Source: Phoronis australis
Taxonomy: Eukaryota; Animalia; Phoronida
Assembly: GCA_002633005.1 (NCBI GenBank)
Contig: NMRA01000059.1
Location: forward strand, 1,079,133-1,143,132
Length of the DNA stretch: 64,000 bases
Direction: 5' to 3'
This document shows positions 1-64,000 of this stretch, one piece after another; within the stretch, counting starts at the first letter, position 1; every line of letters begins with the position of its first letter. Both the position numbers and the translations under genes were made by a program. Below the pieces are notes generated by a model, which worked only from the letters and a program-made list of their open reading frames with translations, made no database searches and had not been told where the DNA came from.

Positions 1-997
1 AAAGGCCAATATCTTCCTGAGAATGCTCAAGATTTCGCTGCTGTTGACTACCAAAATGGCTGCCGCTGAAGTTCTTGTTGAATTATGGGAAAATTCTCAG
101 TTTCTGTTCCACAAGCGAAGATTTCTTATCACAAGTGTGTCGCCAGTGTCCTGAGTTACACAATGTATCCTAGATGGTTGATAGGGCCTAATGTTGTAAA
201 ATCTTGTCTGCTTTCAATTCCAAACATTTGAAAAGGAATAAAAAAAGTTAAAGAACTTTTAGGGTTCGGCAACTTTTAATTGCTTTACATATATGCATAC
301 CTTTAGCTCTTATTGTGAATACACTTTTTACACACAGCATTAAACATGTCTTTTTGTTGACAGTTATTTCATTGTACCTTGGTCAAGACTGCTTTGTGAA
401 CAACAGTTACTCATTTTCCATTGTTTTGTTTTGCTTAAAATATGTTTCAAGCTGCTTTGAGTCTGTTTCATGACAGTAATTTAAAATTCAAAACAGAAGT
501 TTGGTGTTAAGCTCTCACTTCACAACTGCTGAATGAAGGTTTAGTAATTATGAGCACATTATAGTCTTTAGTAATTATGAGCGCATCAAAGTCTGAAACT
601 AATTTATAGAAATTATCTCAGCAACGTGCAGTTATGTGTATATTCTTGGTGACTGCACTTTTGCATAGGTGAGATTTTAATTATTTTACAGTAGTTATGT
701 GGAGCTCAAGACTGAATTTCTTAAGTCATGGAACAGACCCCTGAAGTGACCTCAGTTAAATGGTAGTGTGTCGCACAGTGCAGTAAACATTTTGAGGGAT
801 GTGTGACAATATTCTCTCGTTACTCGTTGTGTGTAATAGGCTAGGGCCAAGTTAGCAGTCCTACCCCGTGGTTTATCCATGTGCGACTGACTAACTTCAT
901 TGCAGCATTTATGATCTCCTAATAACCTGGTCTTCTGTTTGATTACAGTAATTCTCTACTTATTTTGCTAAAAATAATTGTCAAAATCATCATTTTT

Positions 998-1329
998 GTG
1001 CATATTGCCGTCATCTCTGTCTGGGTATCCACACCTGTATCTCCTAAACCCCTCACAGGATCTTGATGAGATTTGTCAGGGTGCATATTGCCGTCATCTC
1101 TGTCTGGGTATCCACACCTGTATCTCCTAAACCCCTCACAGGATCTTGATGAGATTTGTCAGGGTGCATATCGCCGTCATCTCTGTCTGGGTATCCACAC
1201 CTGTATCTCCTAAACCCTTCACAGGATCTTGATGAGATTTGGCAAGGTTCATATTGCCGTCATCTCTGTCTGGGTATCCATACCTGTATCTCCTAAACCC
1301 TTCACAGGATCTTGATGAGATTTGACAGA
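998..1329. repeat. 83-bp tandem repeat, 4 copies
   Basis: Unit gtgcatattgccgtcatctctgtctgggtatccacacctgtatctcctaaacccctcacaggatcttgatgagatttgtcagg at 998, 1081, 1164 and ~1247. Confidence 0.95.
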
Positions 1330-2700
1330 TGTGTTCTTATGAAGCTGAGGATGGATGGTAACAAATTTCAAACGTCTTCTTTGACTACTGGTGTGCCCCC
1401 TTAAGTGGCAATTTATTTTTTTGCTTTTGCCTCCGTATCTTTGAAGGCCTTCAACAGATTTTCATAAAATTTAGCTGTTAGGTATCTGTTAGTGAGATGA
1501 TGCTATCCTCTCGTTTTTGGATGGCCCGGGTTCAAGGTACTTTGCGCCACCTGGTAGCCATTTGTACTGTTTTCGCGTCTGCTTTTGGCATCTGCCTCTC
1601 TATCAACCAAGAATGATTGTGAAAATTGGCATATACGTTCATTGTGTGAAGAGGGCAATTGATGATGATTGTCCGATGACTTCATACACTGTGGCGCTTC
1701 CTAGTGGCAGTTATTTTTTGTGCCCATAGCCTCCTAGTGGCATCTTCATTTTTTCCTCGGTTTCTCAGAAGTTCTTTCATGGATTTCTATGAAATTTTGT
1801 AAATAGCTTTGATGTCATATACCAGTTTTTGGATGGATTCAACATATTTTGCACCATCTAGTGGCCATTTTTATGATACAAATAAACACCCCTAGAAGCA
1901 CACTGTTTGCAGTGCATTTGTAGGTGCATTTCAATGCTCCGCGTTGCTCTTGTTCCATTTTTACAAAGGCCAGTTACCTTTTTTGCAAATATTGGAAAAT
2001 TTAACAAATCCGTGTTTCTAAATGACTAAAATGCTCTTAATTTTTGCTTTTACTTAGAAGTTTTTTATCTAATTTCACTTGACGACGATGTTGTGTGCTA
2101 AGTGAGCAAATAATTACCGCATTGCCCATGTTTAAACTCATGTAGGAAAACTGCATTTATTGACTAGACAGCTGATAAAGCATGTTGAAACTCACACAGA
2201 CAAATTACTGCCAAGACACACCCAATGCACAAAACTCTAAATGTGTTACTGTGCTGACAACAATGACATCTATTGGCTGAATAAGTTTACTGAATACAAC
2301 ATGTGTTGTCATACATGATGTAAATCAAACCTTACCCTCCCTGGCTGTGTTACTTTGCTGAAATAAATGGTGACGTTTTCGAAATCAGATACTTCTAGTT
2401 TTGAATTAATCACCAGATTATGAATTGCTTGTGCTTTTTCATGGGATTCAAAATTAAGAAAGGAATCACATTAGCTTAAAGTTAAGATCACTTATAAAAG
2501 CTGTCAGTAGATATTTAGAGTACATGTTTTGATAACGGACAATGGTCTGCACTGAATGCTCAACACCAAAAATAGTGAAATGTATTGCAATATCTCCTCG
2601 TCGAGGATGGCCATTGAACAAGGGAAAGTTGTGTGATTGTTATTCAGTCGCGGGATTGTTCCATAGCCATTACACCCCTATTTTGATTGTATGGATTTAT

Positions 2701-2790
2701 ATCAGTCTGATGATAAATGATCATTATTCTGATGATATATGATCATCAGTCTGATGACATATGATCATCAGTCTGATGATATATGATCAT
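2701..2790. repeat. 22-bp tandem repeat, ~4 copies
   Basis: atcagtctgatgatatatgatc repeated with variants. Confidence 0.8.
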
Positions 2791-3206
2791 CTTTCGTCAG
2801 TCATTCATGGAAACCCTCTTTTGATCATTTCTCTTTTGCTGCAGTCATAATAAACTTTTGCGACTGCTGATAAACCTTGCGTGAATATTTTATCAACTGT
2901 TAATTTGAATTCTTACCAGCCATTTATGTCATGCCATGTGAATTGATAGAAGTGGTTGATATGAATTAATACATCGCTTAAAATCTTGATTAATTATGAT
3001 CAACCTTGATTGCTTTGATTTGTAGAATTGGCTCTTAATTGAGAGTAGCATTGTCTATGATAATCGTTGATTATCTACCCCTAGAGTTAACCCTCAGACT
3101 AACAACGCAAAATGTGTGGTGTATTTTGTTTGAGTTGGAATAGAAATATGAACAATCTAGTCGTCAAACAAACTTGCATTCAGTTTCACTATTTCTGTTC
3201 CGTTAG

Positions 3207-3321
3207 GTCGTAACAAAGAGGGCGCTCCGTACAGATCTCCGCACCCCAGTACAGGAGGTACTGAAACAACAGATGATTTAGATTTAGAGTTTGACGACGG
3301 CTACAGTCAGCGACCTTTCCA
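3207..3321 (+). CDS. KCNQ1: KCNQ1 internal coding exon (linker between helices A and B; equivalent of human exon 11)
   Basis: Acceptor ttctgttccgttag|, donor |gtgagt. Open frame xRNKEGAPYRSPHPSTGGTETTDDLDLEFDDGYSQRPF; the final CA joins the A at 4023 to make Gln, in frame with the next exon. Phase 1 start and phase 2 end match human exon 11 as recalled. Confidence 0.8.
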
Positions 3322-3824
3322 GTGAGTTGCCCGGCAACTGCTAGGCCAGGGGGTCTTCAGAAAAAATGGGTACAGGGGGTGCCTCCATAAGTTAGGTTTT
3401 TACTTATTGAGTGGTATGTGAAGATGGTTATTCAGTGTCAGCACAGACTATGATCAGGTTTGCTTTAGTTGCAGTGTATTGTTCGTATAAAGGTCTCGTC
3501 ACATTTGCAGTTAGGGGATTATGAACATCTTACCTGCAATCATGAATTCTAAAACTTTTGAAAAAATAGGGGCCCTGGTGTTCATTACGTGGTGTTATGC
3601 CAGACATTGGTCAGTCAATATTATTATATTATTTAAAATTTAGCCTAACTTATTCAATGCTGTGGTGTTTTTTTGGCCGAGTCAGTAAAACTGGAATTCT
3701 GTACAATATTATAATCACTGGCCATGCCTGTACACTGGCATTGTCCGAGTCCAGAAATGAATGTACCCAGGGGAGCACCTAGTGATATAGTTGATTATTC
3801 TTGCGTATTTCATAGATGGAGCCT

Positions 3825-3995
3825 TCATGTGTGTTCTGAAGGTAGATGTGTTGTGTGCTCAGGAGGCAGATGTGTTGTGTGCTCTGGAGGCAGATGTGTT
3901 GTGTGCTCTGGAGGCAGATGTTTTGTGTGCTCTAGAGGCAGATGTGTTGTGTGCTCTGAAGGTAGATGTGTTGTGTGCTGTGGAGGTAAACAGTG
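3825..3995. repeat. 24-bp minisatellite, ~7 copies
   Basis: agatgtgttgtgtgctctggaggc; produces the spurious CVVCSGGR peptide in ORF 3724..4281. Confidence 0.9.
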
Positions 3996-4022
3996 TAACA
4001 ATATTTGCCATTGTCATTGCAG

Positions 4023-4193
4023 ATTAACTGAGGCTCATAAAAGTGCAATTAGGGTGATACGCCGAATTAAATACTTTGTGGCACGAAGGAAGTTCCAACA
4101 GGCGCGCAAGCCGTATGATGTACGGGACGTGATAGAGCAGTACTCCCAGGGTCATCTAAATATGATGGTTAGGATAAAAGAATTGCAGCGCAG
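4023..4193 (+). CDS. KCNQ1: KCNQ1 coding exon, calmodulin-binding helix B and helix C
   Basis: ttgtcattgcag| ... |gttagt. Encodes (Q)[56 protein letters not shown](R), near-identical to human KCNQ1 [35 protein letters not shown]. The [16 protein letters not shown] form is KCNQ1-type rather than KCNQ2-5-type. Confidence 0.97.
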
Positions 4194-4450
4194 GTTAGTA
4201 TTGCTGGCTGTTAAAGGTACACGCATCAATATTTTGGGGCCAGAGTTGGTATGCGTTACTTTAACTTTCTGGTTAAGATAAAGAAGCTACAATTGTAAGT
4301 TAGTGGCTCTGGCTATTAAAGGGGTACATGTGTTGGGGTTTTGGGCGAGACTTGGTACATGGTACTTTAACTTGATGGATAGGATAAAGGAACTGCAGTC
4401 AACTTTTAGTGATACTCGCTGTTAAAGGTGCATGTCAGTGTTTTGTGGTT
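4163..4450 (+). repeat. Degenerate ~105-bp tandem repeat spanning a KCNQ1 exon end and splice donor
   Basis: tgatggttaggataaaagaattgcag...gttagtattgctggctgttaaagg recurs, diverged, at ~4268 and ~4373. Confidence 0.7.
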
Positions 4451-4922
4451 AGATTTACCATAAGGTAGTTAAGTGTATCTCAAAAAGTGAATGTTTCTTG
4501 TTTTATTGAACTAACCATTATAAAGCAGGTCTCAACTTGTCCGTTATAAAGCAGGTCTCAACTTGTCCCTTATTCTAATTAAAACTGACCATGCTCGGTA
4601 TTAAAAATGACCAGCTGGGTCAAGCTGTTGGCCTGATCTTGAGCAACCATCTGTTTTTCCTAAGATCACAGAATTGAGCTACCAACAAGTTGATGCCAAT
4701 GTTTACTGGTGATAGGTTAATAGTGCCATATTGACTGTTGTGTTCTGCTAAGAGTAGTTTTGAAAGTAGGATGAAAAAGACGTTTTATTATGTGCTTATT
4801 GAAACAATTTTACTGAAAGCAAAAAAAAATTTACAACTTGGACTTTTAATTGAGCCGCCATATAAGTTAATGTGGATGCAGTTTGTTTAGTCATTATTAT
4901 TATGATTACCATTGACTTTAAG

Positions 4923-5025
4923 GTTAGATCAAACGTTGGGGAAACCGGGTCTGTGGTATCCAGCGACAGAAAAAGAGCGACAGAAAATGACGATCGGTTC
5001 ACGGGTCACAAGGATAGAAGACAAG
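4923..5025 (+). CDS. KCNQ1: KCNQ1 coding exon, end of helix C to start of helix D
   Basis: ttgactttaag| ... |gtcagt. Encodes (R)LDQTLGKPGLWYPATEKERQKMTIGSRVTRIEDK versus human [37 protein letters not shown]. Phase 2 start, phase 0 end. This frame is not in the ORF track. Confidence 0.95.
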
Positions 5026-5554
5026 GTCAGTGCTGGGTTTTCGCTCCTGAGTTAGCAATCTGTTGTGTCTTGGTGGATAGGCCCCACAATGTTGGCTCTT
5101 AATGATACAAGAAAGTCGTAAATCTTTCTTGGATTTGACAGCTACTGGGAATTTTGGAAAGAGCCCCTTGTGGGTTCTCTCACAGAATGCTTTCAATAAC
5201 CTGTATTCCTGATCGCAACACCCTTATTCAGTCAAGGCTATAAATGCAAAGAATGTTTGACTTTGTCAGTTGCCAGGTTATTGTGAAAAATCCTGTGATG
5301 CCTCAGTTGTTAAGTAAAAACTTGCAACATTTTAACAGTTCTTTTAAATTGAAAAATACTGATTTACTGCCTACATTGTCCTTGTGTGCTGGACCTGCAA
5401 AACAGTCCTGAAAGTGCACCTTGTTTTCGTAAAAGCCATTGAATTTTTTGGTGAAGGCTCTACTAGAACTCCCACTACATGTTTTTCACTATTTGTCGAT
5501 TTTGTCAAGCTCCTGTGGCATCTAATGGCTAGAAAATTTAAACATGACTAGTCC

Positions 5555-5695
5555 CATATATACATATTATATATATATATATACAGTACATATAAATATA
5601 CATTTACATATACACATAAATAAGCATATACGGTACATATAAATATACATATAAATATGCATAACATATACATATATATTCACATACATATATAG
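5555..5695. repeat. (TA/TACA)n low-complexity tract
   Basis: atatatacatat-type repeats. Confidence 0.85.
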
Positions 5696-7248
5696 ACCAA
5701 TTACTGTAACTAAATTGACACCCATTTAGTTAGTAATTGGTCAAAATCAGTCTTCCATTCACAATGTGACTATTTATATAAGTTATATTTGTGAATGTTT
5801 GAATTTCTTCTTGAGCTTTGTTTTTGTAGTTGTAATGTTAATGTACTCTGTTGAAAGTGAGAGTTGTTTCTTGATACCTAATGCTATCTGATGTCCAAAC
5901 TATTCTCACCGTATGCAGCTTCCACCTGTTGTTCAACTTTGTAACTACATCAACACAGAGGCATTAATGTGCACTGCATTTGTCGGAAGTTGTTTTTCTA
6001 GTTTTGTTGGCATGGAGTCAATTTCTGCAGTATGTTTAGCTGTGTCAACCTGGCTATGATATGCCACTTAACCTAATTTTGTGGTGTTAGGCTATTAACG
6101 CCACTTACTAACCTTACTATCTAGGACATTGACGTGCTATACTGTGCTTTTTATTTGACATTTTACTCAACTAGTAGTAGAAAATGGAATGTGATTTGTT
6201 TAGCAGCAGTGCAAAGCCTTATTTGATGGACAACTTTGGGATTTTTTTAAGAGTCTTGTTTGCGTTGAAAATATGTAAAATGTGTCTTATATTTATTGAG
6301 CGCAAAAGAATTGGCGTGCAAATATGTTGTGAGGGTAAAAATTGTGTTTAATCGAAAATCCAAATGGTGCTGAAACAGTGCAGACAGTTATCTGTTCACT
6401 GGCCTTAAAAACTGATTTGCAAGGTATTTGCTATTTCAAGTACTATTTTCTGCCTCGTCTATTTTACATCAATTTTCCATCGACTAGAACTTCACCCAAA
6501 GCCCTACGCTTGCTTTCACAGAAAGACCATGCATTAAATTTCAGATTTCGTGCATTTTTTCACAGCTGCTTTGGTTCGGTTGTGTTGTCCCTGGGAAACC
6601 TTGTGAGAAATTTGTGAAGTGCTCTGCTAAACTCTTTAAGCATGTGTAGAATGTGTGTAAAACGTGTAATGTAGTGAGGGTGTAATTTGGTTGTTATGTT
6701 CTTGGCTTGATTAAGAGAAAACGCTTTGATTTTGCGCAAACTGAAGATATCTTGGGTTTAAAGTGAACCATTTCAAGTGAATTGTGACATTCACAGTATG
6801 TATCTTATCAAGTTTTGAGTACTTTTAGGATTGACCTCTTAACCTTTGACATCGTAGGACCAGCGTTCTTGTGTTTTTTGGGGGCTTGCATAGGCTGTGC
6901 TATCTCATGTTGGAAGTTGTGTTAGCTTCAAAGTTGTTGAGCATTCTCAAATTAAGAAGGAGTAGGCTCCCAGTTGATGTTAATTTGTAGAGACATGCAG
7001 CTGAGGATTGGAGACTTAACATTGAATTACTGTACTCATCAAGTTTGGTTAAGTACGTGTACTATTACTGTCTACTAGGTTACACGTAAAACACAAGGAA
7101 ACTAGATGACCTTCCTCATGTGTATCTGTGTTCACCTTCCCATATATATGTATATGTATATATATGTTACAGTGCATGAGACTAAGATGCAATGGTATGT
7201 AACCACTTAAAGTGAACCCTCGGAAAATTGTTAGGTATTTGTTTTTTA

Positions 7249-7316
7249 AATAATCGTTGATAGTTGCTTTAGATTGATATTAAAATATTAATCTAAAGCA
7301 ACTATCAACGATTATT
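7249..7316. repeat. Inverted repeat with perfect 27-bp arms
   Basis: aataatcgttgatagttgctttagatt - gatattaaaatatt - aatctaaagcaactatcaacgattatt. Confidence 0.9.
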
Positions 7317-7373
7317 CAGGCAGTCAGTGTAGTCTGACATATTCAGGCAGCCAGTGTAGTCTGACGTATTCAG

Positions 7374-7883
7374 CAGGGCTTGGAATTTTCCGCGGAAACG
7401 CGGATTTCCGCTTTTTTCAAATGTTCTTTCCGTGCATTTTATTATATTTCCGCGTAAAAAAATCGGATTTGATAGAAAATTTCCGCGGTAAATGTCTTTC
7501 TTACCGCCGCATTGCCGACAACTTTCACCTCGAAAAGCGGAAGTTGCTCTTTATGTTTCGGAGGAACGTAAATTGTCAACATTGCCGGGGCATCTACGAT
7601 AGCATGGTGGATTTCCTCAATGGTGGCATGGCGGCTCGTGTGACTGTAAACCGCGGTGACAAATACTAGGACTCTGTAGCCAAAAAATGTTTGGAGGTAG
7701 GAGTGGCAGACGAGCTAAGACAGACGCAGACGCATGCTTCCGGAGGTGGTACCGTTTTTTTTTTTTTTAGTCCTCGATTTTGGTCGGCAAAAGGTCCACA
7801 CTGACTTTTTCAAGGCTGGCTGCACGCATGTTTCGGGCCATAAAAATTTCCGCGCTTTTCGCCATTGGTCATTCCAAGCCCTG
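7374..7883. mobile_element. hAT-like MITE, copy 1 (510 bp)
   Basis: TIR cagggcttggaat...attccaagccctg, flanked by direct repeat attcag; no coding capacity. Confidence 0.9.
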
Positions 7884-8240
7884 ATTCAGGCAGTCAGTGT
7901 AGTCTGACATATTCAGGTAGTCAGTGTAGTCTGACATATTCAGGCAGTCAGTGTAGTCTGACGTATTCAGGCAGCCAGTGTAGTCTGACGTAGTCAGGCA
8001 GTCAGTGTAGTCTGACGTATTCAGGCAGCCAGTGTAGTCTGACGTATTCAGGCAGCCAGTGTAGTCTGACATATTCAGGCAGCCAGTGTAGTCTGACATA
8101 TTCAGGCAGCCAGTGTAGTCTGACATATTCAGGCAGCCAGTGTAGTCTGACATATTCAGGCAGCCAGTGTAGTCTGACGTATTCAGGCAGCCAGTGTAGT
8201 CTGACATATTCAGGCAGCCAGTGTAGTCTGACGTATTCAG

Positions 8241-8750
8241 CAGGGCTTGGAATTTTCCGCGGAAACGCGGATTTCCGCTTTTTTCAAATGTTCTTTCCGT
8301 GCATTTTATTATATTTCCGCGTAAAAAAATCGGATTTGATAGAAAATTTCCGCGGTAAATGTCTTTCTTACCGCCGCGTTGCCGACAACTTTCACCTCGA
8401 AAAGCGGAAGTTGCTCTTTATGTTTCGGAGGAACGTAAATTGTCAACATTGCCGGGGCATCTAGGATAGCATGGTGGATTTCCTCAATGGTGGCATGGCG
8501 GCTCGTGTGACTGTAAACCGCGGTGACAAATACTAGGACTCTGTAGCCAAAAAATGTTTGGAGGTAGGAGTGGCAGACGAGCTAAGACAGACGCAGACGC
8601 ATGCTTCCGGAGGTGGTACCGTTTTTTTTTTTTTTAGTCCTCGATTTTGGTCGGCAAAAGGTCCACACTGACTTTTTCAAGGCTGGCTGCACGCATGTTT
8701 CGGGCCATAAAAATTTCCGCGCTTTTCGCCATTGGTCATTCCAAGCCCTG
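8241..8750. mobile_element. hAT-like MITE, copy 2 (510 bp)
   Basis: Near-identical to copy 1, same TIRs and attcag flanks. Confidence 0.9.
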
Positions 8751-9296
8751 ATTCAGGCAGTCAGTGTAGTCTGACATATTCAGGTAGTCAGTGTAGTCTG
8801 ACATATTCAGGCAGTCAGTGTAGTCTGACGTATTCAGGCAGCCAGTGTAGTCTGACGTAGTCAGGCAGTCAGTGTAGTCTGACGTATTCAGGCAGCCAGT
8901 GTAGTCTGACGTATTCAGGCAGCCAGTGTAGTCTGACATATTCAGGCAGCCAGTGTAGTCTGACATATTCAGGCAGCCAGTGTAGTCTGACATATTCAGG
9001 CAGCCAGTGTAGTCTGACATATTCAGGCAGCCAGTGTAGTCTGACATATTCAGGCAGCCAGTGTAGTCTGACATATTCAGGCAGCCAGTGTAGTCTGACA
9101 TATTCAGGCAGCCAGTGTAGTCTGACGTATTCAGGCAGCCAGTGTAGTCTGACATATTCAGGCAGCCAGTGTAGTCTGACGTATTCAGGCAGCCAGTGTA
9201 GTCTGACATATTCAGGCAGCCAGTGTAGTCTGACGTATTCAGGAAGCCAGTGTAGTCTGACATATTCAGGCAGCCAGTGTAGTCTGACGTATTCAG

Positions 9297-9806
9297 CAGG
9301 GCTTGGAATTTTCCGCGGAAACGCGGATTTCCGCTTTTTTCAAATGTTCTTTCCGTGCATTTTATTATATTTCCGCGTAAAAAAATCGGATTTGATAGAA
9401 AATTTCCGCGGTAAATGTCTTTCTTACCGCCGCGTTGCCGACAACTTTCACCTCGAAAAGCGGAAGTTGCTCTTTATGTTTCGGAGGAACGTAAATTGTC
9501 AACATTGCCGGGGCATCTAGGATAGCATGGTGGATTTCCTCAATGGTGGCATGGCGGCTCGTGTGACTGTAAACCGCGGTGACAAATACTAGGACTCTGT
9601 AGCCAAAAAATGTTTGGAGGTAGGAGTGGCAGACGAGCTAAGACAGACGCAGACGCATGCTTCCGGAGGTGGTACCGTTTTTTTTTTTTTTAGCCCTCGA
9701 TTTTGGTCGGCAAAAGGTCCACACTGACTTTTTCAAGGCTGGCTGCACGCATGTTTCGGGCCATAAAAATTTCCGCGCTTTTCGCCATTGGTCATTCCAA
9801 GCCCTG
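9297..9806. mobile_element. hAT-like MITE, copy 3 (510 bp)
   Basis: Near-identical to copy 2, same TIRs and attcag flanks. Confidence 0.9.
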
Positions 9807-10336
9807 ATTCAGGCAGTCAGTGTAGTCTGACATATTCAGGTAGTCAGTGTAGTCTGACATATTCAGGCAGTCAGTGTAGTCTGACGTATTCAGGCAGCCA
9901 GTGTAGTCTGACGTAGTCAGGCAGTCAGTGTAGTCTGACGTATTCAGGCAGCCAGTGTAGTCTGACATATTCAGGCAGCCAGTGTAGTCTGACATATTCA
10001 GGCAGCCAGTGTAGTCTGACATATTCAGGCAGCCAGTGTAGTCTGACATATTCAGGCAGCCAGTGTAGTCTGACATATTCATGTGTTGGTTTCTATGCGG
10101 GGATTAGGTCACAATATCTTTAGGTCAGATGTTCTGTTTGGATTGATTGGGGCTGATGTATCGTGAAGTTTTTTGAAATAAGAAAAGCGTATCGTAACGC
10201 AAGATGATTGACTTCCACATAAGAAAAGGTTCTGTAACTTAAGGAGCTTGAATGAAATTAAAATGTGCCTCAATTTAGAGAAATGGTTGTGCTATAATAT
10301 CTGGGATAACATATATTTCATACATGTCTTATTCCA

Positions 10337-10778
10337 CAAGGCTTGGAATTTTCCGCGGAAACGCTTTTTGAAATGTTCTGTCCGCGTATTTTATTATATT
10401 TCCGCGTAAAAAATCGGATTTGATATAAAATTTCCTTGGCAAATTTCTTTCTTACTGCGGCGTTGCTGACGACTTTCACCTCGAAAAGCGGAAGTTGCTC
10501 TTTATGTTTCGAAGGAACGTAAATTGTCAACATTGCCGGTGCATCTGGGATAGCGTGGTGGATTTCTTCAATGACGACTCGTGTGATTGTAAACCACAGT
10601 GACAAATACTGCGGCTCTGCAGCCAAAAATGTGTGGAGGTGGGAGTGGCGGACGAGCTAAAAAGTCCTCCCGATTTTTGTCGGCAAAAGGTCCACATCGA
10701 CTATTTCAAGGCCGGGTGCGCGCATGTTTTGGGCCATAAAAAATTCCGCTTTTTTGTCATTGGTCATTCCAAGCCCCG
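10337..10778. mobile_element. Diverged, internally deleted copy of the same MITE (independent insertion)
   Basis: caaggcttggaat...attccaagccccg, flanked by direct repeat attcca at 10331-10336 and 10779-10784. Confidence 0.85.
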
Positions 10779-12016
10779 ATTCCATGTGAAAATTTGCTCA
10801 CATTTGTTTCCGGGGGCAGTAATTGAAAATTCCAGGAATAGAAAGTAATTTGTGTGATGCACACGACAGGGTGTCGGTATTCGTTTTTCGGTATCGTTAT
10901 TCGCCATCTGAGTTTCCAAGGTTTGAAGGCAGTTGGATATGAATCTGCATTGCCAAAATGTCACTCTACCATCCAGTTCATGTTACATCATTTGTCCTTC
11001 AGGTATATCTATATATGTATAAATATCTAAATAGCCTAGCAACACAACACTACTGAAGTAGTATGTCATCACCTAAGCTTGTCTGTGCATAATGACAATG
11101 TTTCTGTCCTCACTTAAAACCAGGTTCTGTATCCCTCTGGGCTCGAATGTTGTTTTGATTGTCGGCAACCCCGTGGAGGTCAACCAAAGTTGAGGAGGTG
11201 TCCCTATGAAATGACAGGCACTAAAGTGTTATTGGCAGGTCACAGTTGGAGAACTCGTGCTTGAAAGACAGGATTAAGGATACAAAAAATTTCAATTTGT
11301 TGAAAAAGCAATTACTCTGGCTGTGATTGCTCAAATGTTCCCCAAATGATGCTCAATGACAGCTGTGTAACACACATTGTATAGTTTTTATTTCTTTATT
11401 TTTTCCACTGTTTTCTATTGAGAAATGAAATTTTTTTACTATAGATAAAATAGTCCACTGTACGAATATTAGTGAAATTGTCATAAACTATAAGGTATCT
11501 TTGAGAGAAGACTTCGCTTAAGCTTCGATTATTGGCAATGACAATGGTTCGGTGAAATGAGTTTAATTGACTTACTTTTTTGTTGTCATTCTGTTCTTGA
11601 ACGCTGAAATGTCTTCAGTTTAGTTCACATGGCATAACAGTAAAATATGATTCTACTGAGATTCTCAAGAGTTATACAAGCATGGAGAAGATATCATTAT
11701 ATAGTATAGTATATATAGTACACTTGACCTCAACAAACAAGTGAGATGAAATGTTGCGCAACTTTAACTGTGCACTGAGCTTTTGAAAAAAAATTGGTAA
11801 GTGGCAATTTTTGCAAAACTTTTGGTTCAAGTTCAGGCAAGGAAAGTTTGTTTTGTGTGCAGTGATTGTTCGATACTCCATCAGACTGTTTACATTGAAC
11901 AAACAGGTCTTAGGAAACACGACATAGTAAAAGCGCGCTCCAATTTTGGTACAAATTTTTATTTCTTAATGGCTTCTTTTGTCATGCGAATGGCCACTGA
12001 GTGTCAAAATATTATT

Positions 12017-12104
12017 TGACTACATGACTATATGACTACATGACTATATGACTATTTGACTACATGACTACATGATTACATGACTACATGACTACATGAC
12101 TATA
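12017..12104. repeat. 8-bp tandem repeat (TGACTACA)n
   Basis: ~11 copies of tgactaca/tgactata. Confidence 0.9.
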
Positions 12105-14670
12105 TCTCTGATGCAGAACTGGAAAATGGTAAAGCGTTAATTTCATGATACTTATTTTATGAAAAACACATGGAAAAATAAAATTGTAGTTGTACTCGGC
12201 ACTGCGTGTGGTGAGATTTACGGTAGACTTGTCATAAGCAAGATTACATTTCTTGTACTATGCCATCTTTTCAAGACAAAATTAATACAATTTGTCGTGT
12301 AACAGATGGTTGATTGTGATGTCTGGCTGATTAGAATTATTTAATGTGTACCCCCTGTACCCCACACTGAATATTACCTGTCCCTGTGTTCAGGTATGTC
12401 AGTAGCAACAGATGTTCCTCTTATTCAACTGTCCAGTGGTAATTAGCTCTCTTTGAACACAGATGGTCAGTCTGTTCTCACAAAGTTCCACCACTGAGCA
12501 CTGGACAATATACATACTGTATGAACCTAGGACATCACAACTATGATGGGGCTATCATGGCACATCTAATAAGAACTAACCTGGTTGACAAACATTTATC
12601 TCACCTTTGGAAAGGTATTTGAAGGTTCTGCCATTTTCAGTTGTCACAATTAAGGTGGTTTGCTCTGTTTGGTAATCAAATGAGTAATTTTGAATTTCTC
12701 CTCTCTTCACTGCTGGTCCTACACCAGGTCAAAGTTCACCTGCTTGGTCCATTTGACTAACTTCTGTCTCCTTACCAATTCTGTTTCCATTTCTGTTGTT
12801 CATGAATTAAGAAATTCAAATAAAAATAGAATATCTTTGAACCATGACATGAATATCATTGCATCTTAATACGAGTTGTGTGTCGAAAAGTGAAATGTCT
12901 AATTTTGATGTGTTTTGCGTACAATTTATTTTATGATTTTTAATGAAATAGAGGCAAAATAGTCTTTGAGTAATATACTGGTAAATATTTTGTAAATTTC
13001 CTTTCATGGTTGAGCTTTTGAAAAGAAACAGCATCAAAATCACGAAACCTGGAAGTGAATCTCAACTTGTTTGTGCTCAGTCATATTTCAGTTTCATTGT
13101 CAGGGTGACTAAAATAACTTGTTGTTCACACTGCCTAAAACACTATCATTTTTTCTAATACTTTTGCCAATAGGGAAAGTGATAGTAATTTGAATGGTTG
13201 CAAGTTTTACTTTTTCTGGTGGTTGGAGGGGAGGACACTTGCATGTAATAATTTAGAAATCAATTTACTTCAGAGAGTGAACATCATTTGACATCAATTT
13301 TCTCCTTGAAAGTGATTCAGGGTGAGAAAACTAAGTTTCCCCTGGGGATGGTGACCCCTGTAGGGCAGAAATGCTAGCATTTCTACCACTGAAAACTGCC
13401 AGTGTTCTCGCCACTGTGAACGAAGTAAAAGACATTCAATTTCGTTAGAGCTTACAGTTGTTTCGGAAGCCACAGTGATAATGTGTTTCCGCTTGTTGTC
13501 ATGCTTTCTCTTGCTGTTGTGATTGTAGCGTGATTGGATGGAAATTTTGTGAAGGCAATTATTTCAAGCTGTTGCTGTCAAAGGATATCGTGAATAGCTG
13601 ACAATTTGCCACATAATTACCTGACCAGTAGTTATGTTATTAGTCAATTGTTTTCATAGATAAAGAATTGGCAGGTGAATTTAACAAGAGGACCTGTGTA
13701 TTAATAGGGCTTCTATCTGTTGCATGATGTCATGGTGACAATTATAATGGGTTATGGTCGTGTATTTATACTGAGACTCCACCTGTAGGTCCCTGGTCAT
13801 ATTATTTTGCTGGGACACTTGCTTATCTCTTTGGCAAGTCTTGCATGGTGTGGGTTGCTAGTTGTCCGAAGAATTGGTTTTTAAGTTTTGAAGTAGGATA
13901 TTTAACACTTCCAATTTTACACAAGTGGTCAGTGTCTAATATGGTGCTTGCAGGCACTGTTTTTGGAGTGTTAAACCATCTCAGATTCAGCTTTAAAGCC
14001 ATTATGAATCATGCTCTGGTGTTAAAAACATCAACTTTCTCCATAGTCTTATTTGCCCCTGGCAACTGACTCTTTGTAACTCACATTGGCAGGCATACTT
14101 CATGAGCCTGTTCTAAAACAATAACAACCTGTCAGTCCTTCTCAAAACATCATCTTTATTCTGCCTTAGGGTCAAAACTAGAATAGCTTAAAAAAGTCGG
14201 TTTTTGACTGAAGGCTCAAATTTATCACCTTTTTGTATTTTGAACCTCCCAAAGCTTTAAATGATATTTACGGTAAAATCTAATCAAATATGTCCGAGAC
14301 ATGAAATTTTCTTTTTCATTTTTTTAAAAATATATTATGCTTTGTGGTGTTTGTGCTTACCACCAGACACTGTTTTAGAAACTGGGCTGTCACAATAGTG
14401 TCAAAAGTTTTTGAAAATTGAAACAAAATCCGTTTTGGCAATTTTTCTTGGTGTTATTTTACGGTAATCACCAACGTGAACATTTTAAATGCTTTTCATG
14501 TTTTCTTACCTTTTGGGAATATAACCAATACAGCGGCAACATCATGAAATATGTTTTGTCACTAGGTGGCGATAGTGTAGTTGGTGGACTGTTAATGTTT
14601 AAAATTCTTTTGTGGATTTGATGTATTGGGATGTTCTCAGCTTTATTTTTGTAAATTCCTTGCAACCATC

Positions 14671-15422
14671 AAATTGTCACTACTCTGCAGGTGGGATATT
14701 CAAATGGCTCACACAAATTGTCACTACTCTGCAGGTGGGATATTCAAATGGCTCACACAAATTGTCACTACTCTGCAGGTGGGATATTCAAATGGCTCAC
14801 ACAAATTGTCACTACTCTGCAGGTGGGATATTCAAATGGCTCACACAAATTGTCACTACTCTGCAGGTGGGATATTCAAATGGCTCACACAAATTGTCAC
14901 TACTCTGCAGGTGGGATATTCAAATGGCTCACACAAATTGTCACTACTCTGCAGGTGGGATATTCAAATGGCTCACACAAATTGTCACTACTCTGCAGGT
15001 GGGATATTCAAATGGCTCACACAAATTGTCACTACTCTGCAGGTGGGATATTCAAATGGCTCACACAAATTGTCACTACTCTGCAGGTGGGATATTCAAA
15101 TGGCTCACACAAATTGTCACTACTCTGCAGGTGGGATATTCAAATGGCTCACACAAATTGTCACTACTCTGCAGGTGGGATATTCAAATGGCTCACACAA
15201 ATTGTCACTACTCTGCAGGTGGGATATTCAAATGGCTCACACAAATTGTCACTACTCTGCAGGTGGGATATTCAAATGGCTCACACAAATTGTCACTACT
15301 CTGCAGGTGGGATATTCAAATGGCTCACACAAATTGTCACTACTCTGCAGGTGGGATATTCAAATGGCTCACACAAATTGTCACTACTCTGCAGGTGGGA
15401 TATTCAAATGGCTCACACAAAT
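14671..15422. repeat. 44-bp satellite, 17 identical copies running into an assembly gap
   Basis: aaattgtcactactctgcaggtgggatattcaaatggctcacac; N-gap at 15423-15675. Confidence 0.97.
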
Positions 15423-15675
15423 NNNNNNNNNNNNNNNNNNNNNNNNNNNNNNNNNNNNNNNNNNNNNNNNNNNNNNNNNNNNNNNNNNNNNNNNNNNNNN
15501 NNNNNNNNNNNNNNNNNNNNNNNNNNNNNNNNNNNNNNNNNNNNNNNNNNNNNNNNNNNNNNNNNNNNNNNNNNNNNNNNNNNNNNNNNNNNNNNNNNNN
15601 NNNNNNNNNNNNNNNNNNNNNNNNNNNNNNNNNNNNNNNNNNNNNNNNNNNNNNNNNNNNNNNNNNNNNNNNNNN
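15423..15675. other. Assembly gap (N run)
   Basis: Run of n characters. Confidence 1.
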
Positions 15676-17934
15676 TAAGGAAATATATTTCTGATTATAT
15701 AGGAGACTTAAAGGTTTCTAACTGCTATAAAGAAGGTCCACTTTACATGAAAACATAAAAAATAATTCTACAAAGTTTAACTGGAATATTTAAAGGAAAT
15801 GTGCTGAAAATAGAACAGTAAGTCTACCAAGGAGGGGAAAGAAAAAGAGAGGCAGCCTGTTAGGTTGCGTTTACAGAAGCACTTAATTAGACATATAAAG
15901 ATTACATTACATGAACTCTATGCAACATAAAAATGTGTGAGAGGAGACATTCAAACGTCAAGATAAGTCATTAGCAATCTGTCTTGTTATCATTTTATTT
16001 TGATTTACCAAAGGGATTTCTAGAGATTAATTTGATGTTTGTTCACCAGTTGTGTACAAGATATTTTTTCAAGAATGATATATTTGTGTGTTTGTGTAAA
16101 ATCTACAGACACTGCGAATACCACCTTCTAAACATAAGAATTTCGAGTTTCACGGCAGCAACTGTTTTGAACATCATCTATCAGAAATACTTGAGTTAAG
16201 TCTCACCAATTTAGTACACAATATGGTGGACAAGTAATTTCTTATTTTCTCACTTTTTCATAAAAGATTTGTAGCACAAAATCAAAATCGTTGTTTTTGA
16301 TATTGTAAATGATGCATTGTAGTCACAAAAATACAATGTTTTTAAAATTTTCTGGGCAGTCAGTAACATTAGAAAAACCTTAAAACTAAAATGATTATCA
16401 ACCTGGCGACTGATTCTTCTGAAATTCGTGATATTCAAAGTCAAAGAGTTTAGTCCTGGCCATGGAGAATTGAAGGGTAACAAAGATGTGGTAAACCAAT
16501 TCTCTGTATACTGCTGGTAGACATGGTAAGTGGACACTGTATTTATTACCATTATCATGTTTTTCCTCAAAGCAAGGGTGCAGTTGATCTGTTAGGACTA
16601 TGTTATCTGGGTGAAAGTGATGGCCATTGATAATTAATGCTCCCTGTTCCAGCCCTCACTGTCTCCAGGAGAATATGACAGCTTATGATGACTGTCTTGG
16701 GCAGTCCTGTCATCTTGACCTGTCATCTTGACCTGTCATCACCCTGTCATGGCACTTTTGGAACTTGTGTACTTGCAGGAATTTGGTGTTTCACCTTAAA
16801 GCCATATCAAACTGTGAGAAAACCAGTGTTTTAATCAATGCGGTGTTGGGGATCTCCTTGTTTTTGTTCCAGGGTTGTGCAATAGAACAGGAATATGGGA
16901 CATTAAGTGCCATTAGTGCTTTTGATAACACATGATAACACCATGCTTTGACTGAAGTTATTTGTTTGGATCTACTGCAATATTTCATCATCGCCAGTTT
17001 GAAGTTTGCAATTCTGGCTTGACCTACTTTGCATTATGTGTCGTGCACATGTTATGTATATTGAATATCATGCTCCAGTGTGCCTTCAGTCAACAACACA
17101 TCAGGTGAGCTCAAGAAAAATGTCAGTTATGTTCCACTGGTTTATAGTATTGGATAAAAATTGTTTCGGTATTTGTGTAGAAAAACTTGCAAAGCAGAAT
17201 CTACAAAATATAATCACACCAAAAAGGTAGAACAAACATTAATATCTGATTCTCTCAATCATCCATTTTCTGATTTTTTTTATGTTCCCTGCTTCTCTTT
17301 CAGTTGTTCTTCAGCTTGTTTATTGCTTTCTGGGACTTTCCTAGTTTTCTTCACATTCTTTTGGTAATATTCTGCTACACACAAGAAACCCCTACTCAGT
17401 TACATTTCATTCAAAATGTGGTTGGGTTGGCTCATGGTATCTTAGATCCCCCTGTTAAAGCAAGAGTTGCAGATAAATGCACCAGGTAGTTGAACCCATC
17501 TCAATGGGAGTGTGCCAATTAAGTGGCTGTTGCTAGTTTGTTTACCTGTCTGCTTGGCTTATTGTCCCATTCATCCTGCCTGGCCACAAAACACCTTGCA
17601 TTTATTGTTCTACAATACCTATCTGGAGATTTCCATCTCTGGTGTCAGCGGTGCACAATCTGCTTGCCCAACGACTGCATGCCCTCATTGAAATGACAAA
17701 ATATTGGCTTTGGTTTTTTGTACATAATTACTTTTTTGTCATGTGTCTGATGATGCTCAGCCAATCCTGCTGATTGAGATCTGTCCCAGAATTTTATGAG
17801 ACCAGTATTAATGGTGAATCTTTGCAACACTCTTTTAAGGCCTCAGACAACAATAAAACGAATTTCACATTGTCCTACAGTGACTTGCTTCTTGTTCGTC
17901 TGCGTTTGCTCTTTAGTTTAATGCAGTTTTTCAA

Positions 17935-18114
17935 AACATTATCCACTGGTAGCTGTAGTCTAGAACTTTATCCACTGGTAGCTGTAGTCTAGAACATTAT
18001 CCACTGGTAGCTGTAGTCTAGAACTTTATCCACTGGTAGCTGTAGTCTACAACATTATCCACTGGTAGCTGTAGTCTAGAACATTATCCACTGGTAGCTG
18101 TAGTCTAGAACTTT
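17935..18114. repeat. 29-bp minisatellite, 6 copies
   Basis: aacattatccactggtagctgtagtctag. Confidence 0.95.
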
Positions 18115-18294
18115 AATGTAGAAAAGAAGGAATTTGCCACAGCATACCTTTCATAGAAATAGTGATGAAAAGACATTAAATTACATTTCACTTGTCAGCC
18201 ATACTGTGTCTTAAACTGGTGATATTTCACTGTAGACACATAACTGGGGAATTGTGGGTTTAGATGCTCCCTTTTATACACCTGCCATCCTTGA

Positions 18295-18389
18295 GTAGAC
18301 ATGTTCCTGCTTTGGGATGTCAAGTGTTGATGTGAGCAACTGGGTAGACATGTTCCTGCTTTGGGGTGTCAAGTGTTGATGTGAGCAAT
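18295..18389. repeat. ~50-bp tandem duplication
   Basis: gtagacatgttcctgctttgggRtgtcaagtgttgatgtgagcaa twice. Confidence 0.85.
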
Positions 18390-20155
18390 GATTAACCCAT
18401 GTTGAAGTGTGATAAAGTGAGCTACTGGAGGTATGTACACTCCTAGTGTTTCGAAAATTAATTTGCAATAATAATTCTAATGTCAGTTTGTAACATCCCT
18501 GGGGGGGAGGGGTTTATCGGGTGTTACCATCATTTAGAGGGGGATTAAGTGTGTTATCTTAAGGTTCATGGTGTGACAGTAATCACTAGTAACACCTGAG
18601 TACTGATAAGGGCAACAGAAGGGGTCTATTCCAAACTTTATCACCCAAAGGTCACGTAAGTTGTGATTGTGTAATTGTCATCTCTGTGATAGAACTCTTT
18701 AATTTCTCTCTTGTGGAGGTAAGAAAGTTGTTCATGGAATGATGGGCATGCTGTATACTTTTGAGTCTTGCGAGCAATTTTATCATGCATTGAATTTTGC
18801 AAGGCATATAACAGCGTCGTCGTGATTGTGAATGACTGCAGTCTCTCAGAACGACTTGGTGGTTGTTTTGTTGTTGAATTTATAACTGACAAACGACGTA
18901 TTTGGAGCAACATATCTTTTTTGAAAAGTATTGAAAAAAAATCTAATTTAATTTGTCCACTTTTAATTTGTGTCTGAAATTGGTGACATTTTATCATATT
19001 GGTCGTGTTGCATCAAAATTTAGCATTTGTAGTGATAATTTTGTTATGAAATAGTGGCAATAAACAAGAGGTGTTTTATCTGAAAAGAAGCAGGATAATT
19101 GTTTGATGAATTGTGGGTAAATACATCAGAATCCAAATGACACTGTAGTTTTTCTTTACAGGATTGATAGTGAAGCAAACGCATCATTAAGTCCTCTTCC
19201 TTGCTGTCAAACGTGCCATGTCTGAGTATGATAAAGTTCCCTTAATGTATGACATAATTGGTGAAACCCAGAAATTTTTTATTTTATGAAAAATTTTCAA
19301 GAAAAACAAGCAGGAAGAAAACTTTACTTCATTATTTGCACAATGAAATTCTTATCGTTGTTAGCATTATACAGTGAGCTATTGAAAAATGAAAAATGGC
19401 TGTTTGGGCAAATTAACTTTGTCCGAATTTCAGGTAACTTTACCATAGTTGCTGTGCTCCAGATCTCCATATTATCCCAACTGAGTTTTTCATTTGGTTA
19501 TTTGTACTTTTAGAAATAGATGCAGTGTATTCTAAGATGTGCTTTGACAAGTTGCTATTCAGGGTTTTATGGATGTTATGGGTGCATAAATCTGTCAGGA
19601 GACATGGAAGATGCAATAAATACTACAACACCCCTGACAACGGTCATGTTTCATTGCCAGCTGGGGTTTGTTACAACCCCTCTGTTTACACTGACTTGTC
19701 GCACACTTCCTGTCTCTACAACTGATGTGTAAAAAAGTGTGACCCCAGACAGGGGTCATACTATGTGTGTTGATATAGTATCAGGATCTCCTGAAAATGT
19801 CCATGTTAGCTCTACAAGTACTGCTTAATCATGGACAGTTTGTAGAAGTGCTGCATGATGTGTTGCCATCTTTCAAAAATTACTACATAGGCTCAATAAA
19901 CATTGGTATGTGAAACTTTTGCAAGGATTTTTGTACACTTATAAACTTCCCTTAAAAATTCGCACAGTACTTGTCATATTGTTTTAAACAGTTGTGTGCG
20001 AATAAAACAGAAAGTAGTTGGGATCTGTTCATATTTTGGGTCATGTGTAGGTTTCTTTTTGCACAATAGCTTCCTATTGTCAGCTTTGTCCATTTCGCAC
20101 AGTAAGTAAGGTAGGCCAGTGTATTGCATTCTGTAATCATTGTTAACTATTTAAA

Positions 20156-20610
20156 AGACCTTTCACACTAATGTCGACTCGACAATGATGTTTTGGGGAG
20201 TTGCGGTCAGTATGAACGCTTGACTTCAGTCCTGGAGCGAAGTTAACAGCGCCGGTCAACTTCGCAGTTACCAGGTGGATTTAAGAGCAGAGCGTCAAAG
20301 CTGCGGTGCAGTATGAACAGTCAACTTCGGTCCCATCGAAGTTATCGCCAGGTGCCACTGTTATCATCGACAATTACAGAGTATTGTCGTCGCTAGTAGT
20401 TGCTTATATTTTGCTCTAATTATCACCAATCGAATTAAAAATAAGTTTTATGTCGGCTCATGTAAATGTTCCCAAATTGTCACTTTAAAAAAATCTTAGC
20501 GTGCAACGCTACCTCACGATTACTTCAATGACAACAGCGCCACCTACCAATTACTTCGAAGTCTGTTAACTACTGAAGCCAGTATGAACAGTTTAGTTAA
20601 CTTCCCAGTA
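20156..20610 (+). mobile_element. Degraded non-autonomous DNA transposon (possibly PIF/Harbinger-like), copy A
   Basis: Colinear with 29487-29946 (shared gatgttttgggga, tagttgcttatattttgct, atcaccaatcgaat, ataagttttatgtc); internal cagtatgaac subrepeats. Confidence 0.7.
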
Positions 20611-23600
20611 TACATCCACAAATTAACAAGGCTTTACTAAAGTTCTTGCCATGAATTTGCACAAACTGTGTGTCACAGCTTGCTATGCTGTCACAACTCT
20701 TAGTCTATGTTTTGTTTTCAGTGTGATTAATTAGCATTTTTCTCCCTAATCTGTCACTGAGCAATTGACACTCATCGCATCCTTCATAGAAATGTCAGAC
20801 AGAGATCTCACTTTACCACCATGTGCTGCTACTGTGTGTAAGTGTTACTGGCGACATTCTCTGCAACTCCATGCAGACTGACACTGGGCGTCATGGCTCT
20901 AGTCAAGGGTCTGTTTTCACACTCCAATAAACCTGCAAGAGACTTGCTGATTAGATTATGTTATTGTTTTTGTCTAGTGGTGAATAAATAATAGCGTGCC
21001 AACTTTTTGTCATTGCTGATCATGTAATGGGATCTGTTATGTCTGCCTGGTCGCCAGTTGTGGGACATGGTTCACTCTCATCCTGAGCAGTGGGCTGGAA
21101 GTATCCAGTCTTAGAATTATAACAAATTCTTTCAGTTGAAAAGCTGGATTTTCTTGAGTAAGAAGGTCACAGATATGTGAAATTTCAGCAACCATTTCCT
21201 GCTGAAAAGTAGGACCGCTTTGAGTCCAGCTTCCTTCAATTTTGGCTTATTTTAAAGCATCATTAAACCTGCGTTCCATTAAAGAAATTATCTTTTGATT
21301 TAGACCACTTTCTCCTTCACTGGTCTAAACTTGTTCCTTTTTGAGATGAGAAGTGATTTTCAAGTCAGTGTGGCGTAGGGCAAATGCGGTTCAGCTATTT
21401 TGAGGTGGTGCTGGTTCGTCAAAATAGATAGAAGCAACAAGGTTGAGTATAACTAGTTGTATTGTAATAAACTACAGATCGCGAAACAGGGCATAACATG
21501 TTTTTGTCGTGATAGATGGGCCCAAAAATCCTCCCCTCATTTTCGTGTTGCTCGAAATTCCTGAGTAAACCTTGTGCCTTTATTTTGCCGATAAAATACG
21601 ATTTCACGTTAATACACATTATCTGATGACGTTAAGATTAGAGTTGCCTAACAAAGCAACACTTCTGTTTTCACTTTTTCGCTCGTCGTATGGATTTAAA
21701 CTAATAGAAGATTCAAAATCTTCATAAAATTGTGACCTCCGTATGTGCTCTCTACGTAAATATCGGTGAAGTTTTAGTTGAGGTCGCGTCCATCAGATCA
21801 GCCAAGTTTGAAGTAATTTTCATATTACTACACAGTAAAGTGGTTTCCTTTGTTTTGAATTTTATATCTGTTAAGAATTCAATTTACGTTTATAATTTCA
21901 AAGTAAAAACAGAAAAATAGGGTGTAATATCAGTAAACCAAATTCCTGAGGAAACGACCAAAAATCCCGAATTTATGAATCCACAACGGTCTAATTTGCA
22001 CAGCCACTGTATTCTAAGTAATCCCTTCTCGTGGGTGCACATGTGTGAGCTGTAAAGTTTAGTCATTTTTTGCCGTTTCAAATTTTTGTCTTAAAGCGAA
22101 TTTCCCGATGAAAATCGGAAGAAGAATGACAATAATGTCAAGAGTTAACGATTTTTGTCGGTAGTCATGGCGAAAATCTGGAAGGAAATTTGGTAGAAAA
22201 ATGACACTAAAATTGTTGAAAATCTACCGAAAGTTTTTGCTTCAAAATTCCATCTGTTTTCCACGAGAATTATCGTGAACTTTTTCAGACCACCACATTA
22301 CGATCAATGCTGAACGGCGGTTCAACCGCGACATAGTTATTTGGTGGTTATACCATCCACAAACACGTGTGTGTTACAAGTTCTGTACCCGTGTTCATTA
22401 AAAACGAATTGTAGAAAGAGTATATTGGAGCAATCGAACGTTATAAGCGACAGGTACGTTAAAATGTGACTCAATTGTGCTTTTCCTGAACCTTCTAATT
22501 CTGTAGATTGATTGGGTTAACTAAACAGACTTGTTGAAAAAGTGTTGTATTGTCACGCGGTGTTATTGTATCGTAAATTTGACCGCCGAAAAAAGTTTCA
22601 TATATGAATGTTGTGTTGACGTTCAAGGCATCTCACCATTCACTTAAAAGTAGTTCCACTGCCATCACTTAAAAGTAGTTCCACTGCCAGACCAGGCGTA
22701 ATTATATGTTTATTGCGCCCACAGCTGATCTGGTAATGAACTATTGAAATCACTGATAAAAGCATGTCAAGTTTATAGTCCCTGTAATCCCTGAGATTCT
22801 ATCACGATCATTTCCCGTTATGGAGTGCTTTGAAAAGAACTGAGAAAAGCGTATAAAAGCTGCAAGACATAGTAATCAACCAATCAAAATAGATTTCCAT
22901 ATAAGGAATACCTAAGGTCACTTTGAAGCTGTTCTAGGAATAGGAAGAATTACTGAGCCTCTTTTATGAAAACTAGGAGTAATCAGCTAGTGAATGTTAA
23001 GTAATAAGATGACTAAACCAAAATTTGGCTTAAATACAAACACATTCTGCAAGGTCTTGCAAAGAACTCATAGTTATTGTTTGAGAGCATGCTGGGCTAA
23101 AGTGACACACTGTGAAAAGTCACCTTGTAAAGCCGCAAGTCTCAGCAACTGAGTTGTTAGTTGTTAGTTGTTTTCAAGCCCAGAAATCAAACATACTTTG
23201 TCTAAGGAACAATTTTATAATAGAATGTGGTCGAAATCATAAGTTTTTCTGATGGAAGGCGGGTTTATGTTTTACTTTGTCACGAAAGGCGTCACGATTC
23301 CTAGCAGTTCAGCACAATGTTCCTGTAGAAAAATCGTTCTTTTTAATGTAAATTTAGTTCCGCAAGTTCCGTTTTAGTGTTCTTCTTGCATAAAAAGGCA
23401 AACCTTTGATGATGTGTTTGTTGGAAATTGAAGATCTCCCGCTGGTTTCAGACTGTTTCTCATAGGAAGGGTGCTTGCTCACCTTACTGAATTATAGATG
23501 ACTGTCTATTAATTTAAGTTGTTGCAGAGGTGTTTTTTTCATTTTTTCATTTTTTGTGTTTCATGTTTCTATCTGTCATGTGTTCTTCCTTGTTCAGAAA

Positions 23601-26600
23601 AAGTTGCATATTTTGAGTGCAGTCGGTTCTTACTAAGTATTCTTATCCAATCCCTTCCTAATTTGGTGATTACATTGTCTTATTCATTTTTATGCGCCCA
23701 CATATTTATATGTGGACGCATTATTTGAATATACAATGTTTTAATTTCATATCATATTCAATCTGGTTAATGCCCAAGGCTACTGAGAAACTCAATATCA
23801 GCGAGTGGATGTTGCACCTGATACAATAGAAGTTTGGCATTCAAAAGTGAAATTCAGTGGTGAAAATGGGTTTGAATCAACTCAAGTGCATGTGAAACTC
23901 ACAAGTCCATAGACTCAAAGTGCATTTAAAGCTGCAATTTGTCTGTTCATGTAGCTAAGAAATGCAAACTGAACTAGGCCTTTTACTCTCATAGTATTCC
24001 TACCATGAAAGGATTCTTTTTCTATCACCAGCAAGCATATCAAAACCCTAACCTCTCAGGAGAAGGCTTCAGACTATGTTAGGGTTAGCTAAGCCTAAAT
24101 TTGTGTATTCAAAGATGAGGCATGCTATGCTCTGTCTGGCACTTGAATTGCATTTAGCAACAATAAAAGATCAATCCCTCCAAGCTTCAGTTAATATTTC
24201 AACAGCTTAACAGCAGTGAAATTCCCCTTAAGAAGGTGGGGATTTCAGGACATGACAAGTTGTTGCTAATATTATTCACAAATACAAAGCTAGTTTCAAC
24301 TTGTGGTAAGTAATCAAGACTATGCTCAGTAATTCTTATAGTTATTCTCATGAATGTAAAATGTCCCCTGCACAAATGTCTCGTCATTATCAAATATTAA
24401 TGAAGTTTTTCAGCCATTACAGAAAAGTTGCTGATGTTTTTGAAGCATTTACACAAAACATTTTGAGACTGCTAACAGCCCCAAAGCCCAGTGGACTGAA
24501 GAATGCACGTGATTTTATCATCCTCTCTGCTCTACTTGAACCTTTGTTGTGACACTCGGAACAATATTTAGACAGTGATAACTTCTCTCCTGCTATCAAC
24601 GAAACCATTGTGGTTCTGTTTTTGTAATAATCCGGCTATATTTGTTTTACAGCCATTGGTGGTTTTTACCAGCAGATAAAAGTTTAGGGGGGTTAGTCAT
24701 TCTCGCCATTGTTTTAGAGTTATCATGAGGAAATCAGCACAAGTCGTTGAGGAAAGGTCTTTGTTTCCTTCCCTTTTTTTGGCCAGTTGTTTTAAATGTT
24801 GGAAAGGCACGCGCTAGCCACATTAACAGCTGCGTTGTAACAAAGAACGCTTTTTAACTCTTGGAGGAATAATTGCCATCTATTTATGTCCATGTGTTTT
24901 GTGGTCAGGCAACCAGTGTTCCTGTTTGAGTCTGTTTTTGTCCCTAAGCCAAAATCTGTGGTTGTTGCTGATAAGGTCTTTGTTTGTAATGAAGTTAAAT
25001 AAAAGCTGGTTGCAATCTTTTTGTCAGACGTCCTTGTTCCTTTGCTTGTTATCTAAATCGGCTTATAAAAATTATTGCGTTAATAAGCTGAATATAGGTG
25101 ACTGTTGGCGTTATTAAATATGAGATAATTTATTAGTGTGGCGCCTGATAGGTTAGCGGGGGATGCATTGTGTTTTTGGCCGTGAACAAGATGGATGTGT
25201 GGTTATTAGGTTAAGTAAAAGTAGTGATGTGGGATTGGTTATGGATTGTTACAAATGCATGGCCTAGGGAAGTGGCTGGTTGATTATGCAGCTGTCTGGA
25301 TTCCTTGTTATGAGGGCAAGATCCAACTCTGTGTCATATACCCTGACTGGTAAAATGACAACAATTTGTAAACAATCAATTGTTTGATCTTCATGCTCAT
25401 TTAAGCATACTACAAAAACATATTTTATTTGCCAACATACCAAAATGGAGCAACAAGACAATGGATCTAGGATGCTGCGAAGGGGGTAAAATATGCCTGT
25501 AATCAGTCGCAGCATTTTTTAGTTGTGCAAAAGGAATTAGTGGTGAATGGTTTGAATATGCACAACATCAAAATGAACATCCATATATTAACAAAGGGGC
25601 ATGCAAATAGCATGTAAATATCCTTAAGTGTGTCGAAATGCGGGACATTTTGGTGTTGCGGGAAGCAGGACAAAGGTTCAAAAAGCAGGACGGATAGTTA
25701 GAAAAGATTGCAGTCTCAGTGGCGGTACAATTCAGAGCTAACAATTGACGTAGTAATGAAATTAAAATAGCTTAGAATAGACAATTAGTATTTTACCCAA
25801 GTACACAAATGTGCTGAAAAGTTAAGATACATTGTAGAGTCCCTATTTTGGAACTATTTCATATAAGCAGCCGTTGATACCGTACATAAATGGAATGTAC
25901 GCAGGCCACATAAGCCCACTGAGTAGGACAATGTTGTCAATCGCATTATGCAAAAAGTTCATGACTGATATCTGATAGTGGTTCCGATTGAACTATTTAG
26001 AATGTATGCTGTGTGTATCACTTGCAGGAGCCCTGATGAATCTTGGCAAATAGTATGCTACATGTGTTATACAATTAACCTTTGGATGAAAGGGTTACTC
26101 AGTACATTTTTCATCAGATGATGGATAGCCAGGTTGTTGTCCTGTGCGAATTCTCTTGGCCTGGGAGATCTAGCTATGTTTGAAAGCTTGTTTAGGCAAA
26201 GCTGTCAAACATTGGTATCAGGAGCAGTGAAATTTTTTATAATGTACGAGTCCTTTGTACTTTATTTGGTGATGGATCACAGATGTCACTGTTGTACAAG
26301 ACTTAAGTTTGTACTGGGTATGGTTCTTTAACTTGGGACAAGCATAATTTCTTAAATTGCCATATTTCTGTTCTTCAGAGGCTTATTACATGGTCGAAAA
26401 TGCTCAAAATTGTTGTTTGGTAGTTGCTCCACCTTATGAACCATGCTAAAAGCAAAGTAAAATTTCCTTAGAATTTTTGTTGAGAAATTCGGCAAAATGA
26501 AACTTCACCTGTCTGCCATATCGTGTCCCTAATTGAAGAATTTTTAATGTAATAGAATTTTATTGCAATACCAGTAAAAATGTCCACCATTTAGAACACA

Positions 26601-29486
26601 ATGCGCAATAAAGTGGAAATTTATTTTGGTAAATTTCTCGGCAATAATAAGGTACTAATTAAGAAGGTCTGACTTTTCTGTTTTCATGATGTATTTATTA
26701 CATCACCAAATTGGAATGAAAAGTCCTTTAATGTGCCATTCATGAAGATTTAACTGGAGAAATGATTACAAAGCTGGTTTTTAATGTGCCCAACTACTAC
26801 AGATATTTGTATCCAATTTCCAATTAAAATCTGTGGTGTTGGTATTTCTTAATGCCCAGTCTCATTATATACACTGCAGCCCATAGTTTAATTGCCATGC
26901 CAGGTCCATCTCTGCTCATTAAGATCCCTGATATCACTTTGGCATGGGGTTGTTAATTAGGTTCCCTTCAATTATTGCCTCTGGCTATACTGTGTTTGGA
27001 GAGTGTGCTGATCTCTCCCACCAACCCACTTTCACTGGTGGCAGGCATTGTGGCGTGTGTCTGTGGTACCTTCAGTTAGTGTGTAGAAATGTTCTGTCAC
27101 TAATAGTGGTCTGGTTTTTTGTTGGTAAACGTTTTAGAATTTATATGCTGAATTTGCCCAGCATCAGAACGGTGTAACTTTTACTTATCCATGCCAGAAG
27201 GTCAAAACGTGCTTCAGGTGTGACATTTCTTCTCTAAGCACGCGATATGACTGAAAATTGAGAGTCTATTTCACTAAATTTGTCCAGAAAAGTAAAGATT
27301 TATAAAATTCCAGTTCATTATTAGTACGGAATGGTTTGTACTACGTAGATGTCAAAAACAACTTTCGGTAAATTCTCCATTATTTCTGGTAATGTAATCA
27401 GCCTTTGAAAAATGGAAAATTGGCAATTTTTTGGTTTATTTTTGTGCAAAGTAAGTGGAGAATTGTCTTACTAACTGACAACTTTGATCAAATGAGTGTG
27501 CAGCTCCTCACATGATGACGCCAGTCACCATGTACCCCCTCGTGTGTTCAGCTGTCCTCTTGATTTCCATTGGCTGATTCTGAAAGGCTTCAGTGACCAT
27601 CAGTAATTTCTCAACCATTCAATAGTTTAAAGAAAATTTGTATTGAAATGTGTCACTGTAGGAGAAATTTGTATAATGTTCTAAACATTTAATTTGAAGT
27701 AAAGCGTGTTGAAAATACCTGGAGTGCGATTTGCATGCTTGACACAGTCTCCCTGACCGTCATTCATGTTTTCCCCACTGACTTTTTTGATTTGTTCTTT
27801 ATGAACTCACAGAAGTATTTTTTGTTAACAAGTCTGAATGCATGTCATGAAATATCAGACAACTGCTCACAGTCACGTCACCCATGCCCTGTTCCTGAAA
27901 ATGTCCTTTACTGGTGTAAGAAACATGAGAAAGTCCATGTTTCAAATACTGTCCTTTTATTATCTCTATGTCATTAATAAAGTAGGTTAATTTTTAATTT
28001 GGTGCAACCTCATTTTTAACGGCTCAAAAATGAGTAAGTCCTGAGGGCGTTATTTGTTTTGAAAGGACCTTGTCTGATGATCATTTCCCTGATCAGACAA
28101 AGAAAATTTTTCACATGAGTTCAGCCTTGATAAAGTTGGCAGTAGGGAATGAAATTCTAAAACCTGGAAATGAAGAAGAAACAATAATGTACATAGTTCT
28201 TTTGTCAAACTATTTAAGAAAAAATAGACACTTAAAATTTTATGAAATTTTTTCCACAAATGATGATAATTGCTGTTATGCGTATCACGTGTGTTGGTAA
28301 TCAAGTTCACACTCCCTGACTGCAAGTGCATTCTCGCAAATATGTCGTTTAAAATGTTGTTGATGTCAACTTGGAGGACAAGTAATTGTTTTTTTTTTTC
28401 GAAAGCCACAAGTCGAGGTTTTGACGATGTTGTTCATAATACTTTCTGCCCTCGAGAATATGATAAACAGCATGTATGCCGATGTTCCAAACTTTAAACT
28501 CAAATAAATGGTAAGTTGATGGCCATAAGTCCAACCATTGAAACAATGAATTAACTCCATTCAGTGCCTGGTGTTAGAACGCTTACTTGCTTTAAGAAAA
28601 CAAAATAAACAGTGCAACCTCAAAACATGAAACATAACAATATTCTTCAAAGATGGCACTGAATGGGAAATATCAGTGTTGACTGAGTCAGTTATCTTAG
28701 CCACAAGATGTATCATTAAGTGACTTATATTTGAGGTCGTAATAATGCACGCATATCCAGGAGTAAATACACCCTCATGATTATTAAATAAGACATTAGA
28801 AATAACTACTAGTCAACAGTTCCTAGCACTCCATGTGGAAATGACCATGTCACCGACCAAAGTAGAACAAAACTGTATTCATGTCTGTCCAGGTACCATG
28901 TGGTGTTTATTGAAAAATCTACATCCATAGCGACTTTATGGCTTTCTGATAACCTCCGAAACCAGCGTTTTACAGACTTCTAGCAGGGATTTATAATCTT
29001 TGATTTAGTACTCTACTTTTCGCTTGGCTTATTTCAGAGGATAATTCAGCCTAAATGACATCTGTGTTCTTATAGTAAAAATTCTCTGGTTAGGGACAAT
29101 GAAAAATTAATTGCTTTGCTCAAGTTCAGAAATAGACAATGTTGGCCGTCCCAAATTCGTGAATTATGATCAATGACAGCCATCATTGTCCTTGATGTTA
29201 CACACAACGAAATCACAGGAAAAAGTTGTTGGTGGCTATTTTTATTATTTTAGGATCTGCCAATTCTATATTCAGACCATGTCAATACACGAATGGAGTG
29301 ACTGAGATTTGAGAAACATGGTGAATACCTAAATTGACTGTGTCACAATCTCCAGAATCAAGAAAATTCTGCTTGAATTTACATGTCCCAAATGATATTC
29401 ATAATTTGCATTTGTGTTTTAAACAGTATTGGTGTTGTCTGTTTGATCATTCGCTGGTACACTCACTACCTCAGCCATCTCATAAA

Positions 29487-29946
29487 AGGCGCTTACATAA
29501 TAACGTCGACGCTTTGATGTTTTGGGGACTTAATGCGGTCAGTGCGAACACTTAACTTTGGTCTTGGATTGAAGTAATAACAGCACCTTGAGTTAACTTT
29601 GCAGTTAATAGGTGGATATTTTAACAGCTGAGTGTCGACGCTGCGATGCGGTCTCGTCGAAGTTATCACCAGGGGCCATAGCTACCTTCAAAATCTTCAA
29701 GAATTGTAGGGCAGTGCCGTCACTAATAGTTGCTTATATTTTGCTGGAATAATCACCAATCGAATAAGAAATAAGTTTTATGTCAATTAGCACTAGTAAA
29801 TGTTCACAAACTGTCACCTTTTAAAAAAAATCTGAGCGTGCACGGTTATGTGGATGCTGTTAACTATCGAAGCTAGTATCAATTAACTTCGCAGTTTACG
29901 TCGACGCTACACTCATACCAGAGTTAAGTTAGTATGAAAGGGCGTG
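29487..29946 (+). mobile_element. Degraded non-autonomous DNA transposon, copy B
   Basis: Homologous to 20156-20610. Its right end ttagtatgaaagggcgt is an imperfect inverse of the family left end (agacctttcacactaa / aggcgcttacataataa). Confidence 0.7.
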
Positions 29947-31641
29947 AAGAATTCACAGTAGATGATGACACCATGTAATTGAAACCAAAACTTGTTGTTA
30001 TCGTCAGATTGTTAAGAAGTCCAGAATGAAGGACTTTTCAGTACCTGAAAAACGAAATGGTTGCCTTGTCCGCCATCTTGGATCCGATCATGACTAAAAA
30101 CAATAGGCTTCCAGCACTTTGGGAGTTACAGGTTGTGCGCAAATTTTGTGTGGATAGGATGAAAATTGCGACCTGTAGAGTGCGAACAAAAAAAAACAAC
30201 TTGACGTCAGAGCAACATACTTGGCGAAATTTATTTCGCCAAGTAAAAATGTTAAACACCAGTGGCACGAAAACGAGGCAGCAAATGTGCCTGACGGGTG
30301 TTTATTGCATTGTTTGTAAATAGACCCAGATTCAAGTGTTGCTGTGTAATCCCTATTAAAGATGTCTTGACCTGAGCCAATTGTCTTGTTGTTGGTCATA
30401 TGCATAGAGAAATAACATCAATACAAGTTTCTTTAATAATGTCGTCATGAGTATTGCTGAAAATCTGTCCTATTTATACACAGTGCCTTGGGTACTATTT
30501 AGGAGTTTCTGCTGTTGATCATCGAAGAGTGTGCGTAGATTCAGGAAGTTTTTGAAAATCAAACAAGTGCTTATCCACAGCTTGTCCTTGTGTCTTACCC
30601 GCGATGTGAAAACCTAATCGGTATAAACAATTTTATGTTGTTTAATATCTTTGATTGGCAAATAATTTTTATCTTGCCTTTATCACCACTGGGCCATTTT
30701 ATCAGAGGTCATAGTTCAGTTGTAGTCAAGACAATCGTAGACACATTATCCCCAATACGACAACGCATCGTTTGTTATGAGAGCAAGGTGTTGCAACTGA
30801 CATTCAGTTGATTTTTTTTCAAATTTTAGACTTAACGACCTGCTTTCATGTGTACGAATTAAAAAATAGGTTGCAACTATCTTAGCTAAGACTGTAGGAC
30901 CTTTGATAAAATTAGACCTGCGATTGTACAGTGGTCATGTGCTGCAACACTCTTTGGCAACCAGCAACTCTGAATGATCCTGAAGGATTGGGATCTGAAT
31001 AGCACATATCACAAACATGTTTTAGATTTATGATCACTGTCTTTCCTTTGGGACTAAACTATGGATGGAGATGATGACAACCCTGTCTGCAAATCTTCCA
31101 TAAGTTGACTTGGCCTGTGTGCATAACACACCAATTAAAATTGTTATCTTAATGAAAGAATTGAGAGGTATATTTAGATTGTGGGCACGACCAATGTAAA
31201 TTTTAGGAAGATTATCATATCAGTAGACATTTTTGATTTGTGATTCCAGTTGATTTAGTAAAATTTGTTGCTGCATTCAATGCCTAAGTTGAAATGTTGT
31301 CGAGGACCTCAAGATTCTTACACTTTGCATGACATTGCCGTTATTGTTAGTCCTTTGTTTCCTTACTTCACAACTCAGGAGAGTGGGTCTCCAGATGAGA
31401 CAAGTTTTAGACAAGAGGTTTCTGTTGGTATTATATAGTGTCAATGACTGAACTGTTGGGACAGTCCACTAATCAGTGGGATATGGTTGTTAATTAGGAT
31501 CACCAGCCATTTGGTTCTACTTTTCTGTGTTTGTTAAATCCCTGTGATCATGTTGGTGCTTAGTATGACACCACACATTTACAACACATGTGAAGTTGAT
31601 ATGGGATTTGGCCCCTAGTCAGTTGAAGCAAGTGATATAAG

Positions 31642-31821
31642 GAATGGGTCTGCTTCCCATGGCAGGGATCAGAATGGGTCTGCTTCCCATGGCAGGGATC
31701 AGAATGGGTCTGCTTCCCATGGCAGGGATCAGAATGGGTCTGCTTCCCATGGCAGGGATCAGAATGGGTCTGCTTCCCATGGCAGGGATCAGAATGGGTC
31801 TGCTTCCCATGGCAGGGATCA
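31642..31821. repeat. 30-bp minisatellite, 6 identical copies
   Basis: gaatgggtctgcttcccatggcagggatca. Confidence 0.97.
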
Positions 31822-32883
31822 GTTTTGAAAACTGTGGGTGTGGATGAGTTGACCCACACTACCACAAGTGTTAAAACCAATTTGGAGAACCTATGAGCCG
31901 TGTTATTTTTGGTCTTTTTTGGTTTCGCTAGTCCTGCTGGCATTAATTCAATTTCTGAACAAACCGTCATTTAAGATGCCCACTCACGATATTTCAAAAA
32001 AAAATCATTTTAAACAAGCACGCTAACTTTAACACTCACCATTCGAGCATCATGGGAGTTTAACCCCCCTCCCCCCATTATTCAATAGGTTCTTTATAGA
32101 TTATGCATGATGTTGAGTTTCAAAGGAATCCTGCTAATTAGTGGATTTATGTGGTTGTCTAACTTGTGGACACCTGGTTGGAGAGTCACTGTTAGAGTCA
32201 CCATGTTCCCAAAATAGAAGCAGTGAGTTAATGGTCTCCTTGTGTTTAAACACCCTCTGTTGTTTCATGTCAGATTTTCTTAAGTTCACACATGCCTTTA
32301 ATTAATGTTCCTTAATTGTGCCAAAGGACATGTTTGCCTGAGTTTAAACAGTTTACAATAGGTAGTGATGGAAGGGAGACAGTGTCAGCAGTTATTAATT
32401 ATTCCTGTTGGTGGCACTTCCCAAGTCCTGTTGGTATTTGTTTGGTGTTGGTATGGTCAGTTCCACCAAAGGAAAGGTCCTCCAGCCAGAAAAGTTTTGT
32501 GATGACACTTCACAAGTCAACCCTGTGTGTGGGCCCTGATTATTGAACATGAATTAATTGGGAACACACACTGCTGAGACACTGATGTAACATTACACCC
32601 AGAACTAACATTGGTCTGTTGAGAGGCATGGCCCTTGTGCCCCATGGTATTGAATGGGAATATCAAGACTGATCATTGGATCTTTGACGGGTTAAGATGT
32701 TGTTTAATGTTTTAGAGGATAACTTGTTGACGTTACTAACCAGAAAATAAATAAAGTTCAATAAATTTTCAATGGTTTTGAGAGTAGTGTCTGAGTAAAT
32801 TAATACAAAATCAAATTTCACGGCTAAAAGGGAGGTTGGTATCATGATGACGGTTATTCTGTAAATAGATTGTACCTTTTTAA

Positions 32884-33230
32884 AGCTGCATTTTGGCCCA
32901 TTTAGCTGTCACTTAGTTCATATTTCACGTTCGTAACTGAAGAGCCGAACAGCTGAGCTGCGACATATCAATAGGAAGTGAGTCATTCTTGTGTTACGTG
33001 ACTGGCGTATTTTTGAATGAAAATTGCTGCCTGCCATTTTCGAATTTCCGAGTTGGCCATCCTCAATAAAGTAAACAATTTTCCTATGCATATCTTTCAC
33101 GTTGAGGGTTTATATGTTATTATTGATAACAGAAAACATGTCGTGTTTATAGGACAATTTTGAGACTGGTTTTATATATGTGAAAGGTCTTAAATTTTAT
33201 TTTCATTTTTAGCCAGGGCAAAATGCACCT
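32884..33230. mobile_element. Kolobok-like MITE
   Basis: TTAA|agctgcattttggccc ... gggcaaaatgcacct|TTAA. TTAA target duplication with AG..CT termini is typical of Kolobok. Confidence 0.75.
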
Positions 33231-33807
33231 TTAAATATTTGTGTTTTGTGTTTGTTGACAATTTGTAGACGTAATAAATGATTGTCTTCCTGAGGCTATC
33301 AACTTCCTGAATCAGTTCATCCTGCTCGTTCACTGTTCTTTTTTCATCCCACAGCGCTTCACTTGTTTATCACAATATTTTTGCTTATTATCTAGGCACA
33401 CATTTAAATTGACGCTCCATTTGGCCAGAATCTGACATGTCAACAAATGAACTAGTCAAATTAAATGAACCAGTTTGGTGTGAACTTCAAATATGTTTTG
33501 ACAAAGATGGTTCGAAATTCATCCCCTCATTGGTGAAGTTGACCATGCTGTTTTTCTTCTTAAGGTATTCATTGCTTAATGTTCACTCAGTGCCCTGGGC
33601 GTATCCAGTACAGTTGATGTCAGAGGTCAGCTTTGCTTGTATTTCTATACTAGGACATCACTGTAAATAGAAGAGGAATTGGTTACAATCATGGCAGTCA
33701 TATCCACATGATTTGCAACTTGGACTATTGTAGCAGCAGTGAGATCTGTAGAAATACAACTTCCCTTAAATTTTCTTTTAATTGAAACAAATGTGTGAGT
33801 CGAAATT

Positions 33808-34062
33808 GACATTTTCCGTTTTCAAACGCTCACTGTGTTGCTAAATGTTGAGAATTTCGACATTTTCTGTTTTCAAACGCTCACTGTGTTGCTAAATGTT
33901 GAGAATTTCGACATTTTCCGTTTTCAAACGCTCACTGTGTTGCTAAATGTTGAGAATTTCAACATTTTCCGTTTTCAAACGCTCACTGTGTTGCTAAATG
34001 TTGAGAATTTCGACATTTTCCGTTTTCAAACGCTCACTGTGTTGCTAAATGTTGATAATTTC
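33808..34062. repeat. 51-bp minisatellite, 5 copies
   Basis: gacattttccgttttcaaacgctcactgtgttgctaaatgttgagaatttc. Confidence 0.95.
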
Positions 34063-36198
34063 GCCATGTATTTCTTACAAAATTTGATCATGTTATTGAT
34101 ATCGTTGTTTTGCGTTTATGTACCTTTCTTTTCTGCAAAATTTTACTATAAAGACATGATCTTATTACCCAATTGATGACAGATCAAACATCCACTTTCA
34201 GAAAATATATACTAATTACTAAGTTAAAATCGATGGCTTTTTAGGTGTGTGTCTAAATACAAACGTGTTGGTATGGTCCTACATAAACTTGGATGTTTTA
34301 GCAATATCAAGTTCCTGGTGTAAGCTGAACACATTTTTAAGCTAAGTTGTTTTACCCAAAACGTTGTCACTAGAACGTTTTAGCTCAAACATTTTAAATT
34401 TATCCTCTTGTGAATCCAGCTTTTAATGCTGTATAGAAATGCACAGCGTAATGAATATCCTCAAGGTTTTTCAATTAATTCTCTGGGCGTAAACCAGCTT
34501 CATGCACAGGAAAGGAAATTCAGAGTTCTCACTTTCAGCCTCTGGATGAGTTTTTCATATTGGTAACATTTCCGTGTAACGTAGCCTGTTCAAAACACAG
34601 CCTGAGGCCATTTTAAATAACATACATTTGAATTGAAATAAATGCAAACATGTCTAACACAAATCATGTTCTAATTTAACTGTAATAAAACTGCTCAACT
34701 CTTCTCAATTAGTAAAATTTGTTTTATTGAACAGGTTTTGTAAGTTCTGTTATTAAAACAATACAATGCCTGTTTTAGATATGTTCTTGAAAACAGTAAA
34801 TTACCCATAATTCACTCAGCGTGCTGCCATTTTTTGAATAAACAGGTTTAGGTAATTTGATATTTCCTGCGCTTGCTTTAATCTGTTATTTAATTTAGAA
34901 CACAGTTTGTGTTACATATGGCGTGTAATAGCCCCAGTCAGTTTCAAGAAATTACAAGTTGTAATTGAAATCTCAATGCCTGAGCAAATCATTTCACGAA
35001 CATTGGGTTAGAGAATATGAACTATGTGAGGCTGTGCTCAGCTCATCTGTATAGGGCAATTAGTGTCTTACTTATTTCAGACAAACATAATTGTTAAAAG
35101 TACACATTTTTCACTTTTCAAGGGCTTCTACCGTTGTGAATGCCCTCATTTTTTAAAAATATTTCCTGTTTGTAGCTACGTACACTGAGACTTAATGTAG
35201 CAAAGCATCATTCTGTTACTGCATATCATTTGTGAAAAAACGAGAAAATAAAGTTTGATCCGTCTTCCAAATTCAGTCCTTAATTCACTAGGTACTGTAC
35301 TACAGGTCGAACAACAATTTTCCATTTATATGTAATCTCGCTCTAAAACAACCTAAGTCAAAAAAGTTTGTTTGTGTTATTTTCACCATAAATATGAAGA
35401 ACATGTCAAAAATTATCTCTTTTGGCTTTGTGTTGACTGAGAGGGGAATCTTGACTCTTCTCTTTATAAAGAATGGCGCTTTTTAGTTTTTGTCTCCCAG
35501 GCTTGGTAATGATTTGCTGTTGCTCTCAATCTCAATCCAGAGCCAATTTGAAAAGAAATCTCACTGTACACCTGTTGTGTCATGCCTGTCATAGTTCTGT
35601 TTATTTTTAGTTAAAATAATTTAAATGTGTCCAACATAGCTTTCTGTTCTTTATTCCAGTATGGCCTACTTGTCAGGGTTAACACCCAGGGGGCTAAATT
35701 GGGGAAGTAAAAAATTAGAGGGAGCGTGAAGCTGAAAATCATGATATGGGTCTATTGGAAAGGTTGATTTGGTTAAATACCCAGAAAGGTATATTTTCGT
35801 CAAATAAAATGCAGTAGCAGTCTGATGAAAGGTAGTCCGTGAGTTCTACTCCATATAAGGCAAAATGTCGATGTTCAGTACAAAAATGTAGGCGAATTTA
35901 GTACCTTTTTGGGAAGCTTAAATTTGAGTGTGGGATGGTTTTACAAACAAGCACTTTCAAGGAAGCCTCTATAACATAAATTGGGGTGGATATTCAGTTG
36001 GACAAAGGCGTTTATGATTGTGAATTTTTGGAAATTTCAGGGTTGGGCATTTAAACCCAATATTTGCATGGACCTTTGTTTTAGTTTTTATGCCTCATAT
36101 TCAATTTTTGTGCATGTACTGATTTTCGAGTGGTTATTTTCAGTCAATTTGTTATGAAAAATGTGTTCTTGTGAAAACTTGTGCTGTTCTATTTCTAG

Positions 36199-36300
36199 GT
36201 GAACAAAATGGACATGAAGATGGATCAAATAATGTTTATGTTGAACACAATCATGAAGCAGAAGACAGTGAATGAAGATTCAAAAGAAGATGCCGTCTGA
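36199..36300 (+). CDS. KCNQ1: KCNQ1 last coding exon, helix D coiled coil and stop
   Basis: gctgttctatttctag| then VNKMDMKMDQIMFMLNTIMKQKTVNEDSKEDAV-TGA. Phase 0 joins IEDK; the heptad pattern matches human VTQLDQRLALITDMLHQLL. Confidence 0.9.
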   Translation: MNKMDMKMDQIMFMLNTIMKQKTVNEDSKEDAV

Positions 36301-36614
36301 TTGGATATTGAACACTCGTGACTGAAGCTAGCCAACGGGTGAGCTGTCACAACTATGATTTTCGATAGGGATGAAAGTGATTGGCAGGGAAGATGTCCCG
36401 GAGGAATGTGAGCTTTGTCAAGAAACATTTTAAGAAACATTGGATAGTCGAAGGTGTGCAGGGAAAATAGACTGCCACTGGATTTGCTGTTGCCAAGCTC
36501 ATAAGAATCGAGGAGCACATGAATTAGAAAATTTTCTACTACAAGTTCTGTTAAATTCCATGCAACATTAAGCTAAAGACAAATGCGATCTGACAATGCG
36601 TTGTTGTTCAGATA

Positions 36615-36823
36615 ATGCATCACACTGTGTCATGAACTGAATGATGCATCACACTGTGTCATGAACTGAATGATGCATCACACTGTGTCATGAACTGAAT
36701 GATGCATCACACTGTGTCATGAACTGAATGATGCATCACACTGTGTCATGAACTGAATGATGCATCACACTTTGTCATGAACTGAATGATGCATCACACT
36801 GTGTCATGAACTGAATGATGCAT
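36615..36823. repeat. 29-bp minisatellite, ~7 copies, in the KCNQ1 3' UTR
   Basis: atgcatcacactgtgtcatgaactgaatg. Confidence 0.95.
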
Positions 36824-37312
36824 TTTTGTATAGACATTTTGTCCACCATAACATTTTGTCACGGACCAATAACGCATTGCAACGCTTAGCACATGTCATG
36901 AACTGAACAATTCTGTACTGAAATTCTATTCGACATTAAAGTTGCGTTATCCGAACATGTACGCACATCCATGTGTCCTTAGCTTAAATATTTGAAATTG
37001 TTTTTGACAATTTCTTGTTACATGCTAAGAGCCAGTAGTCTGTTTTGACTTTTTGATAGTTTTTTAAGCCTAAATAATAAATCGAGTGTTTTTCATGAAA
37101 AAATGAATGTATGTTTTTGCAGTACTGAATCGGCCAATGTTACATTCTTCTATCGCCACAGCAGGCATCCATTGGTTATTGAAATACACCACTGGCATTT
37201 TAACTACAGACTTTTTGGGTTTCTTTGTTCAAATATTTTGGTTCACCAGCTTCTTAAACCCAGTAAAATGTCGCATTCTATCGTTTGAAATGTCAGTAAT
37301 GTGGAATAATCA

Positions 37313-37403
37313 ACATGACATACCTATTCAGGGCCCTAACCTTTTCATTGGTGCAACATACATGACATACCTATTCAGGGCCCTAACCTTTTCATTGGTG
37401 CAA
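37313..37403. repeat. ~47-bp tandem duplication
   Basis: acatgacatacctattcagggccctaaccttttcattggtgcaa twice. Confidence 0.85.
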
Positions 37404-40400
37404 GATTTTATCATCGGGTTGCTATTTCAAAAATTGTTTGTGCCATGATGTTTGCCTGTATTTGTTTAATAACAAATGCCTTGTGTTCAGGAAAGTATTT
37501 TTTTGTTCTCTCAATAGTTCGTCTGCGAGCATGCACGTTGTCTGAGAATTTCATACTGGTTGGTTATTCGATATTTTGCACACCTTAGTAGGAATCTTCC
37601 AGCATTCTCTGCTGAATTCTCATCAGTCAATGTTTGTGACACATACTTGTGTCCGTTGACACGTCACTCTAATTTCTCAAGTTTGCATAACTGAAATGCC
37701 TTAAAATATTTTTCGTTCTACAGAGTAAAACAATGTGAATTTCTTCCCATGTGATTAGCACCCCGTTGAACAATTAGGTAGTCTTGAACAAAGCAGGCAA
37801 GGGAACTCGCGGCACTTGTTTGCCACCAACTAGTTACAATATCCCCGTATAGCATTCTCATATGTCAGGTGTGTTCACACCTTTGGGAATGTAATTGTTC
37901 CACCTGTCTTTGCTCATGACCATCTTTTATTCTGGCTGGTTCCTTTGTGTGCAACATGTCGTTAGCGCTGACGTATATATTCCCTTTCTTTTAGTGGAAG
38001 AATTCATTTTGGTTCTCAAAAGAACTAATATAGGCATACTGTTGAGGCTGGAACTTGGTCATTTTGTTTCAGTCAAAAATTGCTGTAGGTTCATTGGACT
38101 GACGTGCTGTTCTGTAAGTGATCTGTGCTCCAGCCTTAACACTAATTTAGTTTATCACTGTAGCACTTTCATTTCCATGAACTTTGGATTATCATTGCTA
38201 TTGGAAGTGTAGGGTCTGCAATATTTTCCTTGTGTGATGAGTTCATAGCCAGAGCGGTTGAAATGCCTCCATGGTTTTGTCTCTTTACTCCCCCCCGCTA
38301 TTCCCAAGATTCAAACCCATAAAGACTTTTGCAGCATGCATTCATTTTTTCAAACCCTGTGGTAATTCTTCTTATTAGGCACACAGTGTGGTCGGGAAGT
38401 GAGGCTCTATTTTGGGAAATTTCTTCTAAAAAATAAGAAATTAAGAACATTTTAGTCTCATTAGCCTTGTCTCTACTGTCTAGTGTCACACAACAACAAG
38501 TTTTTACTAGTTGTAGCGAAGTAATCGGCCTTTGAAAAACAGAAAAATGACAATTTTGTTGATTACTTTTGCGCGAAGTCCGTAAGTAGAGAATTTTCAT
38601 ATTTACAATAGATTTATGAAGGATGAGTACAAATATCCGTTACAAATGTAACAAAATCCATTGTCACATATTGAAAAATTCATTAGTGTAATCATAGATT
38701 TAGTCTAGAATATGAAACATGATGAACAGGATTTTATTCTCATTTTGATTTCCATTGTGTATATCAAACATCTTTGATGTTTATTGATGAGTCCTGTCAT
38801 GGCATACTAGTGTACACATTCAGTATTCTATAAATAATCTTCTATTTAAACATGAGCTGGTTTCCTAGTTTGAAGTTACAGATTTATGACTCTTGAATGT
38901 CTATAGTATTTTGTGTGTACATATTTTTGTGTAAAAATTTTTTAAGTGTTGAAAACCATTGCGTGTTTGAGGAGATTTTAGTATTTGTATGTGGGACTTT
39001 GTAAATATCTGTGTTCAATTGTTGTTGTATCTTGTTTTTGTTTTTCAAAGTTGCATATTCCTAGTGGCACCTACAGCATATCTTTATAGGTTGAAGTCTT
39101 CTTGTTGTATGAGACATTGTGTTGTTCATTGATCAAAAACCAGTTCTTTGTTCAAACGGGCATTTCCTTCTGATAGTCACTGCTTAAAATGAAAATGTAC
39201 AAAGTGTCACAAATCCTTCCGTACCATTCATGCAAAATCGTAGCGATTGCTCTATTAGCACTGTTTTGAATCGTGTTTCCAAAATGGTCCCCATGAAGGC
39301 TTTTTCTTGGTAGGTGGTCTTTTGTAAATTCCGTTTTAGTGGAAAGAAGTGACCCTTTAAGAGTAACTTGTGGCAAGATTTGTCAGTACTCTCAGACTGT
39401 CATAATTTTCATGTGAGAATTATTGTTACTGTAAATCTGTCAATATGTGAGATTGTTTTGCTCAAGGGTGTTGATTTTCATCAACAATAATCAAAACTAG
39501 ATTATAGAGCCCAGAACCGAGTTTCTGGACGACAAAAGAATTTGTGTGAAATTGAACCGTCACTATTTCTCCTGAGGTGGTGTTCTGTTCGTGTTATGCT
39601 GTGTACACATGGTATTGTATTGTAAGCACTGTTGCTTTCCAACAATTTTGTTTTTATTTTACTGAGCTTGTCGTTGTTGTGACGTGAACTGCAGGGAATT
39701 GTGGGATTTTACATTCTTGTGCAATCTTTTGACAGGCAATTGAGGTACCTCAGAATTTTGGAATAGACGTGCAATTAGGAAAGTGTGAGAAGTTAATTAC
39801 CATCTTGCTAATTTACCCGTGAATATCTAGTCTGTAAGTTGTCTTCCACTTAGGAAAAAATCTAACAGTTAACTTATGGACACTTTCTAAGGTGATCAGC
39901 TTAGTGTGGAAAATGATCTGAAATCTACTTTTTGATATAATTTCAGGGTTGAGTGAGACTAAAATTCTTTTGGACTTTAACATAAAACTGATTTGAAGCC
40001 TCTAACCTGACAAGGTTTTTGCGGGATACATGGTTAAGAGATTTGCTAATACAACAAGTTGAGGCTACTAATTTCCTAAATTATTGCAAAGTGGAGGTAA
40101 CATAGTTGTTTAATTGCTCCTGTGGCTAGATTCCTTTCTTGTGTGAAGTCGCCAATTTTGACTTGTCATTGTGGGTTGTCATTCACGATCTTCTTTGCAA
40201 TAATTACAGAAGCCACAGCCTTTCCTCTAGTAACTTTCGCCAATTTAGGACAGGAAATGGCAAACGAGTGATATTTTAAATCTTGAACCGGTGTGGAAAT
40301 AGAGATCACAAGCATTTTTAAGTCTGGTCTGCACACCACCTGTTGGTCACATAATTTATTTTCTCGCTTTTTCACAAAAGATTTGTAACACCAAATGAAT

Positions 40401-41560
40401 GTTTTTAAATGTTCAACTTCTGTACCACTGCTACTACCAGATATTTCGAAAATATTCAGGGTATTCGCAAATATCTTGGAACTCTTTGAAAAATGAAAAT
40501 GTGCAATTTTGGCAAATATTTTTGTACAAAATTGGTGAGATTTTTCCGTATGTTATGTTCCGCTTTAAGCCTTTCTGCACATTCCGATTTTTGCCGATTT
40601 CGTATACGACTTTTGGAACGTGACTGTCTATGTGCTCTCATATGCCTGTATATCTGTCTACATTACTTCCATAGGTCTTACAGTCATAGTGGTGTACAAA
40701 AAAGGGACGATTTACAGTCATTTCTGAAAAATTCTTGAGAGAACATTGTCATTTATTGTATTGTATTGTACCTGCTCACGTAAGGGGAAAGTTGGATTGT
40801 GGGAGTTGTGCAAACTGGTAATGTTCAATAATATTGGTGCATGTTATTGGTTTAATTGGTTTGACATATGTTACAGCTGCTGGCTGACTCATTAAAAATA
40901 TGTTATGATAACAGTTGTAATATATGTGAGGGTATTAGAAAACTTCATTGGATAGGACAAAATACAAAGGAATCATGCTGTGCAAAGTAATAAGAAAGCA
41001 TTCACTGCATGAGTTTTAGTTTTTTGCCAATAATTTCATTTTGTTGTCCAGGTACTTGCTCATTTTTCGCTTCCAGTTCCGAATGGTTGCATTTCATCAC
41101 AAATCGTTTCCACGTTTGTAGTGGTTGATTTCACTGGGTGGATCAGTGGGTTTGACCCCTCAATAATAACCTCTGTGGCGAAAAATTGCCTCTGAGCAGG
41201 AGTCTCCCCTGATAAACGCAGAAGGTTGGTCTTTTGAAAATTATGGTTCTCCCTCCATAGCCGCCAGTGCTTATATTTTATTCTTGCAACCAGACGGAAT
41301 GTATAAGCCCCCACTGATAAGATAACATCCTAGATCAGCCACTTGTTGTATTTTTATCANCCCCCCCCCCCCTCCCTTCTCTCATGGCACCAGACATGTG
41401 AGGCATGATTACTCATTCTGCATATTGTAGTTTGGGTTTGTCACCTATGGTGAAGTCCTATGCAATCTTGTCTAATGTTATGTAATAGTTTTCTGCATAT
41501 CAAATATTGTGTAATATACCTGTTGGTAAATTGATACATTTTCTTTTTATTTTGGTGTTG

Positions 41561-41600
41561 AATAAAGATATGAAATGTTTGTTCTATGATTTGTGTATCA
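41561..41600 (+). terminator. Candidate KCNQ1 polyadenylation signal
   Basis: AATAAA with a T-rich upstream tract and downstream tgtttgttctatgatttgtgt. Confidence 0.55.
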
Positions 41601-42243
41601 CCATTCTGGCGACACTTTGCTGGAGAAATTGTAGGTCATCAGATTAATTTTGTAAAAAAAAACAGCACAGTTTGAAATTGAAGCGGTCATTAAGTGCAAA
41701 TTGAGACCCTGGATGGGTAGCACTTTTCATACCTGCATAGTATAAAGTCTCGAGAGCCCGACATTTGCAATTAAGGGTTAAGTTAAATATGGCCAAATTT
41801 TCCAAGACGTTTGACACTAGTGCAAAAACACGGGACGAGCAGCCAATGACTCACGGATGACTCACAGTTGCATGTCGTCTGACAAGAGTGACGCAAAGGG
41901 TCACGAGTGAAGTGCTTATGACAGTTGTTAAAGAAATTTAAGTGTTGTGTTATCTATTTCAATACGAGCTCCCTGGGGCTAGAATTTGCATCCAATTGAA
42001 AATACGAGATGTCATTCTCGAAAGACACAAATAAAATTTTGCCAATGGGACATGCATCGTACAATTCGCGTGAGCAACTAAAATACAGCCAGTTGAATAC
42101 TTGAAAAACATTCTCCTAATAAAAAGCTTGTGGTTTTTAAATGACAGACTTCAGTTTGCAAGGTTTGTTGCCTGAAAATCATTGAAGGGTAAAAAACATT
42201 TGACTTGTTTATTTTTTAATGATCCAGTGGTGCAGTGTTTTCA

Positions 42244-42484
42244 GGGGCCCGTTCCAACAAAACTGACTTAGCTAAGACAAATCCTAAATTTTAGTAAATT
42301 TTAAAATAAAAGTTAAATTCGTCTCAAACCAATTCAAGAAAGAGATCTTAAGTTTGAATTAACTGTGTGACGTAAGTTTTGTCTTTAATTTCATTAACTA
42401 ACAGAATGTGGAAGTTCGGAATTTAAGACAAATCTTAAACTTAAGTAAAAAATGAACTTAAGTCAGTTTCTTGGAACAGGCCTC
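42244..42484. mobile_element. MITE with ~27-bp imperfect TIRs (Harbinger-like)
   Basis: ggggcccgttccaacaaaactgactta ... taagtcagtttcttggaacaggcctc; AT-rich interior with cttaag subrepeats. Confidence 0.75.
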
Positions 42485-43444
42485 AGTTCTTCATTTTTTT
42501 TCTAAAATCTTCCTGCTTCATTGTTGCAGTGCTCTGTTCAGCGTCTACCGCCCTCCGTGCTGCCAAAGAAACAACAATATCTTAGTTGTTACCTTGGTGT
42601 TCAATCAGCCAAGATCACGGACGGGAAGCGGAGTGCCGCGGGACCTTGTCGCTTCCTTTAGTTTCACACCGTGGCAATCGCGGGCGTGCATTTGTGGCCA
42701 CTCTGAGCTCAAGCCAATCCGTCGCGTTACGTGCATATCTCCCAACGAACTCATTGCCCTCGTTTTTGGACTGCATCGTTTCGCAGTGCACTAGATTGGA
42801 GCTGTTACATTCACAAGAACCTACAAAGCTCTGTTGGCCCGACCAGACGCTCTGGTCGGGCCAACAGAGGCGATGGTCATTGCCTACTACAAAGCTATAT
42901 CATATCTTCCCGTGTACATGTTTCGAATAGGGTACTGAAACGTATAATTTCTTCGTCTAAAGTGGGGTCAAATACAAAGTTCTAGGGCCATTTATTTTGT
43001 TGTCTCGGACGTTGACCGACTGAACAATGGCGAAATGCAATTAAATCGTAATGCATTCTTTCCTTATGTCCGTAGCGTGCGTAGATGGTACTGTTGTCAA
43101 TGACTGGGGGTGTTTTATTGTAACTGTACAAATGTTCAGTAGACCATTAACCGAGGGGGCATTGTACTTATTTGGTAAGTTTTGGTTTTGAATATACAAA
43201 ACTTTGAGACGTAATTGTTACCAAGTTGGGCGTGAAATGAATTTTTTATGGTAATGTACAATTCTGTATAAGCGCACAGTACCCGTAGTGAGAACCAAAT
43301 ACTATTTTTTGTCGCTAATCTGCAACAGGGCATTGCCCGGATAACAGGGTAATTTATCAAGTTCACGATTTACGTCGAGTTCGTATTTGTAAACATCATT
43401 GTGTTGTGATTTGGCGGGAAAATCCGGGGGTGTGTCAGGGTTAA

Positions 43445-43682
43445 AGGTAACGTACTACGTTGTAAACAGCGGTGCTTTTTCAGCGAAGCGGGCATTGTCC
43501 CGAAGACATTATATTTGTAGTTTTTGAAAGTATTTAGGTAGGAAATTCTGGGATTGCCTCAACATTGAATATAACGACATGTCAATCCCTCTCCAGCTTA
43601 AACCATCTTTAATCTGATGAGATTAAGTAGTCCAAACCAAAAGTTAGTATTTTTTGACAGAAGACGTACGTTTGCTACCCCT
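43445..43682. mobile_element. Possible Kolobok-like MITE remnant
   Basis: TTAA|aggtaacgtac ... gtacgtttgctacccct|TTAA; TIR imperfect. Confidence 0.35.
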
Positions 43683-45244
43683 TTAAATAAAAGAATGGCC
43701 GCAGGCGAACGTGTCTATAGTTTATCACAGGACTGTGGTTTCATTACTTGTAATTTATGAGTTTCCAAATTACTGTTCTTTATTCAAACAAAAGTTAGTG
43801 TTTGATAGAGTGTTTGGTTCCGTTGCCGTATACAGTTACATTTCTTGGTTTGCTTGTAGCGCTATGTATGTAGTCACAGATATTTATGTAACTGCATTTT
43901 CTTCTGAAATATTTTTGTTTACCGACATCAATACACATTACACTCTTGTTATACCTACACGCCCTGTCGTCTAGTGTTGTTCACTGGTAAGGTCGCAGTA
44001 GAGGCTGTCTCCCAGACTGTATGTATTTACCGTGCCTACCTGGGCTACTCAAGTTGTTGCTCCCATTTTACCTCTTCTAGTTTTGGGGCGTGACATGGTT
44101 CCCTGAGCTGTAATCGAAGATATTTCTGAAAAAGAAATAGAAATACCTAAGTTGTAGTGCCCGGTGCCGCGAGAAAAACTGACAGAAATACACCGAGTCG
44201 AAGGAATTCAGTTTGTATTAACTCGTAATCTTAGACTCTAAGATAATACTCGGTTTCTCCTTGGTTAAACATAACGGACTGCATTACTCGCGTGTCGTGC
44301 GCCTACGTAGCGTGCCTCGCTAATGGCATAGTACATGCACTAAGGGTCAGCGACCGGTGGATTCTTATGTTACGTTATTTTGTTGACTAAATATTGACTC
44401 TAAAGAACAGTCTGTGAGATGGTTCAGAGCAAGATTTATTCGTAAATGATTCCGTGCTTGCGTAAGGGCGGAGCTGTAGTAAATCGGCTGCGAGCGTTGG
44501 ACTTGATACGTCCAAAATTTCAGCCTTGTGTGAAAAACTTTTTAGCTGTGTCAGATACATTCGATGGGGATTTTTAAATGGAAAATATCGCCGCTTAACT
44601 GCATTTTTGTTGTGAAAATATATGCCGTTAATAAACTGCTAACGGAAACTAATGAGGTATTTTATATTAATTTTATTCACACACAGTAAGCTAGACCGTT
44701 CATTACCTAACAATTCACAAAATTCACGTCTTCCTAACTTATCCCAGAATGATATGCAAAATGATTTCTGTTTAATTAACAGTTAATGGTGCTTTTCATT
44801 CTGCTGGCTAAAATCGAAACTCGAATTGGGCCTTTTGCGCTCATAAAATCGGTATCATAATATTGCTTACCATGATTATAGTCCCGTTTCCAACAGGAAC
44901 ACCAAAACCATCAGTGACTAAAGAAAATGTTTCAGGAATTTATTGGGGTTGGGAAACCCTAAAATTGCTAAAGTTTGAAAATGGCACATGCACCCATGTC
45001 TTTGGCTTGTTGTCGTGGCAACAATTCAAAACATTGGGATGAGTGTGCAAAGTGTTGTTAAACTGCGTCGAATAACAATTCAACATTGACTACTAAACAG
45101 CGGCGAAATGCAGCTTTATTGAATTAAATCTTTATCAAGTGTTTACTACGCTCTCTGAATCAGCGGACTGGCTGCACCAACTAAAAAAAGCCTACGGTTT
45201 ACGTACAGTTCAACGAATCGCGACCACGACTCCTTGAAAATGAT

Positions 45245-45790
45245 TGACTGGCCACTTGAGAACTATTTTGCTAGCTGTTGACCATTTGATGAGCTTGTCA
45301 CGAAACTCCAGAAACAAAAGTCACGAGCGTATGACGTCACGACTCAATTACGATTTTGTTGCCGATAAAAATCGTTTCGTATGGCTCAGTGGCGACTAAG
45401 TCGCAAGTTATCGGGCCATATCAAACATGTTCGATCGAGCGAAGTCTTACTGGGCCTTGTTGTTTCGTGCGAGTTTGATGGCGATTATTCGTCGTGACCG
45501 AACGAAGTCAAAATTGACCAATATTATTTCAGATTCTTGATAAATGAAAGCTCTGGAGCGTGGCAGCAAATGACCAACGCTCGAGCTGAAGATGGCAATG
45601 AAGAATGCCGTAATGGTACACGCTAAACCAAGCCGCTGTGTATCGTGTGCGGCACATCTTGTCGCCGATAACATGAGACCTCTCGATAAAAAATCCTATC
45701 GTTTTGTGATTCTCACCCCTACTGGCCTACACGCGCGTGGACGTCACTGCGTCACATGATGCTCGTAAAGATTCCTCAAGTCTCTACGAG
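45245..45790. mobile_element. CpG-rich probable DNA-transposon remnant
   Basis: CpG-dense block with repeated tcacga/tcgt motifs and catatcaaacatgttcgat; termini not resolved. Confidence 0.35.
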
Positions 45791-47529
45791 TCCTTCCAGA
45801 TCGACTAACGAGTTTCTGGATTAGTCGTCGATTGTTCCCACAACATTAACATTCAAAATTGTAAATCAGTTTTCCAATTCCTCTATCACAGAACATATAT
45901 TTAGCTTATCATATCACTGATTCAATGAGCTGATGACGTGTGGTTGAGATGGAAAGCTATATAGTTATGTAACAAAATTGTCACGGCGTTAGTTGAAACC
46001 AGATAGCATGTTCTTTCAAGCTGCTATGAACGTTATTTTTCTTTGTAAAAAATTGTACTATCGAGTTACGAAGTCAGATATCGACTCACGGAGTAACTGT
46101 GGTCAGATTTGAACGGGTTGTTGGCTGGAACACTGTAGACATGTGTCTTAGTGGTGCAGTGACTTTCATCTTTCAAGTTAAAAAATAAATATTATTTTCA
46201 CATTTTGCTAACAACGACATATGCTGACAGAAGATTGACTGATTGACATGTTGTGACAGCATTACAAGGCAATCCATTTAACTCGCCACATCATATTAGA
46301 TTACCGTCAAAATTCAATTGCAAAGTAAACACAAGGCATAAACAAATATCCGGACGACGCACCCCCCAGTGATACACATGCATTGGAACACTAGTTTTTT
46401 ATTTGACTTGTCTGTGCGAGTCATGTGTCCCTCTGTATGAATATTTTGCCATCAATTTCAGCTTAATTTCTTGTGCTTGGTTCCAGCTTCAAGCCAAGTC
46501 AAATCAGACCGGACCGTTGTGGACCTTGACTTGTACATGCTAGACAAAACTTCGGGTTACGACCCGCAAGCGATTTTTACCATTTTCCTAGCTACCTGCA
46601 GGTGATATCAAGGGAAAACTTCTTTCCACCATGTTGGATAAACCAACAAGTTTGCCTCAGCGTTGCTGAGAACGTTAAGGTTTTTTTAGAAATGAAATGC
46701 GTACGTGTACAGCTTGAATTCAATATCACTTACGCAAACGGCATAGGATATTCGTTGGATGTCGCCGTGTTTTCAGAGGTTTATGTCGATGTCTCGAATT
46801 CTTGACTGTAGCCTGGCTTATTCGAACAACCAGACAGGCTTCTTGTTTTAAGTGAAAAACGGACGGAAATCCACAAATGCTTTCCTTTTACAGAAATAAA
46901 AACCGTGGGAGTGCGTGATAAGTGGCGGTTCTTCACGAAAAGGCACAGATACTTTTGCGTAGTCTGTGTGCTGGCAAAAACGTTCAGTTAACGTGTACTC
47001 TGGGAGTCGTTTGTTACTCTAAAGAATAATGGACAGTGGACACGGGTGACCCCCAGCTAATGAACTGCAGGTCGAACAGCTCATCATATATTCAACCCAC
47101 ATCCCTTGACTTGTTCTCGGCGTAAATTTGAAGCTTCAATTCCAATATCTTAATTCATGCGGGTCGCCTGCTTTAAAACTGCACCTGCAATCGTGTTTCT
47201 TACACCTGTTCTATGGTTCCAATTCATTGGCAATTGGATTTCAATGCGTCTATTGTGAACTCGTGTTTTAAATTTCAAATCAGTCCAGAAGCTCCCTCGA
47301 GCCATACATATGCGACCACCTGGCATTTGTCAACTATTACAAATGCATGGTTAGATTTATGCCAGGGGGCAGAGATATACACTACACTTCTATAATTTCC
47401 AGCTCTTAAAAGAGACACAAAAAACATGGAGTTCAGTAATGTCCATACTTTACTCTGTACATTTTACCTTCAACAAGATTACTCTTCACAAACCAAAGAT
47501 TTGTGGGACTTAATATGTTTGTACATAAC

Positions 47530-47581
47530 TTTCAGAAGAAAAACATAAAACAAGAATTCTTTTAAGTTGAAAACATTTATT
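47530..47581 (-). terminator. CKI polyadenylation signal
   Basis: tttatt on + at 47576-47581 (AATAAA on -), followed on - by ttcttgtttttatgtttttcttc. Confidence 0.65.
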
Positions 47582-50238
47582 TGTGTTCATGAGATCAGCC
47601 CAAAATGGACATAGTTTACATGTATAATGACTATACAACTACAGCACAGCGTTAACTCCTAAGGGGTCACTTAAAATCAGTAATGAGGGCTTAATCCAAT
47701 CTAAAATGAATTTTGCCCACTACATGTCAATCAGCTACTGGCCCTTTAGGGAACTAACAACTGCACAGGGTATACCTAAAGAAAATTAGACTTGTGAAAT
47801 ATACAAAGAAATATATTAAGGACCAAATATATCACAATTAGATTAACCATACACATTTTAGAACTTTGGCAATGTACAATAATCAGATTAAATCTTCAGT
47901 GCTCATGATTTTAATAAAATATCTAACTATATAATGCTATGGCTGTTTTCAAACCAGGTGATGTTGGTAATGATATTGATAATCTAGAAACCACCACAAA
48001 ATTACTAACTTTAAAGTATATGTACGTGAGATCAAGGTAGATTAACATATCCATGCCCAGGCACCACAATCCGTGCCCAGGCACCCCAATCCGTGCCCAG
48101 GCACCCCAATCCGTGCCCAGGCACCTCAATCCATGCCCAGGCACCTCAAGCACCTCAACTGTAATTTGTATTTAATCTATAATACTTAGAAAGAATTTGA
48201 GACCATATCTGAGTGCTGTTTTTGGCATTTCGATGTTTCTGCTTTAAGTTTCAAGACTTCGCAATTTCTGACAAGAATACCAGAAATCTAACAAAAGAGA
48301 CAATTAATTAAATACACCAATGAGACAACAATGTTACAAACGAAAGCTTCACAAACTGAATGTTACATAATACAAAACATAAACTTTCTAACCACAAACA
48401 TGTTTTCGACAAAAAATAAGTAATAATAAATAATCCAGAAAAAATATATGTACAAAGGTCAAGGCAAAATAATCACAAAAGAGCATAAACTGCTAATTAC
48501 AAAATGCATAAAGCATGCAAGCACATATACAACTGTTAACGGTTTAAGTTATGCTGGCTAATTATTGTATACACATTAAATGGTATTGCCAGACCACCAT
48601 AATGCGGTAGAGTCAGTGCAGGCATTCACAACAGTACAGAAATCTCATAACTACAAAGCAAGTTAGCATCACACTATATTACAAAATTGACATTACAACT
48701 ATTTACAAACCGGTTTCCAGACCCTGTAGAAGGAGAAATATCCCCAATATTTACACTACAGTTTGTCCAGCACACAACCTCAGTAGAGAGAAGCGAAGGC
48801 TTAAACTAGTTGGTCACAAACTCAAGCAATCTCAGGGCTGGATCCAGAGGGGCCAAAGCATTCAAACCCTCACACTCTGCCACTTGTGTGTGGCTGTCAT
48901 GGAGGAAAGTGAATCCCATCTATGCTGTCCATAGTGGAACCCCCGTCTGGTCACGAACCAGGATCTGAGCTTGTAGTCCCATTACAAAGGAACAATGTCA
49001 TATATGCAACACAACCAAATATGCAGTTTACACGACACCACTGACAAAAGTGCAAACCGACGTCGAGCAAAATAATCCAACAACCCTCTGTAAACGTACA
49101 AAGCTTGACATGGAGCAAACAGACCCACTTTGTTACTTTGTTACCAGGTTTGAGGCAAGTCAGATTACCGCGAGTCATCTAATAAGGTAACCGTTGCTTT
49201 ACCAAACACAAAGTTATAATAGTGCGAGGAGAAAATATCTCAGCTGTGCTAATAATCCGTGTTAATTAAAACATTATTCGGAGATATCATGCCGGCACAT
49301 AGCAGTTTTTGATAGAGCACTTCTGCCTTGCCCCACTTTCTACATAAGCCGTGCAGACAGATGCGTACACCGATCATATTGTGCTGGGGCAGTTTGCGCC
49401 ATTTCAACAATATCATCTAAATGCACCATGAATGCAAGAGGCAACTAGTTTTTATAAGAATGAGATCAGGTATAGCACACCTTTCTACCACTCATATGCC
49501 ACAGTTTCAAAAGATGTGCCAGCAGCCCAATTAAGTTTCGACAGCATCAAAACTTTTTGAGCAAATTGCACTTACAATAAGTATCAAACATTCCTCATTA
49601 GCTCACGAGACAAAAAATATTAAAAGACATAATAATTTCAATTTCAATTCAAATGGAAATTTCAAAAGTTTCAAAAGCTGCATCATGTCTACAATAAAAG
49701 CTGAAAGTGAACAGTGCACAAAAATAATCCGTCAATTAGAATAAATTAAACAAAATGTGAAACAGGCTTCTTTCAATAACCATCATTGGCAACACATGCG
49801 AGACAAGTGACCATCAGTTGCTATATATGGTCACACCAAAACAGAAGCGACACCACGTTTAGAATTTCCTTACAACATCTAGCACCAGATACTTTCTAAT
49901 CTGGCTGTCAGCTTATAGCCAGGTTGTCCTTGTTGGCAACCCCACAGTTGAAAGGCCATATCACTTGTGATTGGCTGGCCAAGAAGGTCTGTTAAACTTC
50001 CAACTGTTTGTGGGCTTGGCTCTCAGGTGGTGTACCCTGGTCTAATTAGGACCGCCTTATCAAAACACAGTTTGTCCATTACTCCAGTTTCTGGACACAA
50101 ACCTGGGCAACATCTGTGTTTTAGGCAGGCAGGTTACCACTGGCTCAGCCACTGGCTAGTTTAGGAGCTGGCAATTAGAGTTGTGAGGATGTCAGGAACC
50201 TTCTGTTTGATGGAGATGGACCTGTGATAGTGCTCACT
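47560..50238 (-). other. CDKN1: Non-coding terminal exon (3' UTR) of the CKI gene
   Basis: Perfect donor G|GTAAGT 4 nt after the stop (intron starts 55201). Strong acceptor atttcttttgtttcctttgtag| at 50239/50238. AATAAA on - at 47581-47576 with a U-rich downstream tract. AU-rich, with Pumilio elements and miRNA seed matches. Confidence 0.75.
48049..48160. repeat. 20-bp minisatellite, ~5 copies, in the CKI 3' UTR
   Basis: atccgtgcccaggcacccca; each unit contains the mini-palindrome gtgcc-ca-ggcac. Confidence 0.9.
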
Positions 50239-53200
50239 CTACAAAGGAAACAAAAGAAATATAATTAATTAAACAACACTTATTTTCAGCATGTATGGCA
50301 ATCAAAACGTCATACCATACACACAAATACTGTTTCTGGCCACAGCCAGTTTACATAAACTTTGTAAATTATCAATGAACATGGACATATTTGCCACACA
50401 TGTGAACCAACATATGGTACTGTAGACATTCCATATGGAACACAGATCAGTGACAACTTGTCAACATCTGAGACTCATAAAAATCTGCCTCATTGTCAGA
50501 CTGAACAAATAAGCAGTTGTTTTCAATTTAACCCATAAGACTTCTTTAAGATCCAATGTGCTCCTGGCGTTTATCAGTTTTTTAGCCTTCATACCAGTAT
50601 ACCGTTTCCTGACACTAAAATTGTTAACACACTTCCTATGTTTTCCACTGTTATGAATCTCAACCGCCATCTCAACTTTCAAAGATAGTTTACCCAATTA
50701 CATAATTATGCTTACACTTCATTTATAGTTTAGTGCCAAAACCTCAAAAATTTGTGAACCACAATAGGATAGCCAAGAAAATACCAATATGATAATTTTC
50801 TCACCAAATTAGTGAATAATTTGACCGAAAAATGTAATTTTATTTAAAGAAAATTACCTTTGTTAGTGGCATGAGGCCATGTCAAAAAACAACGCAGAAA
50901 AAACAAATTTCAACAAAAAAATTTGAACTTACTATCCTCACATCACGATTTATATTTTGAAAATGTAAAAAAATTGGTAGCTTCCATTAAATTACTGTAA
51001 TTTGTCATTAATTAGTTGCTTGTAAGTCAACAAGTTTTGAATAATTGCCTCATAAATTCATGAGCATGAGATTCTAATTAATTCAAGTGATATGTTAATT
51101 GGACAACAGAATCGCCTGCCACCAAATATCATTAAACCATAAACTATTCAAAGTTATGATGCTGTGGTAGTGAATGATATGTCCAGCTATGTAAAGAATT
51201 CAGGATAATAACACAGGATCTTGTGCCAAACATTCTTTCCTCCAAAGGCTAGGACAAAGCTGGATAACTCAGTATCAATATTTACTTTGAGCTTGTTATA
51301 ACACTAATAGCCCATTGTCTATGGAACATAGTTATCTAAACAAATTGAACTATCTATAACACATAGTCATTCTATAAGCTTTGTGAGTAGTGCTTCCAAA
51401 CAGTTTTGAGTAGACAGCCAACAACAACAGAATACAACAGAAATGTTTAGCATTCACCCTTTTGGTAGATGAGCAATAACACATTCATTACAATAAAAAC
51501 ATAAAACAATCGCAGACAATGGACTGGGAGTTAAAACATTCCGAGACATTCCGTGGAATTTATTGGAAAAGCTTGCCCGAGTGAGACAAAGCGAAATTAA
51601 TAGGGAATGATATCAACAGTAGGGACATGCCCAGAACTGTTTCATGGTCTGAAGGTGTTTATGTTTTCATATTCGCCTAATGCTGCCTGGGCCTGCCACA
51701 ACTGTATTCAGGCCTAAGCACGCTAAAACACAGTCAATTATGCCCTTTTCAACCTCTATTGACTGCTTTTGAATGGCTGTGAGGGGCAATAGTTATTCAG
51801 CGCTAGGCGTAAATGACCTATTAATATCAAAAGCCGCAACAGAATTAATAACAAACCCGAGCAGGCTGCGTCATTCAGTGGGAGTTTCCAAGTGATTTTT
51901 ATAACTACTCAATTATTGCGTACACAATGAAACCAAACAAGAACCAACTTATTACAATTGCATTTATGCCTGCAAGCTACATTAAAGTGGTTAGACAGAA
52001 TCCAAACCGCTAATGCATAACTAACACTAACAGCCTATACTAATTAGTCAATAAAAAGAAAATGGGATCCATTTCATTGTTAACATAACGAGCAAAACTG
52101 GTTACCATCAAAGGACTAATTTGTAACTGCCATTCACGCAGATACATAACCAAACTGCCAGAGTTTTGTTAGACTCCAAACTTTATCATAGAAAAATCTC
52201 ACAGCTGTGACATCCAGCGAATACCCAAACTTATTAAGATTTTGGCCATGGTTCAAATTCTATCACAGACATGTGACACAGGACAAAAGCTCTACCCAGG
52301 TAGAAATGAACGCTTCAAAACACACACTGGGTCAATGCAGACAGCCATTTAGAGACTGGACCCCTGCCTGGCAGTGTTCCAACAATAGGTACATGTCAAC
52401 ACTGGCGTATACCAGCATTGCTATGTAACCAATAGCAACACACCTGGAGACCAATGGTACTAGGAAAAAAGGGGGGAATACCTGCAGTGGAACAATAGCT
52501 ACTCATAGTACCCTCTTTGCTACGTCCTTATACAAGGAACTTGGTTTAAATATCAACAGTAAGTTAAAAAGTTCATGCACTACCTGTGTATGGTGTTTGC
52601 ACAATACCTATTCCTGTGCACAAACAGGCAGAATAGAAAAGGGCGCCAAATACTGAGAATGACGACACACTGAAGATAACATTAACACCAAATGTATTTA
52701 ACTGCTGATAAATCATGAACAATGTTATTTACCCCCTGAAAATACAGAACCGTGCACACTGTATTATAAAAGATAGAGAGAAATTTTTCTAAAAATAATT
52801 GCATTAATCAAGTACGTGAGAGATTTGGAAACCACAGGGGGTCACAGGTGAATGCATTAAATAAAGCAACCGACATGGTTACCACCTGACAACTTCCGCT
52901 CGATTTGACAAGTAGTCAAAAACATCACTGGATCGCTGTTTGCTTAATTTGTGTTAAAATTAACGATTCAAGATAACATTTATTTCTACAACAAAACAAA
53001 AAAGATGGTTGTACTTGGAATGATTTTCTGCAATAGTTCTCAGACATAGAAATCTTCAAATGCACCAGCATCACATGCCTTTCATTCGGAATTAGTTACG
53101 AAATTCTTTATAATCACAAGCACAAACATGGCTTGGAGTTCATTGAACGCTGAAAAACCTAACACAAGTCAAACACCTCAACTAGATACAACAGCTGACC

Positions 53201-55205
53201 ATCAATGCAGGCTGTGTGAACGACCAGCGATCTCCAACTCGTCAAAAATGTTGTGTTTACTAAGTAAACAAAAAGAAATGGTCTTCAGCAACACTGGTTC
53301 TTGAAATTGCACAACGTTTCTGTCAGGTAAATCACAATTCATTATTTCCAAAGAAGACTGAAGACAAATAAATAAAAACTAAGTCAATACTTGAGAGCAC
53401 AGTGACACATATGACTGGCTACTATTGGTCAGTGGATCAAGTCACTGAACCCTACTGGCAGTGTTGAATATATATGCGAATACATAATATTACCACTTCA
53501 TGAGAAAAAGAGCAAAATCTGGCCATTGACCCCGACAGGCTATCCTTATCTTACATCATGCTACCAAGGCTTATGGAAACCCCCAGGTACAGAATTAAAA
53601 ACAAACTAGTTCAATTGAGAGTTTAATCGCCCTTTGAGAGTAGAAAAGGTAGTGCAAGCACAGCATTTCTAATTCACCTATATAGTAGAATAGCTTTTGT
53701 CACCTTTGTGAAAATGTATCAGAATGGATAAAACAGCCTTTATGTTGTATTTCCTTGTGTAAATAAACACAAGGCCAGAGGGGAAATTCTGGAACATGAG
53801 AAATTGACATCCCGGGTGTAAGTTAACTTCATAGCCATAGAGTTAATAAATTAACAACTCGAAATGATGCACTTCAGAATGCAATGAAGATTCATTATTT
53901 GGTAAAAACTACCAAAATACTTATAGATTTTCAAAAATATTTTGCATTTAGTTTCCACAAAAGAAGAATAGCAAAAAAATCACAAACTCCAGATTTTCTG
54001 GCCACACATTCATAAAATAGTTAATCAATTGAAGCATAAGTAGTAATTAACTGAACAAGCAAATGATGAGTACCCTATAGTCTAGTCAGAACCAATTTCT
54101 AATTATCTTCCACCACCAGTCCTGCTGCTCAAGTTACCACAAACTGTCCTTCACTCCAATCAAACCAACTCAATGCCTGGTCATAAAAAAAGTAAACCCA
54201 TCTCTTTGCATTGACTAATCTATTAATCTTAGCGTCAGCTGTTATCGTTATTTTGACTGGGGGAGTCACGGAGTCTCTCCAGTGACATATAGTTCAACAA
54301 CGAGACAATACTAATTTGTTACCATGAACTCTGCAACAATGAAGCCTGGACTTTCATCTCCCTTAGGTTTCAGTCCATTTCAGATAACCTCAGTGAACTT
54401 GTAGAAAATATCAGGGCTACCTCAGAGATAACAAAAAGTGACTGCAATGGGCTGGGGTTAGCACTCTATCAAAACCTGTCATTATATCCCAGGAAAACAA
54501 TTCAATAATAGCCAAAATGGGAAATTTATCCAACAGCTGATGTCGTGACGTCATTCTGGAGGGCATAAATGCATGTATGTGGCTGATTGATTTTTCACAT
54601 ACAGTTGATAGTCATAGTAAGAGGGGATCAGTGTAAGTAATGATGGCCTGGAGGAGTCTATAAACAAATGGGATTTCCTAAGTGTCAAGAGTTCATGATA
54701 AGTAGTACATGCCAAGCACATAAATTCAACATAATTTTCATAATTTAAGATACTCCACGATACGCTGGTGCATCAAATTATGTACTTGTTTTTTTGATAT
54801 AATTCTCGGTCAAAAGTTCACCACTATTTTTAACACCAGAAAGGAACAAATTGAGATTGCTAGTTAAATGCCATGACGAAAGAGTTCTACAACATCAGAC
54901 AAAAAATGACTAAGAAGCCTTGAGTCGATATCACCACAGTGAAAATCGTACAAAGGAAAAATAAATATTTTTAAAATTAATGAAAAAACTACAAAACTAA
55001 AATTTCCCAGGCCACCAAATTTAACCCCTGAGCTAGAACGAAGCTAACTTTTGCACAACGATCAATCCAAAGGCAATCAGCCCTTCACTCGACAGGCTAG
55101 ATTTTACCTCACTCAAATGAAACTTCTCAATACAGTTGTATCCAACTTTGCAGGCTTTGCTGTATTTTATTCAGCTTCTCAATAGACTGTTATGTACTTA
55201 CCACA

Positions 55206-55330
55206 CTATGTGGTCCTGTGGGGTAACGACTGCGAGGATGAGGTTTGCACAGGCGACAGTGTTCGTGTCTTACTTGGCGGCGAATCAGTTTTGTTGGCAG
55301 ATGTTTTTCTCTTTTTCTTCTTCATAAAAT
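55206..55330 (-). CDS. CDKN1: Cip/Kip CDK inhibitor coding exon 2 (PIP degron end, NLS, QT-like tail)
   Basis: aatgttttag|AT completes Asp: (D)FMKKKKRKTSANKTDSPPSKTRTLSPVQTSSSQSLPHRTT-TAG. The spliced junction reads QAPITDFMKKKKRK, like p21 QTSMTDFYHSKRR. Total CDS 498 nt = 165 aa plus stop. Confidence 0.92.
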
Positions 55331-56516
55331 CTAAAACATTACTAACAGTTATACACAGGAGCCCACAAATTGGACAAAAACTAAGCAAGAGACATGACTG
55401 CAAAGACACACTGCACTGGGATTTGTACAAATAACAACTTGATCAAACCAGATGACATTTAAATAAAGCAATGCTGTTGCATGCTTTTGACCTGTAAATC
55501 TTATGCATCACACTTCAAACACAGTGCAAACTGTACTTGACAAAGCCATTTTACACTAATCAAATACCAGAGTTAGGCAACTGTCCCAAGAAATGAACAA
55601 ATGGGCAATTAGTTCACTTCTATCAATAGTTTCGGCACTGCTCTGCAGCAAAACATTTTTCAAATGTCACTAAGCTTTTCTCAACAGATACCATGTTGAT
55701 CTGATATGCTGTCACCAATGATTTTCTGCACCACTTCACTTCAGGCCTGTTGCAGGGCCAAGCAATGACCAATCACCTACACCATATAATTACCCTCTTC
55801 AGCAAACAGAATGAACAACTGTTCAGATTCTTAACACTCAACTGATTACCACATAATGGTCTTGAATTTTAGTGGTGCCTTCCTTACAGTCAAGCAATCT
55901 AGCTAACACAAACACAACAATTCAAGATTTTGTCTGCAGGAAACATGGGTAGAGGAAAGTTACCTGTCGAGAATCCTGTCATTTTTCAACTGCATTCTGG
56001 GATGGTGATATCACATTCAACTTTTGTAATTTGCATTTGAGTGGTGAGATTGCATGACTGGATGGGCAGGCCTTGAAAATTTCTGTGTAAAAGATTTGCC
56101 AATATACATTACATTTAAAAGTTCTATGCATTTTGAGGCTGGCTTTCAATTTTTTAAATTTTATACGTAATGATTGCTTTGTCATGATCGCAAAAAAAGC
56201 ATGTTGCAGTGGAACCATACTTTCAATTCAGGTGCGCTCAAGCAACAAGTGTTACATCCAGTCACACTGTTTACACCTCACCATGTTGTATGTACTCTCA
56301 CTGGATGATACAGCTGACAACCATTCCACAAGGCATTTGAAAAGAGACAAGATTATATCCCTTCAATATTGACACCAGTTGGTTTGCACTTTTTGGGCAT
56401 TCATTACCAATGGCCAGTACATATTAACCATACTGAGAATACTACAGTACTATTTTCTTAGTGTCTTATGTCATCTGATGCCTGTGTTCAATATACATGA
56501 TTGATGGTCCACGACA

Positions 56517-56616
56517 CAGGTCAGTGCTGATGCATGGCCAGGGACAGGGTAGTGTACACACTCAGGTCAGTGCTGATGCATGGCCAGGGACAGGGTAGTG
56601 TACACACTCCAGGTCA
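56517..56616. repeat. 46-bp tandem duplication in CKI intron 1
   Basis: caggtcagtgctgatgcatggccagggacagggtagtgtacacact twice. Confidence 0.85.
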
Positions 56617-58354
56617 TGAGTGACTCAAGTGTTCACCTTCAGAGTGGACAATGTAACAACAGAAAGATGGTGCCTATTGAATAATTGCAAAGGAGTGTTC
56701 CCTGGATTCCTTACACCTTCTCCTCCAATCACTACACACTCCTCTAGCAAAAATAATGTATTACAACTGATCCCATGGGGTGATTTCATGGCCTAGATAC
56801 ACACAAATCAAGTCCTATCATGATGTCATGTCAGTTAGGTTAGTAACAGCACATATTGACACTTGACATTTACTTGCTCAGTTAAAACACCAGTTCACTC
56901 AAATGAAGTTCTATATTACCTTGTTCTTGAAAATTTCTGCTCATTATAGTTAAAAGGGTGAAAATCAGGCAGATTTTTAGCCTGTTGCCAAGGACTGACA
57001 AGCGCTTGTTGGACAAGAGCCAAACAAGAGCAGTAAGCCTTGAATGGTAACCTAATTTGCCATTTAAGCCTTGCCACACAACCAAATGTGGCTTGCCCTA
57101 GCTAGGCTATCTAATCAGAACTGTTTTCAACATTAATTGCGTAATGGAGACCCGGTGTCAACGTACTATCGTTCACAAAGATATCCATCTGCTCCAATCG
57201 CACTTGTTCCCTACCAACGGACTTAATCTTATAATTCAGAGGCAGCTTAAACAATGGCCTTTCACCTTTACAAGAGGTACTCTACTAATGAACTCCTACT
57301 GATAGATAGTTTAAATGAAAACTAGGTGAAGGTGTAATTAATTTATCACAACATCTGTCAGTGTGACAAGGCACTGGTCAATAACCTATAACTCCTTGCG
57401 GGGTGTTGTCCTTTGCAAGTTAAATGTTACTATTACATGACACTTGGACAAACAAAGACCTCTAAAAGCAATATCAATCAATCGGCTATTTATATGAAAT
57501 AAGCAGCAAACTTAGTCGTATTCCAATAGAAATCTGTGTGAGCCAAGGGCCAACATCTGCTTGTGAAAAATCCAAAATGTAGGTAATTCAATAGAACAAT
57601 GGCTATAAAACAAAGACGAAAATAGTAAATGACTCCAAAAGAATCAAAAATCCCACAAAGGCAAGCTTCTTTGTTGATCTGGATGTGTTATTTATGAAGG
57701 TAAACGCATACAACTCAAAATATCAATTACTTCGATTTAAAGCCTCATCATTAAAAACCATGCTTTTGGAAAGTAAAATTTTGTTTTATTTCTTAGGGTG
57801 GCTAATTAGCATTCCTAATTAGATATAAAGCCATGTAACCAATGCAATTAACGATAAGCAGTACTTCAACCAATCAAAGCCAAAACTTTGATTATAGCAT
57901 TTACATTGGCTTCAAACACAAGACAGGTGAAAAAACTTTTTTTCCAAGTGAGTCAAAATCAGGGTATAACAGTGGCATTGTAATAGACCATCATCATCGT
58001 TAAAGTTTAGAATAAATTTCATTTTCTTCATCTAAAATGTGTGGTACCTTAACAGCTTCACTGACACTTCAGTTAATCTGACCTTAAATGCAGTATTTAT
58101 CCCCAGGACAGCTCATGTAAACCAGTGCTTTATCACTAGAACAACCCTTGAAATCACTTGCTGAGTGATTGACAAAGGCTGACAAGCAAGGGATATGACA
58201 AGCAGAAGATTTGGATAAGTGCCAAAATCACTACTGTCCAGGTCATCAAAAGTGCACACATGACTGCTGGGCAGAGGCATGGAATGCTCACTGAACAACA
58301 CCTCTCACTATAGTCTACAATTGAACAAATCATTTAGATTAGTGATTCCGCGCA

Positions 58355-58374
58355 AAACATGTCCAAGCATGTCC
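58355..58374. promoter_or_regulatory. p53-family response element, perfect consensus, no spacer
   Basis: AAACATGTCC AAGCATGTCC = (RRRCWWGYYY)x2, both with CATG cores, in CKI intron 1. Confidence 0.8.
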
Positions 58375-58426
58375 AGGAACAATACGTGAAAAGTTGAACT
58401 GTTATCTGCTTATAACCAAAGTCTGC

Positions 58427-58446
58427 TGGCAAGCTTAGTCAAGTCT
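58427..58446. promoter_or_regulatory. Second p53-family response element (18/20)
   Basis: TGGCAAGCTT AGTCAAGTCT; both CWWG cores intact, no spacer, 52 bp from the perfect site. Confidence 0.55.
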
Positions 58447-59385
58447 GAAGCGAATGCTCAGGAAATTGGTACAGAATTGTTAAAAACACCTAATTCTATT
58501 AAGGTTTCACTGTCCAGATTAAAGAAAGTTTTTAGTCGTTTATATTCTATTGAAACGATATGAAACTACATGTTGAGTACTAGCACAGTACTAGTTAGAT
58601 CAGGTTGCAAGTGTAATCTTCATTATACAATACAATCTAGCAACAAATACGATGCACGTTTTTGCGTGGAAATGATTAGTCACAAAATCTACAGAAACTC
58701 AGTCATTCGCCCACGACAGAAACTAGCGTGGTATTACTTTTCGTTCAAATCGTGAATAAATAATTCATCCACAGGCCACCGAATTACTAACAGGTTTCAT
58801 ACTACAAAGTTGGAATACGTCGTAAATTCGCAAGTGTGATGTCAACATTCCCGTCACTCAATATCATTGTCACAAATCGGCAATAGTCACTTAGTCCCTG
58901 GCAGCCGATGGGATAGCGAGCATCGGTTTCAAACACAAAAGAACAAGCGTTGTTTCGCGATTCCTTAACTCTCATAATCTACAACCACTAAACCTAACTA
59001 TTGTAAAAAAATCACCAAGGTGGGTTTATTTACTTCAACTGTTTACGTGTTTACTTGATTGTAATATTCTAGCAGTCGTAGCAAAAAAAAATAAGAATCG
59101 CAAAAGTCCCGACTTGGCGTAGTAAACAAACAATAAAAAAATAATTCTCAATAATTTAATACCCTCCCATCATTTCGCAAATATTGCTCAACAAATTTTC
59201 AGCTTTTACACTATTTGGTTAAAACTTCACTTTACCTATCATTTAAAAAAACACAAATCTAACCGAATGAGTCAAGTAAAACTTCCTTATTATAAAAAGC
59301 AGCTCAAACAAACGAGCATCAACAAGACACAAGCTTACATCATATGACAACTAGGTCAAACAGCGTAGTAGGCAGAGATACGAAC

Positions 59386-59758
59386 CTGTAATAGGCGCTT
59401 GCCTCGTAGGCCTCGCACTAGGCTCAGGATCGTTTTTATCCTCAGGCTTATTATTTACAATAGTAGGTTCGTTCGTACTTCCAACAGGAACAAGATGTAT
59501 TCCAGTAGCGCCGTAGGCAGCTGGAACATTTGAGTTAGCGTCCACGGGCAGCCACTCGAATCTTCCCGGTTTGGGGATGCCCTTCTGGAAATCAAAATTC
59601 CAACGGTCCGCGGCAGCCTCTCTCTGCTTACTTATGTTTTCTTCTAACCATTGCTTTGTTTGGTCGTGATCTGGTCGGCCAAACAAGCACCGGCAGACGC
59701 CTTTTGATGGTGTGATACTCCTCGGCGTGTCGGACATCCTCTGCATAAGAGTTGGCAT
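59386..59758 (-). CDS. CDKN1: Cip/Kip CDK inhibitor (p21/p27/p57/dacapo family), coding exon 1
   Basis: First ATG at 59758 (the track start at 59773 is TTG, with an in-frame TGA at 59779-59777). Cyclin-binding CRCLFG, CDK-binding RWNFDFQKGIPKPGRFEW and VPAAY. Ends RQAPIT-G|gttcgt, phase 1. Confidence 0.95.
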
Positions 59759-59796
59759 ATTTTCAGATACCAACCCTCACGTCTCCAGATGAAATC

Positions 59797-59900
59797 ACTA
59801 ACCTATGTTATCACGGTGCAACAGCTTTTATGCCATAGCCTATCCAAATAAGGAAGCGTTGATCACGTGACTATATATTGAAACAATTTGATTGGTTGAA
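59797..59900 (-). promoter_or_regulatory. Candidate CKI core promoter
   Basis: On -: CCAAT at 59895-59891, extended E-box GTCACGTGAT at 59871-59862, TATA variant CATAAAAG at 59832-59825, and Inr-like TTAGT with its A at 59799 (~32 nt below the TATA, ~40 nt above the ATG). Confidence 0.5.
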
Positions 59901-61020
59901 GCTTTCCTCGGGCGTCAGCGAGACAAAGCGCTAAGCAGTCGATTAGACACCGACAACATCACAAAATTTGCAAGAAACGTGTCTTTACTTTTGAGAAAAT
60001 GTTTTTCAAAAGACTTAATGACTATAGTTTGAACGATACGACCACTATTGTTTTCTATACTCACTTTAATCCACGAAAACGTCCAATTTACCTTCTGGCT
60101 GTTAATAAATTCTCTGTAGGCGGAGCGTAGTTGACAGTTTGCCAACACACGCGACAGTCATTAGCATATCAAGGCCTGAATAGATTTGGTGGTAAACAAA
60201 TTCTATTATTACTATATACAACAAAAGCGTGTGTGTGTGTACGATATTGCACTCAGTCATGCCATGAGGGTTGTCGACAGCTGTCGCATTTACATCCAAT
60301 AAGACAATGTCAAAGTCGGTTCAAAGTGACTTATGCAAAATTTGCGAGGATTTTTGAATAATTTGAAGAGAGTCACATTCACGGGATGCTAAATACTTAG
60401 ATGTCATGACGATAGTCATTCAAAGCTACGATTACAAGAGTGTTTGGCAAATGAACCAGTAACACAGCAAGTGGTCGTATTAGTGGGCCTTGAACCCTGA
60501 GCCTTTTGAGCACGTAAGCTTGAGTCTTGTCTTGGTCACCGATTTTAATAATCTCAGTCCCCTGAACTGTTTTGTGGTTTGAGCATTAGTATAGAATAAT
60601 CAATGACACATGAACGTTCGTTTCAGTCAGCAAGAGTCTCGATTTGGAACGTGTCACAATTTCACGTTGAATTTTGGTCTGAACTTTGATTAAGGAATCT
60701 TACCGTCATAAAGCTATTTCTCCCTAGCTCAGAAATCAAATAGATGTTATAACGACATGCGGTCAAAAGTTAAGTTCCTTTTTATTCAAATTAGAAGGTG
60801 CATGGGAAATAATGGCAGTTGGTTTTTGCAGCGATTCCATGGTCTGTGTGAAGAATCATAGGCTTGCTGTGAGTCCCTGCAAGAAGTAACGAACTATCTC
60901 TTTTTCTCAAGTTCAGTTATCACTTCTAGTAATCTGAGACCAAGTTTATAACGCGAAGTGAGATAAATCTTAATTACTTTTTCACAGAAGGCGAGTTTCA
61001 TAGCAAACATGAGGGAAATG

Positions 61021-61203
61021 CATGGGCGCAGCATGCACTGAAATAAGTGGAGGGCTATAACCCCCCTGCCCCTTATATGGTGTCTAAGTGGAGGGCTATA
61101 TAACCCCCTGCCCCCTATATGGTGTCCATAGGCGATTCAGCACTGAAAAACTGGGGGCTATAGCCTCCCCCCCTCCCCCAGCCCCCTATGGTGCGTCGCC
61201 ACA
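61021..61203. mobile_element. Short GC-rich MITE-like fragments with an internal 41-bp duplication
   Basis: aagtggagggctata..acccc.ctgcccc.tatatggtgtc twice; related starts catgggcgcagcatgcactgaaa and cataggcgattcagcactgaaa. Confidence 0.45.
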
Positions 61204-61533
61204 ATGGCAAAAATACACCGGAGCGTGCATTTCAGTTCTTATAAATCGTAGAAACTGTCGGTGTCATTTTCTCTTTTTAGCGTGAATTGGTAAATTGTTA
61301 GCAGTTCACTTGTATGCAGGGGCGTACATCTTCGACAACTACGCGACGATCACAATGCTCGTCATACTTCAAGCAAGACGGAATCTTTACCAAATATTGT
61401 GTACGTGGTGGGTTTTGCAGCACAATAAAAATCCAGATCAGTAAAATAACACGCAATCGGAAAAATGCGTGTACTTGTAGCCTACCTGAGACAATAACAA
61501 AACGAAAATAGTGAAACACTACCCGTTACAGCC

Positions 61534-61716
61534 CATGCGAGCACCCGGGGGGGGGGGGGCGNNNNNNNCTAAACAAGCACAAACGCGCAATTCACAGTGG
61601 TGCGCCCGTTTTTTTTTATTAATTTTTTTTAATCCGCCCGCTATTTTGTTACTAAAAGATCCCCAATGTTAGGAATACGAGCCCCCCCCCCATTGTGAAG
61701 GCTGGGTGTGCGCATG
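61534..61716. mobile_element. Short MITE-like element with G/C-run subtermini
   Basis: catgcgagcacccgg(G)n ... (C)n...ctgggtgtgcgcatg imperfect TIR; contains a small N gap. Confidence 0.45.
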
Positions 61717-64000
61717 CAGCCACTCTCCTATGCGAGAGCCTCAACCACCCCATCCCCACAAGTACCCCCCTGTAAACGTGGGCTCATTAATGAAGCTGAA
61801 TAATGCACCGATGAGAACTTTGGTCAAAATCATGCTACGGGACCAACATATTTCCACATTACAGTTTCCATGACTACCTGAATTTTCCAGTACGTACATT
61901 CGTACTTGAAGCAACAGCGTTCTTTATATGAGAACTTGTCCAATCGATATCTGTGCCCGTTCACTTGAAAAAGTGACTTTGGCTAATTTCATGTGTTAAC
62001 TGGTAACAGACGGCACAAAGCATTTATGAAAAAACATTTAAAGCTCACAATAATAGAACACGGGTCTAATTTATCTGCTCATTCTGTGGCACCGAGCAAA
62101 GTGCTCTTTAGTTTGAAAGAACGCTGACAAAATAATTGCTGACATCTGGTTTTAGAGCAATTTGAACGTCAGCTGTTTGCGACCAACTTTTTACCAAAAT
62201 GATTACGTTGTGAATGGCACGCGTCATAGCGGCAGTTGACTTAGGAAATTAAAACAACCATTGCTACGTAAGCCGCTGCAGTATTGTTATCATCATGTTT
62301 GGACAAGTGGTAGACGATCGATATGTGTCCACCTTTTCTTTGCCAGATAGCAAACTAATCCGTTGCGCCAGCTGGCGGATATTTCGGCCAATCACAGGTC
62401 TGAATAACGGCGTTTGGCAGAAGAATCAAAGAATATACGAAAAGAAAAGAGTAATAGACGAGCTGTAGAGCTGGAAATCATAATGAACTGGAACTCATAA
62501 TGAACCATAGTCCATATTATATGTATGGTCTTTTATACGGGTGGACAATTCATTATGTCCACATTTAATACCGCCACTTGCCGCGGTTACATTGTCACAT
62601 TGCCTCAACTAGCGAGTATCTAAATACCACTACCTAAAGATTTTTAAAAATTGACATATGTTTTAATTCTTTGTCGTTTATCTTAATATGTAAAAATGAA
62701 TGTCAAGGTGATCATGTTCTCTGTATTTTGTATAGATTAGAGACATATTTAATTGTTTTAAAGCTTACAGTAAATATATAGAACCAAAAGTAATGTCGTA
62801 GTGTGTTTTTTCGTCATTCACATACATTTTTATTTAATCCTTAGGCATGTTAAGTGGCTTTTATATCTCAGTGATATTTGCGGGATGATCCCGACTTACG
62901 AAAAGTACGTTTTCTCATAAAAAACATAAAAACCAATAAGATATACTGTTTTATGAATCTAAGAAGTCCATTACATCACAAAAGCACCCAAATTGTATTT
63001 TTTCGTTCTTACAAAGGTAAAAGGTTCAAGCAAAACTACTTGTCTTTATGGCAGTTTATCTAAATTTCCAATAGAATGAAAGAATTTATAGTACTGATTC
63101 CTCATTCCTTATATAGAAAACTCATTCAGTGTAGCCATATAAACCAGTGGATTTTTTTTACTTTTAACTCAAAAGTTAGCCATGATTTTGCAAAAGAGAT
63201 GACCTTTGTAATTGTGCGTTCATTCATAACAAACCATGTTAAAATTGAGATGAGGGGAGTCGTTCAATAGTTAGAGTGTCCTGACGAGGTAAGTTCGTTC
63301 TTGGCACGAGCCTATTGTTCTAACATTCGCTATCTCGTGTTAAAATGACAGGTGTGCACGGCGATAGCGGTCAGGACAGCCAGTCATATTGATCGATGCT
63401 AGCATTTGTCTTTAGTAAACACGAGAAACCGCAAAATCTAACCAACTACGGTAATCCACTTTGAAAAGATAACTAACGATAGAGTATCACAGATGCGTGT
63501 ATTGTTTCTAGTCACATTGATAATAGTTTGCGCAAAGACGAAGGGTAATAGAAAATTGGATCACCTGGCTACGTCGGGACCGAGGTTAGCGGTTCTTTCT
63601 TTAGTGTGTATTCACAAATACCATATTGTTAGTGAACGGAATACCCTAAAACTTTAAAACAATGTTCCTTGTGTTGTTATATTTTGTTGTGTTTACATAA
63701 AACATTTACCGTTCGTCTTCGTTTGATGTTGCAACATAAATTGTGTGAATGTGATCACAAGACCATTTGGTGAGATCGCGATGATGAGGTTGATGAGGTT
63801 GATGAGTTCAACAGTCGTTTTGTCATGATTGGGTTTAATAAAGCCGTTCAAAAAATATACCGTGTGAGGCTGGTGGCGTATTTATGCAATGGTCATTTTG
63901 GATGTTTTAAAATTCTGATGTATTGCATGTTCATGGATTTGGTATTTCTAAAATATCGCATAATCTTAATTTAGAAGAGCAGTTATCTTATCTCCACATA

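Follow-up and report, generated by a model that had tools for sequence, protein, structure and literature searches.

Three bantam 8mer sites in the 3′ UTR of a Cip/Kip CDK inhibitor gene: a predicted microRNA target in a lophotrochozoan-like genome

Introduction

Does a growth-promoting microRNA of protostomes act directly on the brake of the G1/S transition outside flies? The question is raised by a window of 64,000 bases of genomic DNA (the whole stretch analysed here), in which the last exon of a minus-strand gene for a CDK inhibitor (CKI) contains the same 8-base match to the bantam seed three times. The growth role of bantam rests mostly on work in Drosophila. In flies, bantam is controlled by the Hippo pathway (PMC6653758), and Yorkie activates it during neural stem cell reactivation (PMC7179833). 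If bantam does repress the CKI of the window, a growth microRNA of protostomes would be linked directly to the G1/S brake, and the three seeds in the untranslated region (UTR) make the target prediction precise and cheaply testable.

The CKI gene and its mature transcript

Exon 1 of the gene (59386–59788, minus strand) contains a short 5′ UTR, the ATG at 59758 and the CDI domain, for which the minus-strand ORF 59758–59386 matches Pfam PF02234 with 63.8 bits (cut-off 25; E = 1.5e-17). The N-terminal domain includes the cyclin-binding RxLFG and WNFDF motifs, the columns of which are conserved across 37 homologues, and the protein matches p27 and p21 chains, with E = 4.5e-11 for the p27 chains. 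By its domain and these matches, the gene is a Cip/Kip CDK inhibitor of the p27/Dacapo family, in agreement with an earlier note on this DNA that had called it a CKI; inhibitor activity is predicted. A HMMER protein search gathered 631 distant CKI relatives, and a word-index protein search returned no CKI relative at first and later a single rodent fusion. Two loci from a metagenome scan for CKI orthologues were rejected as spurious 20-residue matches in stop-ridden frames, and none of the 58 candidates from a viral scan was a CKI orthologue.

Exon 1 ends in phase 1 within a Q-x-x-I-T-D-F motif, which is interrupted by the first intron (59386/55330). Many of the homologues from the HMMER search read Q-x-x-I-T-G at the corresponding end and then continue into unrelated sequence, which suggests that the intron position is widely shared among CKI homologues and that some gene calls read through it. 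Exon 2 (55202–55330, minus strand), placed by the gene model and the RNA joints, holds the stop codon 4 nt before its donor, together with what we take to be a PIP-box-like DF and a basic KKKKRK stretch. Counted from the first ATG, the protein is 165 amino acids long and its reading frame is intact. Exon 3 (47583–50238, minus strand) is entirely non-coding and forms a 3′ UTR of about 2.7 kb, as delimited by stranded RNA depth; none of four ORFs tested within it had a Pfam match above the cut-off.

Four public RNA runs (X1–X4), labelled as one species and with no small-RNA run among them, were mapped to positions 45500–60300, and both splice joints are supported in all four. Joint 55330/59386 is spanned by 24, 25 and 149 reads and joint 50238/55202 by 60, 51 and 225 reads (X2, X3 and X4, respectively), in each case together with the X1 contig, a spliced contig of 3169 nt (RNA by the program's guess) that spans 59786 to 47583. 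First mates lie almost wholly on the plus strand over the CKI region, which indicates minus-strand RNA, as in common stranded libraries. Stranded depth ranges from 18 to 215 across the last exon and is zero below 47476, and read ends fall at 59781–59788 at the 5′ end of the gene. A putative additional exon at 55966–56075 was ruled out, because RNA joins 59386 straight to 55330.

A polyadenylation signal, AATAAA, lies at 47576–47581 (minus strand) and is followed by a U-rich stretch; RNA depth stops here. Cleavage is expected beyond the signal, some tens of bases past the mapped end of exon 3, and the site is a prediction because no poly(A) tail reads occur among the RNA reads listed for the CKI 3′ end. 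Two ATTAAA signals (48176–48171 and 47915–47910, minus strand) are found upstream of the main AATAAA, and their putative use would drop two bantam sites or one, respectively, from the transcript.

Three exact seed matches within the 3′ UTR

An exact search of both strands of the 64,000 bases found TGAGATCA exactly three times, always on the plus strand, at the positions 47590, 48027 and 49461 that the earlier note had given. In mRNA sense (minus strand), the sites occupy 49461–49468 (UTR position 775), 48027–48034 (UTR position 2209) and 47590–47597 (UTR position 2646, with the polyadenylation signal 8 nt downstream). The word is an exact match to nucleotides 2–8 of oyster bantam-3p with an A opposite nucleotide 1, and the note's reading of it as a bantam seed match, an 8mer complementary to that seed, is upheld. 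RNA depth and splice joints place all three sites within the spliced mature mRNA, well beyond the stop codon, and do so independently of the motif; the most 3′ site, 47590–47597, lies within the X1 contig and under X4 reads that start at 47585 and 47589. The earlier assignment of the sites to the CKI 3′ UTR is thereby borne out, and the concern raised with it, that they might fall outside the mature mRNA, is answered by the reads.

The possibility that the word is read by a protein rather than a microRNA has to be weighed at this point. It is an imperfect palindrome, and a DNA-binding factor might recognise the spaced form TGA-N2-TCA, or an RNA-binding protein might bind it in the transcript; moreover, three copies share one strand by chance with P = 0.25 only. 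Protein-binding sites are, however, usually degenerate, whereas the 6-mer core appears three times in the UTR, each time as part of a complete 8mer, and just one single-mismatch neighbour of the word is present there. Furthermore, every copy is in exonic UTR and none is in the 9 kb of introns or near the promoter; outside exon 3, the other 61,345 bases of the window hold no copy on either strand. A protein reader of the word is very improbable.

The flanks of the sites are mutually unrelated (12–14 of 40 positions identical), so the sites are not copies of a repeat. A 20-nt tandem repeat of about five copies (48049–48149) adjoins the middle site but does not contain it, and a repeat origin was ruled out on both grounds. 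The array is length-variable, being 49 nt shorter in X1.

For UTR positions 775, 2209 and 2646, respectively, the A+U content of the flanks is 0.63, 0.65 and 0.73, predicted accessibility ranks at the 86th, 38th and 85th percentile, and pairing energies are −10.9, −13.4 and −12.1 kcal/mol, against −13.9 ± 2.2 kcal/mol when the seed is set in random flanks. None of the three sites showed additional 3′ pairing to oyster bantam. The spacings between them, 1434 and 437 nt, far exceed the range of cooperative microRNA sites. Seed-only, additive action is inferred from the lack of 3′ pairing and the wide spacing. Counted in favour of repression by bantam are the location of all three window copies in the UTR, each in mRNA sense, and the high predicted accessibility of the two outer sites; counted against it are the low percentile of the middle site and the missing 3′ pairing.

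The triple under chance models

Across the whole window, a count of three is ordinary for this word (shuffle mean 3.01; 60 of 100 shuffles reach three), and the unusual feature is its clustering in one 2.66-kb exon rather than the window-wide count. Dinucleotide shuffles of a 2683-nt UTR model gave a mean of 0.049 copies; six of 5000 reached two copies and none reached three. Markov models of orders 1–4 gave 0.04–0.10 expected copies per UTR. Both approaches match the 0.05–0.1 copies in 2.7 kb that had been estimated beforehand, and the sole model above 0.10 was an order-4 Markov model trained on the UTR itself (0.30).

With the tandem repeat masked, the bantam word, TGATCTCA, ranks first by enrichment among the 651 A-ending 8-mers present in the UTR and third among its 2419 8-mers overall. 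Similarly, when 300 composition-matched, CpG-free 8-mers were counted, 288 were absent, 11 occurred once and one, the bantam word, occurred three times.

A neutral triple could nevertheless have arisen in a long UTR and been noticed since its word matches a familiar seed. In 56% of UTR shuffles, at least one A-ending 8-mer attains three copies, and the signal therefore lies in the word's conserved seed identity and not in the existence of a triple. The probability per UTR is about 2e-5; corrected for 50 conserved microRNA families, it rises to about 1e-3. If 20,000 genes and a mean UTR length of 0.8–2 kb are assumed, chance alone would yield 3–44 genes per genome with three 8mers for some one of 50 families, so that chance cases are to be expected when a whole genome is scanned. 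For bantam itself, however, the expected number is only 0.06–0.9 genes per genome, and the match falls on a gene family with a published fly precedent. The first rank of the word among A-ending 8-mers, together with the fact that no change in it is listed in X1, also weighs against this account. A chance origin of the triple is unlikely, and the account built upon it is improbable as an explanation of the locus.

Sequence variation in the UTR

The X1 contig is labelled as the same species but is diverged by about 3%: over the UTR, 71 of 2607 aligned bases differ from the window (2.7%), in addition to indels. All four runs, X1–X4, keep the site at 49461 intact, among the 23 of 27 X1 substitutions listed, and the site at 48027 shows no change in X1 among the 40 of 116 differences listed. 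The site at 47590 is close to the end of the X1 contig, and the comparison covers the other two. At 2.7% divergence, two 8-mers would both be intact by chance in 64% of cases, and retention in X1 is therefore weak evidence.

The first bantam site lies in a low-substitution block of 530 nt (49384–49913, minus strand), which has one listed substitution and three indels relative to X1; none of 5000 random placements gave a block as long, for a block that was chosen after the fact. A second block of 383 nt (48150–48532) also has one listed substitution, against 2.7% overall. The two blocks may contain further regulatory elements. Neither has an Rfam match, and Rfam models matched nothing in the 64-kb window at gathering scores, nor in 45000–60500 at E values up to 1.

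Pumilio elements and other words of the UTR

Three elements in the UTR conform to the Pumilio consensus UGUAHAUA (PMC6444939): TGTAAATA at 48748–48755 and again at 48700–48707, and TGTACATA at 48447–48454 (all minus strand). Three copies compare with a shuffle mean of 0.35 (P = 0.004, for one of ten motifs tried), and no copy is present antisense in the UTR or in the 9 kb of CKI introns. None of the three has a listed substitution in X1.

The word GATTATT provides a cautionary parallel. Six copies occur in the UTR (49723, 49251, 49071, 48468, 48429 and 47878, minus strand) against 0.39 expected, a count that none of 2000 shuffles reached, and none is found antisense or in the introns. Three of the six copies are nevertheless changed in X1. 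As this word is equally enriched yet looks unconstrained, strong enrichment can evidently arise without selection, a point in favour of a neutral origin of the bantam triple; the bantam word, where it can be checked, shows no comparable decay. A reading of GATTATT as a microRNA seed match was not supported, because in the oyster it corresponds to the 3′ end of miR-96a (two of six occurrences listed) and because half of its copies differ in X1. The copy at 48429 overlaps an AU-rich nonamer, TTATTTATT.

Two further microRNA-like words are near background. TGTCTC, a 6-mer match to miR-1994, has four UTR copies, one of them a 7mer-A1, and was set aside because it is also frequent in the introns (five copies in 9 kb). 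GTTGCCAA, with two UTR copies, contains a 6-mer match to the seed of oyster miR-96a.

The host and the neighbouring KCNQ1-type gene

The identity of the host was approached through the convergent neighbour of the CKI, a KCNQ1-type gene on the plus strand with exons at 4024–4194 and 4927–5031 and its last coding exon at 36199–36300. Its last coding intron (4927–36199) is apparently about 31 kb long, includes an assembly gap and holds tandem arrays, for example at 7300–10100, 14600–15700 and 31600–31900. Among 120 proteins, two variable exons of the gene score highest against a nemertean, gastropods, Owenia and Lingula, and far lower against a hemichordate and vertebrates.

When 34 named proteins were compared over 124 columns, the 16 most similar were all lophotrochozoan (similarity 0.77–0.66), with Lingula and Tubulanus at 0.77 and Owenia at 0.75, compared with 0.62 for Ptychodera and 0.55–0.56 for vertebrates. 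The 34 proteins were chosen from the 120 for their species names and include one invertebrate deuterostome and no echinoderm or amphioxus; a tree of the 124 columns did not resolve the host branch. Judged by its KCNQ1 protein, the host is very probably a lophotrochozoan. The protostome host that the earlier note had supposed is consistent with a similarity that is clearly lophotrochozoan, and it is graded likely.

The family of bantam, miR-58, miR-81 and miR-82 is placed in Protostomia in a table of about 50 conserved families, and the supplement to the same oyster study lists reads for bantam-3p in all 21 libraries shown (PMC4138081). Because the table assigns the family to Protostomia as a whole, bantam would be expected in the host, and we infer that the host makes it. 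The window itself does not include the bantam locus.

The KCNQ1-type gene (4024–36300, plus strand) and the CKI (47583–59788, minus strand) are arranged tail to tail, with about 11 kb between the KCNQ1 stop and the CKI 3′ end; none of 15 ORFs tested in this interval is recognised by Pfam. Human KCNQ1 and CDKN1C are likewise convergent, and the pair in the window echoes this vertebrate arrangement, the imprinted Beckwith–Wiedemann domain. KCNQ1 and CDKN1C belong to a domain conserved in human, mouse and tammar, in a region described as conserved to chicken (PMC2427030). The parallel suggests that KCNQ1–CKI is a gene neighbourhood of bilaterian age. Literature searches listed no invertebrate report of the adjacency, and the pair is absent from the main text of a metazoan microsynteny survey (PMC3514665).

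Proposed mechanism and its evolutionary depth

The explanation favoured here, on the strength of the UTR sequence, is that bantam probably represses the CKI through seed pairing alone, probably together with Pumilio, and so frees cyclin–CDK for entry through G1/S. Bantam-loaded Argonaute would pair nucleotides 2–8 with each site, with an adenine opposite nucleotide 1. At 8mer sites, Argonaute pairing triggers deadenylation and translational repression. The three sites would act additively, CKI mRNA and protein would be lowered, and entry into S phase would likely be eased. Co-repression by Pumilio is likely by analogy with mouse Cdkn1b.

How old such a link might be is a separate matter. Banerjee and Roy (2017; Dev Biol 423:57, PMID 28109717, cited in PMC12064045) reportedly described, to judge by the title of their Drosophila paper, a bantam-based down-regulation of Dacapo. 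The earlier note had likewise named a link between bantam and dacapo repression; a paper so titled does exist, but a review gives miR-7, miR-278 and miR-309 as the microRNAs that act directly on the fly dap 3′ UTR, without bantam among them (PMC9967906). No report of a bantam–CKI link outside flies, lophotrochozoans included, was found in the open-access literature, and the available portions of PMC11441523, PMC9008705, PMC3840308, PMC5788515 and PMC11160599 contain nothing on it. In the excerpts of a C. elegans paper that includes both cki-1 and miR-58, no link is drawn between them (PMC5555458).

These reports bear on a second alternative, in which bantam does target the sites, yet they arose as a lineage-specific gain or have only a small tuning effect; most of the repression would then come from Pumilio, from AU-rich elements or from other microRNAs, and no circuit would be shared with flies. 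The direct regulation of fly dap by other microRNAs and the silence on cki-1 and miR-58 would fit it, as would sites that are seed-only and widely spaced in a UTR with three Pumilio elements. Against it stand the three 8mers, which are independent and differ in their flanks, and which suggest that strong repression was selected for more than once. The alternative overlaps with repression by bantam as proposed above and differs from it chiefly in effect size and age; in its own right, it is possible but rather unlikely.

Beyond repression in the host, bantam and Cip/Kip may form an ancestral protostome pair, kept in flies and lophotrochozoans and set upon an older bilaterian CKI design in which vertebrate miR-221/222 occupy the same slot. 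The older design would consist of a CKI next to KCNQ1, a non-coding last exon and Pumilio elements. To our knowledge, few individual microRNA–target pairs are conserved between animal phyla. An ancestral pair is put forward here tentatively, as a possibility with the odds against it; were it true, it would be one of the rare microRNA–target links that span phyla, and would offer a direct handle on spiralian growth and regeneration.

Comparison with known systems

The closest precedent is bantam and dacapo in Drosophila, which involves the same microRNA family, the same Cip/Kip target family and the same predicted effect, release of the G1/S brake. In contrast with dacapo, the gene described here belongs to a different superphylum and has three perfect 8mers in a 2.7-kb UTR, as target sites predicted from sequence. 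With this fly precedent and a vertebrate analogue, the three-site UTR represents a strong, RNA-anchored prediction of a bantam target in one lophotrochozoan-like species.

Another fly gene, tribbles, is comparable in that it encodes a cell-cycle brake and is repressed through more than one predicted bantam seed match in the 3′ UTR; its two sites were found to be functional by seed mutation in flies (PMC6653758). It differs from the CKI of the window in having two sites rather than three, in acting at G2/M through cdc25 and in encoding a protein of a different family.

The vertebrate analogue is CDKN1B, in which the stop codon is in the penultimate exon and the last exon is non-coding, a gene layout like that of the CKI described here. 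In mammals, the 3′ UTR of CDKN1B/p27 is targeted by miR-221 (PMC8728526), and in mouse Cdkn1b two Pumilio elements repress translation (PMC6444939). Mammalian CDKN1B thus resembles the window CKI in combining several sites for one growth-promoting microRNA with UGUAHAUA elements, whereas the window CKI has three Pumilio elements, located hundreds of bases from the microRNA sites. Over such distances, a local structure switch of the type described for p27 is not indicated. The microRNA families are also unrelated, as bantam is protostome-specific according to the oyster table. If repression by bantam holds, the same mRNA would have come under the control of Pumilio and a growth microRNA in protostomes and vertebrates separately.

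Follow-up and report, generated by a model that had tools for sequence, protein, structure and literature searches.

A CDK inhibitor (CKI) gene of the Cip/Kip family, located in the 64-kb stretch of DNA analysed here (the window), carries in its first intron two neighbouring sites that follow the canonical p53-family response element pattern, and does so above background frequency. Judged from its sequence, this candidate element is likely to be functional, and we lean slightly towards the reading that both sites form an intronic enhancer through which a p53/p63-like protein of the host would induce the CKI gene under stress. A p53-family tetramer of the host would bind site 1, site 2 would contribute a weaker additional site, and the bound protein would activate the CKI promoter, which lies 1.4 kb from it. 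The inhibitor, 165 aa long, would then bind cyclin-CDK by its CDI domain and PCNA by its PIP box, and the cell cycle would pause under stress. The candidate sites and a weaker match in the same intron are the following.

Site 1, 58355 to 58374, no strand assigned: 20/20 match to the p53-family response element, its two half-sites directly adjoining and each with a CATG core
Site 2, 58427 to 58446, no strand assigned: 18/20, CAAG cores, both C/G cores intact, no spacer
17/20 match, 57089 to 57108, no strand assigned: background level, excluded as evidence

The whole window has been scored by consensus mismatches against two copies of RRRCWWGYYY, with the element definition and the zero-spacer and core criteria taken from PMC7735755 and PMC4937571. 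Allowing up to three mismatches, 20 matches have been obtained, which comprise one perfect, five two-mismatch and 14 three-mismatch sites, site 1 being the only one with zero mismatches. Sites 1 and 2 are 52 bp apart, and both retain the C/G at positions 4, 7, 14 and 17 with zero spacer. Site 2 agrees with site 1 at 9/20 bases in direct and 13/20 in reverse orientation, and by sequence comparison it is not derived as a copy of site 1. A previous sequence-only reading had reported the perfect zero-spacer site with CATG cores, the second site 52 bp off and their location in CKI intron 1, ~1.4 kb into the gene; coordinates and spacing agree with our scan, and the location is now fixed by spliced RNA reads, according to which site 1 is ~1.4 kb away from the transcript start and 1.0 kb inside intron 1, counted from the donor of exon 1. 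The 17/20 match, which had been mentioned as a weaker site, has to be dropped: it is one of the 14 three-mismatch matches, and since shuffled sequences give a mean of 18.7 matches (up to three mismatches) against the 20 observed, it is not significant.

For a perfect site, the per-position chance has been computed as 4.7e-8 under an order 0 model and up to 9.8e-8 under Markov models of orders 1-5, which gives 0.003-0.006 per 64 kb and is in line with the earlier hand estimate of ~0.003. A route via 10-bp tandem duplication contributes a further ~5.6e-8 per position, and with this route included a perfect site has a chance of 4.5e-4 in intron 1, rising to 1.9e-3 when the whole gene and 5 kb upstream are considered; in shuffles of 55331-60900 a perfect site has appeared in 2/3000. 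The chance of a second site of at least 18/20 with intact cores within 100 bp is 1.5e-3, so that the joint chance of both sites comes to 7e-7 (intron 1) or ~3e-6 (gene plus 5 kb upstream), values for which the second-site criterion is post hoc. Genome-wide, 24-49 perfect sites per 500 Mb are expected by chance, and site 1 has been selected after a scan of many windows, both of which count against the enhancer reading. For the gene locus, site 1 is far beyond what chance would give.

The gene that hosts the sites has been modelled from the RNA reads of three runs (X6, X7, X8) together with the contig set X5, and is organised as follows.

CKI exon 1, 59386 to 59786, minus strand: short 5' UTR; from the ATG at 59758 onwards 124 codons, which encode the CDI domain and the N-terminal half of the PIP box
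CKI intron 1, 55331 to 59385, minus strand: 4055 bp, phase 1 with GT-AG boundaries, interrupts the PIP box, contains sites 1 and 2
CKI exon 2, 55202 to 55330, minus strand: remainder of the PIP box, basic run, stop at 55206-55208
CKI intron 2, 50239 to 55201, minus strand: 4963 bp, within the 3' UTR
CKI exon 3, 47585 to 50238, minus strand: non-coding 3' UTR of ~2.65 kb

Spliced reads connect 59386 to 55330 (24, 25 and 149 junction reads in X6, X7 and X8, and also one X5 contig) and 55202 to 50238 (60, 51 and 225 junction reads), and the 5' ends of the transcript fall at ~59781-59788. The reading frame is intact over exons 1 and 2 and encodes a protein of 165 aa, whose CDI domain matches PF02234 with a Pfam E-value of 1.5e-17 (63.8 bits against a cut-off of 25); being expressed and spliced as well, the gene is a real Cip/Kip gene, as had been proposed. 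CKI RNA per million letters amounts to 0.56 in X6, 0.62 in X7 and 2.78 in X8, and intron depth is also higher in X8. This ~4.5-5-fold difference in exons and introns indicates that the CKI gene is regulated as such, and does not point specifically to p53. The position of the PIP-splitting intron (59385/55331) is old and common to many animal CKIs, since 36 of 150 homologues from genomic contigs display a read-through signature there against a shuffle mean of 0.8 (~2 of the 36 look spurious), and it provides a fixed landmark for cross-phylum comparison. In the 3' UTR (47583-50238), X5 diverges from the window by ~3% with many small gaps and X6-X8 are mostly at least 99% alike; a diverged population or a cryptic species under one label may be offered as a reading of the X5 divergence.

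The sequence-only reading had called the gene p21-like, which holds only loosely. A PIP box is a PCNA-binding motif with TD and a basic residue; in the window protein the box, with TD and a basic run, spans exons 1 and 2 and has Met at the second aromatic position. It is not diagnostic of p21, being matched in 6/7 named mollusc CKIs too. Against closeness to p21 stand the best PDB match of the exon 1 product, which is p27 (4e-11, p21 following with 2e-5), a neighbouring gene that is that of CDKN1C, and the domain tree (80 columns, 48 rows, rough support), in which the vertebrate p21+cdkn1d clade (96/91) leaves the window protein outside and the protein is unplaced. By its domain sequence, the gene does not qualify as a p21 orthologue. 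The ESM Atlas search has returned nothing beyond generic CDI clusters, and in a homologue search from the exon 1 sequence alone none of 23 candidates has passed. One Cdkn1 per species is given for the nemerteans, brachiopods, phoronids and bryozoans covered in Table S5 of PMC11555623, as far as that source is represented here, from which the window gene is likely the only Cip/Kip gene of its host and, we infer, a pro-orthologue of p21, p27 and p57.

Whether the sites belong to a repeat has been assessed in two whole-genome sets, X1 and X2. At 80% likeness, exactly one contig in each set spans 57400-59100, with no loose ends, which in the RNA runs do occur at repeats elsewhere in the window. 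The X1 and X2 contigs differ from the window at one and two positions, respectively, all outside the sites; as either set may be the source of the window DNA, conservation is not informed by this agreement, and the copy-number reading is unweakened. Neither inverted repeats bracketing the sites, nor a tandem array over site 1, nor a second match of intron 1 within the window has been found. The site region is not in a recent multicopy repeat, one of the circumstances that had been named as refuting the proposal, copies less than 80% alike being those that would escape this search. Over 58312-58539 the depth of X8 is nil and X5 is without coverage; as similar gaps occur nearby, the X8 gap carries no weight.

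Upstream in the window lies a KCNQ1-type gene, of which three exons are given here together with a compositional domain at the 5' end of the CKI gene.

KCNQ1 coding exon, 4021 to 4197, plus strand: conserved C-terminal helices
KCNQ1 coding exon, 4927 to 5031, plus strand: approximate bounds from tblastn
KCNQ1 last coding exon, 36199 to 36297, plus strand: bounds approximate, the CKI gene facing it tail-to-tail
CpG-retaining domain at the 5' end of the CKI gene, 58200 to 60000, no strand assigned: CpG o/e of 0.71-1.04 within 58-60 kb, compared with 0.10-0.59 within 47-58 kb

For two variable KCNQ1 exons, every named one among the best 28 homologues comes from a nemertean, mollusc, annelid, brachiopod or bryozoan (120 of 1899 matches examined); within these 120 the top score is 102 bits, arthropods follow from ~66 and a hemichordate is at 58. 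The host is thus a lophotrochozoan, which bears out the assumed setting outside vertebrates. None of the 49 ORFs of at least 55 aa in 36.3-47.6 kb reaches the Pfam cut-off, so that KCNQ1 and the CKI gene appear adjacent and tail-to-tail, small exons being able to escape such a search. Two candidates in 37-47 kb have been rejected as below the Pfam cut-off, Med31 (E 0.006), which is also without a Mediator match in the PDB, and DUF2225 (E 0.002). An Rfam search of the window has given 0 matches. Sites 1 and 2 occupy the inner edge of the CpG-retaining domain, beside the CpG-depleted gene body; from its composition the domain is presumably unmethylated, and the rise of CpG to promoter level at the sites fits an accessible 5' domain and lends weak support to the proposed enhancer. 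Between the two 3' ends lies another CpG-rich block (42000-47000, o/e 1.0-1.3). CRE-like motifs occur in it at about 45335 and 45740, a half-site with a perfect match to the p53 consensus is present at 45423, and at 44-47 kb the block is without transcript in the RNA runs except for short repeat matches; it may be an enhancer, a silent promoter or a young element. Repeats are frequent in the window (30 TRF arrays, 4339 bases): a KCNQ1 intron carries at 7300-10700 several near-identical units of ~270-300 bp alternating with a 27-bp tandem array, tandem arrays or exact short duplications occur at 14600-15750, 31600-31900, 33800-34100, 48049-48145, 56514-56605 and 61044-61126, and a duplicated 26-bp unit at 4523-4568 includes two 18/20 p53-like matches.

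That a p53-family protein could read such an element is suggested by several lines of published work. In human cells, functional p53 enhancers are marked by the zero-spacer canonical motif, binding is predicted chiefly by the motif, and just 19.8% of predicted sites are preferentially bound, a figure that refers to a looser set than site 1 (PMC4937571). The inner 14 bases of site 1 have been found, on one strand, in at least four human ChIP-supported 'primary p53+p63' elements (PMC7735755 supplement). Outside the vertebrates, nvp63 of Nematostella binds and activates the p53 consensus, with higher activity after UV (PMC1964547), annelid p53 homologues retain the DNA-contact residues (PMC8901663), and a p53-family protein with intact DNA contacts has been noted for molluscs as well.

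Four other readings have been weighed against the stress-responsive enhancer, and the likelihoods worded for all five are judgements, guided by the chance values and by the selection from a large scan. The sites may be functional in a p63/p73-type developmental, germline or stem-cell programme of cell-cycle exit instead of a damage checkpoint, which we regard as unlikely, though as the first of the four to be considered. The CKI gene sits beside KCNQ1, as does CDKN1C, which is reported to be controlled by p73/p63. Among the listed matches of the p63 table, as far as the supplement of PMC7735755 is represented here, CDKN1C has no row. The annelid homologues are nearer to p63/p73 (58%, 56%) than to p53 (47%) and are without the p53 cooperativity salt bridge (PMC8901663), invertebrate family members have been described as germline guardians (PMC3562299), and the human elements that match the site 1 core originate from p63 ChIP peaks (PMC7735755). 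Against a developmental role, it is p53-type binding that favours a perfect canonical site, p63 gaining little from a more canonical one (PMC7735755), and nvp63 activity on the consensus rises after UV (PMC1964547). Rather unlikely, too, is a neutral match, in which a half-site present by chance gave rise to site 1 through a 10-bp tandem duplication, site 2 being coincidental. The half-sites of site 1 are alike at 9/10 bases, 10-bp tandem similarity in the window is ~4 times that of shuffled sequence (1.8e-4 against 4.2e-5; five events including site 1), the window holds 20 perfect half-sites, other CKI-like loci are without enrichment, and the site emerged from many scanned windows. Yet even with duplication allowed for, the chance per locus stays at 1.9e-3, the unrelated site 2 asks for another 1.5e-3, and an origin by duplication is compatible with later function.

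The remaining two readings are weaker. Transposons carrying p53-type sites exist, and a relic of an old one might bind the protein without selection for control of the CKI gene; copies less than 80% alike would be missed here, but one contig in each of two whole-genome sets, no bracketing inverted repeats and no tandem array make such an origin improbable. Enhancers can skip genes, and the element might act on another target, be it KCNQ1 or some gene outside the window, or be read by another factor. The CpG-rich, untranscribed block at 42-47 kb could be taken to favour this, but only 1.4 kb separates the sites from the CKI promoter, that of KCNQ1 is to be sought ahead of the window and thus >58 kb off, and on the other side of the gene none of 21 ORFs in 59.9-64 kb matches Pfam, which leaves this the most improbable reading of all. 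Induction of the CKI gene by a host p53/p63-like protein under stress is accordingly the reading that we carry forward.

How old such control would be is a separate question. A metagenome scan with a 21-row alignment has yielded 41 CKI-like loci (28 clusters, 205,247 bases, every row being kept), none of them a close relative; measured from where the domain starts, 21/41 extend 1900 bases in the downstream direction and 10/41 extend 2300 upstream. With this partial coverage and with no p21 locus as positive control, 0/41 loci have shown a zero-spacer site that deviates from the consensus at one position or fewer, and two-mismatch sites with intact cores are present in 2/41 against a shuffle mean of 2.15. 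The lack of a strong site in all 41 counts against a universal, strong element, the power of this comparison being limited. No DNA similarity to the non-coding parts of the window has been found in the 41 loci, none of these short loci contains a KCNQ1 exon, and of the 14 loci taken into the domain tree none is placed with the window protein. In this tree L012 falls with fish p57, and L041, with a 31-aa frame, is unlikely to be a CKI. In several of the metagenome contig sets two clearly distinct Cip/Kip genes are present (for example L002/L023, L005/L024, L018/L035), which further limits the comparison and indicates that the family has expanded in some hosts, and some comparison copies seem to be without a PIP box in the first coding exon. 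The earlier proposal that the control is ancestral and was lost in ecdysozoans is not supported by these data, as it rests on one locus, 0/41 loci come within one mismatch and the CDKN1A elements are placed elsewhere. In its full form it would have a bilaterian ancestor whose one Cip/Kip gene adjoined KCNQ1 and was by then a direct target of the p53 family; upon vertebrate duplication p21 would have received the p53 link and p57 the KCNQ1 neighbourhood, the link would have disappeared in flies and worms, and both features would persist in the host. We consider this history possible but doubtful, and a separate gain, for example by 10-bp duplication of one half-site, is somewhat ahead of bilaterian inheritance.

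The neighbourhood itself has a known counterpart. A KCNQ1-type gene adjoins a Cip/Kip gene here as in the KCNQ1-CDKN1C (p57) region of vertebrates, where the human pair is, as we take it, likewise arranged tail-to-tail. The vertebrate neighbours have been described for mammals and chicken (PMC2427030), whereas the window pairing is lophotrochozoan; no report of an invertebrate KCNQ1-CKI pairing has been found in the parts of the literature searched, and the pairing may predate the protostome-deuterostome split.

There is work on p53 and cell-cycle genes in shrimp and clam, so that prior indirect reports of a p53-to-CKI link may exist. In the literature searched, outside which most subscription journals fall, no report of a direct invertebrate link has been found: one oyster study assumes it without testing (PMC4019545), and another oyster paper does not address it in the parts drawn on (PMC8490866). 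According to the common account, the invertebrate p53 family guards the germline by apoptosis, and somatic control arrived with vertebrate p53 (PMC3562299), an account that draws on flies and worms, animals with strongly diverged p53 proteins (PMC8901663, PMC5725765, PMC1964547). Drosophila, like the host, is a protostome with a Cip/Kip gene and has a single p53-family gene, but its dacapo is not regulated by Dmp53 (PMC5725765), which agrees with the earlier statement that dacapo is no direct p53 target, whereas the inhibitor in the window carries a canonical site cluster. In Nematostella, nvp63 resembles the proposed regulator as a non-vertebrate p53-family protein acting on the same consensus (PMC1964547), and Cdki1 of Hydractinia resembles the proposed target as a non-vertebrate Cip/Kip protein that is injury-induced and needed for senescence (bioRxiv 2022.09.02.506310); in the parts of these studies drawn on, neither ties a p53-family protein to an inhibitor gene. 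With a named, single-copy, top-grade site in a lophotrochozoan Cip/Kip gene, the question of a p53 brake becomes testable, and, if the reading is true, p53-family control of a CDK inhibitor would extend to protostomes and be either ancient or gained twice.

The closest likeness is to human CDKN1A (p21), another Cip/Kip gene with a zero-spacer element that has CATG cores, with several such sites in the one gene, and with a product that has a C-terminal PIP box, TD and basic run. The human counterpart of the PIP-splitting intron is presumably CDKN1A intron 2. According to the PMC7735755 supplement, the CDKN1A elements are located 2.2 and 1.3 kb upstream (-2.2 kb, -1.3 kb) and at +4.0 kb, and the window sites are at +1.4 kb; as the human elements lie outside the presumed matching intron, the window sites are not their positional homologues. 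In sequence, the -2.2 kb element agrees with site 1 at 15/19 printed bases (same supplement). The candidate switch would thus act like the p53-to-CDKN1A link, with a gene that is not p21 and an element that is differently placed.
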